The notes under the pieces are model-generated. The model saw nothing but the letters and a program-made list of their open reading frames with translations. It had not been told where the DNA came from and searched no databases. A program made the position numbers and the translations under genes. A stretch of DNA of 64,000 nucleotides from an uncultured Acidobacteriota bacterium. Its GTDB lineage: Bacteria; Acidobacteriota; UBA6911. Shown here in pieces: positions 1 through 64,000 of this stretch (position 1 is its first letter; each line of letters opens with the position of its first letter). The stretch is taken from assembly GCA_963843575.1 (NCBI GenBank), contig CAWJKZ010000025.1, forward strand, positions 192,001 through 256,000, read 5' to 3'.

Positions 1-197
1 ACGCCCGGAACGTCAGCGCCTTCGTCCTGCACCTGTTCCGCGACGGCAAACTCAACCTCGACACGCAGGACGAGATCACGCGGGAGACGCTGCTGACGCA
101 CGGCGGAGCGGTCGTCAACCCGCGGGTGCGCGAGTTCTTCTCCCTGCCCCCTTCCCCCGCCGCAGGCGGCGGCCAACAAAAGGAGGATGCCCTGTGA
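1..197 (+). CDS. pntA: NAD(P) transhydrogenase subunit alpha part 1, 3' end (partial)
   Basis: Frame from nt 3 reads ARNVSAFVLHLFRDGKLNLDTQDEITRETLLTHGGAVVNPRVRE...*, typical of the PntA domain I C-terminus; stop overlaps the start of the next pnt gene. Confidence 0.85.
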   Translation, partial: ARNVSAFVLHLFRDGKLNLDTQDEITRETLLTHGGAVVNPRVREFFSLPPSPAAGGGQQKEDAL

Positions 198-490
198 CTT
201 CGGATCTCACCACCAGCCTGTACGTTTTCGTGCTGGCCGGCTTTATCGGTTTCGAGGTGATTCGCCGCGTCTCCCCGCTGCTGCACACGCCTTTGATGTC
301 GCTGACCAACGCCCTGGACGCCATCGCCGTCGTGGGCGCCATCGTGCTGGCCGGCGAGGGGCGAGGCACCTTGGCGACCGTGCTGGGCACCGTGGCCGTG
401 GTCGCGGCCACCAGCAACGTGGTCGGCGGGTTCCTCATCACGGATCGAATGCTGGGCATGTTCAAGGCAAGCCGAACGAAAAAACCATGA
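194..490 (+). CDS. pntA: NAD(P) transhydrogenase subunit alpha part 2 (membrane part)
   Basis: FVLAGFIGFEVIRRVSPLLHTPLMSLTNA...NVVGGFLITDRMLGMFK; AGGAGG RBS at 181-186. Confidence 0.93.
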   Translation: MTSDLTTSLYVFVLAGFIGFEVIRRVSPLLHTPLMSLTNALDAIAVVGAIVLAGEGRGTLATVLGTVAVVAATSNVVGGFLITDRMLGMFKASRTKKP

Positions 491-1881
491 GCCAGACGCA
501 CACGACTGAACAAGTGATCCAGATCGCCTACCTGATCGCCACGGTGCTGTTCATCCTCTCGCTGCGCTGGATGAGCTCGCCCTCCAGCGCCCGCCGCGGC
601 GTCCGCGCGGGCGAACTCGGCATGCTCATCGCCATCGTGGCCACCCTGCTGCACCAGAACATCATCGACTACCGGTGGATCGCCGTCGGGCTGGTGCTCG
701 GATCGGGCATCGGGGTTCCCCTCGGCCTCGTACAGATGACCGCCGTGCCGCAGCGGACCGCGCTCAGCCACGCCTTCGGCGCGCTGTGCGTCACGCTGGT
801 CGGCACCGCCGAGTACTACGTTTCCGCCCCGGGGCTGCCCCCGTTCACCATGGCGGTGCTCGCCCTGGAGGTCATCCTCGGCAGCCTGACGTTCACCGGC
901 AGCCTCATGGCGGCGGGGAAGCTCCAGGAAGTGCTGCCGCAGCGCCCGATCACCTACAGGGGGCAGAACTTCGTCAACCTGTCCCTGCTCGGCGTGTCGC
1001 TGGTGGTCGCCGTCGTCCTGGTGCTCCACCCCGAACAGACCTTCCTGTTTCCGTTGATCATCGTCATCCCGCTCGCCTTCGGGGTCATGATGATCGTCCC
1101 GATCGGCGGGGCGGACATGCCAACCGTCGTGTCGCTGCTGAACTCGTACGCAGGCCTCTCGGCGGCGGCCATGGGCTTCGTCGTCGACAGCAAGCTCCTG
1201 ATCGTCGCGGGGGCGCTCGACGGATCGTCCGGGTTCATCCTGTCGGTGATCATGTCCAAGGCGATGAACCGCTCGTTCACCAACGTGCTGTTCGGCGCCT
1301 TCGGCCAGATCCAGCCCGCAGCCGCCGCGGCCGGTCAGGCCCGCCCGGTTCGGACCGCGAGCCCCGAGGAAGCCGCCTCCATTCTGGCCTCCGCCAACAC
1401 CGTGGCGATCATTCCCGGCTACGGCATGGCCGTCGCCCAGGCCCAGCACAACGTGCGCGAACTCTACGACGCCCTCGCCAAACGCGGGATCGACGTGAAG
1501 TTCGGCATTCACCCCGTCGCAGGCCGCATGCCGGGTCACATGAACGTGCTACTCGCCGAAGCCAACATCCCGTACGACCGCCTGCTCGACATGGACGAGA
1601 TCAACCCGGAAATGGCCCAGACCGACGTCGCCCTGATCATCGGGGCCAACGACGTCACAAATCCCGCAGCCCGCACCGATCAGTCGAGCCCCATCTTCGG
1701 CATGCCCATCATCGACGTCGACAAGGCTCGCACCGTGATGGTGATCAAACGCAGCATGAGCCCCGGTTTCGCGGGCATCGACAACCCGCTGTACTACCTC
1801 GACAAAACCCTGATGCTGTTCGGCGACGCCAAGAAATTCGTCGGCGACATCGTCAAGGAGATGTCCGGCTCAGGGCACTGA
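487..1881 (+). CDS. pntB: NAD(P) transhydrogenase subunit beta
   Basis: IGGADMPTVVSLLNSYAG, IIPGYGMAVAQAQH, HPVAGRMPGHMNVLLAEA, GANDVTNPAA motifs; ATG at 487 overlaps the upstream stop. Confidence 0.96.
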   Translation: MSQTHTTEQVIQIAYLIATVLFILSLRWMSSPSSARRGVRAGELGMLIAIVATLLHQNIIDYRWIAVGLVLGSGIGVPLGLVQMTAVPQRTALSHAFGALCVTLVGTAEYYVSAPGLPPFTMAVLALEVILGSLTFTGSLMAAGKLQEVLPQRPITYRGQNFVNLSLLGVSLVVAVVLVLHPEQTFLFPLIIVIPLAFGVMMIVPIGGADMPTVVSLLNSYAGLSAAAMGFVVDSKLLIVAGALDGSSGFILSVIMSKAMNRSFTNVLFGAFGQIQPAAAAAGQARPVRTASPEEAASILASANTVAIIPGYGMAVAQAQHNVRELYDALAKRGIDVKFGIHPVAGRMPGHMNVLLAEANIPYDRLLDMDEINPEMAQTDVALIIGANDVTNPAARTDQSSPIFGMPIIDVDKARTVMVIKRSMSPGFAGIDNPLYYLDKTLMLFGDAKKFVGDIVKEMSGSGH

Positions 1882-1888
1882 GCGCCGA

Positions 1889-1954
1889 GTGGGCGGAGCG
1901 GCTCGACCTCGCCCCGGTTGGTCCACGGGGCCGCGTCGAACCGCCGCGGCCCAC
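1889..1954. repeat. REP-like family B inverted doublet (GTGG + GC-rich hairpin)
   Basis: GTGGGCGGAGCGGCTCGACCTCGCCC ... GGGCCGCGTCGAACCGCCGCGGCCCAC between convergent genes; related copies elsewhere in the window. Confidence 0.7.
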
Positions 1955-1958
1955 ACAA

Positions 1959-2855
1959 TCACTGCCGCACTTCTATGCCGGTCATCGTCGCGCCGACGTA
2001 GTTAGCCGGCAAGCCTGCCCCGGGCAACTCCGTCAGCATGAGGTAGACCTGAGACCCCGATTCCGACAGCACGCCCTCCAGGACGAGCGTCACTTCCCCC
2101 ACCTGGGTCACCTTGACCCATCCGTCCTCGCTGACCGTATAGGCAGCGACGGTTGCCGTCGGGAACACGAAGCCGTTGAAAGACTCCACGACCGTCGCCT
2201 GCCCCGCTCCCTGGCCATCGGCCGTAGTCCGTCCCACCATGGCGAAGGGCCCGTTGAGCAGGGCCAGAGGGTGGCCTTCCGGGAGCATGATCGTCCCGGA
2301 GTATCGCGCGGAGTAGCTGCCGCAGAGGTCGGCCGCGGACCAGCCCCACGACTTGGCCTGCCGGGTAAGGGAAGCGGTGGCTGCCATCCCGACATACCCT
2401 GGCGGAAGCGGCGGCTCCGTGATCGCAGTCGGGATCAGCCGCACCTGTTTCCCCTCGTCGAAAAGTACGCCAGAAGTCTCGAACGTGATCCGGCCGGTCG
2501 GCGCAGGGTAGGTCAACACCATCTTCAGGGTACCGTCGCTGGCGACCCCGTATGTCCCGGTCCCCGCGTTGCGCATGATCGTGCCGTTGTAGGACTCGAT
2601 GAACTTGGCGGCAAGGTTCCCGTTCCCGTCCGCAACCACCCGCCCCACAAGCCCGTAGGGCCCATTCAGGGCCGCAAGGGGCCCTCCGGCGAAGTTGACG
2701 GTCCCCGTCCACTGCGACGCATAGCTCCCTGAGAAATCGGCGTTCGTATAGCCCCAGTTCTTGGCATTCCCCTCGGGTAAAGGCGCCCATACCACCCATA
2801 AGACCGCGAAAGCAGAAATCAGCAGCGCTCGACGAGACATAGGCCCCCTCCTCAT
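1959..2855 (-). CDS. Secreted hypothetical protein with two tandem ~135-aa beta-rich repeats
   Basis: Signal-like N-terminus; YTNADFSGSYASQWTGTV..ALNGPYGLVGRVVADGNG is repeated as WSAADLCGSYSARYSGTI..LLNGPFAMVGRTTADGQG. Confidence 0.75.
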   Translation of the reverse strand: MRRGPMSRRALLISAFAVLWVVWAPLPEGNAKNWGYTNADFSGSYASQWTGTVNFAGGPLAALNGPYGLVGRVVADGNGNLAAKFIESYNGTIMRNAGTGTYGVASDGTLKMVLTYPAPTGRITFETSGVLFDEGKQVRLIPTAITEPPLPPGYVGMAATASLTRQAKSWGWSAADLCGSYSARYSGTIMLPEGHPLALLNGPFAMVGRTTADGQGAGQATVVESFNGFVFPTATVAAYTVSEDGWVKVTQVGEVTLVLEGVLSESGSQVYLMLTELPGAGLPANYVGATMTGIEVRQ

Positions 2856-2892
2856 CAGTCTTTCGTTCTTGAGTTTGCTGTTCTACCCGCTC

Positions 2893-3041
2893 AGTACTCG
2901 TGTCCCCAAATACGCTAACCTGCTCTGGTTGCGCGGATTCGCGTGAAACAGTCAAATCCGCCGAGATCGGCGTTCTGCCGCGTCTATCGGTGAACAGCTC
3001 CATCCCAAGAGTACGTCAGCGTGCTTAGGAAATCGGGTACT
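2893..3041 (-). mobile_element. MITE-like element with imperfect terminal inverted repeats (copy 1)
   Basis: Ends AGTACTCGTGTCCCCAAATACGCTAAC and rc AGTACCCGATTTCCTAAGCACGCTGAC; exact 25-nt match (2986-3010, rc) to 24451-24475. Confidence 0.6.
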
Positions 3042-3361
3042 CCGCTGCTATCTAGAGTGCCACAATCGCCTTCGGACGCACAGCGAAACCTGATCGGGAA
3101 AGGGAGCGGCCGCGAGGGAGGTTGGGGTCCCGCGGGTCGGGATTGGCCGGTCGAAAGAATGCTGGACTTCGCCTGCAATCCTGGGTTAATTTGGAGCCAA
3201 TCGATTGAGGATATTTCGATCCGTTCCTGGTGTGAGTCCCCTGCGCATCAGAAACCGAAGAGGCAAAGAGCTATATTTTAAAATAAGAAGCATTGGACAA
3301 ATAACATTCCCCCCCGACCTGATAACAGTGTCTGGGCCTCCCGGTTTCCAGGAGACTTCAG

Positions 3362-3493
3362 ATGGAACTCTTGACCTCTCCGATACTTACGCATCTGGCT
3401 TCTGCGATCCTGATGTTTGTCGCAGGTTTCTATTTCGGCACGTCAAAGGCCGAACGCCGCAACAAGCGCTACCGGAGAATCTGGGGTATCTGA
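3362..3493 (+). CDS. Small single-pass membrane protein, 43 aa (not in ORF track)
   Basis: AGGAG RBS upstream; MELLTSPILTHLASAILMFVAGFYFGTSKAERRNKRYRRIWGI* has a hydrophobic stretch followed by a basic tail. Confidence 0.55.
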   Translation: MELLTSPILTHLASAILMFVAGFYFGTSKAERRNKRYRRIWGI

Positions 3494-3574
3494 CCGGACG
3501 CCGCCGCCGTTCCGCACCGAACACGAAATCGTTGGCAACTCCCCTTGCCGATCCCATCTGGATAGGTAACAACA

Positions 3575-3850
3575 ATGTCCGAAGTCATCATGCAGTCTTA
3601 CATCAAGCAGATCCGGAGCTTGCTTTTATCCGCCGGGCTCGATGGACCGGAACTGATCGCCATTGCCCTCATACTGCTGTGCATAACGGTGCCCTGGGTC
3701 AGGATTTTCAGAAAGGCCGGATATAATCCGGGGGTCGGGATCCTGATGCTCATCCCGCCGATAAACATCTTCCTGTTTCTGCTGTTCGCCTACCACGAGT
3801 GGCCGATCGAGCGGGAACGCATTCACGGTTCGTCGCACACGTGGTACTAG
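3575..3850 (+). CDS. Small membrane protein (RIFRKAGY..G.LMLIP.IN type)
   Basis: Two hydrophobic segments with the WVRIFRKAGYNPGVGILMLIPPINIFLFLLFAYHEWP pattern. Confidence 0.65.
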   Translation: MSEVIMQSYIKQIRSLLLSAGLDGPELIAIALILLCITVPWVRIFRKAGYNPGVGILMLIPPINIFLFLLFAYHEWPIERERIHGSSHTWY

Positions 3851-4059
3851 GGGTCCGTCCAGAATAACAGGTCCACTTTGCTGCAGGCCCCCAGGCCCGC
3901 TGACAAGGCGCGAGCGACGAGCATACCCGGGGTGGTATGTAAGGAGCGAGCAACGCTGTCAGCGGGCCTGCGTCCCCACATCGCCTGCGTCGCGGCGCCT
4001 TGCATCTGCCCTCCCGGCGCTCGCGCCAAGTGGGCCTGTTATTCTGTGACAGACCCTAG
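3847..4059. mobile_element. MITE flanked by CTAG, IS5-family-like
   Basis: Left CTAG-GGGTCCGTCCAGAATAACAGGTCCACTT; right rc CTAG-GGTCTGTCACAGAATAACAGGCCCACTT; no transposase inside. Confidence 0.65.
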
Positions 4060-4175
4060 GGTGATCTCGGTGTCGAAGAGGGCCAAAAGTGCGGCAACCG
4101 CGGCGGCAGGGCTGTGGCCGCGTCTTCCTTGATTGGTCTCTCCTGCGCGCCCCTTCCAGATCGGGTCAATGGGGG

Positions 4176-5108
4176 CTACCCTGCGGTCGTCGCCCATTTC
4201 TCCAGGAGTGCCCGGGTCACGCCGGCGCCGCCGCAGACGATCACCAGGACGGGTCCGACACCGCGCAGCGCGGGAGCTTGCTCGTAGGCTGCGGCAAGCG
4301 AGGCGCCGCAGGCCGGTTCGACCAGGACCCGGTGATCATCGGCAAAGCGCAGGCACGCCTCGACGGCAGACCGGTCGCTCACCACCCAAGGAACGATTTC
4401 CCGCCGGCCGGCCCAGGCAAGCGCCGCAGGCGCAACAGTCCGGGCTCCTAGGGTCGTCGCCAGCGACGTGATGGCCTCCAGCGTGACCAGCCGGCCCGCG
4501 GCGACCGATGCCGCGAATGAGTCGGCCCCGCGGGTTTCCACGGCGAGTATCGGCACATCGCCCCATCCCACGTCGCTCATTCCCTGCGCGACGCCGCAGA
4601 GAAGCCCTCCACCTCCTACCGAAACCACGACCGCGCCGGGCTTGATCCCGCTTTCGGCTGCCTCGTGCAGCATGGTGGCATGCCCGGCCCACGCCCTCGG
4701 ATCGTCGAAGGGATGGATATAAGCCGCCCCGGGCCCATCAGCCAGCCGGACGGCGTACATGTGGGAGTCGTCCCACGCCTCCCCGAACTCGGTCACCTCG
4801 GCACCTTCCCCGAGTATGAGGTCGCGGGAGCGGTTCGAGGTGCGGCTCGGAACGACAATCGTGACCGGCACGCCGAGCCGCCGCCCAGCGTAGGCCACCG
4901 CGTAACCGGCGTTTCCTCCGGAGGAGGAGACGAGACGCCCGGCCCCCTGTTCGACGGCGTCCTGGCAGGCAGCCCCCATACCCCGTAGCTTGAACGACCC
5001 GACGGGTTGAAGCGCTTCCATTTTCAGGAAAACCGGTGCTCGCAGGAGCTGGCCCATCGGGCGCGAGTCCCACAACGGCGTGCGGTGGTGCAAAGCAGTG
5101 AGGGTCAT
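4176..5108 (-). CDS. PLP-dependent L-serine/L-threonine ammonia-lyase (fold type II)
   Basis: LKMEALQPVGSFKLRG PLP-lysine motif, SSGGNAG, IHPFDDP, SVGGGGL, LVEPACGA. Confidence 0.9.
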   Translation of the reverse strand: MTLTALHHRTPLWDSRPMGQLLRAPVFLKMEALQPVGSFKLRGMGAACQDAVEQGAGRLVSSSGGNAGYAVAYAGRRLGVPVTIVVPSRTSNRSRDLILGEGAEVTEFGEAWDDSHMYAVRLADGPGAAYIHPFDDPRAWAGHATMLHEAAESGIKPGAVVVSVGGGGLLCGVAQGMSDVGWGDVPILAVETRGADSFAASVAAGRLVTLEAITSLATTLGARTVAPAALAWAGRREIVPWVVSDRSAVEACLRFADDHRVLVEPACGASLAAAYEQAPALRGVGPVLVIVCGGAGVTRALLEKWATTAG

Positions 5109-5165
5109 GTACTCCCCCGGCAGAAAAGGTCAAGCTTGTGAAACAGGAAACACCCTGTCATCGTA

Positions 5166-5900
5166 TTGGTTTACTTCATGTCCTGCAACGTGCAGGTAGC
5201 AACTATGTATAAGCTGATAAACCTGATCGTCCTCCTCGTCCTCTGCGCCCCGCCGCTTGCCGAAGCGAGCGCCGAAGACCTGAAACACGCGCAGGAAGAA
5301 CTGATTCGGAAGACGGCGGCCTACGGCGACGAACTGGTCAAGCTGCTGTCCATCGAGGAGGCTGCGCGCGAGGCCGTCGAGCGGGGCCTCCCAAAGCGCC
5401 GCGAGCTTTATGCCGGCGGTCTGATATCGAGACAGGAGCTGGAGCAGAGTGAGGCCAGGCTGCACGAAGCCGATGCCCGCTTGCGGGAACTGAGGCGGCA
5501 AATTACTGAATCAGCGGACCTTGTTGCAGAAGTACGGCTGGCTCTCGAGACGCCGTCCACCGAAGGGCAGGATGCCACGGTTATTCGCTTCGAAGGGCAG
5601 GCGCCCTGGAAGCCGGACGCGCTTTCGACGATCGAGAGCTTCTACGTCCGCCGTTTCGGCGAAGACCTGCCGGTCAGCGCCGTCGGCCAGACGGCCCTGC
5701 ACAACAGGTTCGGTCTGCTGCACACCACCGCAGTCGATATCGCGCTGCACCCGGACAGCCCCCAGGGGCTGGCACTGCTGGAGTTCCTGCGAAAATCGGG
5801 GACGCCCTTTATCGCCTTCCGGACGTCGGTCCCTGGATCCGCCACCGGAGCCCACATCCACATTGGACCACCCTCGCAGCGCATCCACATGGCGCTCTGA
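5166..5900 (+). CDS. Secreted hypothetical protein: coiled-coil N-terminal part, C-terminal H..D..HxH domain
   Basis: Signal peptide (probable start near 5205), helical repeat region, LHTTAVDIALHPDS...ATGAHIHIGPPS. Confidence 0.7.
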   Translation: MVYFMSCNVQVATMYKLINLIVLLVLCAPPLAEASAEDLKHAQEELIRKTAAYGDELVKLLSIEEAAREAVERGLPKRRELYAGGLISRQELEQSEARLHEADARLRELRRQITESADLVAEVRLALETPSTEGQDATVIRFEGQAPWKPDALSTIESFYVRRFGEDLPVSAVGQTALHNRFGLLHTTAVDIALHPDSPQGLALLEFLRKSGTPFIAFRTSVPGSATGAHIHIGPPSQRIHMAL

Positions 5901-5980
5901 CAGAAAGTGAGCATCGCCCGGCCAAGGCCCAGGTAGGGCAGGTCAACCGCGAGACGGGCTGCAGCGGGACGCGCTGGGGG

Positions 5981-7033
5981 CTATTTCTTGTCTTTCTTGG
6001 CGGTGTAGCCCTTCTTGGTCCGCGCCACGAGACCCGGCTTCTTCAACTTGACTTCGACTTTGCGGAACTTGCCGTCGTGTTTGGGGTTGCTCGAGTAGTA
6101 GCCGATGCTGTACTGGCTGGCCAGTTCCTTGGCGACCTCCTCGAATGCGTAGTCAAGGTCCTGGTTTCCGTCAAAGACCAGGCCTCCGCTGAACTCCGAC
6201 AATTTCAGCAGATAGCTGTGACCGGCCATGTAATCGCCGGTTCTTCCCCCGGGGTAGCCGCCCGGATAGCCGCCAATCCTCGGCCGTGAACCGATGACCG
6301 GGGGCAGGCCTCCGCCGGGGTACGGGTAACCACCGACGGTGGGGCCGAGGCCGCCGGTACGGTATTGGTCCGCCTCCGTGTTGTAGTAGACACTATAGAC
6401 GGTCGCGTAAGTCTCTTTGGCCAGGTCGAGTGTCTCGCCCATCGACGCCTTGCGGCTGCACGTGTCCACCCCGTCGGTGAAAAGCACCAGCGCCTTGCGC
6501 TGTTGGACCGGCTTGAGCACCTCGTCGAGGGCGAGCCAGACGGCTTCGTACTCGACCGTGCATCCGCCCGAGCGGGTCTTTTTGATCCCGTACTCGTTCT
6601 TGTTCCGGTCCATGGTGAAGTCTTCCTGGAGTTTGGTGTCCTCGGCAAACGACAGCACGGCCACCTCGTCGTCGGGGTGGAGCTTGTTGACAAATTCGAT
6701 GGCCGCGTTCTGGATGTTGGCCAGCTGCAGTTCGGTGCTGCCGCTGGTGTCGAGCGCCAGGGCGACCGAAACCGGCTCGTCGGTAGCCGCGAAGCCGGCG
6801 ATGGTCTGCTCGACGCCGTCTTCGAATACCCGGAAGTCGTCTTTGGCGAGGTCGATGACGCGCTTTCCCGCCTGCGTCGTGACAACCACCGGGAGAGACA
6901 CCATCTCGACGTTGACGCGGATCGCCTGATCGTCGGCAGCCGGTTTTTTCTGGGCCCGGGTCTGCTGAGGCCCCGCGCAGAGCAGCGCGGCGAGAACTGC
7001 ACCTGCACACATCCTGATCGTGTTGTCTGACAT
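5981..7033 (-). CDS. VWA domain protein (VWFA-related acidobacterial type)
   Basis: IRVNVEMVSLPVVVT, DFRVFEDGVEQ, MIDAS DTSGS, FTDGVD, QYSIGYYSSNPKHDGKFRKVEVK. Confidence 0.9.
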   Translation of the reverse strand: MSDNTIRMCAGAVLAALLCAGPQQTRAQKKPAADDQAIRVNVEMVSLPVVVTTQAGKRVIDLAKDDFRVFEDGVEQTIAGFAATDEPVSVALALDTSGSTELQLANIQNAAIEFVNKLHPDDEVAVLSFAEDTKLQEDFTMDRNKNEYGIKKTRSGGCTVEYEAVWLALDEVLKPVQQRKALVLFTDGVDTCSRKASMGETLDLAKETYATVYSVYYNTEADQYRTGGLGPTVGGYPYPGGGLPPVIGSRPRIGGYPGGYPGGRTGDYMAGHSYLLKLSEFSGGLVFDGNQDLDYAFEEVAKELASQYSIGYYSSNPKHDGKFRKVEVKLKKPGLVARTKKGYTAKKDKK

Positions 7034-7149
7034 GGCTGCGCCTCGCCTCCGGTTAATAGATGCGATCCACGCCCGGAACGGGTCACTCGTTTCCTCAGTT
7101 TAACAGAACCACCGAGTGCAACTGTCCGGGATAGGCCAGATAAAAAGAC

Positions 7150-7194
7150 GTCCGGGCTGAAGCCCGGACCCACTTGGCTGAAGCCCGGACCCAC
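7150..7194. repeat. REP family A (GTCCGGGC-TGAA-GCCCGGAC-CCAC), one full copy plus a partial copy
   Basis: Perfect 8-bp stem palindrome followed by CCAC (GTGG on the other strand). Confidence 0.85.
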
Positions 7195-7263
7195 AATCCG
7201 GAGATTTTTTCGCTCAAAAGCAGCGGGCGGGGTTGAACAGGCGACAGGGGGCATCGACGCGCC

Positions 7264-8799
7264 ATGCTCTTCCGGGTTCAATCCGCTGCGGTCTTCGGCA
7301 TCAAAGCCTACCTGGTCGCGGTCGAGGTCGACCTGGCCGCGGGCAAGAAGATGAACTTCATGACCGTTGGCCTGCCCGACACGGCGGTGCGGGAGAGCAG
7401 TGAGCGGGTGAGGGCGGCGCTGCGCAACTGCGGCTATCAGCTGCCGCCGCAGCGTATTACCATCAACCTGGCTCCTGCCGACGTGCGCAAGGAAGGATCG
7501 GCCTTCGACCTACCGATGGCAATCGGCATTCTCGGGGCAGCGGGCTCGGTACGTACGCAGAACCTGTCCGGCTATCTCTTCCTGGGAGAGCTGTCGCTCG
7601 ACGGCTCGATCCGGCCGGTGAAGGGAACCCTTTCGATGGCCGTCATGGCCCGGGAGAAGGGGCTCGGGCGGCTCGTGCTTCCCGAGGCCAACGCCGGCGA
7701 GGGCGCCGTGGTTGACGGCGTCCACGCCTTTCCCGTACGCACTCTCCCCCAGGTGGTCGAGCTGCTCAACGGACGCGCCCCCTGGATTCCGCTGGTCGTG
7801 GATCGGCGGCAACTGCTGGAGCAGAACGGGGTCTACGAGGTGGACTTCCGGGACGTGCGGGGACAGTACCAGGCCAAGCGCGCGCTCGAGGTCGCAACGG
7901 CCGGCGGGCACAACATCATCCTCATCGGGCCGCCCGGCTCCGGCAAAACGATGCTCGCGCGGCGGCTGCCGACCATTTTGCCCGCCATGACCTTCGAGGA
8001 GGCGATCGAGACGACCAAGATCCACTCGGTCGCGGGCCTGCTTTCGGAAAAGAACGGTCTGGTCGCGATTCGCCCGTTTCGCGCGCCGCACCACACGATC
8101 TCCGACGGCGGGCTGATCGGCGGCGGCAGCACGCCGAGGCCGGGCGAGGTCAGCCTGGCGCACAACGGGGTGCTGTTTCTCGACGAATTCCCCGAGTTCC
8201 AGCGACACGTGCTCGACGTCTTGCGCCAGCCGCTCGAGGACGGCGACGTGACGATCAGCCGGGCGTCGATGTCGCTGACCTTTCCGGCGCGCTTCATGCT
8301 GGCCGCCGCAATGAACCCCTGCCAGTGCGGCTGGTCGGGCGATCCCGAAACACGAATGCACCTGCACGGTGCCGCTCATCCAGCGCTACCTCGCCCGCAT
8401 CTCCGGGCCGCTGCTCGACCGCATCGACCTGCACATCCGGGTGCCGGCCGTGAAATACAAGGAGCTCGCGCAGGACGAGACAGCCGAAGCCTCGGCGGCG
8501 ATCCGCGAGCGCATCGTCGCGGCCGGCAGATCCAGTTCCGCCGCCTGGAGGCCTTCGGTTTGTTCTGCAACGCACAGATGACGCCGCGCACGCTGCGCCG
8601 CTTCTGCAAGCTCGACTCGGAGTCCGAGAAGCAGATGGAAAACGCCATCACGCGGCTCGGGCTGTCGGCGCGCGCCTACGACCGGATCCTCCGCGTCTCG
8701 CGGACGATCGCCGACCTGGCCGGCGAGGAGAAGATCCAGGCGCGGCACGTCTCCGAAGCCATCCAGTACCGCACCCTCGACCGCACCTACTGGCAGTGA
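7264..8799 (+). CDS. comM: YifB/ComM family Mg-chelatase-like AAA+ ATPase (compensating frameshifts at ~8350-8530)
   Basis: VGLPDTAVRES, INLAPAD.RKEGSAFDLP, GPPGSGKT, RPFRAPHHTIS, PGEVSLAHNGVLFLDE; the RYLARISGPLLDRIDL segment is in another frame (8369-8581). Confidence 0.93.
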   Translation: MLFRVQSAAVFGIKAYLVAVEVDLAAGKKMNFMTVGLPDTAVRESSERVRAALRNCGYQLPPQRITINLAPADVRKEGSAFDLPMAIGILGAAGSVRTQNLSGYLFLGELSLDGSIRPVKGTLSMAVMAREKGLGRLVLPEANAGEGAVVDGVHAFPVRTLPQVVELLNGRAPWIPLVVDRRQLLEQNGVYEVDFRDVRGQYQAKRALEVATAGGHNIILIGPPGSGKTMLARRLPTILPAMTFEEAIETTKIHSVAGLLSEKNGLVAIRPFRAPHHTISDGGLIGGGSTPRPGEVSLAHNGVLFLDEFPEFQRHVLDVLRQPLEDGDVTISRASMSLTFPARFMLAAAMNPCQCGWSGDPETRMHLHGAAHPALPRPHLRAAARPHRPAHPGAGREIQGARAGRDSRSLGGDPRAHRRGRQIQFRRLEAFGLFCNAQMTPRTLRRFCKLDSESEKQMENAITRLGLSARAYDRILRVSRTIADLAGEEKIQARHVSEAIQYRTLDRTYWQ

Positions 8800-8841
8800 G
8801 GAACCGAATCGACTCCGGGTTCAGTCGTCGTGAGGGGAGTC

Positions 8842-8970
8842 GTGGCGAGGACGATTCTTCTTGTCGAAGATCACGAAGGGGTGGCCAGGGTCACAAGAAA
8901 TGATCTGATTCTGACGGATATCGGGCGAGGGGTCCGATGGACGGCATCGAAGCCGCGCACCTGCTGGCAG
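8842..8970 (+). pseudogene. Degenerate response-regulator receiver-domain remnant
   Basis: GTG start after GAGGGG; reads ARTILLVEDHEGVAR..DLILTDIG, then PMDGIEAAHLL in a shifted frame; internally deleted. Confidence 0.5.
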
Positions 8971-9246
8971 TGACGCCGCAGAGAGAACGGCGTCGCATCA
9001 CGGGTTTCCGCGGATTCTCACGAATCGGGTCCATGCCCGACTGGGCGGCTGGTGTCGCCTGCACGGAGGAGTGCACCGCTCTGCCGATCCGTGCCGGTCC
9101 TTCCTGGTTTTTCCCTTGACTCGCCGTGTATTTGGATATAGGTAAGAGACAAGAGAAATGAATGTCGACTACTACCGCGACTAGCACCAACGGCTAAAAT
9201 GCTCTGAGCACGGCAACTCGACGTTGTTTTTTCCTGGTGCGCGCAG

Positions 9247-9705
9247 ATGGAGACGCAGTGCGTGACAGTTTTCGATCGCATCCAGCGATTGCGCCCGGGA
9301 GACATCCCATCCCTTCTGCGAATCACGACCATTCTGTTGGCGCTGCCCTTCCTCTTGCGACGACTGCCGTTGAACAGGCTTTTGCACCTTCTTGATGCTA
9401 AACCGCTCCAAGCAGCCGATTCTCACTTATCTGTCGAACGGCACATCTCCCTGGCTCGCGGGCTACTCCACTTAAACATCGGACCGTTTCGACCCAACTG
9501 CCTGACGCAATCGCTTATATTGTTCCACCTCCTGCGTCGGTTGGGTCTTCCTGTACGCATTCATTTCGGGTTGGCAAGGCGGCAAACCAGACTCCAGGGA
9601 CACTGCTGGTTGGAATCCGATGGAAAACTCATCGCCGAAAAGGCGGATCCGGCGCGCTTCTACCGGAGTGTATACACGTTTCCGGATCGTTCTCTGGTGC
9701 AATAG
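9247..9705 (+). CDS. Lasso-peptide-type B2 leader peptidase (transglutaminase-like cysteine protease)
   Basis: PNCLTQSL (catalytic Cys), LRRLGLPVRIHFG, GHCWLESDG (His/Glu region) as in Transglut_core3/B2 proteins. Confidence 0.88.
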   Translation: METQCVTVFDRIQRLRPGDIPSLLRITTILLALPFLLRRLPLNRLLHLLDAKPLQAADSHLSVERHISLARGLLHLNIGPFRPNCLTQSLILFHLLRRLGLPVRIHFGLARRQTRLQGHCWLESDGKLIAEKADPARFYRSVYTFPDRSLVQ

Positions 9706-9734
9706 ATCCGGTGCAATAGAAAGGAACACCCGTG

Positions 9735-9908
9735 ATGGCCGAATCAAACACCCCACATGACAGCGACCTTGCCCGCAATCTCGCAAGAGAGCGACAGGAT
9801 GCAGCTCCACGGAAATCGGACAGGAAGTCGTTTGTGAAACCTGAATTGACGAAACACGAATCTCTCCCTGAGGTGACCACGGCATTCTTCGCGACCTTCC
9901 AACCTTGA
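9735..9908 (+). CDS. Putative RiPP precursor peptide, 57 aa (not in ORF track)
   Basis: AAGGAA RBS at 9721-9726; MAESNTPHDSDLARNLARERQDAAPRKSDRKSFVKPELTKHESLPEVTT|AFFATFQP*; F/P/L/T at -17/-14/-12/-2; stop overlaps the next start. Confidence 0.85.
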   Translation: MAESNTPHDSDLARNLARERQDAAPRKSDRKSFVKPELTKHESLPEVTTAFFATFQP

Positions 9909-10957
9909 GAGACTGCAAGGTGCCCGGAACGTCGATTCCGAACCGGCGAGTTGTGTCCCGTATTCCGCTCCCTTTGCCTTCGCACTCCGCGGGAAAGGAC
10001 TACCTGCTTCACGGCCTCTTGGTGCGTGTCGATTGCGACAACAAGCGCCTTGAACTGCAGGTCCATTCTACCCTCGAGCAGTTTGGGCTGGTGCCGTCCG
10101 ACCAATATGGAATGGTGCCTGACGTGTCCCTGACGCTCCGCACTGCGGCTGGCCGATTATGCGTTCCTGGCAAGAGTCGCCTTTTGGCCGAGCAGCATGG
10201 CATACGAATTTCGAGTGCCCGGAACGATGTCTATCTCGAGGATGGCGACAATGTCGCTCGCCTGAGTCCGCATTCGGCAAGCGGTATCGCCACGATTCGT
10301 GCGGGAGCGCCGAGAACGCGGGCGCTGCGGGGAGACCTGCTTCTCCACTGCCTCCTTCTTTTGCTGAGGTATCGGGATCTCTTTACGGTGCACGCTGCAT
10401 GTGTGGCCCGAGACGGAGCGGGATGCATGTTGGTGGCCGAGGGAGGTTGCGGCAAATCCACCCTCATGTTCGCCCTTGTCCGGCACGGCTGGAACTACCT
10501 CTCCGATGACGTCAACCTCCTTTGTCCGCGGGGTTGCGACGTGCAGGCTCTGCCGCTCAGGAGAGATCTGTCGCTGCACATCACGGCTGCTCGCAGATAC
10601 CCCGAAATAAACGATTGTCGCGACTCCATTTCCATGACTCCGGATTCGAAGCTTCGTCTGAATCTGCTAACGCTCTATCCCAACCAACTCGCTGCCGCTT
10701 GTCTTCCGCAACTACTGCTTTTCCCTCGGATCCTACGCGGGCCGACCAGTCGACTTGAACCGATGCCCAAGCCTGAGGCCTTGTGGCATCTGATCAAGCA
10801 GAGCGCTTTGCTTTTTGTGGAACCCACTATGGCGCCCAGACATGTCGATCTTCTCAGGCGGCTGGTAGGCCAATGCAAAAACTATTCCCTCGCAGCGGGG
10901 ACGGATCTCGAGAAAGACCCAGGCGCGATCTCCGGTTTGGTGGACGGCATCACCTAG
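9905..10957 (+). CDS. HPr kinase-related P-loop kinase (RiPP tailoring type)
   Basis: VHAACVARDGAGCMLVAEGGCGKSTL...GWNYLSDD: catalytic His, Walker A and DD motifs of the HprK C-terminal family. Confidence 0.85.
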   Translation: MRDCKVPGTSIPNRRVVSRIPLPLPSHSAGKDYLLHGLLVRVDCDNKRLELQVHSTLEQFGLVPSDQYGMVPDVSLTLRTAAGRLCVPGKSRLLAEQHGIRISSARNDVYLEDGDNVARLSPHSASGIATIRAGAPRTRALRGDLLLHCLLLLLRYRDLFTVHAACVARDGAGCMLVAEGGCGKSTLMFALVRHGWNYLSDDVNLLCPRGCDVQALPLRRDLSLHITAARRYPEINDCRDSISMTPDSKLRLNLLTLYPNQLAAACLPQLLLFPRILRGPTSRLEPMPKPEALWHLIKQSALLFVEPTMAPRHVDLLRRLVGQCKNYSLAAGTDLEKDPGAISGLVDGIT

Positions 10958-10971
10958 AGAATTCTCGAAGC

Positions 10972-11982
10972 ATGACAGCAAAGCCGGGTATGAGATTAAA
11001 CTTCGAGCTAACCAATCTCTGCAATCTGCGGTGCATACATTGTCTTAGAGAAAGAGGGGCCCCTGGCGAGTACCTCTCTGTCTGCCTGGTCGAAAAGGTC
11101 CTTGCCGAGATGCAGTCGTACAGCAGTTTCGAGTTGGTCAGCTTTGGAGGAGGCGAGCCGACCCTGCATCCCGGGCTCGATACGATCATAGGACTCGTGA
11201 CCCGCCATGGGTATCGGTTCGCTTTTGTGACCAACGGCTGGCAATTTCAAGAGACATTCCGGATTCTGAGACCCTATCTCGGATTCCTGGAGGGAATCTC
11301 GTTCAGCCTCGACGGCGCCAACGAGGCCAGTCACGATGCCCTGCGGCTTCGGCCCGGCTCCTTTCGCCAGGTGATTCAGGCCATTGTTTTGTCTCGTTCA
11401 CAAAAAATCGCCTCTCACATAAACATGGTCGTCACCAAAGCAAATCGCACAGAGCTGGAAGACATGGCCTCACTGGCAAGCCATCTGGGTTGTTGCATCC
11501 TGGATTTCGCGCACTGCCAGCCGACGCCGGATGCCGTCGCCGCCGGGTTGGTCCTGAACTCCGAAGAGCGTCAGCAGGTGGAAGCAGATATTGCCGAGTT
11601 GCAGCGGATCTACAGGATGAAAATCCGCCTTGCGGGAGATCATCATAGCCCTTTGCGGTTCTATCAATGCCCGCAGTTGCGCATGGAGGAACTCAATGTC
11701 GACTACCGCGGCCGGCTGACCTTGTGCTGCATGCTCTCCAACTACCGGGGAGGCACTCCCGATACGGACGTGATCGCCGATCTGAACGAGGTGTCCCTCG
11801 CAAAAGCACACCTGCGCCTCATTTCCACGATTGCGGAGCTCCAACGCGAAAAGGTCACACTTCTGAACCGAAAGCCGGCAACGAAAGAGGATTCCTTCAT
11901 TTGCACGCACTGCCTCATTCACTTCAAAAAGGTGCCCGATATCCGGCGGATCCTGGAGCCGTCCCGAGGTGTGGGCACTTAG
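10972..11982 (+). CDS. Radical SAM enzyme with C-terminal Twitch/SPASM-like cysteines
   Basis: ELTNLCNLRCIHC (CxxxCxxC), GGGEPTLHP, VTNG, SLDG..HD; C-terminal QCP..NVDYRGRLTLCC..CTHC. Confidence 0.92.
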   Translation: MTAKPGMRLNFELTNLCNLRCIHCLRERGAPGEYLSVCLVEKVLAEMQSYSSFELVSFGGGEPTLHPGLDTIIGLVTRHGYRFAFVTNGWQFQETFRILRPYLGFLEGISFSLDGANEASHDALRLRPGSFRQVIQAIVLSRSQKIASHINMVVTKANRTELEDMASLASHLGCCILDFAHCQPTPDAVAAGLVLNSEERQQVEADIAELQRIYRMKIRLAGDHHSPLRFYQCPQLRMEELNVDYRGRLTLCCMLSNYRGGTPDTDVIADLNEVSLAKAHLRLISTIAELQREKVTLLNRKPATKEDSFICTHCLIHFKKVPDIRRILEPSRGVGT

Positions 11983-11996
11983 TCTCTGGAGGTCTT

Positions 11997-12284
11997 ATGT
12001 CGGCTTCCGAGCAGCAATTCCGCTGCCATCCAAGCGTCGTCTTCACCCGTCTGAGCGAAAACGAGGCGGTCCTGCTGCATCTGGACACGAAAAGGTACTA
12101 CTCCCTTAATGAAACCGGGGCGCGCCTTTGGGAACTCCTCCAGGATGGAAGGGTCCCGGATACTCTCTGCGAAAAAATCCTCGAGGAATATGACATCGAC
12201 GACAACAAGGCCCGCGGCTTCATCCGGGAGTTTCTGGATGAGTTGCGCAGGGAAGGCCTTGTGGAATCCGGTGGTGGCCACTGA
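11997..12284 (+). CDS. PqqD-family RiPP recognition element (RRE, B1-like)
   Basis: GGAGG RBS; EAVLLHLDTKRYYSLNETGARLWELLQ...EEYDID...FLDELRREGLV. Confidence 0.92.
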   Translation: MSASEQQFRCHPSVVFTRLSENEAVLLHLDTKRYYSLNETGARLWELLQDGRVPDTLCEKILEEYDIDDNKARGFIREFLDELRREGLVESGGGH

Positions 12285-12290
12285 GGAATT

Positions 12291-13670
12291 ATGGTTCCTG
12301 CCAGGAGCAGTCTGCCCGTGAATAAGAAAACGGCCGATTCGAATTCGGCTTCGGGAGTTCCGTCTCCAGATGCATCGCTGCCTCGACTGAAAACCGGGCG
12401 ACTCTGCCCCGCCGATCAAATGCATGTGATTGAGATGCCTGCCGATTTCTTACGCAGCCCGGTGCTCCCGGAAACAAAACTGCTGCTAGAATGTGCCTCC
12501 CTCGAAATAGCGGACGAAAGGGCACGGCGAATACGGAGCATCGTCGGCGGGAACCTGGATTGGACGGCTCTTATCGAGCGAGCACTCCGGCATGGCGTCA
12601 TGCCGCTCCTGTATCGCAACCTTCTGCTCGTTTGTCCGGATGCTGTTCCCGCGTCACACCTCGAACATCTTCGGGATGTGTTTTCACGTCAATTCGCGGC
12701 GCTGCCTGCTTTTCGCGGGGCGGCTGGTCGAGATCCTGCGACTGTTGGAGGCCAACAATATAACTGCAATACCGTACAAGGGCCCCGTGCTGGCCGCATC
12801 AGTGTATGACAACCTTGTACTTCGGCAGGCCGGCGACCTGGATATCCTGGTGCATTCTCGCGATGTGTCCAAAGCCAAAGCGTTGATCTCGTCCCTGGGA
12901 TTTTTCGGATCGGGACCGAATGACCTCGGACGTTGAGGCGATTCGTGCCCGATCGGACTATGAGTTCCGGCTGGTCAGCAAAGCGGACGACCTTTACGTC
13001 GGTCTTCACTGGAACGTCTGGCCGGCGTCTCAGCATTTCCCACTGGAGAGCCTGCACTTGTGGGAACGTGTTGTGCCTTTTCGGTTCGCGGGAGCGTTGG
13101 TCCCATGCCTCAGACGAGAGGACCTGCTCATTCTACTCTGTGCGCACGGAGTGAAGGACGTCTGGCCGAGGCTCATCTCCGTCTGCGATATTGCGGAGTT
13201 GATCCGGACATCCGAGCACCTGGACTGGAATTGCACTCTCCACCAAGCGGAGAGGCTTGGGCTCAGGCGGGTTCTTCTGCTTGGGCTGCATCTCGCTCAC
13301 GCGCTCCTGCAAACGTCTCTGCCCCAATCGATCTCTAGCGGGATCGAAAAGGACGATGCGCTTGCATCACTGGTCGAAGAAGGCACATCAGCGCCTGCTT
13401 TCAGGACCGCGAGCCCCGGAGCCCCTCGAAGGTTCCCTCTACTATCTGAGGTCACGTGAGCGGTTGCGAGACAGACTCAGGGGCTGTGCCGGTATAGTAC
13501 ACCAGTACAATTGGATGACTCCCCGGATTGTGGATCGGACGGTCCTGCCGCTGCCCGCCTCACTTGAGTTCATCTACACCCTGCTCTGGCCCATGCGCCT
13601 GGCAGGGAGATATATCCTCCGTCCAGTGAGACGTGCAATCAGGACTCTCAGGCAAGGCATCGGGTGGTAG
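12291..13670 (+). CDS. Nucleotidyltransferase family protein (NTP_transf_5), frameshifted in this assembly
   Basis: Consecutive frames give LDWTALIERALRHGVMPLLY / IPYKGPVLAASVYDNLVLRQAGDLDILVH / VGLHW..EDLLILLCAHG..W.RL..VCDIAELI / RERLRDRLR..LYTLLWPMRL. Confidence 0.82.
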
Positions 13671-13751
13671 GGGCACACGCACAGTGATGTGGGTTTCCAC
13701 TGCCTGTAACTGCTGCAATGCCCGTTTTCTTGGGCCAGGGACAAGAGTTGG

Positions 13752-16239
13752 TCAGTTACCTCCTGCACTTACGGTCCCCCAGATATCCACAGAGAAGCTG
13801 AACCGGTTCCGGTTAGCCAGGCCGATCCTGAATCGGACGGTGGCTGATTCATTCGGCAGAAGCGTGTCGTCAGTTCCGGCATCAATCGCCTGCTTGCTAC
13901 CCACCGCTCCGTTGCCTTCGTGAGCGCTGAGAAGTTTGTTCCCGTTGGTCAGCGTCGCCACAACCGCCTTGATCGGTTCCCAGATATTCTGCTGGCTCTT
14001 GTTGGTTAAACGGGCAGTGATCGTATAGACACCAGCAGGACCGCCGTAAACAGGAGTGGTACTCAAGGAGGAGCTTTGGACCACGAAGTTCACCTTGTCA
14101 TTGATGAGCTGCAGTTGCGGCAAACCGGACAGATTCGTGTCTAGTTTGACAATAAAGCCCTCATTCTGTTCCCTGGTGCTATCTGCCGACCCTGCCCCTG
14201 CCAATCTGGGAATGTCAGGGCCTGTAAAACCTGCCAAATAGAGGTCCCCAACACTATCAAGAGCCACAGCACTGACGTATATACCTTGTCCCAGCAGCAA
14301 TGCTGATGCGAGGTTAACGCTAAGATCTGAATTCAGCTTCGCCACACAGACTCCGTCATTTGTGGTACCACCCACGTAAACACCCGTGCTTCCAATGGCA
14401 AGAGACTCATCAGTACAGCCACGAGTCCCCCCCGAAAAACTGGCAGCCACAATTGAACTCAGATCTGAACTCAACTTTGCCACAAAGCCTCCGAAGTCTG
14501 CAGCAACAGTGCTCTCGGCGGAGCCGGGACCTACGCCTGGAAAATCCGATGATCCCGTGCGACCGGATACATAGACAATTCCTGCGTCATCTAGGGCGAG
14601 GGCATATATCTGATCGATGTTGCCACTTCCACCAAGAAACGTAGCTGCCAGAATGGAACTCAGAACCGAATTCAGCTTCACCACAAACCCTTCGGAACCA
14701 GATGCGGTGCTATCGGCGGACCCTGAACTTATACCTGGAAAGTCGCCTGAGACTGTGGTACCAGCCGCATAGACTGATCCACTGCCATCTAAGGCGAGGG
14801 CTGTAACGGTCTCGAAATACCGTCCTCCTAGGAAAGTTGCCGCCACAATGGAACTCAAATCCGAATTCAGCTTGGCCACGAAGCTCTCCCCTCCACTATC
14901 ATAAGGTTCGGGGACTCAAAAGTGCGATCGGCCGAGCCTAGACCTATTCCAGGAAAATCGGCTGATCCTGTAGAACCGCCCACATAGACATTCCCTGTAC
15001 TGTCAAGGGCGAGGGCCTCAGGCGCATCTACACCACTTCCTCCAAGGAAGGTAGCTGCCAGGATTGAGCTCAGCTCTGAGTTCAGCTTTGCAACAAAACC
15101 TTCTGATCTATACGTTTTGGGTAGCCGGTATGTTTAGCAAGTATGCGATCGGCTGAACTTGGACCAATGCCTGGAAAATCCGCTGAGGAAGTAGTACCGA
15201 CTGCGTAGACATTCCCAGCACCATCAAGCGCGAGGGCATTCAATGATTCATAATTGCTTCCCCCAATGTAGGTAGCAGCCAAAATGGTGCTTAGATCTGA
15301 ATTCAGCTTCGCGACAAAACCATCTCCTCCAGCAAGTGTGAGATCTGCCGACTCCGAATCTATACCGGGAAAATTGGGGGAGCCTGTGTCACCTGCCACA
15401 TAGACATTCCCCATGTTGTCCAAGACAAGGGCATGAAGTTCATCATTATTAATTCCCCCCAGGTAGGTCGCCGCTAGTATCGGGTCGATGACAAGCTCCC
15501 GGGTCTGGTCGTACTCCCCGACCTTAAAGCTGTATCCATTGCCTCGTAGCTGATAGGCAACTTCGACTGGCTCTCTCTTTCCTCCCTGCTCCTGAGACGC
15601 TAACGGCTTTGAGAACCTCACCGTCCCTTGGTCTGTCTCTACCTCCAGTTCTCCGCTCTCGTTGACCTTAATTCCCTTCCCCCCGCTGAGCTTCATCTGG
15701 ATCGTCTCTGGCTCGGCCCCCGGCTTTACATAAAACAGCTTCTCCACATTGTTCCCATAGGCTTTGAATTTGACGTCGATCCCTTGATAGACTTCTCCCA
15801 GACTCACCCGGTCGTAGCTGGGCAGGTTGCTCTGCCATTTCGATCGGTCATTCCCCCTGAAATAGCTCACCCGGGTCGCTGTCCGGCTTTCGCCTTTAAC
15901 CTCCCTCACCTTCGCGCCGATGAGCTCCTCTCTCAGCACCACCCCCTTCGCTGGTTTCTCTCCCTCCAGCTTTGGAAGGGAGTACACCAGTTCGCCTTTC
16001 TTTGTAACCGAGACTGTTCCGGCAAACGTCCGGGCGGTGAACTTCACCTCTTTACTGCTCTGGCCCCGATTGGGGATAAAGGGAATCTGGACCTTGGCCA
16101 GCTTCTGTTTCGCCTCAGCTCCCACGGCATTCGAAGAGCTATTCGAGCTAGCCTCTGCCAGTTGCGCTATCCCCAGCGCCAGCGACAACCAGACCATGAT
16201 CTGCACCGAAAAAGTGGTGTGACAATTCCAGGTTTTCAT
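13752..16239 (-). CDS. Secreted SBBP-repeat (beta-propeller) surface protein, frameshifted near 14880-15110
   Basis: Signal peptide; FIPNRGQ..VSYFRGND.SKW..LGEVYQGID..LVIDP N-terminal domain; many ATYLGG..D....LALD..GNVYVAG.T.S..FPG..GFVAKLNSDLS repeats. Confidence 0.85.
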
Positions 16240-16880
16240 ACGTCCTCCCGACGATGAGAGATATCCGTGAACCCGGTTGCGAACACGGCTCGAACCGGCG
16301 TGTTCAGAAATAAGCGTTTGTCTTTGCCTCGTTCTGCTTCGGGGGCAGGAGGAGATGTTGAATCGGGAGCCTTCTTTGGCTTCGTGTCCTTGTCGGATCC
16401 TTCGGAGTTCCCGGTAGGATCGAAAATGAACTCGAACGGATCTGGACTCGGAGCCGGCGGCGACGGGTGTCTATTGTCAGACTTCTCCCTCTTGGGAGAC
16501 ACGACGACCCGGGTGATGGTCGAGAGGGATGCGTTGGAATGGTAGAAAATGGCTACGTTTGCCAGCCTTGCCATCGCTTCGGCAAGGGGTACGTGGTTAA
16601 ACTGAATCGTTATCCTGTCATCGAAGGCTTCGGGGATTTCCATTAGGATCCCGGTCTGCTTGCCGATTTCACAAAAAATATGTGCAATCCGCGCATCTTT
16701 GACTTCGATAGAAACTTCCTGATCTTGGACTTCAACTCGAAAGGTGGCGGCGTCGGGGTGAGCGCATTTTTGTATATCGACAAGGGAACGTGCTGTATTG
16801 GGTGCGATGAAAAGCGAGCAGAGGAAAACGAATGTGGCGGGTATCTGCCACACATGATTGGATATCTTCACCATGACCAC
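16236..16880 (-). CDS. Secreted hypothetical protein with a secretin N-terminal (STN/N0)-like segment and Pro-rich tail
   Basis: VSIEVKDARIAHIFCEIGKQTGILMEIPEAFDDRITIQFNHVPLAEAMARL; stop overlaps the SBBP start. Confidence 0.6.
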   Translation of the reverse strand: MVMVKISNHVWQIPATFVFLCSLFIAPNTARSLVDIQKCAHPDAATFRVEVQDQEVSIEVKDARIAHIFCEIGKQTGILMEIPEAFDDRITIQFNHVPLAEAMARLANVAIFYHSNASLSTITRVVVSPKREKSDNRHPSPPAPSPDPFEFIFDPTGNSEGSDKDTKPKKAPDSTSPPAPEAERGKDKRLFLNTPVRAVFATGFTDISHRREDV

Positions 16881-17328
16881 AATCTCCTTCGCTTCCGGCC
16901 ACGGGCGTGAGACAGTGCTGGGGAAGGTCTACTGTGGAATATCCAGGGGTGGTTTATCGTTCAGATAAATGCGGGTTCAGGATCTGCATGTTTGGAGGCA
17001 GGAAAGAGCCTGGAAACACCGGTCGGGAATCGAGGGAGTAAGCGAAAAACAAGATCAAACCAGCCCGGAAGCCCACATCAAACTCCTTTTAGCTGATGCC
17101 AAGCTGCTTGAACGTGTTTGAAAATCCGGAGCCAATACGTTTGCCATTAAGCACACGCGGCGCACTGATGTCAACTGTCAATATTCTCGGCCAGGATTTA
17201 CGCCGGGGAGATGCATCGCCGATACACCGACTCGATGAATTGAATCACGAATTGAGACACCGGCCAGTGTCTCACCCGAGCGGCTCTCCGCCAACGGCGA
17301 GTCATACAGTGAAAGCCGGTGACATACG

Positions 17329-17559
17329 TTGTTCGATATCCTACTCCTGATCCTCGCCGGCCGGATCAATCGCAGACATCAGGACGCAATCGAATACTTC
17401 CGAACGGTGAATGAGGTACTCGGAGAGAAGCTCGTGAAGAAACGAATCCTGCTTAACGACCACGATCGGCGGCGCATTGCCGTCAAGGGCAAGATCCAAG
17501 GGCTGAAGAGGGCCGAGAGGCTGGCGCCTGTGCCGGCACAATTCTTGCGCGAGCCCTAA
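17329..17559 (+). pseudogene. N-terminal remnant of an integrase-core-domain transposase
   Basis: LLILAGRINRRHQDAIEYFRTVNEVLGEKLVKKRILLNDHDRRRIAVKGK resembles the N-terminus of such proteins; truncated. Confidence 0.6.
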
Positions 17560-17623
17560 GCAGCCTAAAGGAAAGGACCTGTGCGGTCGTTTTGGCTTTT
17601 GAAGCGGATGGCCAGAATTTGCG

Positions 17624-17836
17624 TCAGGCGGCCGGCTCGTAATGCAGGAGCAGTAATTGCTCTTCCCGCAAGGCCAGGATGGCAAAAGAGCGGCCGTCGT
17701 TGTCGGTGAACTCGATTTCGAACACACCGGGAGCCAGGAGCTCCACGACCGTTCCCACCTGCCCGCGGCGGAGCTTGCGGTCCGGCAGATCTTCGGTCAA
17801 AGCCACAACGTCGAGAAGGTTGATTCCGTTGCTCAT
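17624..17836 (-). CDS. DUF4926 family protein
   Basis: LLDVVALTEDLPDRKLRRGQVGTVVELLAPGVFEIEFTDNDGRSFA...LLLLHY. Confidence 0.85.
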   Translation of the reverse strand: MSNGINLLDVVALTEDLPDRKLRRGQVGTVVELLAPGVFEIEFTDNDGRSFAILALREEQLLLLHYEPAA

Positions 17837-17904
17837 TCTCTTGCCTCTATAGCACGTAGCAGCTTGTCAAGCGCGGAAAATCTTCGCCCCGACGAATGAT
17901 CCCC

Positions 17905-18925
17905 GGTACAATCCGCGAAGTGAATCGACAATCGTCTCGATTGACGAAGGCACATGGCGTTCAGGCCGCACTGGCAGCACCCCGCGGCTTGAAACCACGG
18001 GGTACAGGCAGCGGCGCTGGAGGAAGGATAGAGGCTCAGGGGGGGAAAGCCGAGCTCGCTCGGCAGCAGCGAAAGCATATGCTGCTATGCATAATGATGC
18101 CGTGATGGTGAAACCCTCTCCAGCCTCGACCTTCGTAATGATCCAATCCAAACGATCGCTTCAGCTCCTCGTAATCGCGCTCGATCCGCCACGGAGCTTG
18201 GCGAATCGAATCAGCTGATCAACAGGCGTATCGGGCGGCATGGTCGACAGCCAGAACTTCGTAGGTTCCGCTTCGCCGCGCGGCCACTCGGCAATCAAGC
18301 CACTCGACCTCCGCGAGGCTCGTGCAGATCGTTGATCCCGATGGGCAGGGCGAACTCGCAAGCACGCAAATCGAGACGTCATCGAGCCGCGTGTTCCTTC
18401 TCGCCAAGAAACGTCCTGCCACAATTCCTCAGGAGCGTATTTGGCCAGCTCCATGATCGGCGCGGGCTGATGCTTGCCGTGCTGCGTCGGACTTTGCGAT
18501 GGCGGACGTCCTTGTTTAGATCTCGCTTTCGGCGGCAACGGTTCCATACCCGGCGGCCAAACCGTTGTTTCGCTTGCTAACGCCGACGACGTAGGGAATC
18601 TCGCGCAGAGTAAGACGCATCGCGAAACTCAGTTACAACGCCGTATCCCGCATCAGCCAGAATCGGCGGCTGTGGCACTCCTTCGGCAAGCAAGCCATCA
18701 ATCATGTCCAGCGCAATTTGCCATTTGGTCTGGAATGTAACATCAACAGGCACGCCTGCCATCAGCGCGTCGCTCCTCGTCGTTGGCCCAGCTTTCGGGA
18801 AGATAAAGCGATATGCTGCTGGGACGCTCACGGCTTCGTTAGCCAACGTAACGCTGACGGCGATTTGGCAGTTGTCCTGTTTGCCCAATACGCCGCAGTA
18901 TTGACGCGTAACTCCTACAGAATGC
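17905..18925 (-). mobile_element. IS701-family transposase, internal fragment with frameshifts
   Basis: SVGVTRQYCGVLGKQDNCQIAVS, LADAGYG, VSWREGTRG..SRFA.LRVRPA, AEWP.GE.EPTKFWLS, IERDYEELK..GLDHYEGRGWRGFHHH. Confidence 0.88.
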
Positions 18926-19102
18926 GTCTTCCCGCAAGGCCAGGATGGCAAAAGAGCGGCCGTGGTTGTCGGTGAACTCGATTTCGAACACACCGGGAGC
19001 CAGGAGCTCCACGACCGTTCCCACCTGCCCGCGGCGGAGCTTGCGGTCCGGCAGATCTTCGGTCAAAGCCACAACGTCGAGAAGGTTGATTCCGTTGCTC
19101 AT
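18926..19102 (-). pseudogene. Second, 3'-truncated DUF4926 copy
   Basis: Nearly identical to 17662-17836, then runs into IS701 sequence. Confidence 0.8.
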
Positions 19103-19106
19103 TCTC

Positions 19107-19430
19107 TTAGCAGCTTGTCAACCGCGGAAAATCTTCGCCCCGACGAATGATCCAGCTGCTTCGAACCGTGCGCTCGCCGGCCGGGCCGTTCATCGTAAAG
19201 TCTACCACATACCGGGCACCGTACTCATCCTGCTCGCCCGGCTGCGCATCCTCATTCCGCAGCGCTGCAAACAACGCGTCGCGAAGGTCCCCGGCATTGT
19301 TGGCCGTCAGTCCCGGCAATGCCGCAAACAGGCGCGCCTTGTGACAGCCGCGCCGGTGAACGGGGTTCAGGCAGTAGTTCCGCAGCTTGTCCAAGTCGAC
19401 AACCGCGCCTTCAGCATTCGGTAACTTCAC
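19107..19430 (-). CDS. DUF6883 family protein (C-terminus clipped by a short deletion)
   Basis: MKLPNAEGAVVDLDKLRNYCLNPVHRRGCHKARLF...DEYGARYVVDF...VRSSWII...PRLTSC. Confidence 0.8.
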   Translation of the reverse strand: MKLPNAEGAVVDLDKLRNYCLNPVHRRGCHKARLFAALPGLTANNAGDLRDALFAALRNEDAQPGEQDEYGARYVVDFTMNGPAGERTVRSSWIIRRGEDFPRLTSC

Positions 19431-19823
19431 AGAGGTTACTCGCTCCGCATTGCGTTCTCTTTAGCTGCCATTGTAGCAGCTATACAGGGCGTCATAGATG
19501 ATTGCGCATCATCCTGAGTGCACCTGAGGGCACAGTGGATATGCCGGAGCGCGGCGAGATTCTTGGAGACCTTCAAGTCATGGAGGTTGGTTTTTAACCT
19601 CTGAGGCTTCTCGAAGGGCTCGAAGATTCTCAAAAGCGGGCACCCCGGCATGAACTGATGTCACTCCGTATAAAGGGAAAAGACCAGGCTCTTGTTTTGC
19701 TCCGGCCGGACGTGACGCTCTTCCGGCGCTCTCGCACACCCCTGCGTCTCACGTTATCATCCCCTGGGACCCCGGTACAATCCGCCGGGCTACCGGGGAA
19801 CGGAACGTGAGCCGCGACGACAC

Positions 19824-20654
19824 TTGGAGGCAGCCATGACCCTTGCAGGAATCGACTTCGACGGGGAACTCGAGCGCGGGCTCGAGAGCTACGACGACGT
19901 GCTGGGCGGGTGGTGGCTGCGGCAGTCGGAGAACGGGGCACACCGGCGCGCGTACCGCACGATTGCCAGGTACATCCACGATTCGTTCCGGAGGCCGCTT
20001 GGGCTGGTGATCGACTACGGCTGCGGCACCGGCGCGCTCCTGTCCAGGCTCGCCTGGCGCTATCCCGGTGCCCGCTTCCTCGGTCTCGATGGTTCCGCCT
20101 TCATGCTCGAGCTGGCCCGTCGCAGGGTCGCACGCCTTGGACGCGCGTGTACGACGCGCATCCGGCTGCTGCGCTCTCCCCTGCCCAATTTCGCGCTGCC
20201 CAGGGGAGCGGCGGACCTGGTCGTCTATGCATTTCCGAATATCGTCCCCCGCGTCCCGGGCGACGACTTTCACTCGGATGCGCACCGCCTCACCGAGGGG
20301 GAACGTCAGGCCCTGCGCCGCCTGGCCCTTGCCGAAGGGGGCCACGCGGACGTGCTGCGCGACCGCCTGGTCGCCCTCAACCTCCACGGGCTGCTCAAGC
20401 GCGGCGGTTACTGCGTGCGCGTGGAGTACTGCGCCGTGCGTCGGTACGAACTCAGTCACTCGGAACTGCTCCGGACCGGGCTAGAGGAAGGGTCGCTCGA
20501 CTCGGTCCTCGGCGCCCGAAGGCCCAGACAGTGGTTTCGGGTAGTCGCCTCCTCCTGGTTTCGTTCAGGTGTCATAGAGGACGTCCGCCACCAAGCGGGC
20601 ATCCGGCGGGCCGGCCCCGGCGGCTACGCCATCACAGTCCTGCGCGCCCTGTAA
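19824..20654 (+). CDS. Class I SAM-dependent methyltransferase
   Basis: VIDYGCGTG motif I, GLDGS motif; GGAGG upstream of ATG at ~19836. Confidence 0.8.
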   Translation: MEAAMTLAGIDFDGELERGLESYDDVLGGWWLRQSENGAHRRAYRTIARYIHDSFRRPLGLVIDYGCGTGALLSRLAWRYPGARFLGLDGSAFMLELARRRVARLGRACTTRIRLLRSPLPNFALPRGAADLVVYAFPNIVPRVPGDDFHSDAHRLTEGERQALRRLALAEGGHADVLRDRLVALNLHGLLKRGGYCVRVEYCAVRRYELSHSELLRTGLEEGSLDSVLGARRPRQWFRVVASSWFRSGVIEDVRHQAGIRRAGPGGYAITVLRAL

Positions 20655-21168
20655 CCGTTACGTGGCGCGGGATTCATCGAGAGTCCACCCTCGGAGCTAC
20701 GATGGGTCGGGGCTATGCCGCCGGGGCCCGAGCGACGAGAGCCGGCCGGCGTGCGCGCTCGTCCGGGCTCCGGCGATTTTCCCGCCTAATAACGGAATCA
20801 TTCGGCGTCTGAACAACAGACTGGCAATTGTGACCTTGCTCACCTGGCGAGCGAACACCGGCCGGTCGGGAATCGCAGTACAGCCGTGCTTCGGGCGGCC
20901 TCCCGGGTCGCGCCGAGCTCCCCCGGATATCTTCCGGGGGACGACGATCCAGGCTGGAATTGGAGTGCTGTGACGGAGGGTGCAGCACGTGTGACTCCAA
21001 CCGGTCCTGTTGCTCTCCATATGGTCATCACGGAAATGCCCGGAGCGCGTTCGTGCAGAACGTTGCACTAGCTTCGAACAGCGCCCCGCGGTGTGTTTTT
21101 CCGGAGAACACGTTAATAGGCGTGTGCGCGGAGTTTGCGTGCCCGCCACCATAGCAGGAGCCAAATCG

Positions 21169-21369
21169 ATGTCGACGATGCCCAAAATCCACGTCGTGGT
21201 GAAGAACAACCAGCATTACAGCCCTAAAATCGACTACAGTCAGAAGTGTACCTGCGGCCACTACCGTTACGAGCACCACCAGCCGTTCGGCTGCATGCAG
21301 TGGGACGTGCGTCGACGCCACGGATGGTGCGAGTGCGAAGGGTTCTCGGCCTGGAAGGTGCTCGGTTAG
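21169..21369 (+). CDS. Small Cys/His-rich putative zinc-binding protein, 66 aa
   Basis: AGGAG RBS; KCTCGHYRYEHHQPFGCMQWDVRRRHGWCECEGF (CxCGH..H..C..CxC..F). Confidence 0.6.
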   Translation: MSTMPKIHVVVKNNQHYSPKIDYSQKCTCGHYRYEHHQPFGCMQWDVRRRHGWCECEGFSAWKVLG

Positions 21370-21414
21370 AGGATCGTCGGTGCGCGCGTCGCTATGTTGC
21401 GCAGGACAGAAGAC

Positions 21415-21438
21415 GTCCGGGCTGAAGCCAGGACCCAC
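21415..21438. repeat. REP family A copy
   Basis: GTCCGGGCTGAAGCCAGGACCCAC. Confidence 0.8.
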
Positions 21439-21462
21439 GTGGTTTGCGAGGTTGTACCGCTC

Positions 21463-22017
21463 TTATAGCGTAGGGCTTATTGTGTAGTCCACCTGGCTGT
21501 CGAACCACTCCCGCCGAGCTTCGTAGACTTGCCGGGCGATGATCGAATCCCGGTCCAGGGCGTGGTCCAGGGCCAGGACGCCGTCGAGGTGATCTACCTC
21601 GTGTTGGACCAGTTCCGCAACGGCCTGCCCGGTCCCCTGCCAAACTCGCAGCTCTCCAGCCTCGGTCCGGAACTGCACGTCGACGTGCATGTGACGTTGC
21701 AGCCGGACCATCAGCCAGGGGAAACTCAGGCAGTCGTCCCAAAGGGTGAACTGCTCAGCGCTTCTGTCGAGGATCTCCGGGTTAATGAGGAGAAAGGGTC
21801 CGCTGCCGAGGTTCATCGCCACGATCCTGCGTAGGATGCCGACCTGGGGGGCCGCGATGGCCCGGCCGAAGCCGTGTTCGGCCCGGAACTGCTCGAGCGC
21901 GCGGAGCAGCCGACTGCAGTCTCGCTGCATCCCGGGATCCGCGAAGTCGGCCACGGGCCCGCACCGGACGCGCAGGCGCGGGTCCCCAACCAGCAGAATC
22001 TGTTCACGCGGCTCCAA
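21463..22017 (-). CDS. def: Peptide deformylase (variant motifs)
   Basis: GRAIAAPQVG, DDCLS, QHEVDHLDG. Confidence 0.9.
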   Translation of the reverse strand: MEPREQILLVGDPRLRVRCGPVADFADPGMQRDCSRLLRALEQFRAEHGFGRAIAAPQVGILRRIVAMNLGSGPFLLINPEILDRSAEQFTLWDDCLSFPWLMVRLQRHMHVDVQFRTEAGELRVWQGTGQAVAELVQHEVDHLDGVLALDHALDRDSIIARQVYEARREWFDSQVDYTISPTL

Positions 22018-22271
22018 TGGAGTTCCTCCTCACCGAGACTATGCCAGCCGGAAAGACCGCAAGGCAACAGGATTTGCCCGGCACCGGAACCCATCTACGT
22101 TGTGCGGCCTTGACCGGCCGGGAAAGATAAAAGCAGAAGCGAACATGGATATTCGCGGATTTGACGGGTTCGCGCGGATCGGCCGCGTCCGGAAAAACCC
22201 AACCGGCCGGCGGCCGACCCGCGGGGCCGAGGCGAACACCGGTGGTTGCGGCGCCCCTCGTCCGGCGACGC

Positions 22272-22795
22272 TCACCACGAGGACGCCAGCCTCTTTCCCC
22301 TGCGGGAGCGCTTCCAGAACCGTACTGCCTTGACAGCAACCACCGCGGCGGCCACGAGAACGCCTGAGGTCACGAAGAACAGCAGGGTGTGGCGGGACAA
22401 GACGACAAATACACGGCGACCGTACTCGGCGGCCAGATACGCAGCAGCCGAGTATCGGATGAAACGGGCCGACACATAGGCCGCAAGGAATTTCCTGAGC
22501 GGGTATTTCAAAGCACCCGCCCCCAGCTAGACATCACCGCGTAGTACAGCCACCACTCGCGGTGATAGGCCGAAAGCAGGATCGTGAAAAGACCCTGGCT
22601 GCCGGGCACCGGCACCAGGGAGTTGTCGATGACGCCCCCGACGATAAGCCCGAGGCCGCCGAGACGCCACACGAGACGCCTGACTTCCCACAGACCACGC
22701 CCCACCTCCACACGCAAATATCGTTCCATTGGCCATCGCAGCCAGGCTTCCCGACGTCGTTCGTACCCACTGCGCTGACGGGAAAATTGCCCCAT
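22272..22795 (-). pseudogene. YqaA/DedA-like membrane protein, split or degraded
   Basis: LGGLGLIVGGVIDNSLVPVPGSQ..TILLSAYHREWWLYYA, followed in another frame by KYPLRKFLAAYVSARFIRY; middle part missing. Confidence 0.55.
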
Positions 22796-22957
22796 GGGGC
22801 ACCCGGGGAAACAATACCGGGAGGCTTGTCTGCAAATCGGCTATCCAGCGAAGCACCGACACCTGAAAGACTTGTCGCACGCGGGTTCGGTGGCATGAGA
22901 GTTGCCTGAGCCCCGGTGTGATTTTTTTGCCCACCGAGGTGGGGGAAGGAGAGTCGT

Positions 22958-24424
22958 ATGAAAAGCCTTTTTGTGCCGGTACTGGTCGTCGCCGGACTGC
23001 TGGTTTCGGCCGGCCCTGGGGCGAACGCGCTGAGTGCGCGAGAGACCGAAGATCAGGCCGAGCGTGCGCAGATGGCGGCAGAGGTGTTGTCCGACCTCAT
23101 GAAAACGCCGGACAAGGGAATCCCGCAAGATCTGCTCGAACGCGCCGAAGCAGTCGCCGTAATCCCCAACGTGATCAAGGCAGCCTTTGGAATCGGCGGC
23201 AGCTGGGGGAAGGGTCTGTTGTCGGTCCGGGAGCAGAATGGAAAGTGGAGCGCACCCGCCTTCATCGACATCGGCGGAGGGAGTTTCGGGTTTCAGATCG
23301 GCGGCCAGTCAACCGACGTGGTGCTGGTGTTCACTGACAAACAGGGAATAAGGACACTCCTGGACTCAAAGCTGAAGCTCGGCGCCGATGCCTCCGTCGC
23401 GGCGGGTCCTGTCGGTAGAACCGGCAGCGTCGGCACCGACCTGGGGTTCGATTCGGCCGTTTACTCGTATTCGCGGTCCAAGGGGCTCTTCGCCGGTCTG
23501 GCGCTGGACGGAACGGTCATCAGCATCGATGACAGCGCAAACCACAAGGTATACGGTGCCGGCATTTCGGGCACCGACATCCTCATGCGTGGCCGGGTGA
23601 AGCCGACGACCGTGACGACACCGTTCCTGGCGGGGCTGGCACGGTACAGCCCGCGCTACCTGGAAGCTGCCAGGCGACCTGTCGGGCGCACGCAATCCGC
23701 CGCAACGCGCCAGACCCGGGAGACCGCACACGAGGTGACGCAGGACGTCGATCGCACAACCGGCCGGCAGTCGCGGGAGATCGCACGCACCGACATCCCG
23801 AAGGACTCACAGGACCAGGCCGAAAGGGCGCAGCGCGCCGCGGTGGTTTTGGATGAACTGGTCAGGACACCCGACCGGTCTATCCCGCGTGAGTTGCTCG
23901 ACCGCGCATACGGGATCGCCGTCATTCCGAACGTCGTCAAGGCGGCTTTCGGCGTCGGCGGCCGCTGGGGCAAAGGCCTGCTCTCCGTGCGGGAGGGAGG
24001 AAAATGGAGCGCCCCGGCATTCATCGACCTGGCTGGCGGCAGCTTCGGGCTGCAGATCGGGGCCCAGGCCACCGATCTCGTCATGGTCTTCACGGAGAAA
24101 AACAGCGTCCAATCGCTTCTCGATTCCAAGATGAAACTCGGCGCGGATGCGTCGGTGGCAGCGGGCCCAGTCGGGCGCGGCGCCGAAGCCGGAACCGACG
24201 CCAAATTGAACGCGGCCATCTACGCGTACTCACGTTCGAAGGGTCTGTTTGCCGGGGTGGCGCTCGACGGCGCCGTAATCTCGATGGACGACAGTGCCAA
24301 CCACAAGGTGTACGGAGAAAGCGCAACAGCCAGGGACATCCTGAGCGGTCGTCTCTCGAGCCCGTCCATAACGACCCCCTTCGTCAGCGCCTTGAGGCAG
24401 TACAGCCCACGGGTGACTAAGTAG
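22958..24424 (+). CDS. Secreted protein with two tandem SYLF (Ysc84-like) lipid-binding domains
   Basis: Two copies of VIPNV.KAAFG.GG.WGKG..WSAPAFI..GGSFG.QIG.Q.TD.V.VF..LGADASVAAGPVGR..YSRSKGLFAG.ALDG. Confidence 0.9.
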   Translation: MKSLFVPVLVVAGLLVSAGPGANALSARETEDQAERAQMAAEVLSDLMKTPDKGIPQDLLERAEAVAVIPNVIKAAFGIGGSWGKGLLSVREQNGKWSAPAFIDIGGGSFGFQIGGQSTDVVLVFTDKQGIRTLLDSKLKLGADASVAAGPVGRTGSVGTDLGFDSAVYSYSRSKGLFAGLALDGTVISIDDSANHKVYGAGISGTDILMRGRVKPTTVTTPFLAGLARYSPRYLEAARRPVGRTQSAATRQTRETAHEVTQDVDRTTGRQSREIARTDIPKDSQDQAERAQRAAVVLDELVRTPDRSIPRELLDRAYGIAVIPNVVKAAFGVGGRWGKGLLSVREGGKWSAPAFIDLAGGSFGLQIGAQATDLVMVFTEKNSVQSLLDSKMKLGADASVAAGPVGRGAEAGTDAKLNAAIYAYSRSKGLFAGVALDGAVISMDDSANHKVYGESATARDILSGRLSSPSITTPFVSALRQYSPRVTK

Positions 24425-24628
24425 CACATTTCGCAAACACGCTAACGTATTCTTGGGATGGAGCTGTTCACCGATTGACAACAGCAGAACGCGGATCTTC
24501 CCGGGTTTTACGGATTCACGCGGATCGGCCGCGCCCGGCAGTCCTCGGGGAGGAATGCCGGGCGCGGCCTGCCACCATCCGCGGAAATCCGCGTCCTGGA
24601 AATGTTAGCGTATTTCTGAACACGAGTA
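24420..24628 (+). mobile_element. MITE-like element (copy 2) with internal GC hairpin
   Basis: Homologous to rc of 2893-3041; internal hairpin GGCCGCGCCCGGCAGTCCTC-GGG-GAGGAATGCCGGGCGCGGCC. Confidence 0.6.
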
Positions 24629-24818
24629 AGCGTTTGTGCTTACTTCAACAACGACGTGGGGCGACACGCCGTCGTGAACGCCGTCAGGCTCGGATCTCTG
24701 GTCGGAGCCACGCCGATGTAGTCCCGCCCGCCCCGGCGCGTATCCTATGATCGAGGGGGGGCGAATCGAACAAGCAGTTCCGCCACCTGTTCCACGCGCC
24801 GTCCGGATAGAGGGGCAG

Positions 24819-25613
24819 ATGAGCCAGGCAGGGGACCACGCACCGCTCAGATATTGCGACTACGACCCGCTGGCCTGGTTCTACAACCGTCACTGGGGCG
24901 ACGCCTACCACCGTCTTGCCCTGGCCGCAATCGAGAACCTCGCCCCCGGATTGTGCGGACCGGGGCGCCGCACCCTGGACCTGTGCTGCGGCACGGGTCA
25001 ACTCACCCGCATGCTCGCAGACAAGGGGTGCGAGGTCACGGGAGTCGACGGCTCCGAGGAAATGCTCCGTTTCGCGCGGGGAAAAGTGCCTACCGGCAAA
25101 TTCTACGCCGCCGACGCCCGCTATCTCCGGCTTTCCCGCAACTACCAGCTTGCCGTGTCCACGTTCGAGAGCATGAACCACATCACCAGCCTCCCCGAAC
25201 TCGAGGCCGTCTTCCGCAACGTCGCCGCGGCACTGGTGGAAGGGGGCTGTTTCGTGTTCGATATCCTTACGGAGGAGACTTACCTCGTGGAGTGGAAGAA
25301 ATCGTCCGCCGTGGTGGAGGACGACAACGCCTGCTTCGTCAGGGGCGGCTACAATCCCGAGACCCGGATTGCCCACGCCGACATCACCATGTTTCGCCTG
25401 ACCGATGCCTGGAGACGCTCGGACGCCACCATCCTGGAGAGGTACTATCCGGTGTCCGATGTCGGGGAAGCCCTGCGCGCAGCCAGTTTTGGCAGCGTGA
25501 ACCTGCTAGCTCTCGAGGGGAGAGTCTTTTTTCGCGCTGACCTCGGAACCTCCGGTTTATCGACGGGGCGAGTCGCTTCAGGACGCTCACCGGGGGCGCG
25601 CGGTCGAACGTAA
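24819..25613 (+). CDS. Class I SAM-dependent methyltransferase
   Basis: TLDLCCGTG, GVDGSEEML, STFESMNH. Confidence 0.88.
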   Translation: MSQAGDHAPLRYCDYDPLAWFYNRHWGDAYHRLALAAIENLAPGLCGPGRRTLDLCCGTGQLTRMLADKGCEVTGVDGSEEMLRFARGKVPTGKFYAADARYLRLSRNYQLAVSTFESMNHITSLPELEAVFRNVAAALVEGGCFVFDILTEETYLVEWKKSSAVVEDDNACFVRGGYNPETRIAHADITMFRLTDAWRRSDATILERYYPVSDVGEALRAASFGSVNLLALEGRVFFRADLGTSGLSTGRVASGRSPGARGRT

Positions 25614-25683
25614 CAAGGGCGTTACGCACCCCCATTCCCGTATCGTCGTACACCTGGACCGTGACACTCATGCACTCTGCGAC

Positions 25684-26289
25684 TTACTGGGCCGTGAAGT
25701 CCCCGGTGTCGTTGACGCGCACGACCTGGACGCGGTCGGCACGGAGGTCGACGATGCTCACGGACGCCGGGGCGATCTGGAGCCGGTGGAAGAGGTCGAG
25801 AGGGATGCCGGCAAAGTGCGCCAGAGCGGCGCGAATGACGTCGGCGTGGCTGACGAGCGCGATCATGCGGTCTCTATGGACAAGGCGGAGCCGATCCAGC
25901 TCGGCGAGCACGCGGGTCTGAACTTCGGTCGTGCTCTCTCCCCCGGGCGGTCTGGAGCAGCTGCGGAAAGAGTTGAAAACAGACCACTCGGGGAGTGTCG
26001 CCAGCTCTCGCAGGCTCTTCCCGGTCCAGTCGCCGAACCGGACTTCACCAAGGGCGGCGAGCGTCTGCACCTCGAGCCCAAGCCTCGCGGCCAGGGGTGC
26101 CGCGGTTTCCTGGGCCCTTTCCAGCGGGCTGCTGTAGACGGCCTCGAGGGGCAGGACCGCAAGACGCTGCGCGAGGCGCTCGGCCTGCAGCCGTCCGCGT
26201 TCGTTGAGGTGAACCCCCGGGGTCCAGCCGGCGATTCCGGTCCCGATCCAGTCGTTGTGTGCGTGGCGAATCAGCAGCAGCGTCGGCAT
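25684..26289 (-). CDS. Histidine phosphatase (phosphoglycerate mutase family)
   Basis: LIRHA, VYSSPLERAQETA, EVRFGDW, LVSHAD. Confidence 0.9.
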   Translation of the reverse strand: MPTLLLIRHAHNDWIGTGIAGWTPGVHLNERGRLQAERLAQRLAVLPLEAVYSSPLERAQETAAPLAARLGLEVQTLAALGEVRFGDWTGKSLRELATLPEWSVFNSFRSCSRPPGGESTTEVQTRVLAELDRLRLVHRDRMIALVSHADVIRAALAHFAGIPLDLFHRLQIAPASVSIVDLRADRVQVVRVNDTGDFTAQ

Positions 26290-26370
26290 CGCGCCCCTCA
26301 GGCGAAATCAGGAGACTAATGCTAACACGCTGGGCATAAGACTTGCATTAAGGGTGGGACAGGAGGATTT

Positions 26371-26790
26371 ATGACTGAAGATGCGGGGAAGGTCATCGAC
26401 GCCGGGAGGGCGGAGAGCACGAAAGATCCCGTCGACCCTGAGATCGAACGCGAATTCGACGAAGCTCAGAAACTTGCGGGGTCCGGTCCGACCCAATTGG
26501 CGCGCAAGCTACACAAACACCATTCCCGCACACCCCTCCTTTCGGGAGGCGACGCGGAGTGGGACCGTTCCGACATCGGAGAGGAGTCGGTGGGCGGTCA
26601 GAACCCGATGCCGGATCAGGATATCGCCGAGGACCTGGCCAACGCCGTCGGCATCAACTACGAAGACAACGAGCCGCTGCGCTCGGCGGAGAAGCTGGAG
26701 GAGCGCGACCGCAATCGCTGGGAGTTCGACCCGGCATCGTCCGAGGATTACATGGATCGGGTGCACGACAAGCCGGAAAAGAAACCATGA
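26371..26790 (+). CDS. Acidic DUF6335-like protein
   Basis: LSGGD..W....GEESVGGQNPMPDQDIAEDLANAVGINYEDNEPL..KLEERDRNRWEFDPASSEDY. Confidence 0.75.
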   Translation: MTEDAGKVIDAGRAESTKDPVDPEIEREFDEAQKLAGSGPTQLARKLHKHHSRTPLLSGGDAEWDRSDIGEESVGGQNPMPDQDIAEDLANAVGINYEDNEPLRSAEKLEERDRNRWEFDPASSEDYMDRVHDKPEKKP

Positions 26791-26792
26791 AA

Positions 26793-26913
26793 CAAGTGGG
26801 TCAAGTGGGGACGTCCGGGCTGAAGCCCGGGCGGTTTGCGGTCGCTATGCGGTGCAGGTGTTACTGTATGGCACGGTTTTAAAGACGTCCGGGCTGAAGC
26901 CCGGACCCACTTG
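26793..26913. repeat. REP family A doublet (REPIN-like)
   Basis: Two GTCCGGGCTGAAGCCCGG units bounded by CAAGTGGG...CCCACTTG. Confidence 0.8.
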
Positions 26914-26917
26914 TTTG

Positions 26918-28072
26918 CTACCTCGCGTAGAAGCCCGCCTCATACGCCGCGTCGTACATGGCGACGATGTTTTCGGGGGGCACTCCCGCCTGGAGGTTGT
27001 GGCTGTTGCAGAAGACATACCCGCCCCCCGGCATGAACGCTCGGACGTTGGCCGCAACTTCTTCCCGGACCCGTTCGGGGGTGGCGAAGGGCAGCGTGTG
27101 CTGGGCATCGATGCCGCCGCCCCAGAAGGTCAGCTCCCGGCCGAACCTTCGCTTCAGCGTCACCGGGTCCATGTCGCGCGCGCCGATCTGTACCGGATTC
27201 AAAATGTCGATGCCGTTGTCGAGGAGGTCCGGCACGAGCGGCGCGCAGCCTCCACAGGTGTGATACCAGATCTTCGCGCCGGTCAGGCTCCGGATCGTCT
27301 CGATCACCCGCTTGTGCCTGGGCTTCACCACCGAGCGGTAGCAGGCGGGCGAAAACATCGGCCCCTGCTGGCCGGCGAGGTCGTCACCGATCATCACGAT
27401 GTCGAGCAGGTCGCCGACCTCGGTGAGGAAGCCTTTCAGCCATTCCACCCAGAAGCGGCAGGTCCGATCCAGCAGGGCTTCGCAAAACCGAGGGTTCTCG
27501 GCCATGTCGGCAAACCACTGCTCGAGCCCCCTCATGTACCAGCACACCTCATAGGTGACACCGCAGATGCCGCTGGACAGCGCGTAAGGCGTTTCCCGAC
27601 GCATCCGCAGCGCACGCTCCCGCAACCCGGCAAAACGCGACGGATCGCCGCCGTTCGGAAAGGGGTAAGAGTCGATGTCCTCGACGCGCGCGCCGGCCAG
27701 CGGGTGGTGGGTGATGTCCATGTACAGCCGCTGGTCTTCGGGCATCGACCACACGACCCCGAACTCGTCCTTCAGCTCGCTCCAAGCCCTGCCGTCGCGG
27801 ACCGTCCGGCGAACCGTCCCGTCGAAACCTGCCGGCGCCTGGGGAACGAGATAACGAACGTCGACGTGAAAGCGCTCGAGGACCCTCTCGGAGGGAATCG
27901 CGAGTTGCTGAACCGGGTCGAGCGTGCGGATCTCCTCTTGCCACCCGAGGTGGGCTAGCAGCGCCTCGTACGCTATCCGGTGGATGCCCGTCTGAAATCC
28001 GCCGAGGTCGATCGGGACCCTGTCGGGTTCCCGGTGGGACAGCGCGGCCAGCACGCGCTCGCGCGACCCCAT
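26918..28072 (-). CDS. Uroporphyrinogen decarboxylase/MtaA-CmuA family protein
   Basis: SRERVLAALSHREPDRVPIDLG, DEFGVVW, IGDDLAGQ, WYHTCG, GIDILNPVQ, GGGYVFCNSHNLQ. Confidence 0.88.
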   Translation of the reverse strand: MGSRERVLAALSHREPDRVPIDLGGFQTGIHRIAYEALLAHLGWQEEIRTLDPVQQLAIPSERVLERFHVDVRYLVPQAPAGFDGTVRRTVRDGRAWSELKDEFGVVWSMPEDQRLYMDITHHPLAGARVEDIDSYPFPNGGDPSRFAGLRERALRMRRETPYALSSGICGVTYEVCWYMRGLEQWFADMAENPRFCEALLDRTCRFWVEWLKGFLTEVGDLLDIVMIGDDLAGQQGPMFSPACYRSVVKPRHKRVIETIRSLTGAKIWYHTCGGCAPLVPDLLDNGIDILNPVQIGARDMDPVTLKRRFGRELTFWGGGIDAQHTLPFATPERVREEVAANVRAFMPGGGYVFCNSHNLQAGVPPENIVAMYDAAYEAGFYAR

Positions 28073-28080
28073 CGTCTCCT

Positions 28081-31000
28081 TCATGGCCGCACCGGCGGGC
28101 CAGAATGCATGAGGACAAACGGCTCGTAGAGCCCGTAACCGACGGTGGAGTACCGAGCACCCGGCGGCGGGCCGGGACTGGGGCCCTTCTGGAACATGGC
28201 GGGCCAGGCGGTCCCCAGCGCCGGGCTCCCGTGGTGCGGTCCAAGCGTGTTCTTGAGGGTGCCGACCACGGTCACCTCGACGACGTTCGCCCCGGGACGA
28301 ATCCATTTTGTGACGTCCAGCTCCCAGGGAGCCGAGAGCACCAGCCCGGCCACCTGCCCGTTGACCTTCACCCGCGCGACACTGCCGTACCAGCGCCCCA
28401 GCCGGACGCGGCACTCCGCCGGCGCCACCCCGAGCTTGAACTCCTCGGTGTAGGAGACCCCTTCTGCATAGAACGGCTGGCCCTGTTCGTTCCACGCCCC
28501 CAGCGCCAGCGCCCGATCGGCTGAGATCTCGAATCCGCTGTCGGCCGCGTCGAGCGCAAAGTCGCCGAGGATGTATACCGGCTCGAGCTCGTGGTAGATG
28601 GTGAAGGGCGCCGCCTTCAGGACGAGTTCGTTCTCGCCGACGCGCGCCTCGCGGCTGATGTCGATCTTCCCGAAGGCCCGGTCGAGCCACCACTCCCCCT
28701 CGCGCGCCTCAACGCGCCGGCCGTTGCACAAGACGGTGTACAGGTCGGGCCGTTCCACGACGGCCGTGAGCCGTGCGGGGACGCGATCCTTGATCGTGAA
28801 CCGGTAGATGGCCTCGACGCCGCTCCCAGCCGGAAACGTCCGTCGAGATCAGCTCATCCTTGAACTGCACGGCGCTGTCCCAGGGGTTCCTCTCCATTCC
28901 GTTGTTCTTGAAGGCGAACTGGGATGCCTGGTAGAAGTAGGTCTTTTCCCGCTTCTCACCGCCGGCGCGCACGTCGATGTAGTCGACGACGAGAACGTTG
29001 GGTCCGACCCGTCGCGACCTGTGGCGATCCTTCGGGCCTTTAGCTCGGTCAGTCTTGCGGCCGGTTCGGGGGCAGGGGCGCGCTCCGACCGCGAGAGGAA
29101 CAACAGCAGCGAGCCCGCCTCGGGCAGATCGAACCGGCAGCGCGTGCCCTGGCCCGTCCGTCTCAAAGGAGTACGGCCGGACAACGCCGGTGGCCGGATC
29201 CCACTGCTCGACGCCCAGGGCCGCGGATTCGACCTGGCCCGACGAGCGGGATCGGGTGCTGGTGTTGACCAGGAAGAGCAGTTCTCCATCCTCGAGCCGG
29301 CGGCGGTGATGGAACAGGATGCCGCCGTCCCCCGGCGCTCGTGCGATCGAGAAACCCGGCGGGGCCTGCGCCGCCAGCAGGGCCGGCAGCCTGGCCGCCT
29401 CCACTCTCCTCCATCCGGGCAGGCGCGCCAGTTCCGCCCCGCGGTCCGAGACCGCGCCGTCGATGCGCTCGGGCGGCGCGCCGCAGGCGAGGAGCGTCCC
29501 GCCGGCCTTCAGAAAACGCTCCAGCAGGTCGGACGTCGCGCCGTTCAGATTCTCGGTCATCGGCGGCAGCACGACGGTCGTGTAGTCGCGGCGCCCGACA
29601 CGCAGAAGGCGCCCCTGCACCGACCCGTGGCGTGCCATGACGTCCTCGCAACCGAGATCGTACTCGACCTGGGCGCGTTCAAGCTCCAGCACCAGCCGCT
29701 GGAACGACCCGCCGAGCTGTTCGAGTTCGGGAGGGTTCTTTCCCGCCGGCGTTGTACATCCAGGCAGTCGTGGTGGGTTCCAGCAGCAGCACGTCGTTGA
29801 CTTGTTCCCCCGCCGCCAGCGCGACCGAAAGCCGCGCGAAATAACCGGCCGACGCGTGATAGTCCTCCCACCACGGCTCGTGGTAGGAGAACGACTGGGG
29901 GTGGTCGCGCTTGCGCGCACCCCGGAGCGAGACATAGGACAGGTGCTGGTCGAGCGTGTTGATCCCGAGAACGTAGAGCCAGTCGCCGATGCGCTTCATG
30001 TCCTCGAAGCGCAGGTCCCACCCGCCGGCGCCGTAGCCTTCCGACAGGGTGCGCGCCCGGCCGAGCTGGTTGGCGACGCTCGACACCTCCTTCACGGCGC
30101 GCACGTTGCCGAACTGCGCGTGGGTCTCCTCGCTGTACTGGTTCATCAGGGTGTCGATGCCGGGGCGCTGCTGCCAGGCCGACATCGCCATGTTGTCGGG
30201 GACGCTGGCGCAGTTGGGCCACTCGTGCTCCCAGTAGTGGCCGGTGAATTCGATCCCGTTCTTCTGGCAGTACTCGTAGTACGGCCGCGCCCAGCGCTCG
30301 ATGAACTGCTCGAGCAGTACCTGATAATAGTTGTGCCGGACCTTCTTCCAGTCGCCGGCCGGGTCGCGCAGCGCGGGAAGGTGGGCGGTCAGCCCGTAAC
30401 CCCAGCGTTGCCGGAACAGCTCGGGGAGCCGTTCGGTCCACGGGAGGCCGCCGGCCGGGCGCAACTGGGGCTCGTCGGTGAAAACGCCGGGGACGAGCTT
30501 GCCGAACTGGCCGCCGATCTCGCGCTTGTAAGCGTCCATCGTGATCGCCAGGAACTTCTCGGTCACCCCGGGATAGAGGAGGTCGACATAGTACTTGCCC
30601 CCGTACCAAGGACCAGGATTGGCGCGCAGCAGCGACGCGACGACGTAATGCGCCGGCGGCAGCGTCACGCCCGCCTTCGCGTCGAGGCTGACATCCTCGT
30701 ACCCGGTTGCGTCGGCACGGAACACCGCCAGGGTGTCTTTGCCCCAGCGCGGAGCCTCATCGTCCTTCAGCCCGAGTCCGCGCCCGCGCGCTTCGGGCAT
30801 CGCGTCCGGTACGAACCCGCCCGCAAACCCCGACGGGTAGGAGTTCTCGTCGTAGATCCACAATTTCATGCCCAGGCGGGCCGCCTCGTCCAGCGCGACC
30901 TTCCACAGCCTGAACCACTCGGGCGACAAATACGGCGTCATCAGGCCGGGGCGGGGGTGCACGAAAACCTGCTTGACCCGCTGGGCTGCAAGCTGACGGA

Positions 31001-31190
31001 TCGTGCCGAGCACCATGTCATCGGTCAGCATGTCGTTCCAGACCCACAGCGGGGCGGAACTGTATTCGGGCGGCGGATCAGCGAAGACCTGACGCACGCG
31101 CGCGGAGTTGTCCGCCGCAAATGTCGTTCCCGACAGCATCATCAGAAACAGCACCAGGTTGCCCTTCATAGCACCCTCGCTATCGGACAA
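28081..31190 (-). CDS. GH106-like (alpha-L-rhamnosidase-like) glycoside hydrolase, frameshifted
   Basis: FADPPPEYSSAPLWVWND, HPRPGL.TPYLS.EW, WIYDENSYPSGFAGG, FTDEP, EGYGAGGW; continues in ORFs 28709-29935 and 28081-28758. Confidence 0.78.
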
Positions 31191-31299
31191 AGTGGGCCGC
31201 GGCGGCCCGACGCGGCCCCAAGGATCCTGCTGATACCGTGGCCTTCGGCTTCATCCGTGCCGGCAGGTCACCCGCAGGTGGGAGCGGGCCACCCCCACC

Positions 31300-32298
31300 C
31301 TACTCTTCCTTCAGGGAGCGCTCCATCAGTTCGCGGATGGCCTCGCGCGGCGAGATGTCCGCTTCCAGGATGCGATCGACCTGGTGCGTGATCGGCACCT
31401 CCACCCCGTGCTTCTCTGCCAGCCGGACGGTGGCCTTGGTCGTCTTGATCCCCTCGGCGACCATGCGCATGGAGGCGACGATGTCGGCCAGTTTCTCGCC
31501 CCGCCCGAGTTCCATCCCGACCATGCGGTTGCGACTGAGGTCGCCGGTGCACGTCAGGGCAAGATCCCCCATGCCGGCCAGCCCCGACATGGTTTCGCGG
31601 CGCGCCCCGCAGGCGCAGGCGAGCCGGGTTATCTCCGCCAGCCCGCGGGTCAGCAGGGCCGCCGTGGGGTTGTGGCCGAGGCCCAACCCGTGGATCACTC
31701 CTGCGGCGATCGCGATGACGTTCTTGACGGCGCCGCCGAGCTCCACCCCTGTCACGTCCGACGAGGAGTACAGCCGCAGGGTGGTCGAGGAGAACTCCCG
31801 CTGCACCAAGGCGGCCAGATGCCGCTCGGCCGCGGCAACGACCACCGCCGTCGGGTCGCCCCGCGCTACCTCCCGCGCAAAGCTGGGGCCGGAAAGGACC
31901 GATAGGTGCGGCTCGAATCGTTCGCGCACAACCGCACGGATGACTTCGCTCATCCGCATCAGGCTCTCGGTCTCGAGCCCTTTCGTGGCGCTGACAAAAA
32001 CCATCTCCGGACTCAGGTGGGGGAGCATCTGCCGGAAAAGTCCGCGGCAGACGTGCGAGGGCATCACGGTAAGGACGATGTCGGCCCCCGCGAGCGCCTC
32101 ACCCAGGTCGGTCGTGGTCGTCACGCTCGGCGGGATGGCCATTCCGGGCATGTAGAGCTCGTTTTCCCGGCGCAGCCGCACGCTCTCCACAACCTCGCGC
32201 TCGAATCCCCAGAGCCGCACCGGACGCCCCTTGCGCGCCAGCGCAATGGCCAGCGCCGTCCCCCAGTTTCCGGCGCCGATGATCGCAATCTGTTTCAT
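31300..32298 (-). CDS. gpsA: NAD(P)H-dependent glycerol-3-phosphate dehydrogenase
   Basis: IIGAGNWGTALA, SATKGLE, LSGPSFAREV, GGAVKNVIAIAAG, GMGDLALTC..SRN. Confidence 0.96.
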   Translation of the reverse strand: MKQIAIIGAGNWGTALAIALARKGRPVRLWGFEREVVESVRLRRENELYMPGMAIPPSVTTTTDLGEALAGADIVLTVMPSHVCRGLFRQMLPHLSPEMVFVSATKGLETESLMRMSEVIRAVVRERFEPHLSVLSGPSFAREVARGDPTAVVVAAAERHLAALVQREFSSTTLRLYSSSDVTGVELGGAVKNVIAIAAGVIHGLGLGHNPTAALLTRGLAEITRLACACGARRETMSGLAGMGDLALTCTGDLSRNRMVGMELGRGEKLADIVASMRMVAEGIKTTKATVRLAEKHGVEVPITHQVDRILEADISPREAIRELMERSLKEE

Positions 32299-32426
32299 GG
32301 CGTGGTCCCGTCTGTGCGCGACGATTATAGGCGGATCGCCCGGCGCGGCGATATGGCTAACTCGCCGGTGCAATCGGACCGGCGCTCCAGTATTATGTTG
32401 CCGTCTACAACCGAACCGGAGGCACT

Positions 32427-33021
32427 ATGGCATCGAGAGTAGAGGCAGCAGCGGCGATTTCCCTCGCAGTACTTTCCCTGGCGCTCGTGGCCGGATCCAA
32501 CTCCGCGGCCCGGGCACAGAGCCAATCCCACCGTCGTCATAGAAACGAATCGCGGAAACATCACCGTCGAACTGTTTCAGGACAAGGCCCCCAAGTCGGT
32601 CGAGAATTTCCTCGCCTACGCCAAGATGGGGTTTTACAAGGGGACCATCTTTCACCGCGTGATCAAGGGCTTCATGATCCAGGGGGGCGGCTTCGCCGAA
32701 GACATGAAGAGAAAACCTACCCTGCCCCCGATCGCCAACGAGGCGGGCAACGGCCTGAAGAACAAACGCGGCACCCTGGCGATGGCACGCACGGGTGAAG
32801 TCAACAGCGCGACCGCGCAGTTCTTCATCAATACCGTAGACAACGGCCCGCTCGACCACCGCGGCGCCGCACCTGCCGAATTCGGCTACGCCGTCTTCGG
32901 CAAGGTGACCGCAGGAATGGACGTGGTCGAGCAGATCGAGGGCGTCCCGACGGGATCCAAGGGCTCCTACAACAACGTCCCGCTGCAGCCGATCATCATC
33001 AAGGACGTCAAAATAAAGTAG
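32427..33021 (+). CDS. ppiA: Periplasmic cyclophilin-type peptidyl-prolyl isomerase (frameshift near 32515)
   Basis: Signal peptide, then NPTVVIETNRGNITVELF..FYKGTIFHRVIKGFMIQGGG..GTLAMART..SATAQFFIN..YAVFGKV. Confidence 0.88.
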
Positions 33022-33177
33022 CCGGGAGCCGGGAGCGGTTTCAGGGTTGGGAGGATAGGATGGCTCGCGTGTAGGCGTTCAGTTTCCGGCTTAGCACTGA
33101 TGTTCACAAGTACGCTAAAGTATTTTTCAGGAATCTGCGTTCTGTTTTGGCTTTTGTTTTTCATCGCCCGTGTTGGG

Positions 33178-33305
33178 ACCGTATTTGAGATCCTGAGAAG
33201 GATAAGATAGTAGCGGCACTCTTCAAGAGAGCTCTCGGCCATGTTCATGAAGCGGGCCTTGTCGGGCTTGCCGCGGCGCGCGAACCCCTCCGCTATGTTG
33301 GCAGG
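33178..33305 (-). pseudogene. Four-helix-bundle protein (23S rRNA IVP family) remnant
   Basis: PANIAEGFARRGKPDKARFMNMAESSLEECRYYLIL, N-terminus absent. Confidence 0.65.
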
Positions 33306-33374
33306 CTTATTTCGTATGGCTTCTTATTTCCCGCGAAGGTATAACGCGTCCATCCGCTTCTTGGGGATGGGATC

Positions 33375-34013
33375 TTGCTGCAATTAATCGAACGAGTCGG
33401 CCAGTACCTGATCTACCTGGGCGTCCCCGGGGTGTTTCTCATCGCACTGCTGGACTCCGCCGCTGTTCCCATGGTGGGCGGCCCGGACGCGGTGGTGTTG
33501 CTGCTGTCCTGGCGCAATCCCTCGCAGGTGCCGCTCATCGTGCTGGCAGCCGCCCTGGGGTCGACGGTCGGCTGCATCATCCTCTACCGTGTCGGAATGG
33601 CGGGAGGGAAAGCGGCGCTGGCGCGCTTTTCACCCGGGCGACGCGAGCGCATCGAGCGCCTGATCGAGAGGAACGCCGCCTGGGCGGTCTTCACGGCGGT
33701 CGCGATGCCTCCTCCGTTCCCGACCAAGGCGGTGATCCTGGCCGCCGGCGCGTTCCGCACCCCGATGGCGACGTACGCGTCGGCCGTCGCCCTGGCGCGC
33801 CTCTTGCGCTACGGCCTCATCGCCTGGCTCGGCGCCCGCTTCGGCGACGAGGCTGCCGGCATGATCAGGGAACACTATCTCCTGATCGTCGGGGTCCTGC
33901 TGGCGCTGGCCGCCATCTTCATCCTGGCCCGGCAGTGGCGCACGCGCGGCGCCCGGCGGGCGGCAAAAGCGCGCGCCGAGGAAACGACGCCCCCCACTCA
34001 ACCCCTCGGCTGA
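33375..34013 (+). CDS. YqaA/DedA (VTT) family membrane protein
   Basis: GVFLIALLDSAAVPMVGGPD, LGSTVG, MPPPFPTK, ARLLRYG. Confidence 0.85.
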   Translation: MLQLIERVGQYLIYLGVPGVFLIALLDSAAVPMVGGPDAVVLLLSWRNPSQVPLIVLAAALGSTVGCIILYRVGMAGGKAALARFSPGRRERIERLIERNAAWAVFTAVAMPPPFPTKAVILAAGAFRTPMATYASAVALARLLRYGLIAWLGARFGDEAAGMIREHYLLIVGVLLALAAIFILARQWRTRGARRAAKARAEETTPPTQPLG

Positions 34014-34612
34014 CCCTCCTTGAACAGGCGGCTCATCTCCCTGAACCGGGGGTGGTCTTTGTGGCGCGCCCATTCGAACCCGGTCGACTCGTGGTTCGTC
34101 AGAACCGCCCCCGCCTGCATCATCCGTTCCAGGGCGTGACGCCGGTACTCGGCGCCGCGCCCGCTCACGCAGTCCCAGCACACATAGACCCGGTTGCGGC
34201 GCCTCAGTAGTTCAACGACGGTCTGCAGGACGCAGACGTGCGCCTCGATCCCCGCGACCACGACCTGGCGCCGCTCCGGTTCGAGCCCCGGGCGCAGGTC
34301 CGCGAGTGCCCCGTCGAACTGGGGAACACCGCAACAGCCGAAGGCCGTCTTGTCCACGTACCTTCGGGGCGTGGTGAGTGCCTCGAATGCAGCCCGGATC
34401 TCCGGGTGTGTGGGGCCGAGGCCCGTAGGGTATTGTTCGGTCAGGACGACCGGTACCTCGAACAGGCCCGCCAGCCTGATAAGGCGAACGGTGGCCTCGA
34501 CCACGAGAGCGGGGCGCTCGATCATCTCCATCAGCTTGCCCTGAAGATCGATCACCGCCACGATGCTCCGATCCGCTTCCAGGAGTTCCATCGCGTCTCC
34601 TTCGGCGTGCAA
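33998..34612 (-). CDS. Isochorismatase family hydrolase
   Basis: VIDLQGKL, TEQYPTGLGPT, DKTAFGC, AGIEAHVCVLQT. Confidence 0.9.
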   Translation of the reverse strand: MHAEGDAMELLEADRSIVAVIDLQGKLMEMIERPALVVEATVRLIRLAGLFEVPVVLTEQYPTGLGPTHPEIRAAFEALTTPRRYVDKTAFGCCGVPQFDGALADLRPGLEPERRQVVVAGIEAHVCVLQTVVELLRRRNRVYVCWDCVSGRGAEYRRHALERMMQAGAVLTNHESTGFEWARHKDHPRFREMSRLFKEGQPRG

Positions 34613-34755
34613 CGATGTTGACGACGCCGCGTTGTCGACCGAATATATACGAGATTGTCGAGACAGGCTCGGGCATTTCCCGTTGGCGGGCAGCGCCGGC
34701 CCCTGAGGATCCGGGGCGGGGTCGGGCCGCCCCCGCCCACTCGAGAGGAGGGCGT

Positions 34756-35709
34756 ATGGGTGTGGGTCGGTTTACGCGCAGGCAGTTTGCCGGGCTCTCA
34801 GCCGCGGGGGTGGCCGGCCTGTGCTTTGCGCGCGGCGCAGCCGCAGACCTCAACCCAGCGGCGCGGCGCTTCAAGCTGGGGGTCACCACCGACGAGATCG
34901 CCGCCGACCTCGAAACCGCGCTGCGCTTCCTGGGGGAGTTCGGCCTGGAGTGGGCGGAGATCCGCAACCTCTGGGGCACGTATGTGACGGACCTGCCGCC
35001 GGCCGACGTCCGGAAAGCGCGCAGGCTGCTGGACGGGGCGAAGATCCGGTTGTCGGTGCTCGACACGGCCCTTTACAAGTGTGCGCTCCCCGGCCTGAAG
35101 CTTGCGGGCAGCATGCGCGACGACTACCCGTACGAACAGCAGGATGCGCTGCTCGGGCGCGCACTCGAACGGGCCGAGATCCTCGGGACGCGCTTGATCC
35201 GTATCTTCGCGTTCTGGCGCGCGGAGGACGGGGAAGCCGCCTGGCCCCGCGCGGTCGAGCACCTCGGCCGCGCCGCCGATCGCGCTCGTGCCGCCGGTTG
35301 CGTTCTGCTGGTGGAGAACGTCAACGGCGGGCTGGTGGAGACCTCGGCGGAGTGCGCCCGGCTGCTCGCAGCCGTGCCGTCGCCGGCACTTGGTCTCGCC
35401 TGGGATCCCAACAACGCCTACTGCGCCCCCGAGGTGCCCTTCCCCGACGGCTACGCTTTGCTGGACAGGAAAAGGGTGCACCACATCCACCTCCGCGACG
35501 CGCGGCGCAACACGACGACGGGAAGGTGCGAGTGGGTCCCGACGGGAAAAGGGGAAATCGACAATACAGGGCTGCTGAGGACCCTCGTCAGGGAACGATA
35601 CCAGGGCACCCTGACACTCGAAACGCACTACCAGAGACCCGACCGCAACAAGGAACTCGCGACCCGCGAATCCCTGCAAGGCCTGCTGGAGATCATCGCG
35701 CGCGTGTAA
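34756..35709 (+). CDS. Tat-exported sugar phosphate isomerase/epimerase (xylose isomerase-like TIM barrel)
   Basis: TRRQFAG Tat motif; VENV, WDPNN, HIHLRD, LTLETH. Confidence 0.85.
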   Translation: MGVGRFTRRQFAGLSAAGVAGLCFARGAAADLNPAARRFKLGVTTDEIAADLETALRFLGEFGLEWAEIRNLWGTYVTDLPPADVRKARRLLDGAKIRLSVLDTALYKCALPGLKLAGSMRDDYPYEQQDALLGRALERAEILGTRLIRIFAFWRAEDGEAAWPRAVEHLGRAADRARAAGCVLLVENVNGGLVETSAECARLLAAVPSPALGLAWDPNNAYCAPEVPFPDGYALLDRKRVHHIHLRDARRNTTTGRCEWVPTGKGEIDNTGLLRTLVRERYQGTLTLETHYQRPDRNKELATRESLQGLLEIIARV

Positions 35710-35711
35710 GG

Positions 35712-35800
35712 TCAAGTGGGCAAGTGGGCCGCGGCGGCGCAGTGGGCTGCGGCGGCTCGACGCGGCCCTGCGGGGCGGGGTCGGGCCTTCCCCGCCCACC
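35712..35800. repeat. REP family B cluster
   Basis: CAAGTGGGCAAGTGGGCCGCGGCGG..GTGGGCTGCGGCGGCTCGACGCGGCCC..CCCGCCCAC. Confidence 0.7.
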
Positions 35801-35805
35801 TGGCT

Positions 35806-37185
35806 TCACTCCACCGTGATGGCCCCCAAGTCGTACCAGCCGTCGGGCTGGCGGCCTTCCATGGCGAGCCGGATGGCTGGCCGCCCGGTTCTCGGGTCCA
35901 CCAGGGCGACGGCAATCCTGTGCTGCCCCGGCGGGAGGGACCCGTCCACGTAGAGTGTCCCTTCGTACACCGCATCGCCCGGCAGCCACTTGCGCACGTC
36001 CACGGGCACCTGCACAGCGGCGTCCCCGATCCTCATCATCAGACGGTGCTCGCGGTATACCGGCGCCACCCCGGCGTTGAACCACCACATTTTGACGGGC
36101 AGCATGCGGTTCGCCTTCACCTTTGCAGGGTATTCGAAGCGGCGCAGCATGTACCGATAGCCGATCTGCTTCTGAAACTGTTCGAAATCCTTCTTCCACT
36201 CGTCCGGGATCTTCGTAGATTTCAGATTGATCGTCGACGCGTGCCAGCGCAGTGCCTGATCCAGGATCGGTTTCAGCTCGTAGTTCATCTGTTTCCATGA
36301 ACCCGGCGTGCCGCACACCTCCAGGGACACGGGCCAACGCCGCCAGATATCCTCGAGCCCGCCGCGCGCGATCTGCTGCGGGTACATGTCGAGCATGTGG
36401 GCGAAATTCCGGCCGGGGCGTCCCATGTCGCCCCAGCAGTCCAGGCGCCAGCCGGCGCCCCGCTCGCAGCCGTAGACCAGGGCAGTCGGCTCGTCGAAAT
36501 TCGTCAGCAGCGGTGTCCGGGTGAAGGCCTTGAAGTACAGGTCGAGCAGTTCCTTCTGCACCGGCCAGGCCGGCAGGTAGGGTCCCCAGCCTTCGCCCCA
36601 GTAGCCGACGGTCGAAATGTCCACGGTGTCCAGATACGGATGCCCGTCGTAGCGGCTGCCCGCTTCCAGGATGAGGGCGCTCCAGTATTTCACATATGCG
36701 GGATCGTCCGCGTCGGGGGACCAGACCTTGCCATCCTGGTCTTCGGGCTTGTTGGCCCGGCGCGCGCCCGAATTGCGGTACCACTCGGGCATCGGGTTCC
36801 CCTGGTCGTAGGGCATGAGCCTGATGTTCAGGGCTTGACCGTGTTTGCGCGCCTCGTCGAGGGCGGAGTCCAGGATGTCCCAGCGGTATTTGCCGCGCTC
36901 CGGTTCAAGCTGCCACCAGAACCAGCGCAGGTAGGCAACCGAGGAGCCGGGAAAGTCCACCGGGCCTGCTGCGTCAGCGACGGGGCCCTCCGGCCCGACC
37001 TCGGACCAGCGCAGGCCGGGATAAATCGCCTGCCCGTTGAAGCGCTGAAACGTCTGGATACCCATGCCCGGGTTGACGAGCACATCGTTGATTTCTTTGG
37101 GCCGCACGATGACGTTGGGCCCTTGCTGCTGCCCAAACACCACCACCGCCATCCCCCACAGCACCAGGAACCGCGCGTGTTTCAT
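35806..37185 (-). CDS. DUF4832-containing glycoside-hydrolase-like TIM barrel protein
   Basis: LVNPGMG, YLRWFWWQLEPERGKYRW, GYWGEG, WRLDCWGD, IGYRY, NAGVAPVY. Confidence 0.75.
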   Translation of the reverse strand: MKHARFLVLWGMAVVVFGQQQGPNVIVRPKEINDVLVNPGMGIQTFQRFNGQAIYPGLRWSEVGPEGPVADAAGPVDFPGSSVAYLRWFWWQLEPERGKYRWDILDSALDEARKHGQALNIRLMPYDQGNPMPEWYRNSGARRANKPEDQDGKVWSPDADDPAYVKYWSALILEAGSRYDGHPYLDTVDISTVGYWGEGWGPYLPAWPVQKELLDLYFKAFTRTPLLTNFDEPTALVYGCERGAGWRLDCWGDMGRPGRNFAHMLDMYPQQIARGGLEDIWRRWPVSLEVCGTPGSWKQMNYELKPILDQALRWHASTINLKSTKIPDEWKKDFEQFQKQIGYRYMLRRFEYPAKVKANRMLPVKMWWFNAGVAPVYREHRLMMRIGDAAVQVPVDVRKWLPGDAVYEGTLYVDGSLPPGQHRIAVALVDPRTGRPAIRLAMEGRQPDGWYDLGAITVE

Positions 37186-37224
37186 TTGTGCCCCTCGAGG
37201 TTCGAGTCTTCGAGTCGAAAACGA

Positions 37225-39327
37225 TCAGGGAAGCGCGAAAGCGACATAGGAGCCGCCCGAAGGCGCACCGGACTTGCCGCCCCCCGCCGCGATCACCACG
37301 TACTGCCGCCCGCCGACCTCGTAGGTCGCCGGCGTTGCGTTGCCGGCCGCGGGCAGGGTTGTTTCCCAGAGCAGCTGGCCTGTGGACTTGTCGAACGCGT
37401 GGAACTTTCTGTCGTGGTTCGTGGCCCCGATAAAAAGGAGCCCGCCGGCGGTGACGACGGCGCCGCCGTAGTTTTCCGTCCCGGTGTTGCGCAGTCCCCT
37501 GGCCGCCAGCTCGGGAAACTCGCCGAACGGGATCTTCCACGCGAACACGCCGGTGTCGAGGTTGATGGCGTTGAGGGTGCCCCAGGGCGGCTCGATCGCG
37601 GGATAGCCTTCGGGATCGAGGAACTTGTTGTACCCGTCGGTCGTGTACTTCAGGTCGAGGGGCGACGGTGCATTCGACGCAACCGCCGACACCTGGTCGC
37701 CGCGGGCAAGATACCGTGTGATGGCGCCGGCGGCCGATGGCTGCAGGTTGTCGAAACCCGGCATGCGGCCGCTCCCGTCGCGGATGATCTCCGTGATGCG
37801 GGCCTCCGGGTATTTGGCTCCGATCCCCGTCAAGGCGGGGAACTCGGGCGGGGTGCCCCGCAGGTCCTCCCGGTGGCAGCTGGCGCAGTGCCTGGCGTAC
37901 AGTTCTCTGCCGGTGGCGAGCGGCTTCGCCGCCGGCACCGGCACGAGCCGGAGCACCCACGCCATTTCGTTCGAGTTCACATAGAGCAGGTGGGTCTCGG
38001 GGTCGAAGGCATTTCCGCCCCACTCTCCCCCGCCGTCGAATCCCGGGAAGATGATGGTCCCTTCCCGGCTCGGCGGCGTGAACTGGCCACCGCTGCGCAG
38101 CGAGCGGAAGCGCTCGATTGCGGTTCGGTGCGCCTCGGGGGTGCGGCGTGTCAGCATCTCCTCGGTCAGCTGCTGACGCGCGAACGGCGGGGGCGACCCG
38201 GGGATCGGCTGGTGGGTGGCCAGCAACTCGCCGTCGACGTCCGAGGGCGGCACCTCGCGGTTTTCGACCGGGAAGAGCGGCCTGCCGGTTTCGCGGTCGA
38301 GGACATACACGTGCCCCGACTTGGTGACCTGCGCGACCGCATCGATGGTGCGACCGTCCCGGCGCACCTGAACGAGGCTGGGGGGCGACGGAAAGTCGCG
38401 ATCCCACACGTCGTGTCTCACGGCCTGAAAGTGCCAGACGCGCTCCCCGGTTTCGGCCTTCAGGGTGAGGAGGCAGTTCGCGAAGAGGTCGTCACCGTGG
38501 CGGTTGGCGCCGTAAAAGTCGAAAGCCGCCGACCCGGTCGGAACGAACACGAGGCCCCGTCGCTCGTCGAGCGCCATGCCGCACCAGTTGTTGGCCCCTC
38601 CCGCGTACTGCCAGGCGTCCGCGGGCCAGGTCTCGTACCCGAACTCGCCGGGGTGCGGGATCGTGTGAAAGCTCCACCGCAACCTGCCCGTGCGCAGTTC
38701 GTAGGCGCGGATATCGCCGGGAGCGGAGGGGAGCCCTTCGCTCACCAGGCTGCCAACGATAAGGAGATCGCGAAAAACCACCCCGGGAGTCGTCAGGGTG
38801 ACGCTGAGCGAAGCCGGATCGCGCCCAAGGCCTTCCCGAAGGTCGATCTTGCCGGCCGTGCCGAACCCTGCCACCGGCCGGCCGGTCCCGGCATCGAGCG
38901 CCCAGAGATCGTGGCCGGCGCCGAAATAGATGCGCCGCTCCGTGCCGTCGCTCCAGTGGACGAGCCCCCGCCCCCGTTGCCGGTTCCTGACCTCGCGCCC
39001 TTGGAAGGGATCGAAGCTCCAGCGCAGGGTTCCCCGCGCGGCGTCCAGCGCGATCACCCGCAGCTTGGGAGTGGTAGCGTACAGCGTGCCGTCCACCACG
39101 ATGGGGTTGCACTGCATCTCGGATCCCTGAAAGGCGTCGCCCGTATCGAAGGCCCACGCCTGCCGCAGGCCGGACACGTTGCCGCGATCGATCCGGTCGA
39201 GCCGCGAGTAGCGGATCTGATCCGAACCCCCGCCGTAGACCGACCAGCCGCGGTAGGCCGCACCGCGCTGCATGCAGGCGCACGCCAGAACCGTACCGAG
39301 CAGACAGAGGCCCTTCGCCAGTCTCAT
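37225..39327 (-). CDS. PQQ-dependent (glucose-type) dehydrogenase with inserted cytochrome c domain
   Basis: [46 protein letters not shown] heme motif, [18 protein letters not shown]. Confidence 0.9.
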
Positions 39328-39442
39328 CGCAGCCCCACTGTATCACGCATTCAAAATAATGATGCGCTGGAGCAGCGTGTTTCGGGAATAATTACTCCGA
39401 GGCTCGCGTCCTGCGTGGCGAGTTCCCAGCGGTTAACCGGAG

Positions 39443-40716
39443 ATGTCGATGATGGGAAGCATCATGGCTGCATTGCTGCTTTTCGCTGCGCCTGCAGCGC
39501 AGTACGACCTGCTGATCCGCGGCGGCCACCTGGTCGACCCGAAAAACAAGATCGATGCGGTCATGGACGTCGCGATTGCCGACGGAAAGATCGCCGCCGT
39601 AGCTCCCGGGATCGACCCGGGCCGGGCCCGCAAGTCGGTAGACGCCCGCGGGCTCTACGTCACTCCCGGGATCGTCGACATCCACACGCACCTCTTTGCC
39701 ACGACGGGGATACCCAATGCCTGGGCGGGGGACAACAGCGTCCTGCCCGACGGCTTCAGCTTCCGCTCCGGGACCACTACGATGGTCGACGCCGGCTCGG
39801 CCGGCTGGCGCAATTTCGAGGCGTTCCGTCAGACCGTCATCGATCGCGCGCGCACCCGCGTCCTCGCCTTCGTCAACATCGTCGGGCTCGGGATGGTCAG
39901 CAATTTCGTCGAGCAGGACGTGAAGGAAATGAACCCGGCCGAGGTTGCCCGGATCGCGGCCAAGCACCGCGACGTCGTGGTCGGGGTGAAGACGGCGCAC
40001 TACGAGGGGCGCGACTGGACCGCCGTGGACCGGGCCGTCGAAGGCGGCAGGATGGCAGGGCTGCCGGTCATGGTCGACTTCGGCTTCTTCCCCGCCGAAC
40101 GGCCCTATTGGCGCCTGGTCGCCGAGCGGCTGCGGCCGGGAGACATCAGCACCCACATGTACCGCAGCGGCGTCCCCTACCTCGACAAGGACGGGAAGCT
40201 GCTCGACTACCTCAGGCAGGCCCGGGCGCGCGGGGTGAAGTTCGACCTGGGGCACGGAGGGGGAGCTTCGTCTTCCGGAATGCCGTTCCGGCCGTGCAGC
40301 AGGGATTCTACCCCGACTCCATATCGACCGACCTCCACACCGGCAGCATGAACGGCGCCCTGATGGACTTCCCGAACCTGATGTCGAAGATGCTGGTGAT
40401 GGGGATGCCGTTCGCCGAGATCATCCTGCGTTCGACCTGGATGCCGGCGTCCGAGGTGATCCATCGGCCGGAACTGGGCCACTTGACCGTCGGCTCGCCC
40501 GCCGACATGGCGGTGTGGCGGATCGCGGACGGCGCTTACGCCTATGCGGACACGAGCGGCGGCCGGTTGCCCGGGAAGCAGCGCATCTATTGTGAGATGA
40601 CCCTGAAGGACGGCGCCGTTGTCTGGGACCTGAACGCCCGCGGCGCGGTCGACTACAAGCAACTGGGTCCGGACTACGGCTTGCGCGAAGGCGCCGACGT
40701 CGTGGTCGTCCCCTGA
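39443..40716 (+). CDS. Amidohydrolase/deacetylase family metallohydrolase (dihydroorotase-like), frameshift near 40265
   Basis: PGIVDIHTH, GTTTMVDAGSAG, VGVK.AH, FDLGHG; then PDSISTDLH..LGHLTVGSPAD in the next frame. Confidence 0.87.
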
Positions 40717-40904
40717 CGGGGGGGGGCCGCGGCGGCCCGCCGCGGCCCTGGATCTGCCCCATTCGGTGTATTCGGCTCCGCACCGGATGTCACGGGGAAA
40801 CACCGGGTGCAGAGCCAACCCCGCCCACGTGCCTAATCCTGACAACCAGGACCCCGGGAGCCGCGGCGAGCCGCCGCGGCCCACTTCGCCTCCTGGTGGC
40901 ACCT

Positions 40905-41858
40905 TCACCCCACCCGCTGGAACTCCTCGATCTCCCGCAGTTCCTCCGGGCTCAAGCGGAACTCCGCCGCCCCTATGACACCCTCGAGCTGCTGCGGCGA
41001 CCTCAGCCCCACGATCGCCGCGGTGACCTCCGGACGGCGCAAAGTCCACGCAATGGCCACCTCCCCAGGGGTGCGCCCGTGGCGCCTGCCGATTTCGCGC
41101 AGCAGCTCGGCGAGCGCGAGGTTGTGGGTGAGCTTCGGTTCCCGAAAATTCGGGGTGCGCGGGCGAAAATCGTCGGGGGGCATGGCCGCAATGCGTTCCC
41201 GCGTCATGGCCCCGCTGAGCAGGCCGGATTTCATTGGAGAGTACACGATGACGCCTATGTTGTTCTCTGCGACAAACGGCAGCGTCTCCTGCTCGATCTC
41301 GGGCGAGACGATGGAGTAAGGGGGCTGCAGCGAGGTAATCGGGGCGATCTTGGCCACGCGCCTCATCTGGCCGACCGAAAAGTTCGACACGCCGATCCAG
41401 CGGACCTTCCCCTCCTCCTTGAGCCGCGTCAGTGTCTCCCAGCCTTCCTCGAGATCGGCCTCCGGATCCGGCCAGTGGATCTGATAGAGATCGATGGCCT
41501 CCACCTGAAGACGCCTGAGCGACGCCTCGCACTCTTTGCGCAGTTCGTCGCGTTTGAGCGAGCCGAAGATCTCGCCGTCCGCATTCCAGTTGCGTTCGCA
41601 CTTGGTGAAGATGTACGGGTGCGGCGTTACACCCTTGACGGCCCGGGCGACGATCTCCTCCGAGTGCCCGAGCCCGTACACCGCCGCTGTGTCTATCCAG
41701 TTTATCCCCGCGCGCAGCGCGGCGCGCACCGCGCCGATCGAGAGTTCGTCGTCCTGGGGCCCCCAGGCGAACTGCCAACCGCCGCCCCCCATGGCCCAGG
41801 CACCCACGCCGAGCGGGGTTATGAACATGTCGCTGTTGCCAAGCCGTCTGGTGTCCAA
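40905..41858 (-). CDS. Aldo/keto reductase
   Basis: LGVGAWAMGG, GINWIDTAAVYGLGHSE, IDLYQIHWPD, GVSNF, LQPPYS. Confidence 0.95.
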   Translation of the reverse strand: MDTRRLGNSDMFITPLGVGAWAMGGGGWQFAWGPQDDELSIGAVRAALRAGINWIDTAAVYGLGHSEEIVARAVKGVTPHPYIFTKCERNWNADGEIFGSLKRDELRKECEASLRRLQVEAIDLYQIHWPDPEADLEEGWETLTRLKEEGKVRWIGVSNFSVGQMRRVAKIAPITSLQPPYSIVSPEIEQETLPFVAENNIGVIVYSPMKSGLLSGAMTRERIAAMPPDDFRPRTPNFREPKLTHNLALAELLREIGRRHGRTPGEVAIAWTLRRPEVTAAIVGLRSPQQLEGVIGAAEFRLSPEELREIEEFQRVG

Positions 41859-42050
41859 TGTCCCTCCTCCGTCATATTGTAGAACTGTACATATCTCCCC
41901 TCCCGCTCCGCAAACACAGAATTCTAGTGGGCGGCGGCTGCTGTGGTGGGCCGCGGCGGCCCTCTCACTTTTCCTGTGGCTTGCGCCTTCATCCGCAGCT
42001 GCACCTCACTCACCGGGCGGGGACGAGCCGTCCCCGCCCACCGGGGAGGC

Positions 42051-43109
42051 TCACCGCCAACCCTCCTCGTAGCCAGTCTGGTAGAGGGCCAGGATGTTTT
42101 CGAGCGGGGTGATCGCTTGAAGGTTGTGGCAGGGTGCGAGTATGTAGCCGCCGCCGGAGCCGAGGATGCGATGGTTGTCGCGGACCTCCTGCCGCACGTC
42201 CTCCGGCGAGCCGAACGGCATCGTGTGCTGGTTGTCCATCGCGCCGTGGAATACGAGCCGATCTCCGAAATCGTGTTTGAGTCCCTCGCGCTCCATCCCG
42301 CTGCAACGCCACTGCACGGGGTTGAGGATGTCCATCCCGATATCGATCAGGTCGGGGATCACCTTGCGCACCGCGCCGTCGCTGTGGGTCATGACAAACG
42401 CGCCCCCCTCGTGCACGAGCCGCATCATTCGCTTCATCCGCGGCAGGAAGAACTCCCGGATGTGTCGCGGCGAATACATCAGGTCGTTCATGGTGCCGAA
42501 GTCCTCGCCGACCTGCACATACGTGACCCGTCCCGGAAGCGATTCGAAGGTGCGCAGGATGCGTTGGTACTCGAAGTCGAAGATCTTCTCCAGGCAGTAG
42601 TGCACGAATTCCTGGTTCTCGGCCAAGTCCAGGAACGCCTGCTCCATGCCGCGAAAATCCTTGTAAAGGTAGTACGGCTCGGAGATCGGCCCTTCCACCG
42701 GGTATGCCTCCCGCGCCGCGACCTGCCCGGGAAGCACGCTGTAGTCGTACCAGTCCGGCTGCGGCCAGACGTAGTCCTTCTCGAGTTCCGCGATGGAGCG
42801 GTACCGCGCCAGCGGGTGGGAAACGGCCTCCTCGTACGTGCCGGCGCCATAGTCCACCCGTCGGTAGACGACGCCAAACTCGTTGGCCCCCCGGGGCAGC
42901 GCCGGCCCGACATAGGCCGGCGCCAACACCACGGGCCGATCGATGTGGAGACGCTCGAAGACTTCCCACATGTCGTCGCAGCCGAAATGGCGCAGCAGGG
43001 CGCGATCGACTTCCGGGGTCGCCCAGTAGTCCATGGGAACCCGATCCGGCTTTTGCCGGCGCAGGGTGGCCTGCCAGCGTTCTACAGGGGCCATCGTCTC
43101 CGTTCGCAT
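42051..43109 (-). CDS. Uroporphyrinogen decarboxylase/MtaA-CmuA family protein (second paralog)
   Basis: KPDRVPMD, GEDFG, THSDG, GMDILNPVQ, FHGAMDNQ, GGGYILAPCHNLQ. Confidence 0.88.
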   Translation of the reverse strand: MRTETMAPVERWQATLRRQKPDRVPMDYWATPEVDRALLRHFGCDDMWEVFERLHIDRPVVLAPAYVGPALPRGANEFGVVYRRVDYGAGTYEEAVSHPLARYRSIAELEKDYVWPQPDWYDYSVLPGQVAAREAYPVEGPISEPYYLYKDFRGMEQAFLDLAENQEFVHYCLEKIFDFEYQRILRTFESLPGRVTYVQVGEDFGTMNDLMYSPRHIREFFLPRMKRMMRLVHEGGAFVMTHSDGAVRKVIPDLIDIGMDILNPVQWRCSGMEREGLKHDFGDRLVFHGAMDNQHTMPFGSPEDVRQEVRDNHRILGSGGGYILAPCHNLQAITPLENILALYQTGYEEGWR

Positions 43110-43378
43110 AGGAGGGCAACTTACCGCAGTTTCAGCCGTTTCCGTCGGAGTTTCTGCAAATCGCCGCGGGAGTTCCCGAGCGGCGTCGCCACGACGCAGC
43201 CCACGCAGTTTGCTCATTTGTGCGTTTCACCTCGGTCCCCGGGTTGCTGCCCAATCCCAGGGGCGGGGCCGGGCCGTCACTGCCCACTTGTGGCAACGTC
43301 CCGCTTGCAAAAGGGCGACGGCTGAGTGCAGCATAGTCCGGTCTCGACACCGTGATTCTTGCCCGGAGGATGGGTTCT

Positions 43379-44893
<1,515 letters not shown>

Positions 44894-44911
44894 CACCCAG
44901 TGTCCGTAAAG

Positions 44912-45021
44912 CAAGTGGGTCCGGGCTTCAGCCCGGACGTCTTCTGATCTGATCTATGTGGCGACGGGCGCACGTTATAGCGACCGCAAACGGCGTTCGG
45001 GCGGAAGCCCGGACCCACTTG
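44912..45021. repeat. REP family A inverted doublet (REPIN-like) with conserved linker
   Basis: CAAGTGGGTCCGGGCTTCAGCCCGGAC-linker-GAAGCCCGGACCCACTTG; linker is the near reverse complement of the 58196-58299 linker. Confidence 0.85.
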
Positions 45022-45031
45022 GGTTGGCTGC

Positions 45032-46840
45032 CTAGCGGCTCCCGGCGAGGGCAAAATCGAGGGTCACGTCGCGAAGCTGGCTTCGGATCTGCTCGAACAG
45101 GTTCCAGTCCGACAGCCGCTCGTCGGTCATCTCCAGCATCGGCGTCAAGAGTGGTGCGAAGTCGGCAAATATGCTCTTCATCTGCCCGTCGTGGCCGGCC
45201 GCGCGGGCACGCAACCTCGAGGTCGCCGGAACCGTCGCGCTGAACCGTCCGCCGGGCGCACGCACTTCCGACTTCTTTACGGGTATTCGGCCGTCCATCT
45301 CGACAACCTCGACGACGGCGTCGAGAGCCTGGCCCGTCCGGGCGTCCCGCACCGTTCCCCGAACCCGCGCGAGTTCCGGCCGCGGCGCGCGGTAGTCCGC
45401 GCCTTCGAAATAGATGGGATTGGTGATGGCCACCTGGCCGGGGCCGGCCCCGAGGACGCGCACGATGTACCAGGCGGTGCCGGGCTCCGACACCTCCCCG
45501 GCGTCGGGCGTACCAGGTGCCCAGGAGCGGATGACGGCACCATTTCGGATCAGCTCGATCCTGGTCGCGTCACCCCAGGTCTCGACCCGCACCGGCAAGG
45601 GCGCGCCGTGTGGCGCCCGCACCACGTCGCCGGGCTCGTGCCCGCCGATTTTGAGGAGTACCAGGGGCCCGCTCGTGATGAAGTTCCGCCCCTGTTTCAT
45701 CGCCTGCGCGATTGCGGCGAAGGTCGGGTCACCCACGACGCGCGTGTAGACCCGCACCCTCCCCGGGACGCCGCCGCCGGGGTTGTCGAACGTCGTGTCG
45801 GAAGACGCCGTCGCGGGCATCCGGTACCCGTGGTTCAGCAGCAGGAACCACAGTTCCAGGGCGCGCCGGTTCGTCTCGCGCTCCTCCGGCTGCATCATGA
45901 TGTCGACGGCGTCGTAGCTGGGCCCGGCGATCGTGTCGAAGGGCAGCTCGGCGGCCATGTTGGAGATCCGCTTGCGCTCCTCGACCGGGAATCCGCCCGT
46001 ACCGCCCCACTTCCCCCACCACCAGCGGTGCGGGTGGGTGTAGACGCTGATGCCCCCGGCCGAGTGTATGAGAGCGTGCATCTCGAAGTTCGGCACCGGA
46101 GGCTTGAAGCTCTCGTAGTCCCAGGCGCTCATGGTGAGCAGTTCGGAGATGACGTCACGGCCGTCGGGCGTCCGTCCGCGCAGTGCGACGGTCCAGCCGT
46201 GCCCCGCGCAGTGCGTCACGTCGCCGCGCCAGTAGTTCTTCGGCGCCTCGAGGTTCCAGGAAATCCGGAAATCCGGCGCACTGACTTGCTCGCACTCGCG
46301 GGTGAGGTTTTCCGGGGTCGGATCCGCGAGGCTCCAGTGCTGGGCCAGCGAAAGGTAATCGAGACCCTCGGCCCGCGCCGCCAGCGCGATCTGGGCGAAG
46401 CCCACCGGGACCTTGCGCTCGCCGTGAATCATGTGGACGTGGTTGTCGCCGCCGACCCAGCCGAGCCGGCGCAAGGGTGAACGCCGGGCCAGGCGGAACT
46501 CGAGGCCGTGCCGCTGCCCCGCGGTTGCCGTCAGCTCCCGCGTCTGCGGGATGTAGTCGAAGCCCCGGCTCACCGCAACCGTGACCGGGCCCGGGGCAAC
46601 CGTCTTCTCGAACAACCCGTTCGAGCGGAATCCTCCGCGGAAGCTGGGGTGTTCGGTCAGGACGGTGCCGCCCGCGTCCCGGATCGTGACGGTAGCCGGC
46701 ATCACACTCCCGGACTCGGCGTCGAGCACGCGGCCGGCGATCACCGCGTCCGCGCCCGGGGCCGCCGGCCTGACCGCGGCAGGTGTGGTGAAGAAGAGGC
46801 CGAAGCCAAGAAGGGATGCCGCGATGTCTGCAATTCGCAC
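45032..46840 (-). CDS. CehA/McbA-like PHP-fold metallohydrolase with flanking carboxypeptidase-regulatory-like domains
   Basis: GWVGGDNHVH, AEGLD, YTHP, LLNHGYRMPATASSD, GRVRVY, GRNFITSGP, ITNPIY. Confidence 0.75.
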   Translation of the reverse strand: MRIADIAASLLGFGLFFTTPAAVRPAAPGADAVIAGRVLDAESGSVMPATVTIRDAGGTVLTEHPSFRGGFRSNGLFEKTVAPGPVTVAVSRGFDYIPQTRELTATAGQRHGLEFRLARRSPLRRLGWVGGDNHVHMIHGERKVPVGFAQIALAARAEGLDYLSLAQHWSLADPTPENLTRECEQVSAPDFRISWNLEAPKNYWRGDVTHCAGHGWTVALRGRTPDGRDVISELLTMSAWDYESFKPPVPNFEMHALIHSAGGISVYTHPHRWWWGKWGGTGGFPVEERKRISNMAAELPFDTIAGPSYDAVDIMMQPEERETNRRALELWFLLLNHGYRMPATASSDTTFDNPGGGVPGRVRVYTRVVGDPTFAAIAQAMKQGRNFITSGPLVLLKIGGHEPGDVVRAPHGAPLPVRVETWGDATRIELIRNGAVIRSWAPGTPDAGEVSEPGTAWYIVRVLGAGPGQVAITNPIYFEGADYRAPRPELARVRGTVRDARTGQALDAVVEVVEMDGRIPVKKSEVRAPGGRFSATVPATSRLRARAAGHDGQMKSIFADFAPLLTPMLEMTDERLSDWNLFEQIRSQLRDVTLDFALAGSR

Positions 46841-47057
46841 GACGAGAGTTTCCTCTGTAACCTACCGAGCTAAGGATTCGTGTTCATGAATATGCCAAAA
46901 AACGTTCCAGGACGCGGATTTGCGCGGATGCACGCGAATTTTGACTTGGTGGAATGCCGGGCGCGGCCGCGCAGGGCGCAGAGTCGCGGAGTTCGTTTCT
47001 CCGAGGATCCCTGCGCCCGTATCGTCGCGGTTGTGAGTCTTGGTCGTCGCGGCCGGG

Positions 47058-48176
<1,119 letters not shown>

Positions 48177-48253
48177 TTAACTATACCCGATTTTCGCCCC
48201 TCGATGAACCCCACAGCGAACTGCCGGCGGAGAATGGCGCCCGCGCGGGGGCG

Positions 48254-49409
48254 TCAGCAGCCCGCCAGGGCGGCCTTCATCCGCTCGAGCGCCTGGAGGA
48301 GCGTCGCGCGCGGGCAGGCGAAATTCAACCGCGCGAAGCCTCCGCCCGGCTCCCCGAATTGCGGTCCGGCAGGAGAGCGCGACCCCGGCCCGCTCCAGGA
48401 AGAACTTCTGCGGGTCGCCGGGTATCGCGGAGCCGCGGCAGTCCAGCCACGCCAGGTACGTCGCTTCCGGCTTCCACATGGTGATGCCCGGCAGTTCGCG
48501 GGCGACGAAGTCCGCCACCAGGTCGCGGTTTCCCTCGAGGTACTCGAGCGCCTGGACCAGCCACTCGTCGCCGTCGCGGTAGGCCGCCAGTGCGGCAACC
48601 AGTCCGAGTGCGTTCACCTCGGGGAAAAACGGGGGCTCGGTCGTCTGCAGCCGGCGGCGCAGCGCGGGATCGGTCACGATGGCCATCGAGCAATGCAGCC
48701 CGGGGATGTTGAACGTCTTGCTCGGCGCCATCAGGGTGACCGTGCGGGCGGCGACCTCCGGCGCGAGCGCCGCGACGGGCGTGTGCCGGACGCCGCGGTA
48801 CAGGATGTCGCAGTGGATTTCGTCGGAGCAGATCAGCACCCCCCGGCGCAGGCAGATGGCGGCCAACCGCTGCAGCTCCTCCGGCCGGAACGCGCGCCCC
48901 ACCGGGTTGTGCGGGTTGCAGAGGATCAGGACGCGGGTCCGATCCGTCATCGCGGCCTCGAGCGAGGCGAAATCGATCTCGTAGGCCCCCCCCGGCAGGC
49001 GGACGAGCGGGGACTGCTGCAGTTCGAGCCCACTCTGCCGCGGCGCGCCGAGGATGGGAGGATAGACCGGGGGCTGCACCAGCACCGCCTCGCCCGCGGC
49101 GGCCGCCATCCGGCAGACGCGGTTGAAGCCGAGCACCACCCCGGGCTGGAACAGGATGGCGTCGGGGTGGACCCGCCACCCGTAAAGGCGCATCAGCCGG
49201 GCCGCGATGACGTCGCGCAGCGCGCCGGACTCGCGCGCGTAGCCGAAAATGCCGTGGTCTATGCGCCTGTGCAGCGCCGCCAGTATCGGTTCGGCTACCC
49301 TGAAGTCCATGTCCGCGGTCCAGAGCGGGAGCACGTCCGCCGGATAGTAGCCCCACTTGGTGCTGTCGGAATCCCTCCGGTCGATCACCCGGTCGAAGTC
49401 GTAGCGCAT
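48254..49409 (-). CDS. MalY/PatB family PLP-dependent C-S lyase (frameshift near 48370)
   Basis: LPLWTADMDF, LCNPHNPVGR, SDEIH, APSKTFNIPG, PEATYLAWLD; C-terminus GFARLNFACPR in a shifted frame. Confidence 0.92.
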
Positions 49410-49582
49410 GTTTTAACGATATAGCCACCAATCCCCCGGTGTCATTCCTTTTACTGCGTGTGGGCGGGGGCGGCCCGCCCCCGCCCGGGTGGGCAATCGG
49501 GAAAACCCACCGGCCGGGGAAATTCCACGGGCCGCGCCGGGCCGTCGCGGCCCACACCGAAATGATGTTATCTTATGCCGCT

Positions 49583-50503
49583 ATGCGCAGGCCGGCACTG
49601 GTGGACCTCTTGATGGTGAGCGTGACCCTGATCTGGGGTATGAACTTCTCGATCATGAAGCACGCCTACGTCTACTTCGATCCGCTCGCATTTACCGCAC
49701 TGCGCTTCACGATCGCCGTCCTCACGCTCGCGCTCGTCCTCAAGGTGCGCGGCATTCCGTTGACGGCCGACCGCGCGGACCTCCCCTCGCTGGCGGGACT
49801 CGGGTTCTTGAGCCAGACGCTCTACCAGATCCTGTTCGTCCTGGGCTTGGCCGCGACGAAGGCGGGTAATGCCGGGCTGCTGGCTTCGCTTTCGCCCGTC
49901 TTCGCCTACGCCTCCGGGATTTTGCTGAAACGCGAGGTGTTCAGCCGCCGGGTGCTGGCCGGGATGCTGCTCTCGCTCGCCGGGGTTGTCGCGGTGGTCC
50001 TCTTCGGCTCCAAGGAAATCGAATTCGGCTCGGCCATCCGTGGCGATGCTCTGATCCTGGGTTCGACCCTGTGTTGGGGCTGGTACACCGGCGGGGCGAC
50101 CCGGCTGGCGGTGAAATATGGGGCGCTGCGGCTGACCTTCTGGCTGATGCTGACCGGGACCGCCGGGCTGGTCCCGATCCTGATCCCTTCGATCCTACAC
50201 CAGGACTGGTTCGCCATCCCAGCCAGGGGGTGGCTGGAGTTCGGCTACTCGACTTTTCTCTCCATCGTCTACAGCTACGTCGTCTGGTCGTTTGCGCTGG
50301 AGCACCTGGGCGTCTCGGGCACGGCGGTCTACTCGAACGTCACCCCGATGGTCGCCCTGATCGGGGCCTGGTTCCTGCTGGGCGAACGGCCGGGCCTCCC
50401 CCAGGTCGCCGGCATCGCCCTGATCCTCACGGGCGTCTTCATGGTCCGCTCGCGGAGGCTGGCGCTCAGGCTTGCCGGAGCCAGCCGTCAAACGCGCTCG
50501 TAG
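49583..50503 (+). CDS. DMT/EamA family transporter
   Basis: IWGMNF..K, ALRF, about ten hydrophobic helices in two EamA repeats. Confidence 0.9.
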   Translation: MRRPALVDLLMVSVTLIWGMNFSIMKHAYVYFDPLAFTALRFTIAVLTLALVLKVRGIPLTADRADLPSLAGLGFLSQTLYQILFVLGLAATKAGNAGLLASLSPVFAYASGILLKREVFSRRVLAGMLLSLAGVVAVVLFGSKEIEFGSAIRGDALILGSTLCWGWYTGGATRLAVKYGALRLTFWLMLTGTAGLVPILIPSILHQDWFAIPARGWLEFGYSTFLSIVYSYVVWSFALEHLGVSGTAVYSNVTPMVALIGAWFLLGERPGLPQVAGIALILTGVFMVRSRRLALRLAGASRQTRS

Positions 50504-51261
50504 GACTCGCGCACCTCGGCCGGCCCCCATGCCCGCTCCAGGCGGCGCACGATGAAGTGTCCCCGCGCCATATCCTGGAAGTGGTTGATGAAAATGGTGT
50601 TGACCAATGCGCCCCCCGCCGCTCCGATGATCGGCACCGCCTGCGCGGCCAGTTTTTCGGACACCACCACCCCGAAGCGCGACGAGAGCGTCACGATGAG
50701 CCGCACGAGCGGGGGGGCGCCCTCCTCGACCAGCCCTCGCTCCGTGATGTACTTAGCCGCCTCCGAAACAGTCCGGGCAAGTGCCGCACGCACGGCAAAG
50801 TAGCCGGTCTCGGTCGCGTTGTCCCCGGGTGCCTTGCCCCCGAGCGCAAAAACCTCGAGGCAGGCCAGCCGGCTTTCGATGCTGCGGATGTTCTCCCCTT
50901 CGCTGCGCGCGATGTCCGCGATGGAACGCAGCATCACGGTCGTGGTCAGCGGGAGCTCGACGACTAGCGCGGGCAGCCCGAAAATTCCGGCTGCAGCCCC
51001 GTCCGCAGCGGCAATCACGCGATGCAGCGCGTTGGACGCGGGCCGGCCCGGCTTGTCTTTCAAGGTGTTGACGGCGACGCCAAGCGCCTTCTGCATCGAC
51101 TTGCGGGCCGCGCTCTGCACCACGCCGGCCCAGGAGGCCGGGAGCATCGCGAGGCCTTTCTCGATCGGAATCCCGACCATGCCGGTGACCTTGGCCGCGA
51201 GGCCGGGATTCTCCAGCAATTGCTTGGCTTTACTGAGGTCTTCAAGTTCGTCGATGGTCAT
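50488..51261 (-). CDS. EcsC family protein
   Basis: LLENPGLAAK, FGLPALVVELPLTT.VMLRSIADIARSEGE, AQAVPIIGAAGGALVN. Confidence 0.85.
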   Translation of the reverse strand: MTIDELEDLSKAKQLLENPGLAAKVTGMVGIPIEKGLAMLPASWAGVVQSAARKSMQKALGVAVNTLKDKPGRPASNALHRVIAAADGAAAGIFGLPALVVELPLTTTVMLRSIADIARSEGENIRSIESRLACLEVFALGGKAPGDNATETGYFAVRAALARTVSEAAKYITERGLVEEGAPPLVRLIVTLSSRFGVVVSEKLAAQAVPIIGAAGGALVNTIFINHFQDMARGHFIVRRLERAWGPAEVRESYERV

Positions 51262-51317
51262 GGTCCCCACCCCCGGGCAGCGCCGGGCTGGCTCGGCCCA
51301 CTCCGCTGTCCACCCTA

Positions 51318-53210
51318 TTATGCACGGGAATCGAGTTCGTGCCACCGTGCATAGACGTCGAGCAACTCCCGGGGCAGCTCTTCCAGCCGCGCCAGCTTGG
51401 CACGGATCGATTCAGCCGGCTCGCGGTAGAAATCCGGGTGAGCTACTGCGGCGCCCAGCCTGCGCTGCTCTTCCTCGAGCGCTTCGATGCGCGAGGGCAG
51501 GCACTCGAGTTCCCGCGCTTCGTTATAGGAGAGCTTCCTCCGGCCCTGAGGCCGACCGACCGCCCCTGGGAGGCGCGGCTCACTTCGCTCCCTTACGGCG
51601 GTGGGAGCCGGGGCCGGGGGCCGTTGCCGCAACCAGTCCTCGAAGCCGCCGACGTACTCCTGTACGCGCCCGTCCCCCTCGAACACCAGGGTGCTGGTAA
51701 CGGCGTTGTCCAGGAACACGCGGTCGTGGGTAACCAGCAGCAGGGTTCCGGCGAACTCCACCAGCTGCGCCTCCAACAGCTCCAGGGTTTCCAGGTCCAG
51801 GTCGTTGGTCGGCTCGTCGAGCACCAGGACATTGGCGGGGCGGGTGAACAGGCGCGCGAGCATCAGCCGGTTGCGCTCACCTCCCGACAGCGCCTTGACG
51901 GGAGCACGCGCCCGTTCGGCCGGGAAGAGAAAGTCGCGCAGATAGCCGTTGACGTGACGCGAGCGACCATTCACGGTCACGGTCTCGTTGCCCTCCCCGA
52001 TCGTGTCGAACACGCTCTTTTCGGGGTCGAGCTGCTCGCGCTGCTGGTCATAGTAGGCGACCTGGACGTTGCTGCCGCGCCGGACCGAACCGATGTCGGG
52101 GTCGATCTCGCCCAACAGCAGCCGCAGCAGCGTGGTCTTCCCCGAGCCGTTCGGCCCGATCAGGCCGACCCGGTCGCCGCGCATGATCCGGGTGGAGAAG
52201 TCGCGCACGACGGCGCGGCCGTCGAAAGACTTGCCGACCCGGCGCGCCTCGAACACCAGGCGCCCCGACGGGTCGCCGAGCTCCACCTGGATGCGGGCGG
52301 CCCCGACCTGGGCGCGCCGCGCGGCCCGCTCGGCGCGCAGGGCGAGCAGGGCGCGGACGCGCCCCTCGTTCCGGGTCCGCCGGGCTTTGATCCCCCGGCG
52401 CACCCAGGCTTCCTCGCCCGCCAGCCGCTTGTCGAACTTCGATTGCCGAAGCGCCTCGTTGGCCAGCCACTCCTCTTTTCTGCGCAAGAACCCGGCGTAG
52501 TCTCCCGGCCAAGTCGTGAGCCGGCCGCGGTCGAGTTCCACGATGCGGGTGGCGAGGCGCTGCAGGAACGCCCGGTCGTGGGTCACGAAGACGACGCTGC
52601 CGGGGTATTCGGCCAGAAACGACTCCATCCAGGTGATCGCATCAAGGTCGAGGTGGTTCGTCGGCTCGTCGAGCAGCAGCAGGTCGGGTTCGCCGACCAG
52701 CGCGCGGGCGAGCAGCGTGCGGCGCTTCCAGCCGCCCGAGAGCGTATCCACGACAGCCTCGCCCGGCAATCCCAGTTGCCCCAGCACCATTTCGACGCGC
52801 TGCTCGAGCCGCCAGCCGTCACGCTCCTCCAGCTCGTGCTGCAGCTTCCCCAGCTTCTCCAGCAACGCCGGCGAGGCGCGTTCGGCCACTTCGACCGCGG
52901 CGTAATGGTAGGAGGTCACGAGATCGCTCAGGTCCCCCAGCCCTTCCGCTACCACGTCAAACACCGGGCGGTCCGTCGACAGCGGCACGTCCTGCACCAG
53001 CCGGGAGATCCGCAGCCCCGACTGCCGCCAGATCGAGCCCCCGTCGGGCGGCCGCTCTCCGCTCAGGATCTGCAGGAGCGTCGACTTGCCCGAACCGTTG
53101 CGACCGATCAGTGAAACCCGCTCGCCCGGCTCGATTTGCAGCGACACTTCGTCCAGAAGCGGCTCGTGGCCGAATGCGAGCGAGACCCGATCGAGCGTTG
53201 CGAGTGCCAC
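51318..53210 (-). CDS. uup: ABC-F ATPase, Uup-like
   Basis: Two ABC domains (GRNGSGKS/LSGGW/LLDEPTNHLD and GPNGSGKT/LSGGE/LDEPTNDLD), GIKARRTRNEGRVRAL linker, RKLSYNE C-terminal domain. Confidence 0.93.
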   Translation of the reverse strand: MALATLDRVSLAFGHEPLLDEVSLQIEPGERVSLIGRNGSGKSTLLQILSGERPPDGGSIWRQSGLRISRLVQDVPLSTDRPVFDVVAEGLGDLSDLVTSYHYAAVEVAERASPALLEKLGKLQHELEERDGWRLEQRVEMVLGQLGLPGEAVVDTLSGGWKRRTLLARALVGEPDLLLLDEPTNHLDLDAITWMESFLAEYPGSVVFVTHDRAFLQRLATRIVELDRGRLTTWPGDYAGFLRRKEEWLANEALRQSKFDKRLAGEEAWVRRGIKARRTRNEGRVRALLALRAERAARRAQVGAARIQVELGDPSGRLVFEARRVGKSFDGRAVVRDFSTRIMRGDRVGLIGPNGSGKTTLLRLLLGEIDPDIGSVRRGSNVQVAYYDQQREQLDPEKSVFDTIGEGNETVTVNGRSRHVNGYLRDFLFPAERARAPVKALSGGERNRLMLARLFTRPANVLVLDEPTNDLDLETLELLEAQLVEFAGTLLLVTHDRVFLDNAVTSTLVFEGDGRVQEYVGGFEDWLRQRPPAPAPTAVRERSEPRLPGAVGRPQGRRKLSYNEARELECLPSRIEALEEEQRRLGAAVAHPDFYREPAESIRAKLARLEELPRELLDVYARWHELDSRA

Positions 53211-53404
53211 CCCAATAACCTACCACAAGATCAAGTGTGTCGGTCAGCCCGCCCGCCCCCCGATGATCCGCAGACCGGGCAATGGGCAATCCGCCCTGGA
53301 GCAACATCCGCGGGCCGCGTCGGGCCGCCGCTGCCCACTTGATTTTCCGCTTGTGCGCCTACGCTCCGGCGCAGGAGAATTGTCTCGGTTTGTCTTCACA
53401 CTAG

Positions 53405-53622
53405 AAGGGATGTACCATGAAAGAGGACCGTACCGTCAATCGCACTGGGAGAATGTCCTTCAGTGCATGCGGACACGCGAGACACCGGTGCTCGACGGGC
53501 TGACCGCCTACACGGCCATGGTCCCGATCGCCACGTCGGTCGAGTCCTACCGCACCGGCCAGATGCTCTTTTTCGACACGCAAAAACAGCAGATCGTCAC
53601 CAAGCCGCCGAAGATGACGTAA
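53405..53622 (+). pseudogene. C-terminal remnant of a Gfo/Idh/MocA oxidoreductase
   Basis: HWENVLQCMRTRETPVLDGLTAY.AMV.IA.SVESYR.G....FD resembles the C-terminus of this family; N-terminus absent. Confidence 0.5.
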
Positions 53623-53782
53623 GTGGGCGGGGGCGGCTCGACCCCGCCCCCCAGTGAACTGCAACCGGGAGACATCATAAGCCGCGCCGGCTGAGCCGGC
53701 CCCGGCCCCGGCGGGCCCGGGGTCGGGGGCCGCGTCGGGCCGCCGCGGCCCACTGCCTTTCATCCTTACAGGAGATACTACC

Positions 53783-55830
53783 GTGCGAAGTCGTCACGTT
53801 CTGGCCTCGTTCCTTCTTTTCCTCCTCTCTGCTGCCGCGTATGGAGCGAACCCTGCCGCCACCGCGGGAGCGCGCGACGTGCGGCTCGAATTCGACGAGG
53901 CGCTTCGCAGCCGCGTCGTCACCGCATTCGGCGGCAAGGTTTCCCCGTTCACCGAGTGGGCCCCGTCGGAGTTCGTCACCGTCGACGGCGCCGATGTGAA
54001 GGATTTCCCATTGAAACGGAAGCGCGCCGAAAATGTCAGCGACAAGTTCGGCAAAGGCCGCCGCCAGATTCTCACCGGGGAAACGGCTACCCTCCGGAAG
54101 GAGGTCAAGGCCACCGCCTATGACGCGTACCCGGCCACCGTCGTCCTCGAGGTCCGCTACACCAACATCGGACGGACCCCGGTCAAGATCGACCGCTGGA
54201 CCAGCCACCACTACGCGATCGCCGCGCGAGAACCTTCCGAGACCCCGTTCTGGTCCTTCCAGAGCGGCTCGTATGAAAACCGGCCGGCCTGGGTGCTCCC
54301 GCTGAAGGCCGGCTTCAAGCAGGACAACTTCCAGGGGATGAACGCGACCGACTATGGCGGCGGCACACCGGTCGCCGACATCTGGCGTCCCGACGGGGGG
54401 GTCGCGGTCGGCCACCTCGAACTCGTCCCCAAACTCGTCTCGCTCCCCGTCGCGATGCCCGGCGCTGCCGCTGCGGAACTCGCCGTGGCCTACGCGTGCG
54501 ACCGGACCCTGGCACCCGGAGAATCGCTCGACACCTTCCGCACCTTCGTCACCGCCCACAAGGGCGACTACTTCGCCGCCCTGCGGGAATACCGCCGTAT
54601 GATGGTCGGCCAGGGCATCCAGTTCCCCCAGGCCCCGCCCGACGCCTTCGAGCCGATCTGGTGCGCCTGGGGCTATCGGCGTACGTTCCAGCCGCCGCAG
54701 ATCTACGGGGCGCTCCCGATCGTCAAGAAACTCGGCTTCCGCTGGGTAACCCTCGACGACGGCTGGCAGACCGCCGAGGGAGACTGGTTCCTCGAGCCGA
54801 AGAAGTTCCCGCGCGGCGACCCGGACATGAAGGCCATGGTCGACCGCATCCACGCCGACGGGTTCAAAGCCCAGCTCTGGTGGGCCCCGATGTGCGTCGA
54901 TCCCGGCACCGAGAAGATCAGCTCTCACCCGGAGTGGCTGCTCCTCGACCGGGACGGCAGCCGCCACAAGATCTCCTACTGGGACGCCTTCTACCTCTGC
55001 CCCGCGACCCCGGAAGTCCGCAACGACGCGGCCGCGTTCGTGACGAAGGCGATCAGGGACTGGGGCTACGACGGCCTCAAGCTCGACGGCCAGTACATGA
55101 ACGCCGCCCCTCCCTGCTACAACCCGGCCCACCACCACAAGGACCCGAATGAGTCCGTCGAGGCCGTCCCCGCCTTTTTCAAGGCCATTTTCGACGCCGC
55201 CCGCGCGGCCAAGCCCGAAGCCGTCGTCGAATTCTGCCCGTGCGGCACTTCCTTCTCCTTCTTCACCCTCCCGTACGCGAACATGACCGTCGCCTCCGAC
55301 CCGGCCCGCTCCTGGCAGGTGCGGACCAAGGGGAAAAGCCTCAAGGCGCTCACGGGCGACGGGATCGCCTACTTCGGGGACCACGTGGAGTTGAGCGACG
55401 AGCGCCGGGACTTCGCCTCGACCGTCGCGGTGGGCGGTGTCGTCGGCACCGAGTTCACCTGGCCGGTCGGCTCCGGACCGGTCGGCCGCGGCGGGAAGAA
55501 CACCAGCGACCTCACCCCGGAACGGGAGGCGCACTGGGCAAAGTGGCTGGGAATCTACAAGGACAAGATGCTCTCGAAAGGGGAGTACCTGGGCGCGCTG
55601 TACGACATCGGCTTCGACCGGCCGGAGACCCACGCCATCCGCAAGGACGGGAAGATGTATTACGGCTACTTCGCCCCGGAATTCCAGGGCAAAGTACAGC
55701 TGCGCGGCCTGCAGGCGAGAAAATACCAGGTCGTCGACTACGAGACCGGCAAGGAGTACGGCACCGTGCAGGGGCCGACCGCAACCCTGGAGGCGTCTTC
55801 AAACACCACCTGGTGCTCGAAGCCCGGTAA
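53783..55830 (+). CDS. Alpha-galactosidase (GH36/GH27 clan D); last codons frameshifted
   Basis: Signal peptide; WCAWGY, VTLDDGWQ, WGYDGLKLDG, VEFCPCG. Confidence 0.87.
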
Positions 55831-55899
55831 CCCACTTGGACCGCGGCGGCTCGCCGCGGTCCAAGTGGGCGGGGTCGGGCCGATCCCCCGCCCACCGTG

Positions 55900-58161
55900 T
55901 CACTGCACGTGCAGGACCCAGACGTGACCCGGCTGGATGGGGGCCGCGACCGAGGGCGCGGCCGCCCGCCGCCGTCTTGACGGGAACCGCGCGCGTCGGT
56001 GATCAGGTCGCGCGCCTGCGCGGTGCCCGCGGCCAGCCTGATCTGCAGCGTCACGGCCTCCTTGCCGTGGTTGAACGCAAAGAGCAGCCTGCCCTTGCCC
56101 GTCTCGAGGACCTGGACTTCCACCGCGCCGCCGGACACCTCCACGGCCGGCTGCACCCCGGCCCAGCGCAGCAACCCGGAGAAGAAGCGCTGCGCCGTCT
56201 CGTTCGGTTTCGACGAGTAGGCGGCACTGACGTAGGAGCCCGAGCAGGAGGGTCTTGCCGCTGCCGAACGACGCCACGACGGCGGCGGGGCGGCCGTCGG
56301 CGAAACGCGCCGCCACCCGGGACCGGGCGCCGACGAGCGCGAGCGTCTCCTCGTACCAGCGCGCCGGGATCGTGTCGCCCGGCTTCATCCCGGGAATCGC
56401 GTCGCTGTCCCACCGCAGCTCCGTCCGGCCCTCCTTGCCGGTCTGGATGTGTTCCTCGCGGCAGCCGAAGACCTCGTGCATCCCCATGCCGGGCAGCGTC
56501 TCGGCCGCACGGCCGCGCTCGTCGTTCCACCCGAACCGTGCCTCGGTCACCAGGGTCCCTCCCTGCCGTACGTACTCGCGCAGTTGCTCGGCGGCGGCGG
56601 CGGGCATCATCAGCGGGTACGGGAAATAGACGAGCCGATACTGGCGCAGCGTCTGGGCGGTCAGCCCCTCGATGTGGACGTAGTCGAGCGGGACGTTGGT
56701 GGGAAAGAGGGCGCGGTGAATGCCGAGCAGCGAATCGCGTTCGATCCCGGCGACCTCGCCCTGCGGGCCGCCGTAGGAGGTCGCGCGCTGCCGTCCCCCG
56801 ACGAAGTGCATCAGCGGGTTGTAGATGACGGCCACCTGCGCCGGCGTCGGCCGCGCGTCCGCGAACAATTGCGCATTGCGATCCACGACGCGGGCGATCT
56901 CTCCGGCGGTGCGCGCCCGCTCCGTGACGGTCCCGTCCAGCTGCAGGAGGCCGAAGCCTCCGGACTCGTAGCCGGTGCTCATCGGGTAGTAGGCGTAGTA
57001 GCAGATCGCCTTCGCCCCGCGCGCGAGCGCGCTCCACGTCCAGATCCGGAGGTCCTCCGGCGTGACCGTGGGGCTGACGTTGAGCGCGATCGTCCCGAAG
57101 CCCCCCTGCAACTCCCCGATGTAGAAGCCGCGGCGCCCGTCGGCATAGCCGAAGGAGCGGGCAAAATCGAGGAGGGCCGCGCGCCACGGCACGTCGCGGT
57201 CGACGAAGGCCGAGTGCTTCGGATAGAAAGAGGTGCCGTAATAGTCGACCTGCCGGGCCATGCTCCAGTCGTCGGACTGCCCCTCCCAGTAATGCGGCGA
57301 GCTGAAGAGGCCCACCCCGGCCGCGTGACTGGTCGCCACCGAGCGCGGCGCGATCTTCTTCACCGCGTCACATCGCTCGCGCAGGTCCTCGGCGAGCTTG
57401 TCCATGATGAAGTACTTCCAGTCGATGTAGTCGGTGTAGGACAGGATGGTGCTCAGGCGGTTGGGCTCGACCTCGTCCCAGGAGCGGTAGCGCCGATACC
57501 AGGCCTGGTTGAGCGCCTCGAGCGTGGGGTACTTCTTCTGGAGCCAGGCGCGGTAGCGCCGCACCGTGTGCGGGCAGAAGCAGAATTCGGGGTTGTCGAT
57601 GTAGGTGGGGGTGGCCCAGTTGATGACGTGAGGCTCGCTCCAGAGGTCCCAGCCGTAGAAGGCCGGGTGATCCTTCACGTGGGCCGCGATCGCGGCGTAG
57701 AAACCGATGTCCGCCTCACGCACGCCCGCGTGGTCGCGGCAGTAGCCGGGGGAGGACTCGGGCCGCATCGCCGCACCGTTGGAGGAGACGAAGAGCGAGT
57801 CGGGGTACTTGCGTCCCACCCACTCGGGCGCGGAATCCATGTAGACCTGGAGGATGACTTTCAGCCCCTCCTCCTGCGCAAGCTGGAGGATGACGTCGAG
57901 CGTGTCGAAGTTGTAGCGCTCCTCGGAAGGCTGGCCGCTCGCCCAGTCGAGCCAGCAGCGCACGGTGTTGAACCCGAGGCTCCGGATCTGCCGTATGTCG
58001 CGCCGCCAGAGGTCGATCTTCGCCTTGGGGTCGCTCTCGAGCATCGGGGCGCGCGCCTTGCCGCCGCCGTACCAGACCGCCATCGGGAAGTGCCCGGACT
58101 GGGCCGCGAGACACGGGGATGCGAGAGCCATCAGAATCAACCCCTCGGCGAAGATGCGCAT
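55900..58161 (-). CDS. Beta-galactosidase, GH42-like (compensating frameshifts near the C-terminus)
   Basis: LGFNTVR, WDLWSEP, FCFCPHT, IGELQGG, trimerisation-domain pattern. Confidence 0.85.
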   Translation of the reverse strand: MRIFAEGLILMALASPCLAAQSGHFPMAVWYGGGKARAPMLESDPKAKIDLWRRDIRQIRSLGFNTVRCWLDWASGQPSEERYNFDTLDVILQLAQEEGLKVILQVYMDSAPEWVGRKYPDSLFVSSNGAAMRPESSPGYCRDHAGVREADIGFYAAIAAHVKDHPAFYGWDLWSEPHVINWATPTYIDNPEFCFCPHTVRRYRAWLQKKYPTLEALNQAWYRRYRSWDEVEPNRLSTILSYTDYIDWKYFIMDKLAEDLRERCDAVKKIAPRSVATSHAAGVGLFSSPHYWEGQSDDWSMARQVDYYGTSFYPKHSAFVDRDVPWRAALLDFARSFGYADGRRGFYIGELQGGFGTIALNVSPTVTPEDLRIWTWSALARGAKAICYYAYYPMSTGYESGGFGLLQLDGTVTERARTAGEIARVVDRNAQLFADARPTPAQVAVIYNPLMHFVGGRQRATSYGGPQGEVAGIERDSLLGIHRALFPTNVPLDYVHIEGLTAQTLRQYRLVYFPYPLMMPAAAAEQLREYVRQGGTLVTEARFGWNDERGRAAETLPGMGMHEVFGCREEHIQTGKEGRTELRWDSDAIPGMKPGDTIPARWYEETLALVGARSRVAARFADGRPAAVVASFGSGKTLLLGLLRQCRLLVETERDGAALLLRVAALGRGAAGRGGVRRRGGSPGPRDGQGQAALCVQPRQGGRDAADQAGRGHRAGARPDHRRARFPSRRRRAAAPSVAAPIQPGHVWVLHVQ

Positions 58162-58195
58162 CTGTGAAACCTCCAGCTCGCCCTGCCCAATAAAC

Positions 58196-58356
58196 CAAGT
58201 GGGTCCGGGCTTCAGCCCGGACGCTGGTCGCTGTAACGTGCGTCCGTCGCCACATAGATCAGATCAAAAGACGTCCGGGCTGAAGCCCGGACCCACTTGT
58301 TTTACGGGCAGGGCGGGCGGTTCAAGCGTTGGACAGCCTCTGAAGCCCGGACCCAC
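58196..58356. repeat. REP family A inverted doublet plus partial copy
   Basis: CAAGTGGGTCCGGGCTTCAGCCCGGAC...GACGTCCGGGCTGAAGCCCGGACCCACTTG; extra TGAAGCCCGGACCCAC at 58341. Confidence 0.85.
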
Positions 58357-58368
58357 TGGCCGCTGATG

Positions 58369-60393
58369 TCAACCGTTGGCGGGGCCGTCCCCGGCGACCC
58401 TGGGAAACTCGGTGATCCGGATGTTGGTGCAGCCGTACGGAATCAGGGTCAGCTGCTCGAGCGGCTCCTTCGATTCCTGCACCGCCGGGGCAGGCTCGGC
58501 CGCCCAGCCGTGGGCCAGCTTCCAGTTGGGGAGCTTCCGTCCCTGCACGGTAGCCACGACGCCGGCCCCCTCCGGCGAGAAGGGCTTAACACCCACCGGC
58601 CGCTCCTCGAATCGAACATCGCCGTCGAGGGTCCCGGCGTCGATCCGGACGCCGTAATTCCACGGCGTGGACGGCCGCACCTCGTAGTCGGCGTGCGGCG
58701 GCTCGCGGTGCGGCTTGTCCGTGTTGACACGCGTCCACGTCTCGCCGAGATTGAGTGCATATACCAGGGGACCGCGGCCGAGCGCCACTGTCTCGTTGTA
58801 CCGCTTTGTGAGCACGGGTTTCATCGGGAACCGGATCTCGACTTCGACCGACCCCTTCCACTCGCGCTCGACGCGGTGGAATCCGGCGGGCTTCATGCTT
58901 TCCGCCGGCCCTCGTCCCACCCGGACAGTCGCCGCTTCGCTCCAGGCCGGCACCCGGAGGAGCAGCGGGAAGCGAGCCGCCCGATCGCTGGCGACCGTCA
59001 GGTTCAGCGTTTCCCGGAACGGGTAGTCCGTGTCGAGCGCGACCTCGACGCGGGCTCCGCGCGCCTGGAATTGCGCGCGGCTCGGCGCGTAGGCGACGGC
59101 GGCGATCCCTTCGTCCGGTGTCTTCATCCACAGGTGCGCGGCGAATTTCGGCCACCCCTGATGCATGTTGGAGGTGCAGCAGCCGAAGTTCGGCTCGAGC
59201 CCGTAGAGGTTCGACTCGGGGCCGTTGGTGGTCCACAGGTGGTCGGGGTTGATCGTGCACTGCACCTGGTTGACCTGCTGGTCATACTGGTGGGCCCACA
59301 TGTCCGGCGTGAAGGTGGCGGGGAGGGCGTTGAACGCGACACGTTCGAGCCGGTCGCCGAACGCGGCGTCGCCAAACACGGACAGGAGGAGTTCGAGCGA
59401 GTACATGAACTCCACGACGGCACAGAGTTCCGTCCCCTGCACGGGATTCTTCCCGGCCAGGCACTCGTCGCCCGTAAACATCCCCGTCACCTGGCCGTGG
59501 AACCTGTCAAGGATCTCGATCATGCGGGCCGGGAATTTCCAGTCGGTTTCACGCCGGTCGAGGCGCCAGGCCAGCGCGGCCGCCTTCGGGGCCATCCCGG
59601 TGTTGACCACGTGCTTGGCCCATTTCCACAGCCCGCGGCGCGGCGTCGGGACCGTCACGTCCTCTCCCCGGTAGAATTCCTGGTAGTCGAATCCCTGCGT
59701 GCGCAGCTTGCGCCCGAGATCGAGCAACCACGGCGCGCCGGTCTTTTCGTAGGCGTAGTAAACGGGGATCAGCCCTTCGAACCAGCGGTATCGGCCCCAG
59801 TCGTAGAGGGGCGTCCGCTCGATCCCTTCCATGATGGCGCGGAGGCTTTTCATCACCGCATCGAGGACGCGCGGGTCACCCGAGGCCTCGTGCTGCTGGA
59901 CGAGCGCCTTGTTGGCCAGCAGGATCGCCCACATGTCGTAGCGTCGCGTGGTGGCGTCCTCCGGGTACGGGCTGTACCAGCCGTCCGGTCGCTGGTGGGA
60001 GACGATGTAATCGACGTAGCGGTCGATGCGGGCCTGGAGCGGCTTGTCGTCCAGGAGCCGCGCGAGCGGGATGACCCCGTCCAGCCAGTAGGGGGCGCGC
60101 TCCCACCCTTCCGCTCCGCCGCCGAACCACTTGCTCTGCCCAACGTCCGGCCAGAATTCGTCGAGGTGCCCACTCAGGCCGTCGGCCTGAATGCGCAGCT
60201 GCCGCGCGAGCCACCCGGCCGGGCGGATGGAACCGAGCGGCAGGGGCCGGAAGGCCGGTTCCGCCAACCCCGATAGCCGCTGCTGCGCCCCCTGGCGCCC
60301 CGCCCCGTTCGCTTTCCCGGACGCCGCCGCCACCGCGGCGCCGGCAGCCGTGCTCGCAAGGAACTCCCGCCTGCTGGATATCATCGAGCTCAC
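58369..60393 (-). CDS. Tat-exported GH127-like beta-L-arabinofuranosidase
   Basis: SRREFL Tat motif; GWERAPYWLDG, HVVN, QGTELCAVVE, LERVAFNALP, NFGCCTSNMHQGWPKF, LIPYG. Confidence 0.87.
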   Translation of the reverse strand: MSSMISSRREFLASTAAGAAVAAASGKANGAGRQGAQQRLSGLAEPAFRPLPLGSIRPAGWLARQLRIQADGLSGHLDEFWPDVGQSKWFGGGAEGWERAPYWLDGVIPLARLLDDKPLQARIDRYVDYIVSHQRPDGWYSPYPEDATTRRYDMWAILLANKALVQQHEASGDPRVLDAVMKSLRAIMEGIERTPLYDWGRYRWFEGLIPVYYAYEKTGAPWLLDLGRKLRTQGFDYQEFYRGEDVTVPTPRRGLWKWAKHVVNTGMAPKAAALAWRLDRRETDWKFPARMIEILDRFHGQVTGMFTGDECLAGKNPVQGTELCAVVEFMYSLELLLSVFGDAAFGDRLERVAFNALPATFTPDMWAHQYDQQVNQVQCTINPDHLWTTNGPESNLYGLEPNFGCCTSNMHQGWPKFAAHLWMKTPDEGIAAVAYAPSRAQFQARGARVEVALDTDYPFRETLNLTVASDRAARFPLLLRVPAWSEAATVRVGRGPAESMKPAGFHRVEREWKGSVEVEIRFPMKPVLTKRYNETVALGRGPLVYALNLGETWTRVNTDKPHREPPHADYEVRPSTPWNYGVRIDAGTLDGDVRFEERPVGVKPFSPEGAGVVATVQGRKLPNWKLAHGWAAEPAPAVQESKEPLEQLTLIPYGCTNIRITEFPRVAGDGPANG

Positions 60394-60531
60394 CTCCCGC
60401 CGCCCTATTATCCAACTGCGCCGGTCTTTTCCGCCTCTTTAATTGCAGAATTGCAGGCACAAGTCGGTGGGCCGCGTCGGCTCGACGCGGCCCGTCTCTC
60501 CCCGCAGGTGCTTCACCCCGCCACTCCGGGC

Positions 60532-63042
60532 TCAGTCGTGGCGCAGCGCGGTGATGGGATGGACCCGGGCGGCCTTTCGTGCAGGTATATAGCAGGCGAG
60601 CAGCGCGGTCGCGGCCAGCAGGGCCGGAGCCGTCGTGAAGATGAGGGGATCCGCAGCGCTGACCTCGTACAGCAGGCTGCTCAGCAGCCGAGCCGTTCCG
60701 AAGGCCAGCAGCAGTCCGATGGCGACGCCGGCCGCCGTGAGCCGCACCCCTTCGCCCATGACCAGCCACAAAACGTCCCCGACCGTCGCCCCGAGCGACA
60801 TCCGGATGCCGATCTCGCGCGTGCGCCGCGCCACGGTATAAGCCTTGACCCCGTAGACCCCGATGGCGGCGAGCACGAGGGCAAGGGCGCCGAAGGCGCT
60901 GAACAAGCGGGCCGCAGTCCGGACGATCCAGAGCTCGAGGTTGTCCTCCACGTGGGCGCGCAGCGTCTTGAATCCCAGGACCGGCACTCGTTCGTCGACC
61001 TCCCGGATCTCCCGCCGCACGGTCTGCAGCAGGGCGGTCTGGGCCGCCTCGCCCGCCGGCGCGAGCCTCACGTGAAAGGAAGCGTTGGACTGGTAATTCG
61101 GGCCGAACGGCACGTAGACGTGGGGACGCGGCGAGCTGTCGAAGATGTTCTCCCGCACCGGCGGCGCGACGCCGATCACTTCGTGGAGCACGGCCGGCCG
61201 GCCGCTCGCCGCGCCGAAGTGCAGCCGCTTCCCCAGAGGGCTTTCCTTGGGCCAGAGCCGCGTCGCCAGCAGCTCGTCCACGATCGCCACGCGCGGACCT
61301 TCCCGCACGTCCTGTTCCGACTGCGAAAACGTGCGCCCTCCCGCGAGGCGCAGGCCGAGCGCGGCGAAGTAGTCCGAGCCGACGGCATTGAATTGCGCCG
61401 ACACGACCTTCCCCGTCTGCGCGGCGGCGTCCTCGGCGCGATACACCTGGCGCCCCATCGAGACCATGCCCATCGGCACCGTCTGGGCGAGGCTGACCGC
61501 CTCGATGCCCGGCAGCGAACGCAGCCTCTCCTCGATCCGGCGGTAGGCGTCGCGCCCGCGCTTCTCGTCGTAACCCACGAGGCTGGGGTCCAGCTCGATC
61601 AGGATGCCGTTGTCCAGGCTGAAGCCCGGATCGACCCGGGCCGCCTTGAGGGCCCCGCGAATGAACAGGCCGGCCGCCACGAGCAGCGTCAGCGACAGGC
61701 TGATCTGCGCCACGACCAGGACGTTGCGCCTCGAGAAGAACCGGCGCCGCCCCCCCGCGTCCTCGCCGGCATGCTCCTTCAGCCCCCCGACCAGATCGGG
61801 CCGCGACAGCTTCAGGGCCGGTCCCAGTCCCGAGACGACCGTGGCAAGGACGCAGAAAGCCAGCAGCGCGGCGAGCACCCGCGCGTCCGGTCCGGAGTGA
61901 TAGACGATCCGGATCGGGAACATCGCCGCCATGGACGCGACCAGAATGCGGATGCCCCACCAGGCCAGCAGCAGACCCGCCGCCCCGCCCACCACCGAGA
62001 GTATCAGCCCCTCGGTGAACAGTTGGCGCAGAATCCGTCCGCGTCCGGAGCCGAGCGCAAGGCGGATGGCAAACTCCTTCTGCCGTGCCGTGCCCCGGGC
62101 GAGCAGCATGTTGGCCAGATTCAGGCATGCGATCAAGAGAACGGCCGACGACACCGAAATCAGCAGGATCGCAACCGTCGCAAGGTCGCCATCGTCCTGC
62201 GGGTTGGTGCTGATCGAGGTGCGGGAGAGGGCGTGCACCGACAGAATCTGTTCCTTGTTCTCGGCCGGGTGGGCCTTTGCCATCTGGGCGCCGATCACGT
62301 CCAGTTCCGCCTGAATCTGCGGTGTCGAAATGCCAAGCTTCGGCCGGCAGATCAGGACGAGGCCGTCGGTTCTGCGGTCACCCAACTGCCGTCCCCCGTC
62401 GGCGAACACCCCGCGCATCAGCGCGTCGTAAAGGCCGAGCGGAAGGAAGATCTCGGCGCCGAACATCGCGGTGCTGCCGGTGAACTCCTCCGGAGCGACG
62501 CCGACCACGGTGAGCAGACGCCCGTTGACCCGGAGGGATTTGCCGACAAACCCGGGATCCCTTCCGGCCCTGCTCCACAGTTCGTGGCTGACGATGACCA
62601 CGGGAGCAGCGGCGCCGGGCTTCTCCTCCTCGCTCGTGAAATCGCGTCCCAGGACCGGCCTGACCCCGAATGTGGCAAGGTAGTTCGAGGTGACGAAGTC
62701 GGCGAAGATGCGCCGCGTGCTCTCGCCTTCGGTCAGCCCCACCATAGTCACGTCGTGCGCCGCGATCTGGGAAAACGTTCTGGAAGCTGCGCACAGGTCG
62801 AGATAGTTCGGGTAGGAAAAACCGCGGTAGCCGCCGGTCCTCGTGTTCCGGCTGTAACAGCCCACGAGTTCGCCGGGGTTCTGGCCGACGACCGGGCGAA
62901 AAAGGAATGCGTTCACGAGCGTAAACATCGCGGTGTTGGCGCCGATACCGAGCGACAACACGAAAACGGCCGTCGCCGTGAAGCCCGGGGTCTTCAGGAT
63001 GCTCCGCACAGCGTAGCGCACGTCCTGTCTGAGTTCGTCCAT
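60532..63042 (-). CDS. ADOP-type duplicated ABC transporter permease (MacB/FtsX domains)
   Basis: QDVRYAVRSILKTPGFT..LGIGANTAMF, LLIACLNLANMLLARG..RQKEFAIRLALG, RTREIGIRMSLGA, CYIPARKAARVHPITALR. Confidence 0.93.
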   Translation of the reverse strand: MDELRQDVRYAVRSILKTPGFTATAVFVLSLGIGANTAMFTLVNAFLFRPVVGQNPGELVGCYSRNTRTGGYRGFSYPNYLDLCAASRTFSQIAAHDVTMVGLTEGESTRRIFADFVTSNYLATFGVRPVLGRDFTSEEEKPGAAAPVVIVSHELWSRAGRDPGFVGKSLRVNGRLLTVVGVAPEEFTGSTAMFGAEIFLPLGLYDALMRGVFADGGRQLGDRRTDGLVLICRPKLGISTPQIQAELDVIGAQMAKAHPAENKEQILSVHALSRTSISTNPQDDGDLATVAILLISVSSAVLLIACLNLANMLLARGTARQKEFAIRLALGSGRGRILRQLFTEGLILSVVGGAAGLLLAWWGIRILVASMAAMFPIRIVYHSGPDARVLAALLAFCVLATVVSGLGPALKLSRPDLVGGLKEHAGEDAGGRRRFFSRRNVLVVAQISLSLTLLVAAGLFIRGALKAARVDPGFSLDNGILIELDPSLVGYDEKRGRDAYRRIEERLRSLPGIEAVSLAQTVPMGMVSMGRQVYRAEDAAAQTGKVVSAQFNAVGSDYFAALGLRLAGGRTFSQSEQDVREGPRVAIVDELLATRLWPKESPLGKRLHFGAASGRPAVLHEVIGVAPPVRENIFDSSPRPHVYVPFGPNYQSNASFHVRLAPAGEAAQTALLQTVRREIREVDERVPVLGFKTLRAHVEDNLELWIVRTAARLFSAFGALALVLAAIGVYGVKAYTVARRTREIGIRMSLGATVGDVLWLVMGEGVRLTAAGVAIGLLLAFGTARLLSSLLYEVSAADPLIFTTAPALLAATALLACYIPARKAARVHPITALRHD

Positions 63043-63267
63043 AGCCTCGTTAACGTACCCGTCCCCGGGAATGTTCCCTCCGTGAAATGGGTCGGTCGCG
63101 CAACGTCGGAAGTGCCCAAGAATTTCGCCATGATGCCAGCCTGTATCGGAGCAGAGTCCCCTCTTCTTATGATTTGGTCCTGCTGGTAAAATCGCTGGGT
63201 CTCCGTTCGTGCTCGCGCCAGGGAATGAGTGCCCGCGGTCGAAGACCAATCATGGGAGGAGCGTGCC

Positions 63268-64000
63268 GTGAGTGATCCCGAGGAAGACTTTGCCACGATG
63301 TTCGAGGCTTCGCTCCAGGCCAAGCGCCTTGATAAGGGCGAACTCGTTGAGGGCAGGATCGTCGCCATCGGCCCGGAGGTGGCGTTAGTTGACGTTGGCG
63401 GCAAGGGCGAGGCGGTCATCGAGATCTCCGAACTGAAGAACGCCGACGGCGAGATCGAGGTCGCGATTGGCGATCGCATTCAGGCGATGGTGGTGTCGAC
63501 GTCAGGTGGGCTGACGCTCTCCCGAAGGCTGGCGGGAGCGGCTGCGAGCGATCGGCAGTTCGAAGACGCCTTTCACAGCGGCCTGCCGGTGGAAGGGAAG
63601 GTCGAACGTGAGGTAAAGGGGGGCTACGAGGTGCGCATCGGCCGCCAGCGAGCGTTCTGCCCGATTTCCCAGATCGACGTCCGCGGCGCGGACGCGTCGG
63701 CGCACGAAGGGCATGTCTACCAATTCCGGATCATCGAGTACAAGGAAGGCGGCTCGAACATCGTCGTCTCCCGGCGCGCGCTCCTCGAGGACGAGCAGCG
63801 GGCGAACGCCGCCGAGGTCCGCGACAAGCTCGTCCCCGGCGCCGTCATGACCGGCCGCGTCACGTCCGTCCGCGAGTTCGGCGCGTTCGTCGATTTCGGC
63901 GCAGGTGTCCAGGGCCTGCTCCACGTGTCGGAGATGTCGTGGTCCCGCGTGTCGGCCCCTTCGGAGATCGTCAAGGCGGGCGAGGAGATCACGGTCAAGA
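63268..64000 (+). CDS. 30S ribosomal protein S1-like multi-S1-domain protein (partial, runs off the window)
   Basis: GGAGGA RBS; SDPEEDFATMFEASL..GELVEGRIVAI..VDVGGKGEA..RAFCPISQID..NIVVSRRALL..FGAFVDFGAGVQGLLHVSEMSW. Confidence 0.88.
   Translation, partial: MSDPEEDFATMFEASLQAKRLDKGELVEGRIVAIGPEVALVDVGGKGEAVIEISELKNADGEIEVAIGDRIQAMVVSTSGGLTLSRRLAGAAASDRQFEDAFHSGLPVEGKVEREVKGGYEVRIGRQRAFCPISQIDVRGADASAHEGHVYQFRIIEYKEGGSNIVVSRRALLEDEQRANAAEVRDKLVPGAVMTGRVTSVREFGAFVDFGAGVQGLLHVSEMSWSRVSAPSEIVKAGEEITVK

Follow-up and report, generated by a model that had tools for sequence, protein, structure and literature searches.

The operon described here lies in a 64,000-nt stretch of DNA, hereafter the window, from a soil bacterium. 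It comprises six genes, all located on the + strand at positions 9247-13670; these, their neighbours and the segment that bears them are as follows:

9247..9705, + strand: B2-type cysteine leader peptidase, 152 aa (NF033537, PF13471)
9735..9908, + strand: precursor peptide, 57 aa (ATG at 9735, stop at 9908)
9905..10957, + strand: HprK-like kinase, up to 350 aa, start codon uncertain (PF07475, TIGR04352)
10972..11982, + strand: radical SAM enzyme (rSAM), 336 aa, likely start 10972 in the ORF 10783-11982 (PF04055)
11997..12284, + strand: stand-alone PqqD-type RiPP recognition element (RRE), 95 aa, likely start 11997 (PF05402)
12291..13670, + strand: NTP_transf_5 nucleotidyltransferase (NTase), in three to four frames (PF14907)
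13752..16239, - strand: exported DUF7948 and SBBP beta-propeller protein (PF25778, PF06739)
16236..16880, - strand: 214-aa protein with a hydrophobic N-terminus, without a Pfam family
17341..18993, - strand: DDE_5 transposase fragments (PF13546) and a 182-nt direct repeat
8800..19847, no strand: variable segment of about 11 kb bearing the cassette, missing in a genome of the same genus (G001)

The spacings between the six genes are, in gene order, 26-29 nt, a 4-nt overlap, 14, 14 and 6 nt, which agrees with the co-oriented and tightly spaced or overlapping arrangement described in an earlier note on this DNA. The same note reported neither a cyclase nor an exporter in the operon, and the Pfam scan of the ORFs covering 9.2-16.9 kb of the window found neither an asparagine-synthase-like gene nor an ABC exporter. 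Of the two flanks named there, the upstream one, comM, coding for a ComM-like Mg-chelatase, was confirmed, whereas the downstream SBBP gene is, on sequence comparison, a conserved companion of the cassette—together with the gene for the exported 214-aa protein—and not its boundary. Of the complete loci, eight have 1.5 kb or more of upstream DNA; all eight encode a propeller-type protein upstream of the cassette, and six of them also the 214-aa companion. Apart from the window, tblastn detected relatives of the latter in 22 cassette loci, and in many loci the homologue stands directly upstream of B2; the protein has no Pfam match at E ≤ 0.1, and the Atlas shows only unnamed clusters for it. The SBBP protein is probably the product of one gene broken by frame errors; its repeat units run on across a 200-nt gap between two ORFs, and the homologue in locus L112, 57-59% identical and situated between the rSAM and PqqD genes, is in one frame.

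The assignment of the first gene product as a lasso-type cysteine leader peptidase stands, the protein scoring 63.7 bits against NF033537 (lasso_biosyn_B2; cut-off 33) and 57.9 bits against PF13471, with Cys85 invariant in 8/8 homologues and His119 of the GH[AC]W motif kept; the gene is in a single frame and collinear with its homologues. The PqqD protein is above the cut-off of PF05402 (70.5 bits) and under those of the lasso-specific models NF033530 (53.4 vs 70) and NF033536 (49.7 vs 80). At the level of sequence, a lasso-like nature of B2 is supported, and the RRE appears lasso-like as well. Concerning the binding of the precursor by PqqD, the predicted complex reached a score of 0.55 (best of three controls, 0.01), a pass classed as weak support; 58 solved complexes out of 80 passed the mark applied, against two mismatches out of 110, and only seven of the 80 solved complexes, but both of the passing mismatches, did so at 0.60 or less. 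The prediction runs share at least 84% of their contacts, and the pLDDT of the partner is at least 53. The pass may reflect memory, since RRE-leader complexes have already been solved, structures of this kind being reported in the cited portion of the paper on linear polyphosphorylated peptides (LPPs; PMC13381572; Popov et al., Nat Commun 2026), which are related to phosphorylated lasso peptides but made without a cyclase.

The precursor gene has an RBS-like AAAGGAA box 8 nt 5' of its ATG. Its leader ends in ...FVKPELTKHESLPEVTT, followed by a predicted core AFFATFQP (or FFATFQP). In the alignment of 22 sequences, the residues A5, P36, L38, T48, F51 and F55 are invariant; the stretch F33-V-K-P36-E-L38 and T48 fit the lasso RRE-binding motif and the penultimate Thr, with Phe replacing Tyr/Trp, so that the lasso-type leader claimed previously finds its backing in the invariance of P36, L38 and T48. 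Cleavage after Thr49, as also proposed, would obey the lasso Thr(-2) rule, the alignment leaving an uncertainty of one residue. A profile search yielded 279 representative relatives of the precursor at E ≤ 0.001 (50% clustering). The core motif across the family is FFGxF[S/T]P, and the 45 distinct cores, 7-17 aa long, contain F[FL][GAS]xF in 44 cases and a Ser or Thr in all 45; Cys, Trp, Lys and Tyr are absent from the cores of the cassette substrates. Core types differ between subfamilies (FFG, FFQ, Met-rich), two Myxococcota loci having Met/Gly-rich cores free of Phe. The window precursor is an outlier in its family, with Glu at the near-invariant Gly42, Ala at Gly53 and Gln before the final Pro, where most cores have Ser/Thr. 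The only possible Ser/Thr phosphate acceptor in its core is Thr54. It should be pointed out that for the characterised LPP kinase, the cited portion of PMC13381572 shows phosphorylation of a core Ser and reports that Thr is not accepted, a point that, like the outlier character of the window precursor, speaks against the working pathway given below.

The HprK-like kinase has the Walker A box GGCGKST and matches PF07475 (19.3 bits) and TIGR04352 (61.9 bits, cut-off 200), in both cases under the cut-off. The radical SAM enzyme matches PF04055 with 70.2 bits, and the Cys residues of its CX3CX2C motif are at least 90% conserved in 26 sequences, in which C233, G247, C252, C253, C311 and C314 are invariant. 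Its C-terminal domain is short and Cys-rich, probably of the SPASM/twitch kind, with five invariant C-terminal Cys residues arranged in a part of the SPASM pattern (C233-x13-G247-x4-C252, one extra Cys, C311-x2-C314); PF13186 (SPASM) gave no match in the protein at E ≤ 0.1. The AF2 model (pLDDT 91.9) has its top fold matches in SkfB, SuiB and anSME (TMq 0.61-0.67), and the rSAM epimerase YydG is among the sequence matches (E 1.4e-10). The relatives number 1,487, the nearest sharing 55-61% identity, and in some of them (P0086, P0092) the rSAM is fused to PqqD.

The kinase, rSAM, PqqD, B2 and NTP_transf_5 set is kept in loci from Planctomycetota, Myxococcota and Acidobacteriota as well as on 80 metagenome contigs, the latter found via the precursor motif. 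Among 21 other distinct loci with a relative of the rSAM, many of them cut by contig ends, tblastn detected the kinase in 17, PqqD in 17, the NTase in 12 and B2 in 8; a lasso-leader peptide is present in 16 and all six parts in 8. In the metagenome loci, the peptide adjoins the cassette in 77/80, and in all 48 that have at least 900 nt downstream the gene after the precursor codes for a kinase homologue. Further past the peptide, where enough DNA is available, rSAM is found in 30/32 (it was undetected after the kinase in the other two), PqqD in 26/28 and the NTase in 16/18. The window order B2-precursor-kinase-rSAM-PqqD-NTase is exact in 13 of these loci, and the order seen in Brocadia occurs in 5. 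The cassette of six genes is genuine and is found repeatedly, in many genomes. The search for syntenic cyclase-less clusters with similar precursors, suggested in the earlier note, was thus successful in several phyla and 80 metagenome loci, and the small ORF, whose lack of conservation would have spoken against the proposal, is conserved in the 22-sequence alignment and in the metagenome loci.

The genome-wide search for a lasso cyclase, suggested as well, found none in the own genome of the bacterium (88% complete), where the sole PF00733 match (27 bits) is QueC. The complete genome of Ca. Brocadia pituitae, which carries the cassette, contains no match above 25.9 bits, and with eight Asn-synthase probes tblastn found nothing in the window or across 103 cassette loci (655,640 nt); a cyclase is thus not a consistent member of the homologous clusters. 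Because of these absences, the possibility that a lasso-peptide locus has decayed here by losing its cyclase was rejected as hardly credible, even if the B2 domain is genuinely of the lasso type, the leader obeys the lasso rules, and one relative (G158) has an Asn-synthase gene about 8 kb from its cassette. The latter gene, however, codes for glutamine-amidotransferase domains within a glycosyltransferase operon and has three genes, one of them for a histidine kinase, between it and the cassette; moreover, loci from different phyla as well as the metagenome loci retain the set without a cyclase. The cores also argue against decay, being only 7-17 aa long and lacking the acidic acceptor. A lasso core must be long enough to thread and must have Asp/Glu at position 7-9, and Asp/Glu at these positions occurs in only two of the 45 distinct cores. 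With its eight residues, none of them acidic, the window core is too short for threading and cannot form a lasso.

Concerning the last gene of the operon, its family and place agree with the earlier note, but it is not a single open frame. The PF14907 positions 3-44, 48-118 and 125-248 are spread over three frames, those of 12291, 12592 and 12920, respectively. Against the intact homologue from L007 the pieces run collinearly, with one change of frame near 12683-12686 and another between 12918 and 12941; a fourth piece, at 13257-13670, shows only a weak match (E 0.006). The segment around the cassette is variable: in G001, comM (89% identical) is followed by about 160 nt and then by the homologue of window positions 19848-20652. 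The GC content is 0.51-0.61 within the 11-kb segment vs 0.65-0.68 in comM, and the segment terminates in the transposase fragments (PF13546, 106.7 bits on 18577-18993), the two copies of the repeat D3 (17661-17842 and 18927-19108) being 99% identical. It may be asked, therefore, whether the cassette type is real but the window copy dead, with an NTase pseudogene on a recently acquired IS-bearing island. Such a reading draws on the absence of the segment from the same-genus genome and the transposase fragments at its end, on the deviation of the precursor at three near-invariant positions, and on the distribution of the frame breaks—two or three in the 1.4 kb of the NTase and none in the 3.0 kb of the five upstream genes—from which a real decay of the NTase in the strain is possible. 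On the other hand, the assembly also breaks the essential rpoB into seven pieces that lie in alternating frames, comM has a compensated pair of frame shifts, and the SBBP gene is broken, too, so that the indels appear as a property of the assembly, and the NTase break sites are at or beside short T or C runs. The NTase breaks are thus most likely assembly errors, and a dead copy is considered improbable.

In the working reading, which we regard as likely, the RiPP cassette is widespread and uncharacterised, and the window carries a working-type copy of it; the product of the operon is probably a very small peptide, rich in phenylalanine and of a type so far uncharacterised. The pathway would start from the 57-aa precursor with its lasso-type leader (FxxPxL ... 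T at -2). PqqD would bind this leader and offer the C-terminal core AFFATFQP to the radical SAM enzyme, which would take a hydrogen atom from the core and make the class-defining change. For the latter we favour, as a best guess, an intramolecular carbon-carbon cross-link in which both invariant Phe residues (i, i+4) take part, the main alternative being epimerisation. Gly at the third FFG position excludes, there, a Cbeta cross-link of the kind found in three-residue cyclophanes, and, as the Myxococcota cores are free of Phe, a Phe-specific cross-link cannot hold across the whole rSAM family. The kinase may then phosphorylate a core Ser/Thr, here only Thr54, the NTP_transf_5 enzyme may decorate the phosphate, and B2, aided by PqqD, would cut after Thr-x; no lasso ring would result. 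Gene content and order, the absence of the cyclase and the conservation of the precursor are observed features of this scheme, binding, chemistry and reaction order being its predicted part. Points against the scheme include the absence of an exporter and the two metagenome loci in which no rSAM was detected after the kinase. The lasso-type leader and B2, the apparently lasso-like RRE, the absence of a cyclase, the conserved small ORF and the non-lasso core thus uphold the idea put forward previously of a distinct cyclase-less rSAM RiPP system. The further proposals of the earlier note, the rSAM as main maturase and a phosphorylated or nucleotidylated peptide, belong to the predicted chemistry.

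An LPP-like pathway, in which (poly)phosphorylation and NTase decoration define a linear product and the rSAM is accessory, e.g. epimerising a hydrophobic residue, is unlikely, albeit with several points in its favour. The kinase, RRE and NTP transferase form the core common to LPP and paeninodin-type clusters, as given in the cited portion of PMC13381572; a Ser or Thr occurs in every distinct core, no neighbour of the precursor is more constant than the kinase (48/48), YydG is an epimerase, and the core variation would suit a sequence-tolerant enzyme. The rSAM is, however, as constant as PqqD (30/32 vs 26/28) and fused to it in some relatives, and therefore a leader-dependent primary enzyme is suggested; moreover, the two invariant Phe residues are left unexplained by a kinase site, and the terms 'radical SAM' and 'rSAM' occur nowhere in the main text of the LPP paper.

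No description of the working pathway was found in the literature, and its closest described relatives are the paeninodin-type lasso clusters and the LPPs. The former, as far as the cited portions of PMC13381572 and PMC10368454 go, share with the cassette a leader of the type [Y/W]xxPx[L/V/I/F/A] with Thr at -2, a discrete RRE (B1), B2, an HprK-like kinase and an NTP transferase, whereas the cassette lacks the macrolactam cyclase and the exporter, has a core of 7-8 residues without Asp/Glu, and adds a constant rSAM and exported beta-propeller companions. With the LPPs it has in common the discrete RRE, the HprK-like kinase, the NTP transferase and the absence of a cyclase. According to the cited portion of PMC13381572, however, LPPs are restricted to Bacillota and have precursors of 35-200 aa, a characterised core of 45 aa, an SpI-type signal peptidase in place of B2 and an MsbA-like pump; the cassette has B2, the rSAM, a 7-17-aa core and no pump, neither an SpI-type signal peptidase nor an MsbA-like exporter being among the Pfam assignments of the ORFs in 9.2-16.9 kb. 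The LPP leader consensus given there, YxxPxVLxHQxIxFETxxS, is not matched by the window FVKPELTKHESLPEVTT, the agreement being limited to xxPx[LV] and the His five residues past the Pro. The rSAM resembles SkfB, SuiB, PqqE with PqqD, and MftC in its core, Cys-rich C-terminal domain, PqqD-type partner and fold, but differs from these maturases in having only a part of the SPASM Cys pattern; partial NCBIfam matches to MftC, PqqE, AlbA and ScmE/F (43-72 bits) are all far under the cut-offs. The comparison with SynChlorMet drawn in the earlier note does not extend to membership (TIGR04249, 23.8 vs 125; TIGR04248, 19.1 vs 100; TIGR04250, 57.1 vs 400; TIGR04251, 67.5 vs 400), and the HPr-rel-A system was likewise dismissed, TIGR04352 being under its cut-off and TIGR04353 (PqqD_rel_X) reaching 27.2 vs 35.

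Going beyond the working reading, it is possible, if doubtful, that the cassette, the beta-propeller protein and the 180-214-aa companion form a new RiPP class, in which an rSAM with one auxiliary cluster cross-links the invariant Phe residues, followed by phosphate-linked decoration and hand-over to, or sensing by, the propeller. The product would be an FFGxF(S/T)P peptide of 7-11 residues, with no dedicated ABC exporter to pump it out; it would thus be a signalling or envelope-associated molecule, not a classical bacteriocin. If the working reading holds, the lasso leader-recognition and cleavage module would be a portable front end coupled to a radical SAM enzyme, and the products, with 7-11 residues, would be among the shortest ribosomal natural products. 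The cassette family is large, its members occurring among soil and water bacteria from several phyla that are difficult to cultivate. It would offer a radical SAM chemistry that is new and acts on Phe-rich peptides, a system for testing how a single RRE serves peptidase, kinase and rSAM, and an unexplained link to exported beta-propeller proteins. In RRE-Finder (PMC7470986), discrete 'lasso' RREs co-occurring with rSAM are treated as false positives of the lasso model, the cited part of that paper describing no precursor, gene set or class for them; the cassette probably belongs among these RREs and, for genome mining, would account for a part of such false positives.

The cassette at 9247-13670 consists of six genes, all in one orientation (+), and is followed by two genes on the opposite strand:

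9247-9705, + strand: B2 peptidase (NF033537 at 63.7 bits against the NCBI cut-off of 33; PF13471)
9735 (ATG) to 9908, + strand: precursor of 57 aa, with an AAAGGAA box 8 nt before the ATG
9905-10957, + strand: HprK-type kinase (PF07475 at 19.3 bits; TIGR04352 at 61.9 bits against 200; both below the curated cut-offs)
start most likely at 10972, + strand: radical SAM enzyme (rSAM) of 336 aa (PF04055 at 70.2 bits)
11997-12284, + strand: PqqD protein (PF05402 at 70.5 bits)
last gene, ending at 13670, + strand: nucleotidyltransferase (NTase) of the NTP_transf_5 family, Pfam positions 3-44, 48-118 and 125-248 each lying in another frame
13752-16239, - strand: DUF7948+SBBP gene, downstream of the cassette
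16236-16880, - strand: ORF of 214 aa, downstream of the cassette, with tblastn relatives in cassette loci

The six co-oriented genes described in the earlier note are thus confirmed by ORF coordinates and domain matches. The kinase has a Walker A box (GGCGKST) and HprK-type matches, which stay under the curated cut-offs, and the last gene matches the NTP_transf_5 family but is split over three frames, with a fourth, weakly matching piece. The precursor ends in ...FVKPELTKHESLPEVTTAFFATFQP. Scans for promoters and terminators gave counts not above those of shuffled sequence, and Rfam matched nothing from position 8 kb to position 15 kb of the window.

The rSAM family is large: of 4,822 candidates, 1,487 are relatives at E<=0.001, and over 100 of these have 43-63% identity. 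Nitrospira, Longimicrobium and Calditrichia appear among the source names, and two relatives are rSAM-PqqD fusions. A match at E<=1e-20 was present in one of 60 relatives' genomes, and one at E<=1e-40 in 10 of the 400 genomes sampled from the phylum to which the window belongs. Cassette loci among the matches listed are those of Ca. Brocadia pituitae (a complete genome), Byssovorax, Polyangiaceae and Pyrinomonadaceae; these come from rSAM relatives other than the closest ones (55-61% identity). At least 21 distinct loci exist besides the window, and in the 21 listed, many of which stop at contig borders, tblastn with the window proteins found the kinase in 17, PqqD in 17, the NTase in 12 and B2 in eight; 16 contain a small ORF whose product has a lasso-type leader, and eight have every part. 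A metagenome scan with the rSAM as a single protein found no relative; the scan with the type-B precursor alignment (see below) added 80 loci, 77 of them encoding the peptide. Where enough DNA lies 3' of the peptide, the kinase follows in 48/48, the rSAM in 30/32, PqqD in 26/28 and the NTase in 16/18. The full order of the window (B2, precursor, kinase, rSAM, PqqD, NTase) is kept in 13 metagenome loci, and the order of Brocadia, with B2 after PqqD, in five. Two loci of the same phylum (L095 and L096, rSAM identity 36-37%) have no recognisable partner genes. [quoted passage not shown]

The precursor is conserved together with the enzymes. A profile of 17 precursors retrieved 279 representative peptides at E<=0.001 from 1.84 billion proteins. 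The earlier note had named lack of conservation of the small ORF in homologous clusters as a refutation, and the ORF is conserved. Among the best 150 of the 279, type A (...FVEPEISxPVDVLEATT, then FFQ...SGxTN) accounts for approximately 129, type B, whose peptides are small, for 19 and a third type (...LEAF[ST]ASF.AP) for one. In two type-A loci (L101:7135-11580 and L103:7479-10718), two or three precursor copies are interleaved with the enzymes. The last of the 150, an odd protein of 382 aa (P0240), contains five lasso-leader-like stretches (Y.APxL.DHG.....T) that each precede a longer segment; this protein may be a precursor with several cores, or have no relation to the family.

The window precursor belongs to type B. 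Lasso leaders have a longer motif, YxxPxLx3Gx5Tx. In the type-B alignment of 22 sequences, five positions (P36, L38, T48, F51 and F55) never vary and four more (G42, F52, G53 and P57) hardly do, the consensus being F-[VI]-E-P-K-L-T-K-H-G-x5-T-x, then 0-4 residues, then [GAQ]-F-F-G-x-F-[ST]-P. The type-B leader fits both the RRE-binding motif given for lasso leaders in PMC13381572 and the lasso Thr(-2) rule in PMC10368454. If cut after Thr-x, the window core would be AFFATFQP; by register with its relatives, it could be FFATFQP. The C-terminus of the window peptide aligns with its relatives, and the peptide is atypical: Gly42 is replaced by Glu and Gly53 by Ala, the last Pro follows a Gln where Ser/Thr is usual, and an upstream EPKL repeat is lacking. 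One relative (P0206) shares part of this pattern.

The operon contains no asparagine-synthetase-like lasso cyclase, as the earlier note had read it. Eight probes of the Asn-synthase family, 26 of whose 28 pairs detect each other, match nothing in the window by tblastn. The same probes, which may include no lasso cyclase and may miss very divergent ones, also matched nothing in the 655,640 nt of 103 cassette loci. That note had also proposed searching the rest of the genome, and had named a cyclase found consistently in homologous clusters, together with a precursor with an acidic ring residue, as evidence for a decayed lasso locus. In the window's own assembly (G000, 88% complete), the sole PF00733 match (27 bits) is QueC, and in the complete genome of Ca. 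Brocadia pituitae PF00733 gives nothing above 25.9 bits, so neither these genomes nor the 103 loci yielded a cyclase. Asn-synthase genes found in other cassette-bearing genomes are distant from the cassette (1.16 Mb in G380, 1.47 Mb in G212, more than 0.55 Mb in G124) or on other contigs (G096 and G008, the latter from the window's family). The nearest, approximately 8 kb from the cassette of genome G158 (L106, G158:C178:12000-31000), lies inside a run of glycosyltransferase genes and has GATase domains; a histidine kinase and two transglutaminase-like genes stand between it and the cassette.

The closest described systems are the paeninodin-type lasso clusters and the linear polyphosphorylated peptides (LPPs) of Bacillota. 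The main text of the LPP paper does not contain the terms 'radical SAM' or 'rSAM' (PMC13381572). RRE-Finder had already noted some 300 discrete 'lasso' RREs next to rSAM enzymes, counting them as false positives (PMC7470986). No description of the cassette gene set was found in full-text literature searches, and PMC10288494 contained no relevant passage; supplementary files, such as those of RRE-Finder (Data Set S3) and of the LPP paper, may list such clusters. The window's own assembly also contains a second HprK-like kinase paired with an intact NTP_transf_5 gene (L084, G000:C20:34500-54499, at 3893-15026), set in a polysaccharide locus (PMT_2, Wzy_C, GT4, GDP-mannose dehydratase) with an adjoining B12-binding rSAM; when the window proteins were used as tblastn queries, neither PqqD nor B2 nor an rSAM of the cassette type was detected at this locus. 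The pair is reminiscent of LPPs, which are reported from capsule loci (PMC13381572).

By analogy with characterized relatives, the PqqD protein would bind the leader, the kinase would phosphorylate a core hydroxyl, the NTase would act on the phosphorylated peptide and B2, in which the Cys and His are kept, would remove the leader. The predicted PqqD-precursor complex falls into the class 'weak support', with a score of 0.55 (best of three controls 0.01), contact agreement between runs of at least 84% and partner pLDDT of at least 53. Of 80 solved complexes, 58 reach the mark, against two of 110 mismatches; the range up to 0.60 contains only seven of the 80 plus both passing mismatches. Because solved RRE-leader complexes exist—structures are reported in the LPP paper (PMC13381572)—the score indicates likeness at most. 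As to the later steps, the kinase of the LPPs, LppK, adds several phosphates to Ser3 and refuses Thr, and their NTase, LppN, was inactive, both according to the same study (PMC13381572).

The rSAM model (pLDDT 91.9) has SkfB, SuiB, viperin-like enzymes and anSME as its nearest folds (TMq 0.56-0.67), and in sequence only the N-terminal core matches solved enzymes; Protein Atlas returned only unnamed rSAM clusters for it. With regard to NTases, that of pseudomycoidin has a glycosylating role. The conserved cysteines of the rSAM are CX3CX2C, C233-x13-G247-x4-C252, C253 and C311-x2-C314; the C-terminal ones, which we take to be the first half of the SPASM pattern plus a CxxC, would suffice for a single auxiliary cluster. 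As the rSAM step, a cross-link is suggested by the two invariant Phe at i/i+4, which is a guess from the alignment; the alternative is epimerisation, with which the Met/Gly-rich cores of two Myxococcota loci and a sequence match of the rSAM to YydG are consistent. A three-residue cyclophane (Omega-x-X) at the FFG site was set aside: this chemistry uses Cbeta, which Gly lacks.

The NTase pieces are collinear with intact homologues. The frame changes near 12683-12686 and once more between 12918 and 12941, and short runs of T or C coincide with or adjoin the break sites; the fourth piece (13257-13670) weakly resembles the C-terminus of the L007 enzyme (E 0.006). The gene may truly be decayed in the window's strain, as the errors are unevenly spread, B2, kinase, rSAM and PqqD each occupying one frame collinear with homologues. 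Frame-shifting indels are, however, common across the assembly (27 contigs, 88% complete). Its rpoB (G000 C24:252860-257103) matches TIGR02013 in seven pieces starting in frames 2, 0, 2, 0, 2, 0 and 1, with a TGA inside one of them; in comM, adjoining the cassette, the main frame encodes Mg_chelatase positions 1-172 and a different frame 178-206 (window 8300-8580), the shifts forming a compensated pair; and the SBBP gene is split at 14879-15082, yet its repeat units run through the gap and the homologue in L112 is one frame. Since these genes are broken as well and T or C runs lie at the sites, the breaks in the NTase are probably assembly indels, and pseudogene calls anywhere in this assembly need caution. 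Among public sequencing runs, no more than two, both from soil, contained 5-6% of the words. Their contigs lie at 10091-10344 and 10461-10719, with one 34-nt piece besides and no part of the NTase, and so bear neither on the breaks nor on the habitat.

The SBBP gene had been taken as a convergent flank outside the operon, a view that probably does not stand, as such genes are conserved companions of the type-B cassette. Type-B loci carry two further genes before B2 on the same strand, encoding a large beta-propeller protein, Sortilin-Vps10-like or SBBP, and a protein of 173-197 aa without a Pfam family; among complete loci with 1.5 kb or more of upstream DNA, 8/8 have the propeller and 6/8 the small protein. 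A DUF7948-SBBP gene 57-59% identical to that of the window lies between rSAM and PqqD in L112 (4554-6782), and a homologue stands directly upstream of the cassette in G008. Since propellers and small proteins neighbour homologous cassettes, the SBBP flank probably belongs to the system. Judged from their sequences, the window propeller and the 214-aa protein both start with what looks like a signal peptide. For the companion of 180-214 aa, Pfam gave nothing usable at E<=1; Protein Atlas returned unnamed clusters and a sub-threshold STN/FecR_C lead (0.84) for the 214-aa protein. An exported beta-propeller and a 173-214-aa protein also neighbour the type-B cassette at L130:825-5380.

The same-genus genome G001, in which no cassette protein was found, has the VWA gene and comM (84% and 89% identical), and approximately 160 nt further on comes its homologue of window 19848-20652. 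The segment missing from it, approximately 11 kb (window 8800-19847), is lower in GC than comM; no tRNA genes were found near this insert, and its end carries DDE_5 transposase fragments, a 182-nt repeat that is 99% identical and a DUF6883 gene.

Follow-up and report, generated by a model that had tools for sequence, protein, structure and literature searches.

Results

Genes at the locus

The window, by which we mean the whole 64,000-nucleotide stretch of DNA analysed here, contains a co-directional row of genes for a B2 peptidase, a short peptide, an HprK-like kinase, a radical SAM enzyme (rSAM) and a PqqD-type RRE (B1), followed by a broken NTP_transf_5 gene (Table 1). Scans with Pfam and NCBIfam models agree with the first-pass annotation, which had placed B1 (RRE), B2, kinase and rSAM genes around the peptide.

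Table 1. Features of the gene row, in window coordinates
Feature	Position	Strand	Evidence or remark
Lasso-type B2 leader peptidase (transglutaminase-like Cys protease), 152 aa	9247..9705	+	NF033537
Probable precursor (A) gene, 57 codons	9735-9908	+	translation MAESNTPHDSDLARNLARERQDAAPRKSDRKSFVKPELTKHESLPEVTTAFFATFQP*
Leader, residues 1-49	9735..9881	+	FVKPEL...T48-T49 motif fills the last 17 residues
Predicted core AFFATFQP (9882-9905) and TGA stop (9906-9908)	9882..9908	+	translation
HprK-like P-loop kinase, 350 aa, start uncertain (TTG 9905 or GTG 9920)	9905..10957	+	
Radical-SAM enzyme, 336 aa	about 10972..11982	+	PF04055 3e-19, 70 bits
Discrete PqqD-type RRE (B1), 95 aa	about 11997..12284	+	PF05402 1.5e-19, 70.5 bits
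NTP_transf_5 nucleotidyltransferase-like gene, in pieces on three frames	12468..13628	+	tblastn, PF14907

The B2 protein matched NF033537 (lasso_biosyn_B2) at 2.1e-17 and 63.7 bits, against a cut-off of 33, and PF13471 at 1.2e-15; a search of solved structures by sequence returned no match to it. Its orthologues at loci L028, L029 and L040 are 37-41% identical, and the motifs PNCLxQSL, GHCW and DG are common to the three correctly framed B2 sequences of the alignment, the fourth row (L029) having been cut in the wrong frame. In the kinase translation a Walker A motif, GGCGKST, can be read. HprK-type models matched this protein only below their cut-offs, namely TIGR04352 (HprK_rel_A) at 5.1e-17 and 61.9 bits against 200, and PF07475 at 19.3 bits against 33.3.

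The rSAM translation contains CNLRCIHC (CX3CX2C), carries no RRE domain of its own and has a Cys-rich C-terminal part; all 35 homologues in the alignment keep Cys233, 252, 253, 311 and 314. Its best NCBIfam matches all lie far under the cut-offs. The nearest solved structure is SkfB (1e-9 with the single sequence, 1.3e-22 with a profile), the match being limited to the rSAM core. Relatives at E<=1e-30 number 1406, and the look-alikes found in the Atlas are mostly Acidobacteriota. B1 scored 53.4 and 49.7 bits on the lasso PqqD models NF033530 and NF033536, under their cut-offs of 70 and 80. When a profile of five B1 orthologues was compared with solved structures, only four chains were retrieved: TbiB1 (6.5e-18), TfuB1 (5.5e-10), 9x90, whose title is lasso PqqD-family chaperone, and 9x8z, titled PqqD-family protein.

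The NTP_transf_5 gene was traced by tblastn with the intact proteins of G008 and L029, which aligned to pieces at 12468-12686 (frame 1), 12607-12903 (frame 2), 12956-13450 (frame 3) and 13443-13628 (frame 1); PF14907 matches the piece 12920-13459 at 8.8e-25. These frameshifts may be real decay or an assembly error. A DUF7948/SBBP gene nearby also looks frameshifted in this assembly. No GNAT gene was found in this window. Since NTP_transf_5 is broken and GNAT is absent, the local cluster may have undergone some decay, or its product may be simpler.

The peptide gene

The frame hidden at 9735-9908 translates exactly as first written down. F33, P36, L38 and T48 fall at -17, -14, -12 and -2 from A50, as had been claimed from the comparison with lasso leaders, and the tail AFFATFQP has three Phe, one Thr and no Asp, Glu or Cys. 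The proposed ribosome-binding site can be assigned to AGGA at 9722-9725, which is 9 nt upstream of ATG 9735 and 6 nt upstream of an alternative start, GTG 9732. The peptide stop had also been described as overlapping the kinase start; this holds if the kinase begins at TTG 9905 and fails if it begins at GTG 9920, and because the latter is also a possible start, the statement is only conditionally true. A scan for promoters and terminators gave nothing above the expectation from shuffled sequence.

The possibility of an indel that would lengthen the core, raised in the first-pass annotation, was examined with two contigs assembled from RNA libraries, which span the whole frame without gaps. The X1 contig covers 9701-10060 with 0 differences to the window. 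The X3 contig covers 9716-10003 and has a single T>C change at 9828, giving S32P, and no gaps. Both runs come from a single study, and over all runs the coverage of the window amounts to 9701-10344. Such contigs do not prove transcription, because libraries of this kind can contain DNA. The short core is not an artefact.

Conservation of the peptide

A phmmer search of 1.84 billion proteins with the single peptide gave seven proteins at E<=1e-3, six of them peptides of 40-61 aa with leader and tail as in the window peptide; the seventh, an 844-aa repetitive protein, was discarded as unrelated. A profile built from 13 such peptides found 86 relatives at E<=0.01, and the family counts given here refer to these plus the window peptide (n=87). 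The names on the homologues include Nitrospira, Longimicrobium and Calditrichia. F/Y(-17), P(-14), L/I(-12) and T(-2) are kept in all 87 peptides, the register itself having been used to place the motif in each of them, and the leaders also share H(-9) (83/87), L(-6) (85/87), P(-5) (80/87) and V(-3) (83/87).

The 87 peptides have 51 distinct cores, 3 to 16 residues in size, nearly all of which match one 8-residue pattern, with the consensus G/A-F-F/V-G-T/S-F-x-P. One subfamily, SYVGT[F/W]DP..., has long tails. The standard core, a pattern defined after the sequences had been seen, reads [G/A/S][F/Y]x[G/A][T/S][F/Y/W]xP and occurs in 76/87 peptides, 50 of which end directly after the Pro. Among the standard cores an aromatic residue occupies position 2 in 75/76 and position 6 in 74/76, and position 5 is Thr or Ser in all 76 (the class definition permitted T, S and G; G is absent). 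Cys occurs in none of the 87 cores; Asp or Glu occurs in six and is absent from 81. Ten 'VTG-type' peptides can have Gly or Gln at position 5, with Thr/Ser at position 7, and in five 'VTG-type' peptides the tail is only FSF or FTF. In the P0008 cluster of eight near-identical members the N-terminus and leader vary and the core is identical. One member of this cluster is named as Nitrospira sp.

Pfam and NCBIfam hold no family model for these peptides: Pfam gave one chance-level match, and one of 13 aligned members matched the NCBIfam models lasso_cyano (6.8e-5) and lasso_leader_L3 (1.6e-4). A word-indexed search with the single peptide as query returned no matches; a search with a 4-sequence alignment returned three genome loci and one metagenome locus, whose peptide is identical to that of L027. 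With the peptide profile, the 401 genomes of the window's phylum gave a match at E<1e-5 in the window's own genome only; five further matches in the same 401 genomes (about 0.005-0.009) cover the leader alone, and one of these, L032, proved on inspection to be an ordinary lasso-type precursor. The peptide was found in 3/86 Calditrichota genomes. Conservation rules out a chance ORF: the 57-codon frame is a real, conserved gene under selection.

Recurrence of the gene set

Seven genomes carrying the peptide were compared (G000, the window's own, and G008, G425, G426, G427, G490 and G491). They had been found via the peptide or the kinase, so that the co-occurrence counts are not those of an unbiased sample. 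An rSAM orthologue (38-54% identity; in G425 at the end of a neighbouring contig), B1 and the kinase (in G426 on another contig) are present in all seven, the kinases of the six other genomes being 30-34% identical to that of the window. B2 occurs in 5/7 genomes and is not obligatory, since two Calditrichota genomes carry a papain-family peptidase instead.

A wider association of peptide and rSAM is indicated by two indirect lines. In 16/86 peptide matches the longest contig has exactly the same size as that of one of the 120 rSAM matches listed (for example 111074, 167789, 504808 and 134921); 42 of the peptide matches have a longest contig of 2.5 kb or more, and all 16 belong to these. Moreover, two of the 120 listed rSAM homologues are fusions with a PqqD domain.

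No PF00733 lasso cyclase (asparagine-synthetase homologue) was found at the locus in any of the six genomes tested, the window cluster included. In the window's own genome, 88% complete, the sole PF00733 match is a 27-bit partial one on another contig. A weak asparagine-synthase-like match 8 kb from the G490 peptide was recognised as an NAD synthase and not a cyclase.

Discussion

Relation to lasso peptide clusters

The leader follows the lasso form, Y/W/FxxPx[L/V/I] with Thr(-2), and the locus encodes both a B1 RRE, scoring under the cut-offs of the lasso-specific models, and a B2 Cys peptidase. The PF00733 cyclase is missing, and AFFATFQP is not a threadable core with Asp/Glu at positions 7-9. 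As the first-pass annotation had already judged from the core, it cannot form a lasso, because it has 8 residues, none of them acidic, and a cyclase is neither present at the locus nor recognisable in the 88%-complete genome.

Among the closest known systems are the paeninodin and pseudomycoidin clusters with split B1 and B2, which share with the window a discrete PqqD RRE, a transglutaminase-like B2, an HprK-like kinase and NTP_transf_5, as well as the Y/FxxPxL leader, Thr(-2) and a core that begins with a small residue (G/A/S). In the pseudomycoidin pathway, according to a review, PsmK places a phosphate on the C-terminal Ser, and hexoses are attached to that phosphate by PsmN (PMC9266682). 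The window cluster differs from both in lacking the cyclase and the C-terminal Ser, in its 8-residue core and in having instead a constant rSAM. We consider it probable that the ORF at 9735-9908 is the precursor gene of an apparently undescribed, cyclase-less offshoot of the kinase-type lasso clusters.

Comparison with other rSAM and PqqD systems

Short conserved C-terminal motifs, a PqqD-type chaperone, an rSAM with an auxiliary-cluster domain and a subsequent peptidase are also combined in the PQQ and mycofactocin pathways (PqqA/D/E; MftA/B/C), and among the weak matches of our rSAM those to PqqE and the mycofactocin maturase rank fairly high. However, this enzyme scored only 71.7 bits on TIGR03962 (MftC), against a cut-off of 265, and 43.3 on TIGR02109 (PqqE), against 381; the core motifs of these systems (E-x3-Y; C-terminal GVY) are absent, and the locus has a leader, an RRE and a peptidase of lasso type. 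Matches to the thioether maturases SkfB, AlbA and StsB are confined to the rSAM core (roughly residues 1-180), and a sactipeptide or ranthipeptide is ruled out, since a thioether is impossible when no core of the family (n=87) contains Cys. StsC, a discrete sactipeptide RRE, has been grouped with lasso and PQQ RREs that bind a W/Y/LxxP/L/I motif (PMC12710340).

Our rSAM has CX3CX2C. Its C-terminal pattern, C-x13-G-x4-CC ... CxxC, falls short of the seven-Cys SPASM motif, and PF13186 is unmatched. In triceptides an aromatic-x-x motif is cross-linked by an rSAM with a fused RRE. The FSF/FTF mini-cores and F-x-P fit aromatic-x-x. The most conserved pair here (2, 6) has i, i+4 spacing, and our rSAM lacks a fused RRE. 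HprK-like, PqqD-like and rSAM/SPASM proteins are combined in the bioinformatically defined SynChlorMet and 'HprK-related kinase A' cassettes (TIGR04249-04251, TIGR04352/04353). The window proteins matched ScmC, ScmD, ScmE/F, HprK_rel_A and PqqD_rel_X weakly, far under the cut-offs (for example 61.9 versus 200 and 67.5 versus 400), and TIGR04353 gave 27.2 bits against 35, which leaves the locus outside HprK-related kinase A systems as modelled. Neither system is known to have a B2 peptidase, and our literature search found no paper on these cassettes.

Proposed pathway

Taking the gene set together, we infer every biochemical step of the following pathway. B1 would bind the FxxPxL stretch of the leader, by homology to lasso RREs with solved leader complexes, and would present AFFATFQP to the rSAM, which would occupy the place of the lasso cyclase. 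That the rSAM acts on the peptide is suggested by its constant co-occurrence and by the rSAM-PqqD fusions; its substrate might be another molecule. By analogy with PadeK, PsmK and LppK, the HprK-like kinase would phosphorylate a core hydroxyl, for which Thr5 would be the sole candidate in AFFATFQP. The NTP_transf_5 protein, where intact, would decorate the phosphate, and GNAT may acetylate the new N-terminus. Finally, the B2 cysteine peptidase would cut after T48-T49, a site predicted from the lasso T(-2) rule, and release a modified octapeptide. The 'VTG-type' peptides with Gly or Gln at position 5 speak against a universal kinase site.

Regarding the chemistry, the first-pass annotation had suggested aromatic cross-linking or epimerisation by the rSAM, with Thr5 supplying the hydroxyl for the kinase, which is consistent with conservation in the family. 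Our own tentative choice, possible though short of probable, is an intramolecular cross-link through the aromatic residues 2 and 6, perhaps with participation of Thr/Ser5; we give less weight to epimerisation or to an ether formed through Thr5.

Alternative explanations

It might be argued that this is a decayed lasso cluster that has lost its cyclase, and whose precursor was cut short by a nonsense mutation, a frameshift or faulty assembly. The frameshifted appearance of NTP_transf_5 and of the DUF7948/SBBP gene nearby would agree with this, as would L021 and L032, true lasso precursors from related genomes whose leaders are similar and whose cores have Asp or Glu at position 8. However, the relatives with the standard core come from many sources, and 50 of the 76 end directly behind the same Pro; the 8-residue core is itself conserved; independent contigs carry no indel; and six further genomes hold the cyclase-less set as well, two of them apparently near-complete with megabase contigs. 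This explanation is already contradicted and we give it almost no credence. The peptide could also be only phosphorylated or decorated and then cut, yielding a linear product, with the rSAM serving another purpose or substrate. LPP systems offer a precedent: they form a cyclase-less offshoot of the paeninodin type that makes linear phosphopeptides, in which an RRE reads a YxxP-type leader, a core Ser is the target of an HprK-like kinase, and an NTP transferase completes the set. Their precursors are 35-200 aa long, with variable C-termini and the motif YxxPxVLxHQxIxFETxxS, and the clusters are mostly from Bacillota (Popov et al., Nat Commun 2026, PMC13381572). The kinase, present in 7/7 genomes, fits such a scheme; the window also has an NTP transferase gene, though a broken one. 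Nevertheless, the rSAM is equally constant (7/7) and adjoins the peptide or the RRE, and 2/120 listed homologues are PqqD fusions, whereas LPP systems as described there have no rSAM; moreover, the invariant aromatic residues would have no role in phosphorylation. LPP cores are proteins of 35-200 aa with variable C-termini, and these systems use an SpI-type (SipW-like) peptidase and an MsbA-like exporter; Pfam scans of the submitted ORFs of the window cluster and five related loci found no signal peptidase and no ABC exporter. We regard the linear product as quite improbable.

Another possibility concerns the role of the product and is compatible with the precursor ORF: in place of a secreted, antibiotic-like natural product, it might be a small and conserved molecule that serves as cofactor, metal binder or signal and is made in the manner of PQQ or mycofactocin. 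The core is unusually constant over distant lineages, no transporter gene was seen in the annotated loci, and among solved structures PqqE (1e-19) ranks with the best matches to the rSAM profile. The conserved aromatic residues are spaced i, i+4, as are the Glu and Tyr of PqqA. On the other hand, no conserved partner oxidoreductase was seen, and the kinase, nucleotidyltransferase, GNAT and glycosyltransferase genes are accessory genes of tailored lasso or LPP products. Because the distribution is sparse (the own genome only among 401; 3/86 Calditrichota), an accessory trait fits better than a core cofactor, and we consider this role unlikely.

Implications

In the full-text articles searched we found no B1/B2 plus rSAM pathway without a cyclase; the supplementary lists of RRE-Finder and of Popov et al. 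might include such clusters. No paper contained the core strings, the four matches to one of them being 'GFF/GTF' file names. RRE-Finder reported about 300 lasso-type RREs co-occurring with rSAM proteins and treated them as false positives (PMC7470986). The present peptide family may account for a large share of these.

Returning to the cyclase-less offshoot of the lasso clusters that we prefer, a bolder and rather doubtful extension is that a novel rSAM cross-link in a core of 3-8 residues, either a Phe2-Phe6 (i, i+4) C-C bridge or a Thr/Ser-to-Phe bond, defines a new RiPP class that arose from a lasso pathway by exchange of the cyclase for an rSAM. The product, constant in at least four bacterial lineages, would then have a conserved target, serving as cofactor, signal or metal binder and not as an arms-race antibiotic, and in some lineages its partners may be the secreted beta-propeller or Ig-like proteins of adjacent genes.

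The family is large (public data contain 86 of the peptides and over 1400 rSAM relatives), and it occurs in environmentally important uncultured groups; with a candidate substrate in hand, the reaction of the rSAM is open to direct test. RiPP classes are defined by their class-making enzyme. In this family the module that handles lasso leaders (leader motif, B1, mostly B2, and the kinase) has been kept and the class-making enzyme appears to have been replaced by an rSAM, and such a swap of one module would illustrate clearly how new peptide pathways come about.

A short precursor gene with a conserved core

The first-pass annotation had proposed a hidden precursor with a lasso-type leader and an eight-residue, Phe-rich core, and translation of the ORF, which lies within a co-directional gene row, gave the identical 57-residue peptide. 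AGGA stands 9 nt upstream of the ATG, and a GTG three bases 5' of it is an alternative start. As claimed, F33, P36, L38 and T48 fall at -17, -14, -12 and -2 from A50, and the tail AFFATFQP has three Phe and one Thr, with no Asp, Glu or Cys. The proposed overlap of the stop codon with the kinase start holds for TTG 9905, the first possible start, which the TGA overlaps, and is lost with GTG 9920, which is equally possible.

Features of the precursor gene row in the window (HprK, HPr kinase type; RRE, RiPP recognition element)
Feature	Position	Strand	Remarks
Lasso B2 peptidase	9247-9705	+	Passes curated model NF033537 (63.7 bits, cut-off 33)
Precursor peptide A, 57 residues	9735-9908	+	From translation
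HprK-like P-loop protein	9905-10957	+	Walker A GGCGKST readable; HprK-type models below cut-offs
Radical-SAM enzyme (rSAM)	start probably 10972	+	CX3CX2C; without RRE domain of its own
PqqD-type RRE (B1), 95 aa	~11997-12284	+	
NTP_transf_5 gene	12468-13628	+	Traceable only across three reading frames

The same annotation had asked whether an indel hides a longer core. None was found, and gapless RNA-library contigs and many relatives speak against it. One such contig covers 9701-10060 with neither difference nor gap, and a second (run X3, 9716-10003) has no gap and a single T>C at 9828, that is, S32P at leader position -18; both runs come from one study, and the contigs represent the same sequence assembled independently, though they neither prove transcription nor can rank genes. 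The Pro in run X3 agrees with the family consensus K-P-F. Positions 10091-10344 are covered by a soil run whose type is uncertain (listed 'DNA?').

A phmmer search of 1.84 billion representatives with the peptide gave seven matches at E<=1e-3, six of them peptides of 40-61 aa with leader and tail as in the window peptide; the seventh, an 844-aa repetitive protein, was rejected as unrelated. A profile built from 13 peptides gave 86 matches, which with the window peptide form a set of 87. All 87 carry the register [F/Y]xxPx[L/I]-x9-T-x, by which the leader/core boundary was itself placed in each peptide. The leader has F 85 and Y 2 at -17, P 87 at -14, L 83 and I 4 at -12, H 83 at -9, L 85 at -6, P 80 at -5, V 83 at -3 and T 87 at -2.

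A standard core pattern, written after the sequences had been seen, fits 76 of the 87 cores: position 1 (G40, A30, S5, T1), 2 (F70, Y5, M1), 3 (F41, V24, others 11), 4 (G71, A5), 5 (T59, S17), 6 (F68, Y4, W2, V1, L1), 7 (variable) and 8 (P69). Fifty of these 76 stop directly after position 8 and the others have short extensions, e.g. RR, SNRPR, GNRPQ or EKEYPALP. Ten peptides with Gly at -1 have cores FFGGFTP, FFGQFSPG, FFGTF(N/S)P or bare FSF/FTF, and P0220 is the single outlier. Cys is found in none of the 87 cores and Asp/Glu in six. In one cluster of eight near-identical members, one of them named as Nitrospira sp., the core is identical and the N-terminus and leader vary. Conservation of this kind is the mark of selection on a gene whose last eight residues matter.

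In peptides P0214-P0219, ...EVTG is followed by nothing more than the mini-core FSF or FTF. A subfamily (P0005, P0143, P0145, P0150, P0153) has the core SYVGT[F/W]DP plus 5-8 extra residues (13-16 aa in total), with Asp7 and Glu/Lys further on; contigs of 4948446 and 685865 bases carry two of its peptides each, and neither size matches that of a contig of a listed rSAM homologue. The peptides of this subfamily might be true lasso substrates. Genomes from the class or phylum of the window genome also encode ordinary lasso-type precursors whose leaders are related, at L021 (G035:C45, ~2072, -) and L032 (G390:C84, 1450-1599, -); position 8 of their cores, AGINGVADGVLIGSTI and GGTGNANEGSSSQKPRP, is Asp or Glu.

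The gene set around the precursor

We compared seven genomes with the peptide. The rSAM, B1 and kinase genes are present in 7/7, B2 in 5/7, GNAT in 4/7 and NTP_transf_5 in 3/7, counts that are not an unbiased sample since the genomes were found via the peptide or the kinase. The precursor/rSAM system is not unique to the window.

Gene sets in the seven genomes (A, precursor; K, HprK-like kinase; NT, NTP_transf_5; GT1, glycosyltransferase)
Genome	Genes
G000 (window)	B2, A, K, rSAM, B1, NT (broken)
G008 (same taxonomic family)	B2 (two frames), A, K (one in-frame TGA), rSAM, B1, GNAT, NT
G427 (L029)	A, unknown 503-aa ORF, B2, K, rSAM, B1, GNAT, NT, GT1
G426 (L028, 3.5-kb contig)	B2, A, rSAM, B1, unknown ORF, GNAT; kinase orthologue on other contig
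G425 (Calditrichaceae)	First contig end: B2, K, rSAM; second contig end: B1, GNAT, with peptide 3.8 kb beyond on opposite strand
G490, G491 (Calditrichota, megabase contigs)	Papain-family peptidase, K, rSAM, A, T9SS-tailed FlgD_ig protein, B1

No B2, GNAT or NTP_transf_5 gene was found within 10 kb in G490 and G491. A Peptidase_C1 gene takes the place of B2 in G490, and by gene order in G491. A T9SS-tailed protein (FlgD_ig + Por_Secre_tail) lies directly 3' of the peptide gene in all three peptide-bearing Calditrichota genomes (L051 in G490, 6223-11356; L052 in G491; L027 in G425, 4741-6588). The G008 copy (L022, G008:C49; segments 1441-1715, 4776-4976, 5389-5776, 6171-7304) also looks damaged, in its B2 and kinase, and has two stray rSAM-like fragments upstream.

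An asparagine-synthetase-type cyclase (PF00733) is absent from the window cluster, and the whole genome (88% complete) has one 27-bit partial match, on another contig. None was found on the peptide's contig or region in the five other genomes tested, in which PF00733 genes do occur, as in most bacteria. A weak match 8 kb from the G490 peptide was rejected, being an NAD synthase.

The window copy may be incomplete, because its NTP_transf_5 gene is broken and GNAT is absent. That gene has at least three frame changes, in a region free of homopolymers of length 6 or longer; real decay or an assembly error may be the cause. GC content is 0.62-0.69 in the upstream genes (6000-9000) versus 0.55-0.58 across the cluster (8800-13800), a weak hint of foreign origin. 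Convergent to the cluster, 300 bp past its end, lies a gene for a secreted DUF7948 + SBBP beta-propeller protein (13752-16239, -; signal peptide MKTWNCHTTFSVQIMVWLSLALGIAQLAEA...), spread over three frames (ORFs 15082-16239 and 13752-14879, plus a piece between). It is one of only two DUF7948 copies in the genome; three of the 5-6 copies in G008 flank its cluster, both copies in G427 lie elsewhere, and G426 has none. A functional link, not chance, may explain this position. Elsewhere in the genome (L023, G000:C20, 6267-8446), a second HprK-like protein is adjacent to an intact NTP_transf_5 protein in a polysaccharide locus (PMT_2, Wzy_C, GT1, GDP-mannose dehydratase) in which no PqqD, B2 or rSAM gene was seen, which recalls the clusters for linear polyphosphorylated peptides (LPP) described as embedded in capsule loci (PMC13381572).

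The B1 profile matched only four solved chains: TbiB1 (6.5e-18), TfuB1 (5.5e-10), 9x90 (titled lasso PqqD-family chaperone) and 9x8z (PqqD-family). TbiB1 and TfuB1 are reported to have been solved together with their leaders.

The links of the peptide to the rSAM are indirect: contig-size matches, PqqD fusions and rSAM kinship. For 16 of the 86 peptide matches, or 16 of the 42 on contigs >=2.5 kb, the longest contig equals in size that of one of 120 listed rSAM homologues. Among them, P0214, with the mini-core FTF, has a 2578-bp contig, the size of that of rSAM homologue P0112 (48% identity). Of the 120 listed homologues, 2 have a fused PqqD domain, which speaks for an RRE in the service of the rSAM. 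The window rSAM has 52-54% identity to those of G426, G427, G425 and G490 versus 38% to that of same-family G008, and the peptide was found, at E<1e-5, only in its own genome among 401 of the phylum, and in 3/86 Calditrichota genomes. This kinship, together with the scarcity of the peptide across the phylum, suggests lateral spread.

Discussion

The analysis demonstrates a real, conserved precursor gene accompanied by B1, rSAM, kinase and, in most genomes, B2, with the cyclase absent; the interpretation in the first-pass annotation was essentially right. In the proposed pathway, B1 would bind FxxPxL of the leader, and the rSAM, without an RRE of its own, would modify the core of the B1-bound peptide. 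The kinase would phosphorylate a core hydroxyl; its analogues here are PadeK and PsmK, described as acting on a C-terminal Ser (PMC9266682), and LppK, described as acting on Ser3 (PMC13381572). Where intact, the NTP_transf_5 protein may decorate the phosphate; for pseudomycoidin, addition of hexoses by PsmN is described (PMC9266682). B2 would cleave after T(-2)-x(-1), leaving a Gly/Ala/Ser N-terminus, which GNAT, where present, may acetylate.

At a threshold of E<=1e-30, 1406 proteins belong to the rSAM family, named just 'radical SAM protein' or 'MoaA/NifB/PqqE/SkfB family'. Since the best curated models (AhbD, NirJ2, MftC, ScmF, AlbA, GeoRSP, StsB) reach 58-73 bits versus cut-offs of 265-850, and the best solved structures (SkfB, BlsE, PqqE, MoaA, viperin, YydG, anSME, CteB, SuiB) match mainly the N-terminal core, to about residue 180 (PqqE to 235), the chemistry is not readable from homology. 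Five C-terminal Cys, C233-x13-G-x4-C252-C253 ... C311-xx-C314, are invariant in 35/35 aligned homologues and would suffice for one auxiliary cluster; the SPASM motif has seven, more than are seen here.

The cores themselves, with strictly conserved aromatics at positions 2 and 6 and Thr/Ser at 5, and with G-F-S/T-F in the mini-cores, point to a reaction of two aromatic side chains, perhaps with the hydroxyl between them. In our judgement, which is not a result, a cross-link involving aromatic residues (C-C or C-O) is a tentative possibility, an ether joining Thr/Ser to a carbon of the backbone is unlikely, and epimerisation is somewhat more doubtful still, the rest falling to some other reaction. 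G008-type peptides have Gly or Gln at position 5 and a hydroxyl at position 7, so that the hydroxyl need not hold one fixed position.

Among characterised systems, kinase-type lasso clusters and the LPP family come closest. The latter is also a cyclase-less offshoot; however, it has a signal-peptidase-type leader peptidase, long variable cores and no rSAM. Because it has neither the cyclase nor the type of core that define lasso clusters, the window system is not filed among them: it resembles the lasso pathway in leader handling and RRE-dependent rSAM pathways in all later steps. RRE-Finder is described as treating ~300 lasso-type discrete RREs co-occurring with rSAM as false positives (PMC7470986), and a 2025 study as finding W/Y/LxxP/L/I recognition motifs common to lasso, PQQ and one sactipeptide RRE (PMC12710340). 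The full texts searched describe no pathway in which B1/B2 and an rSAM act on an octapeptide core free of Cys; known RiPP modules stand here in a combination, and with a substrate, not found in print. The value of the finding is that a large uncharacterised rSAM family now has an explicit substrate that can be tested.
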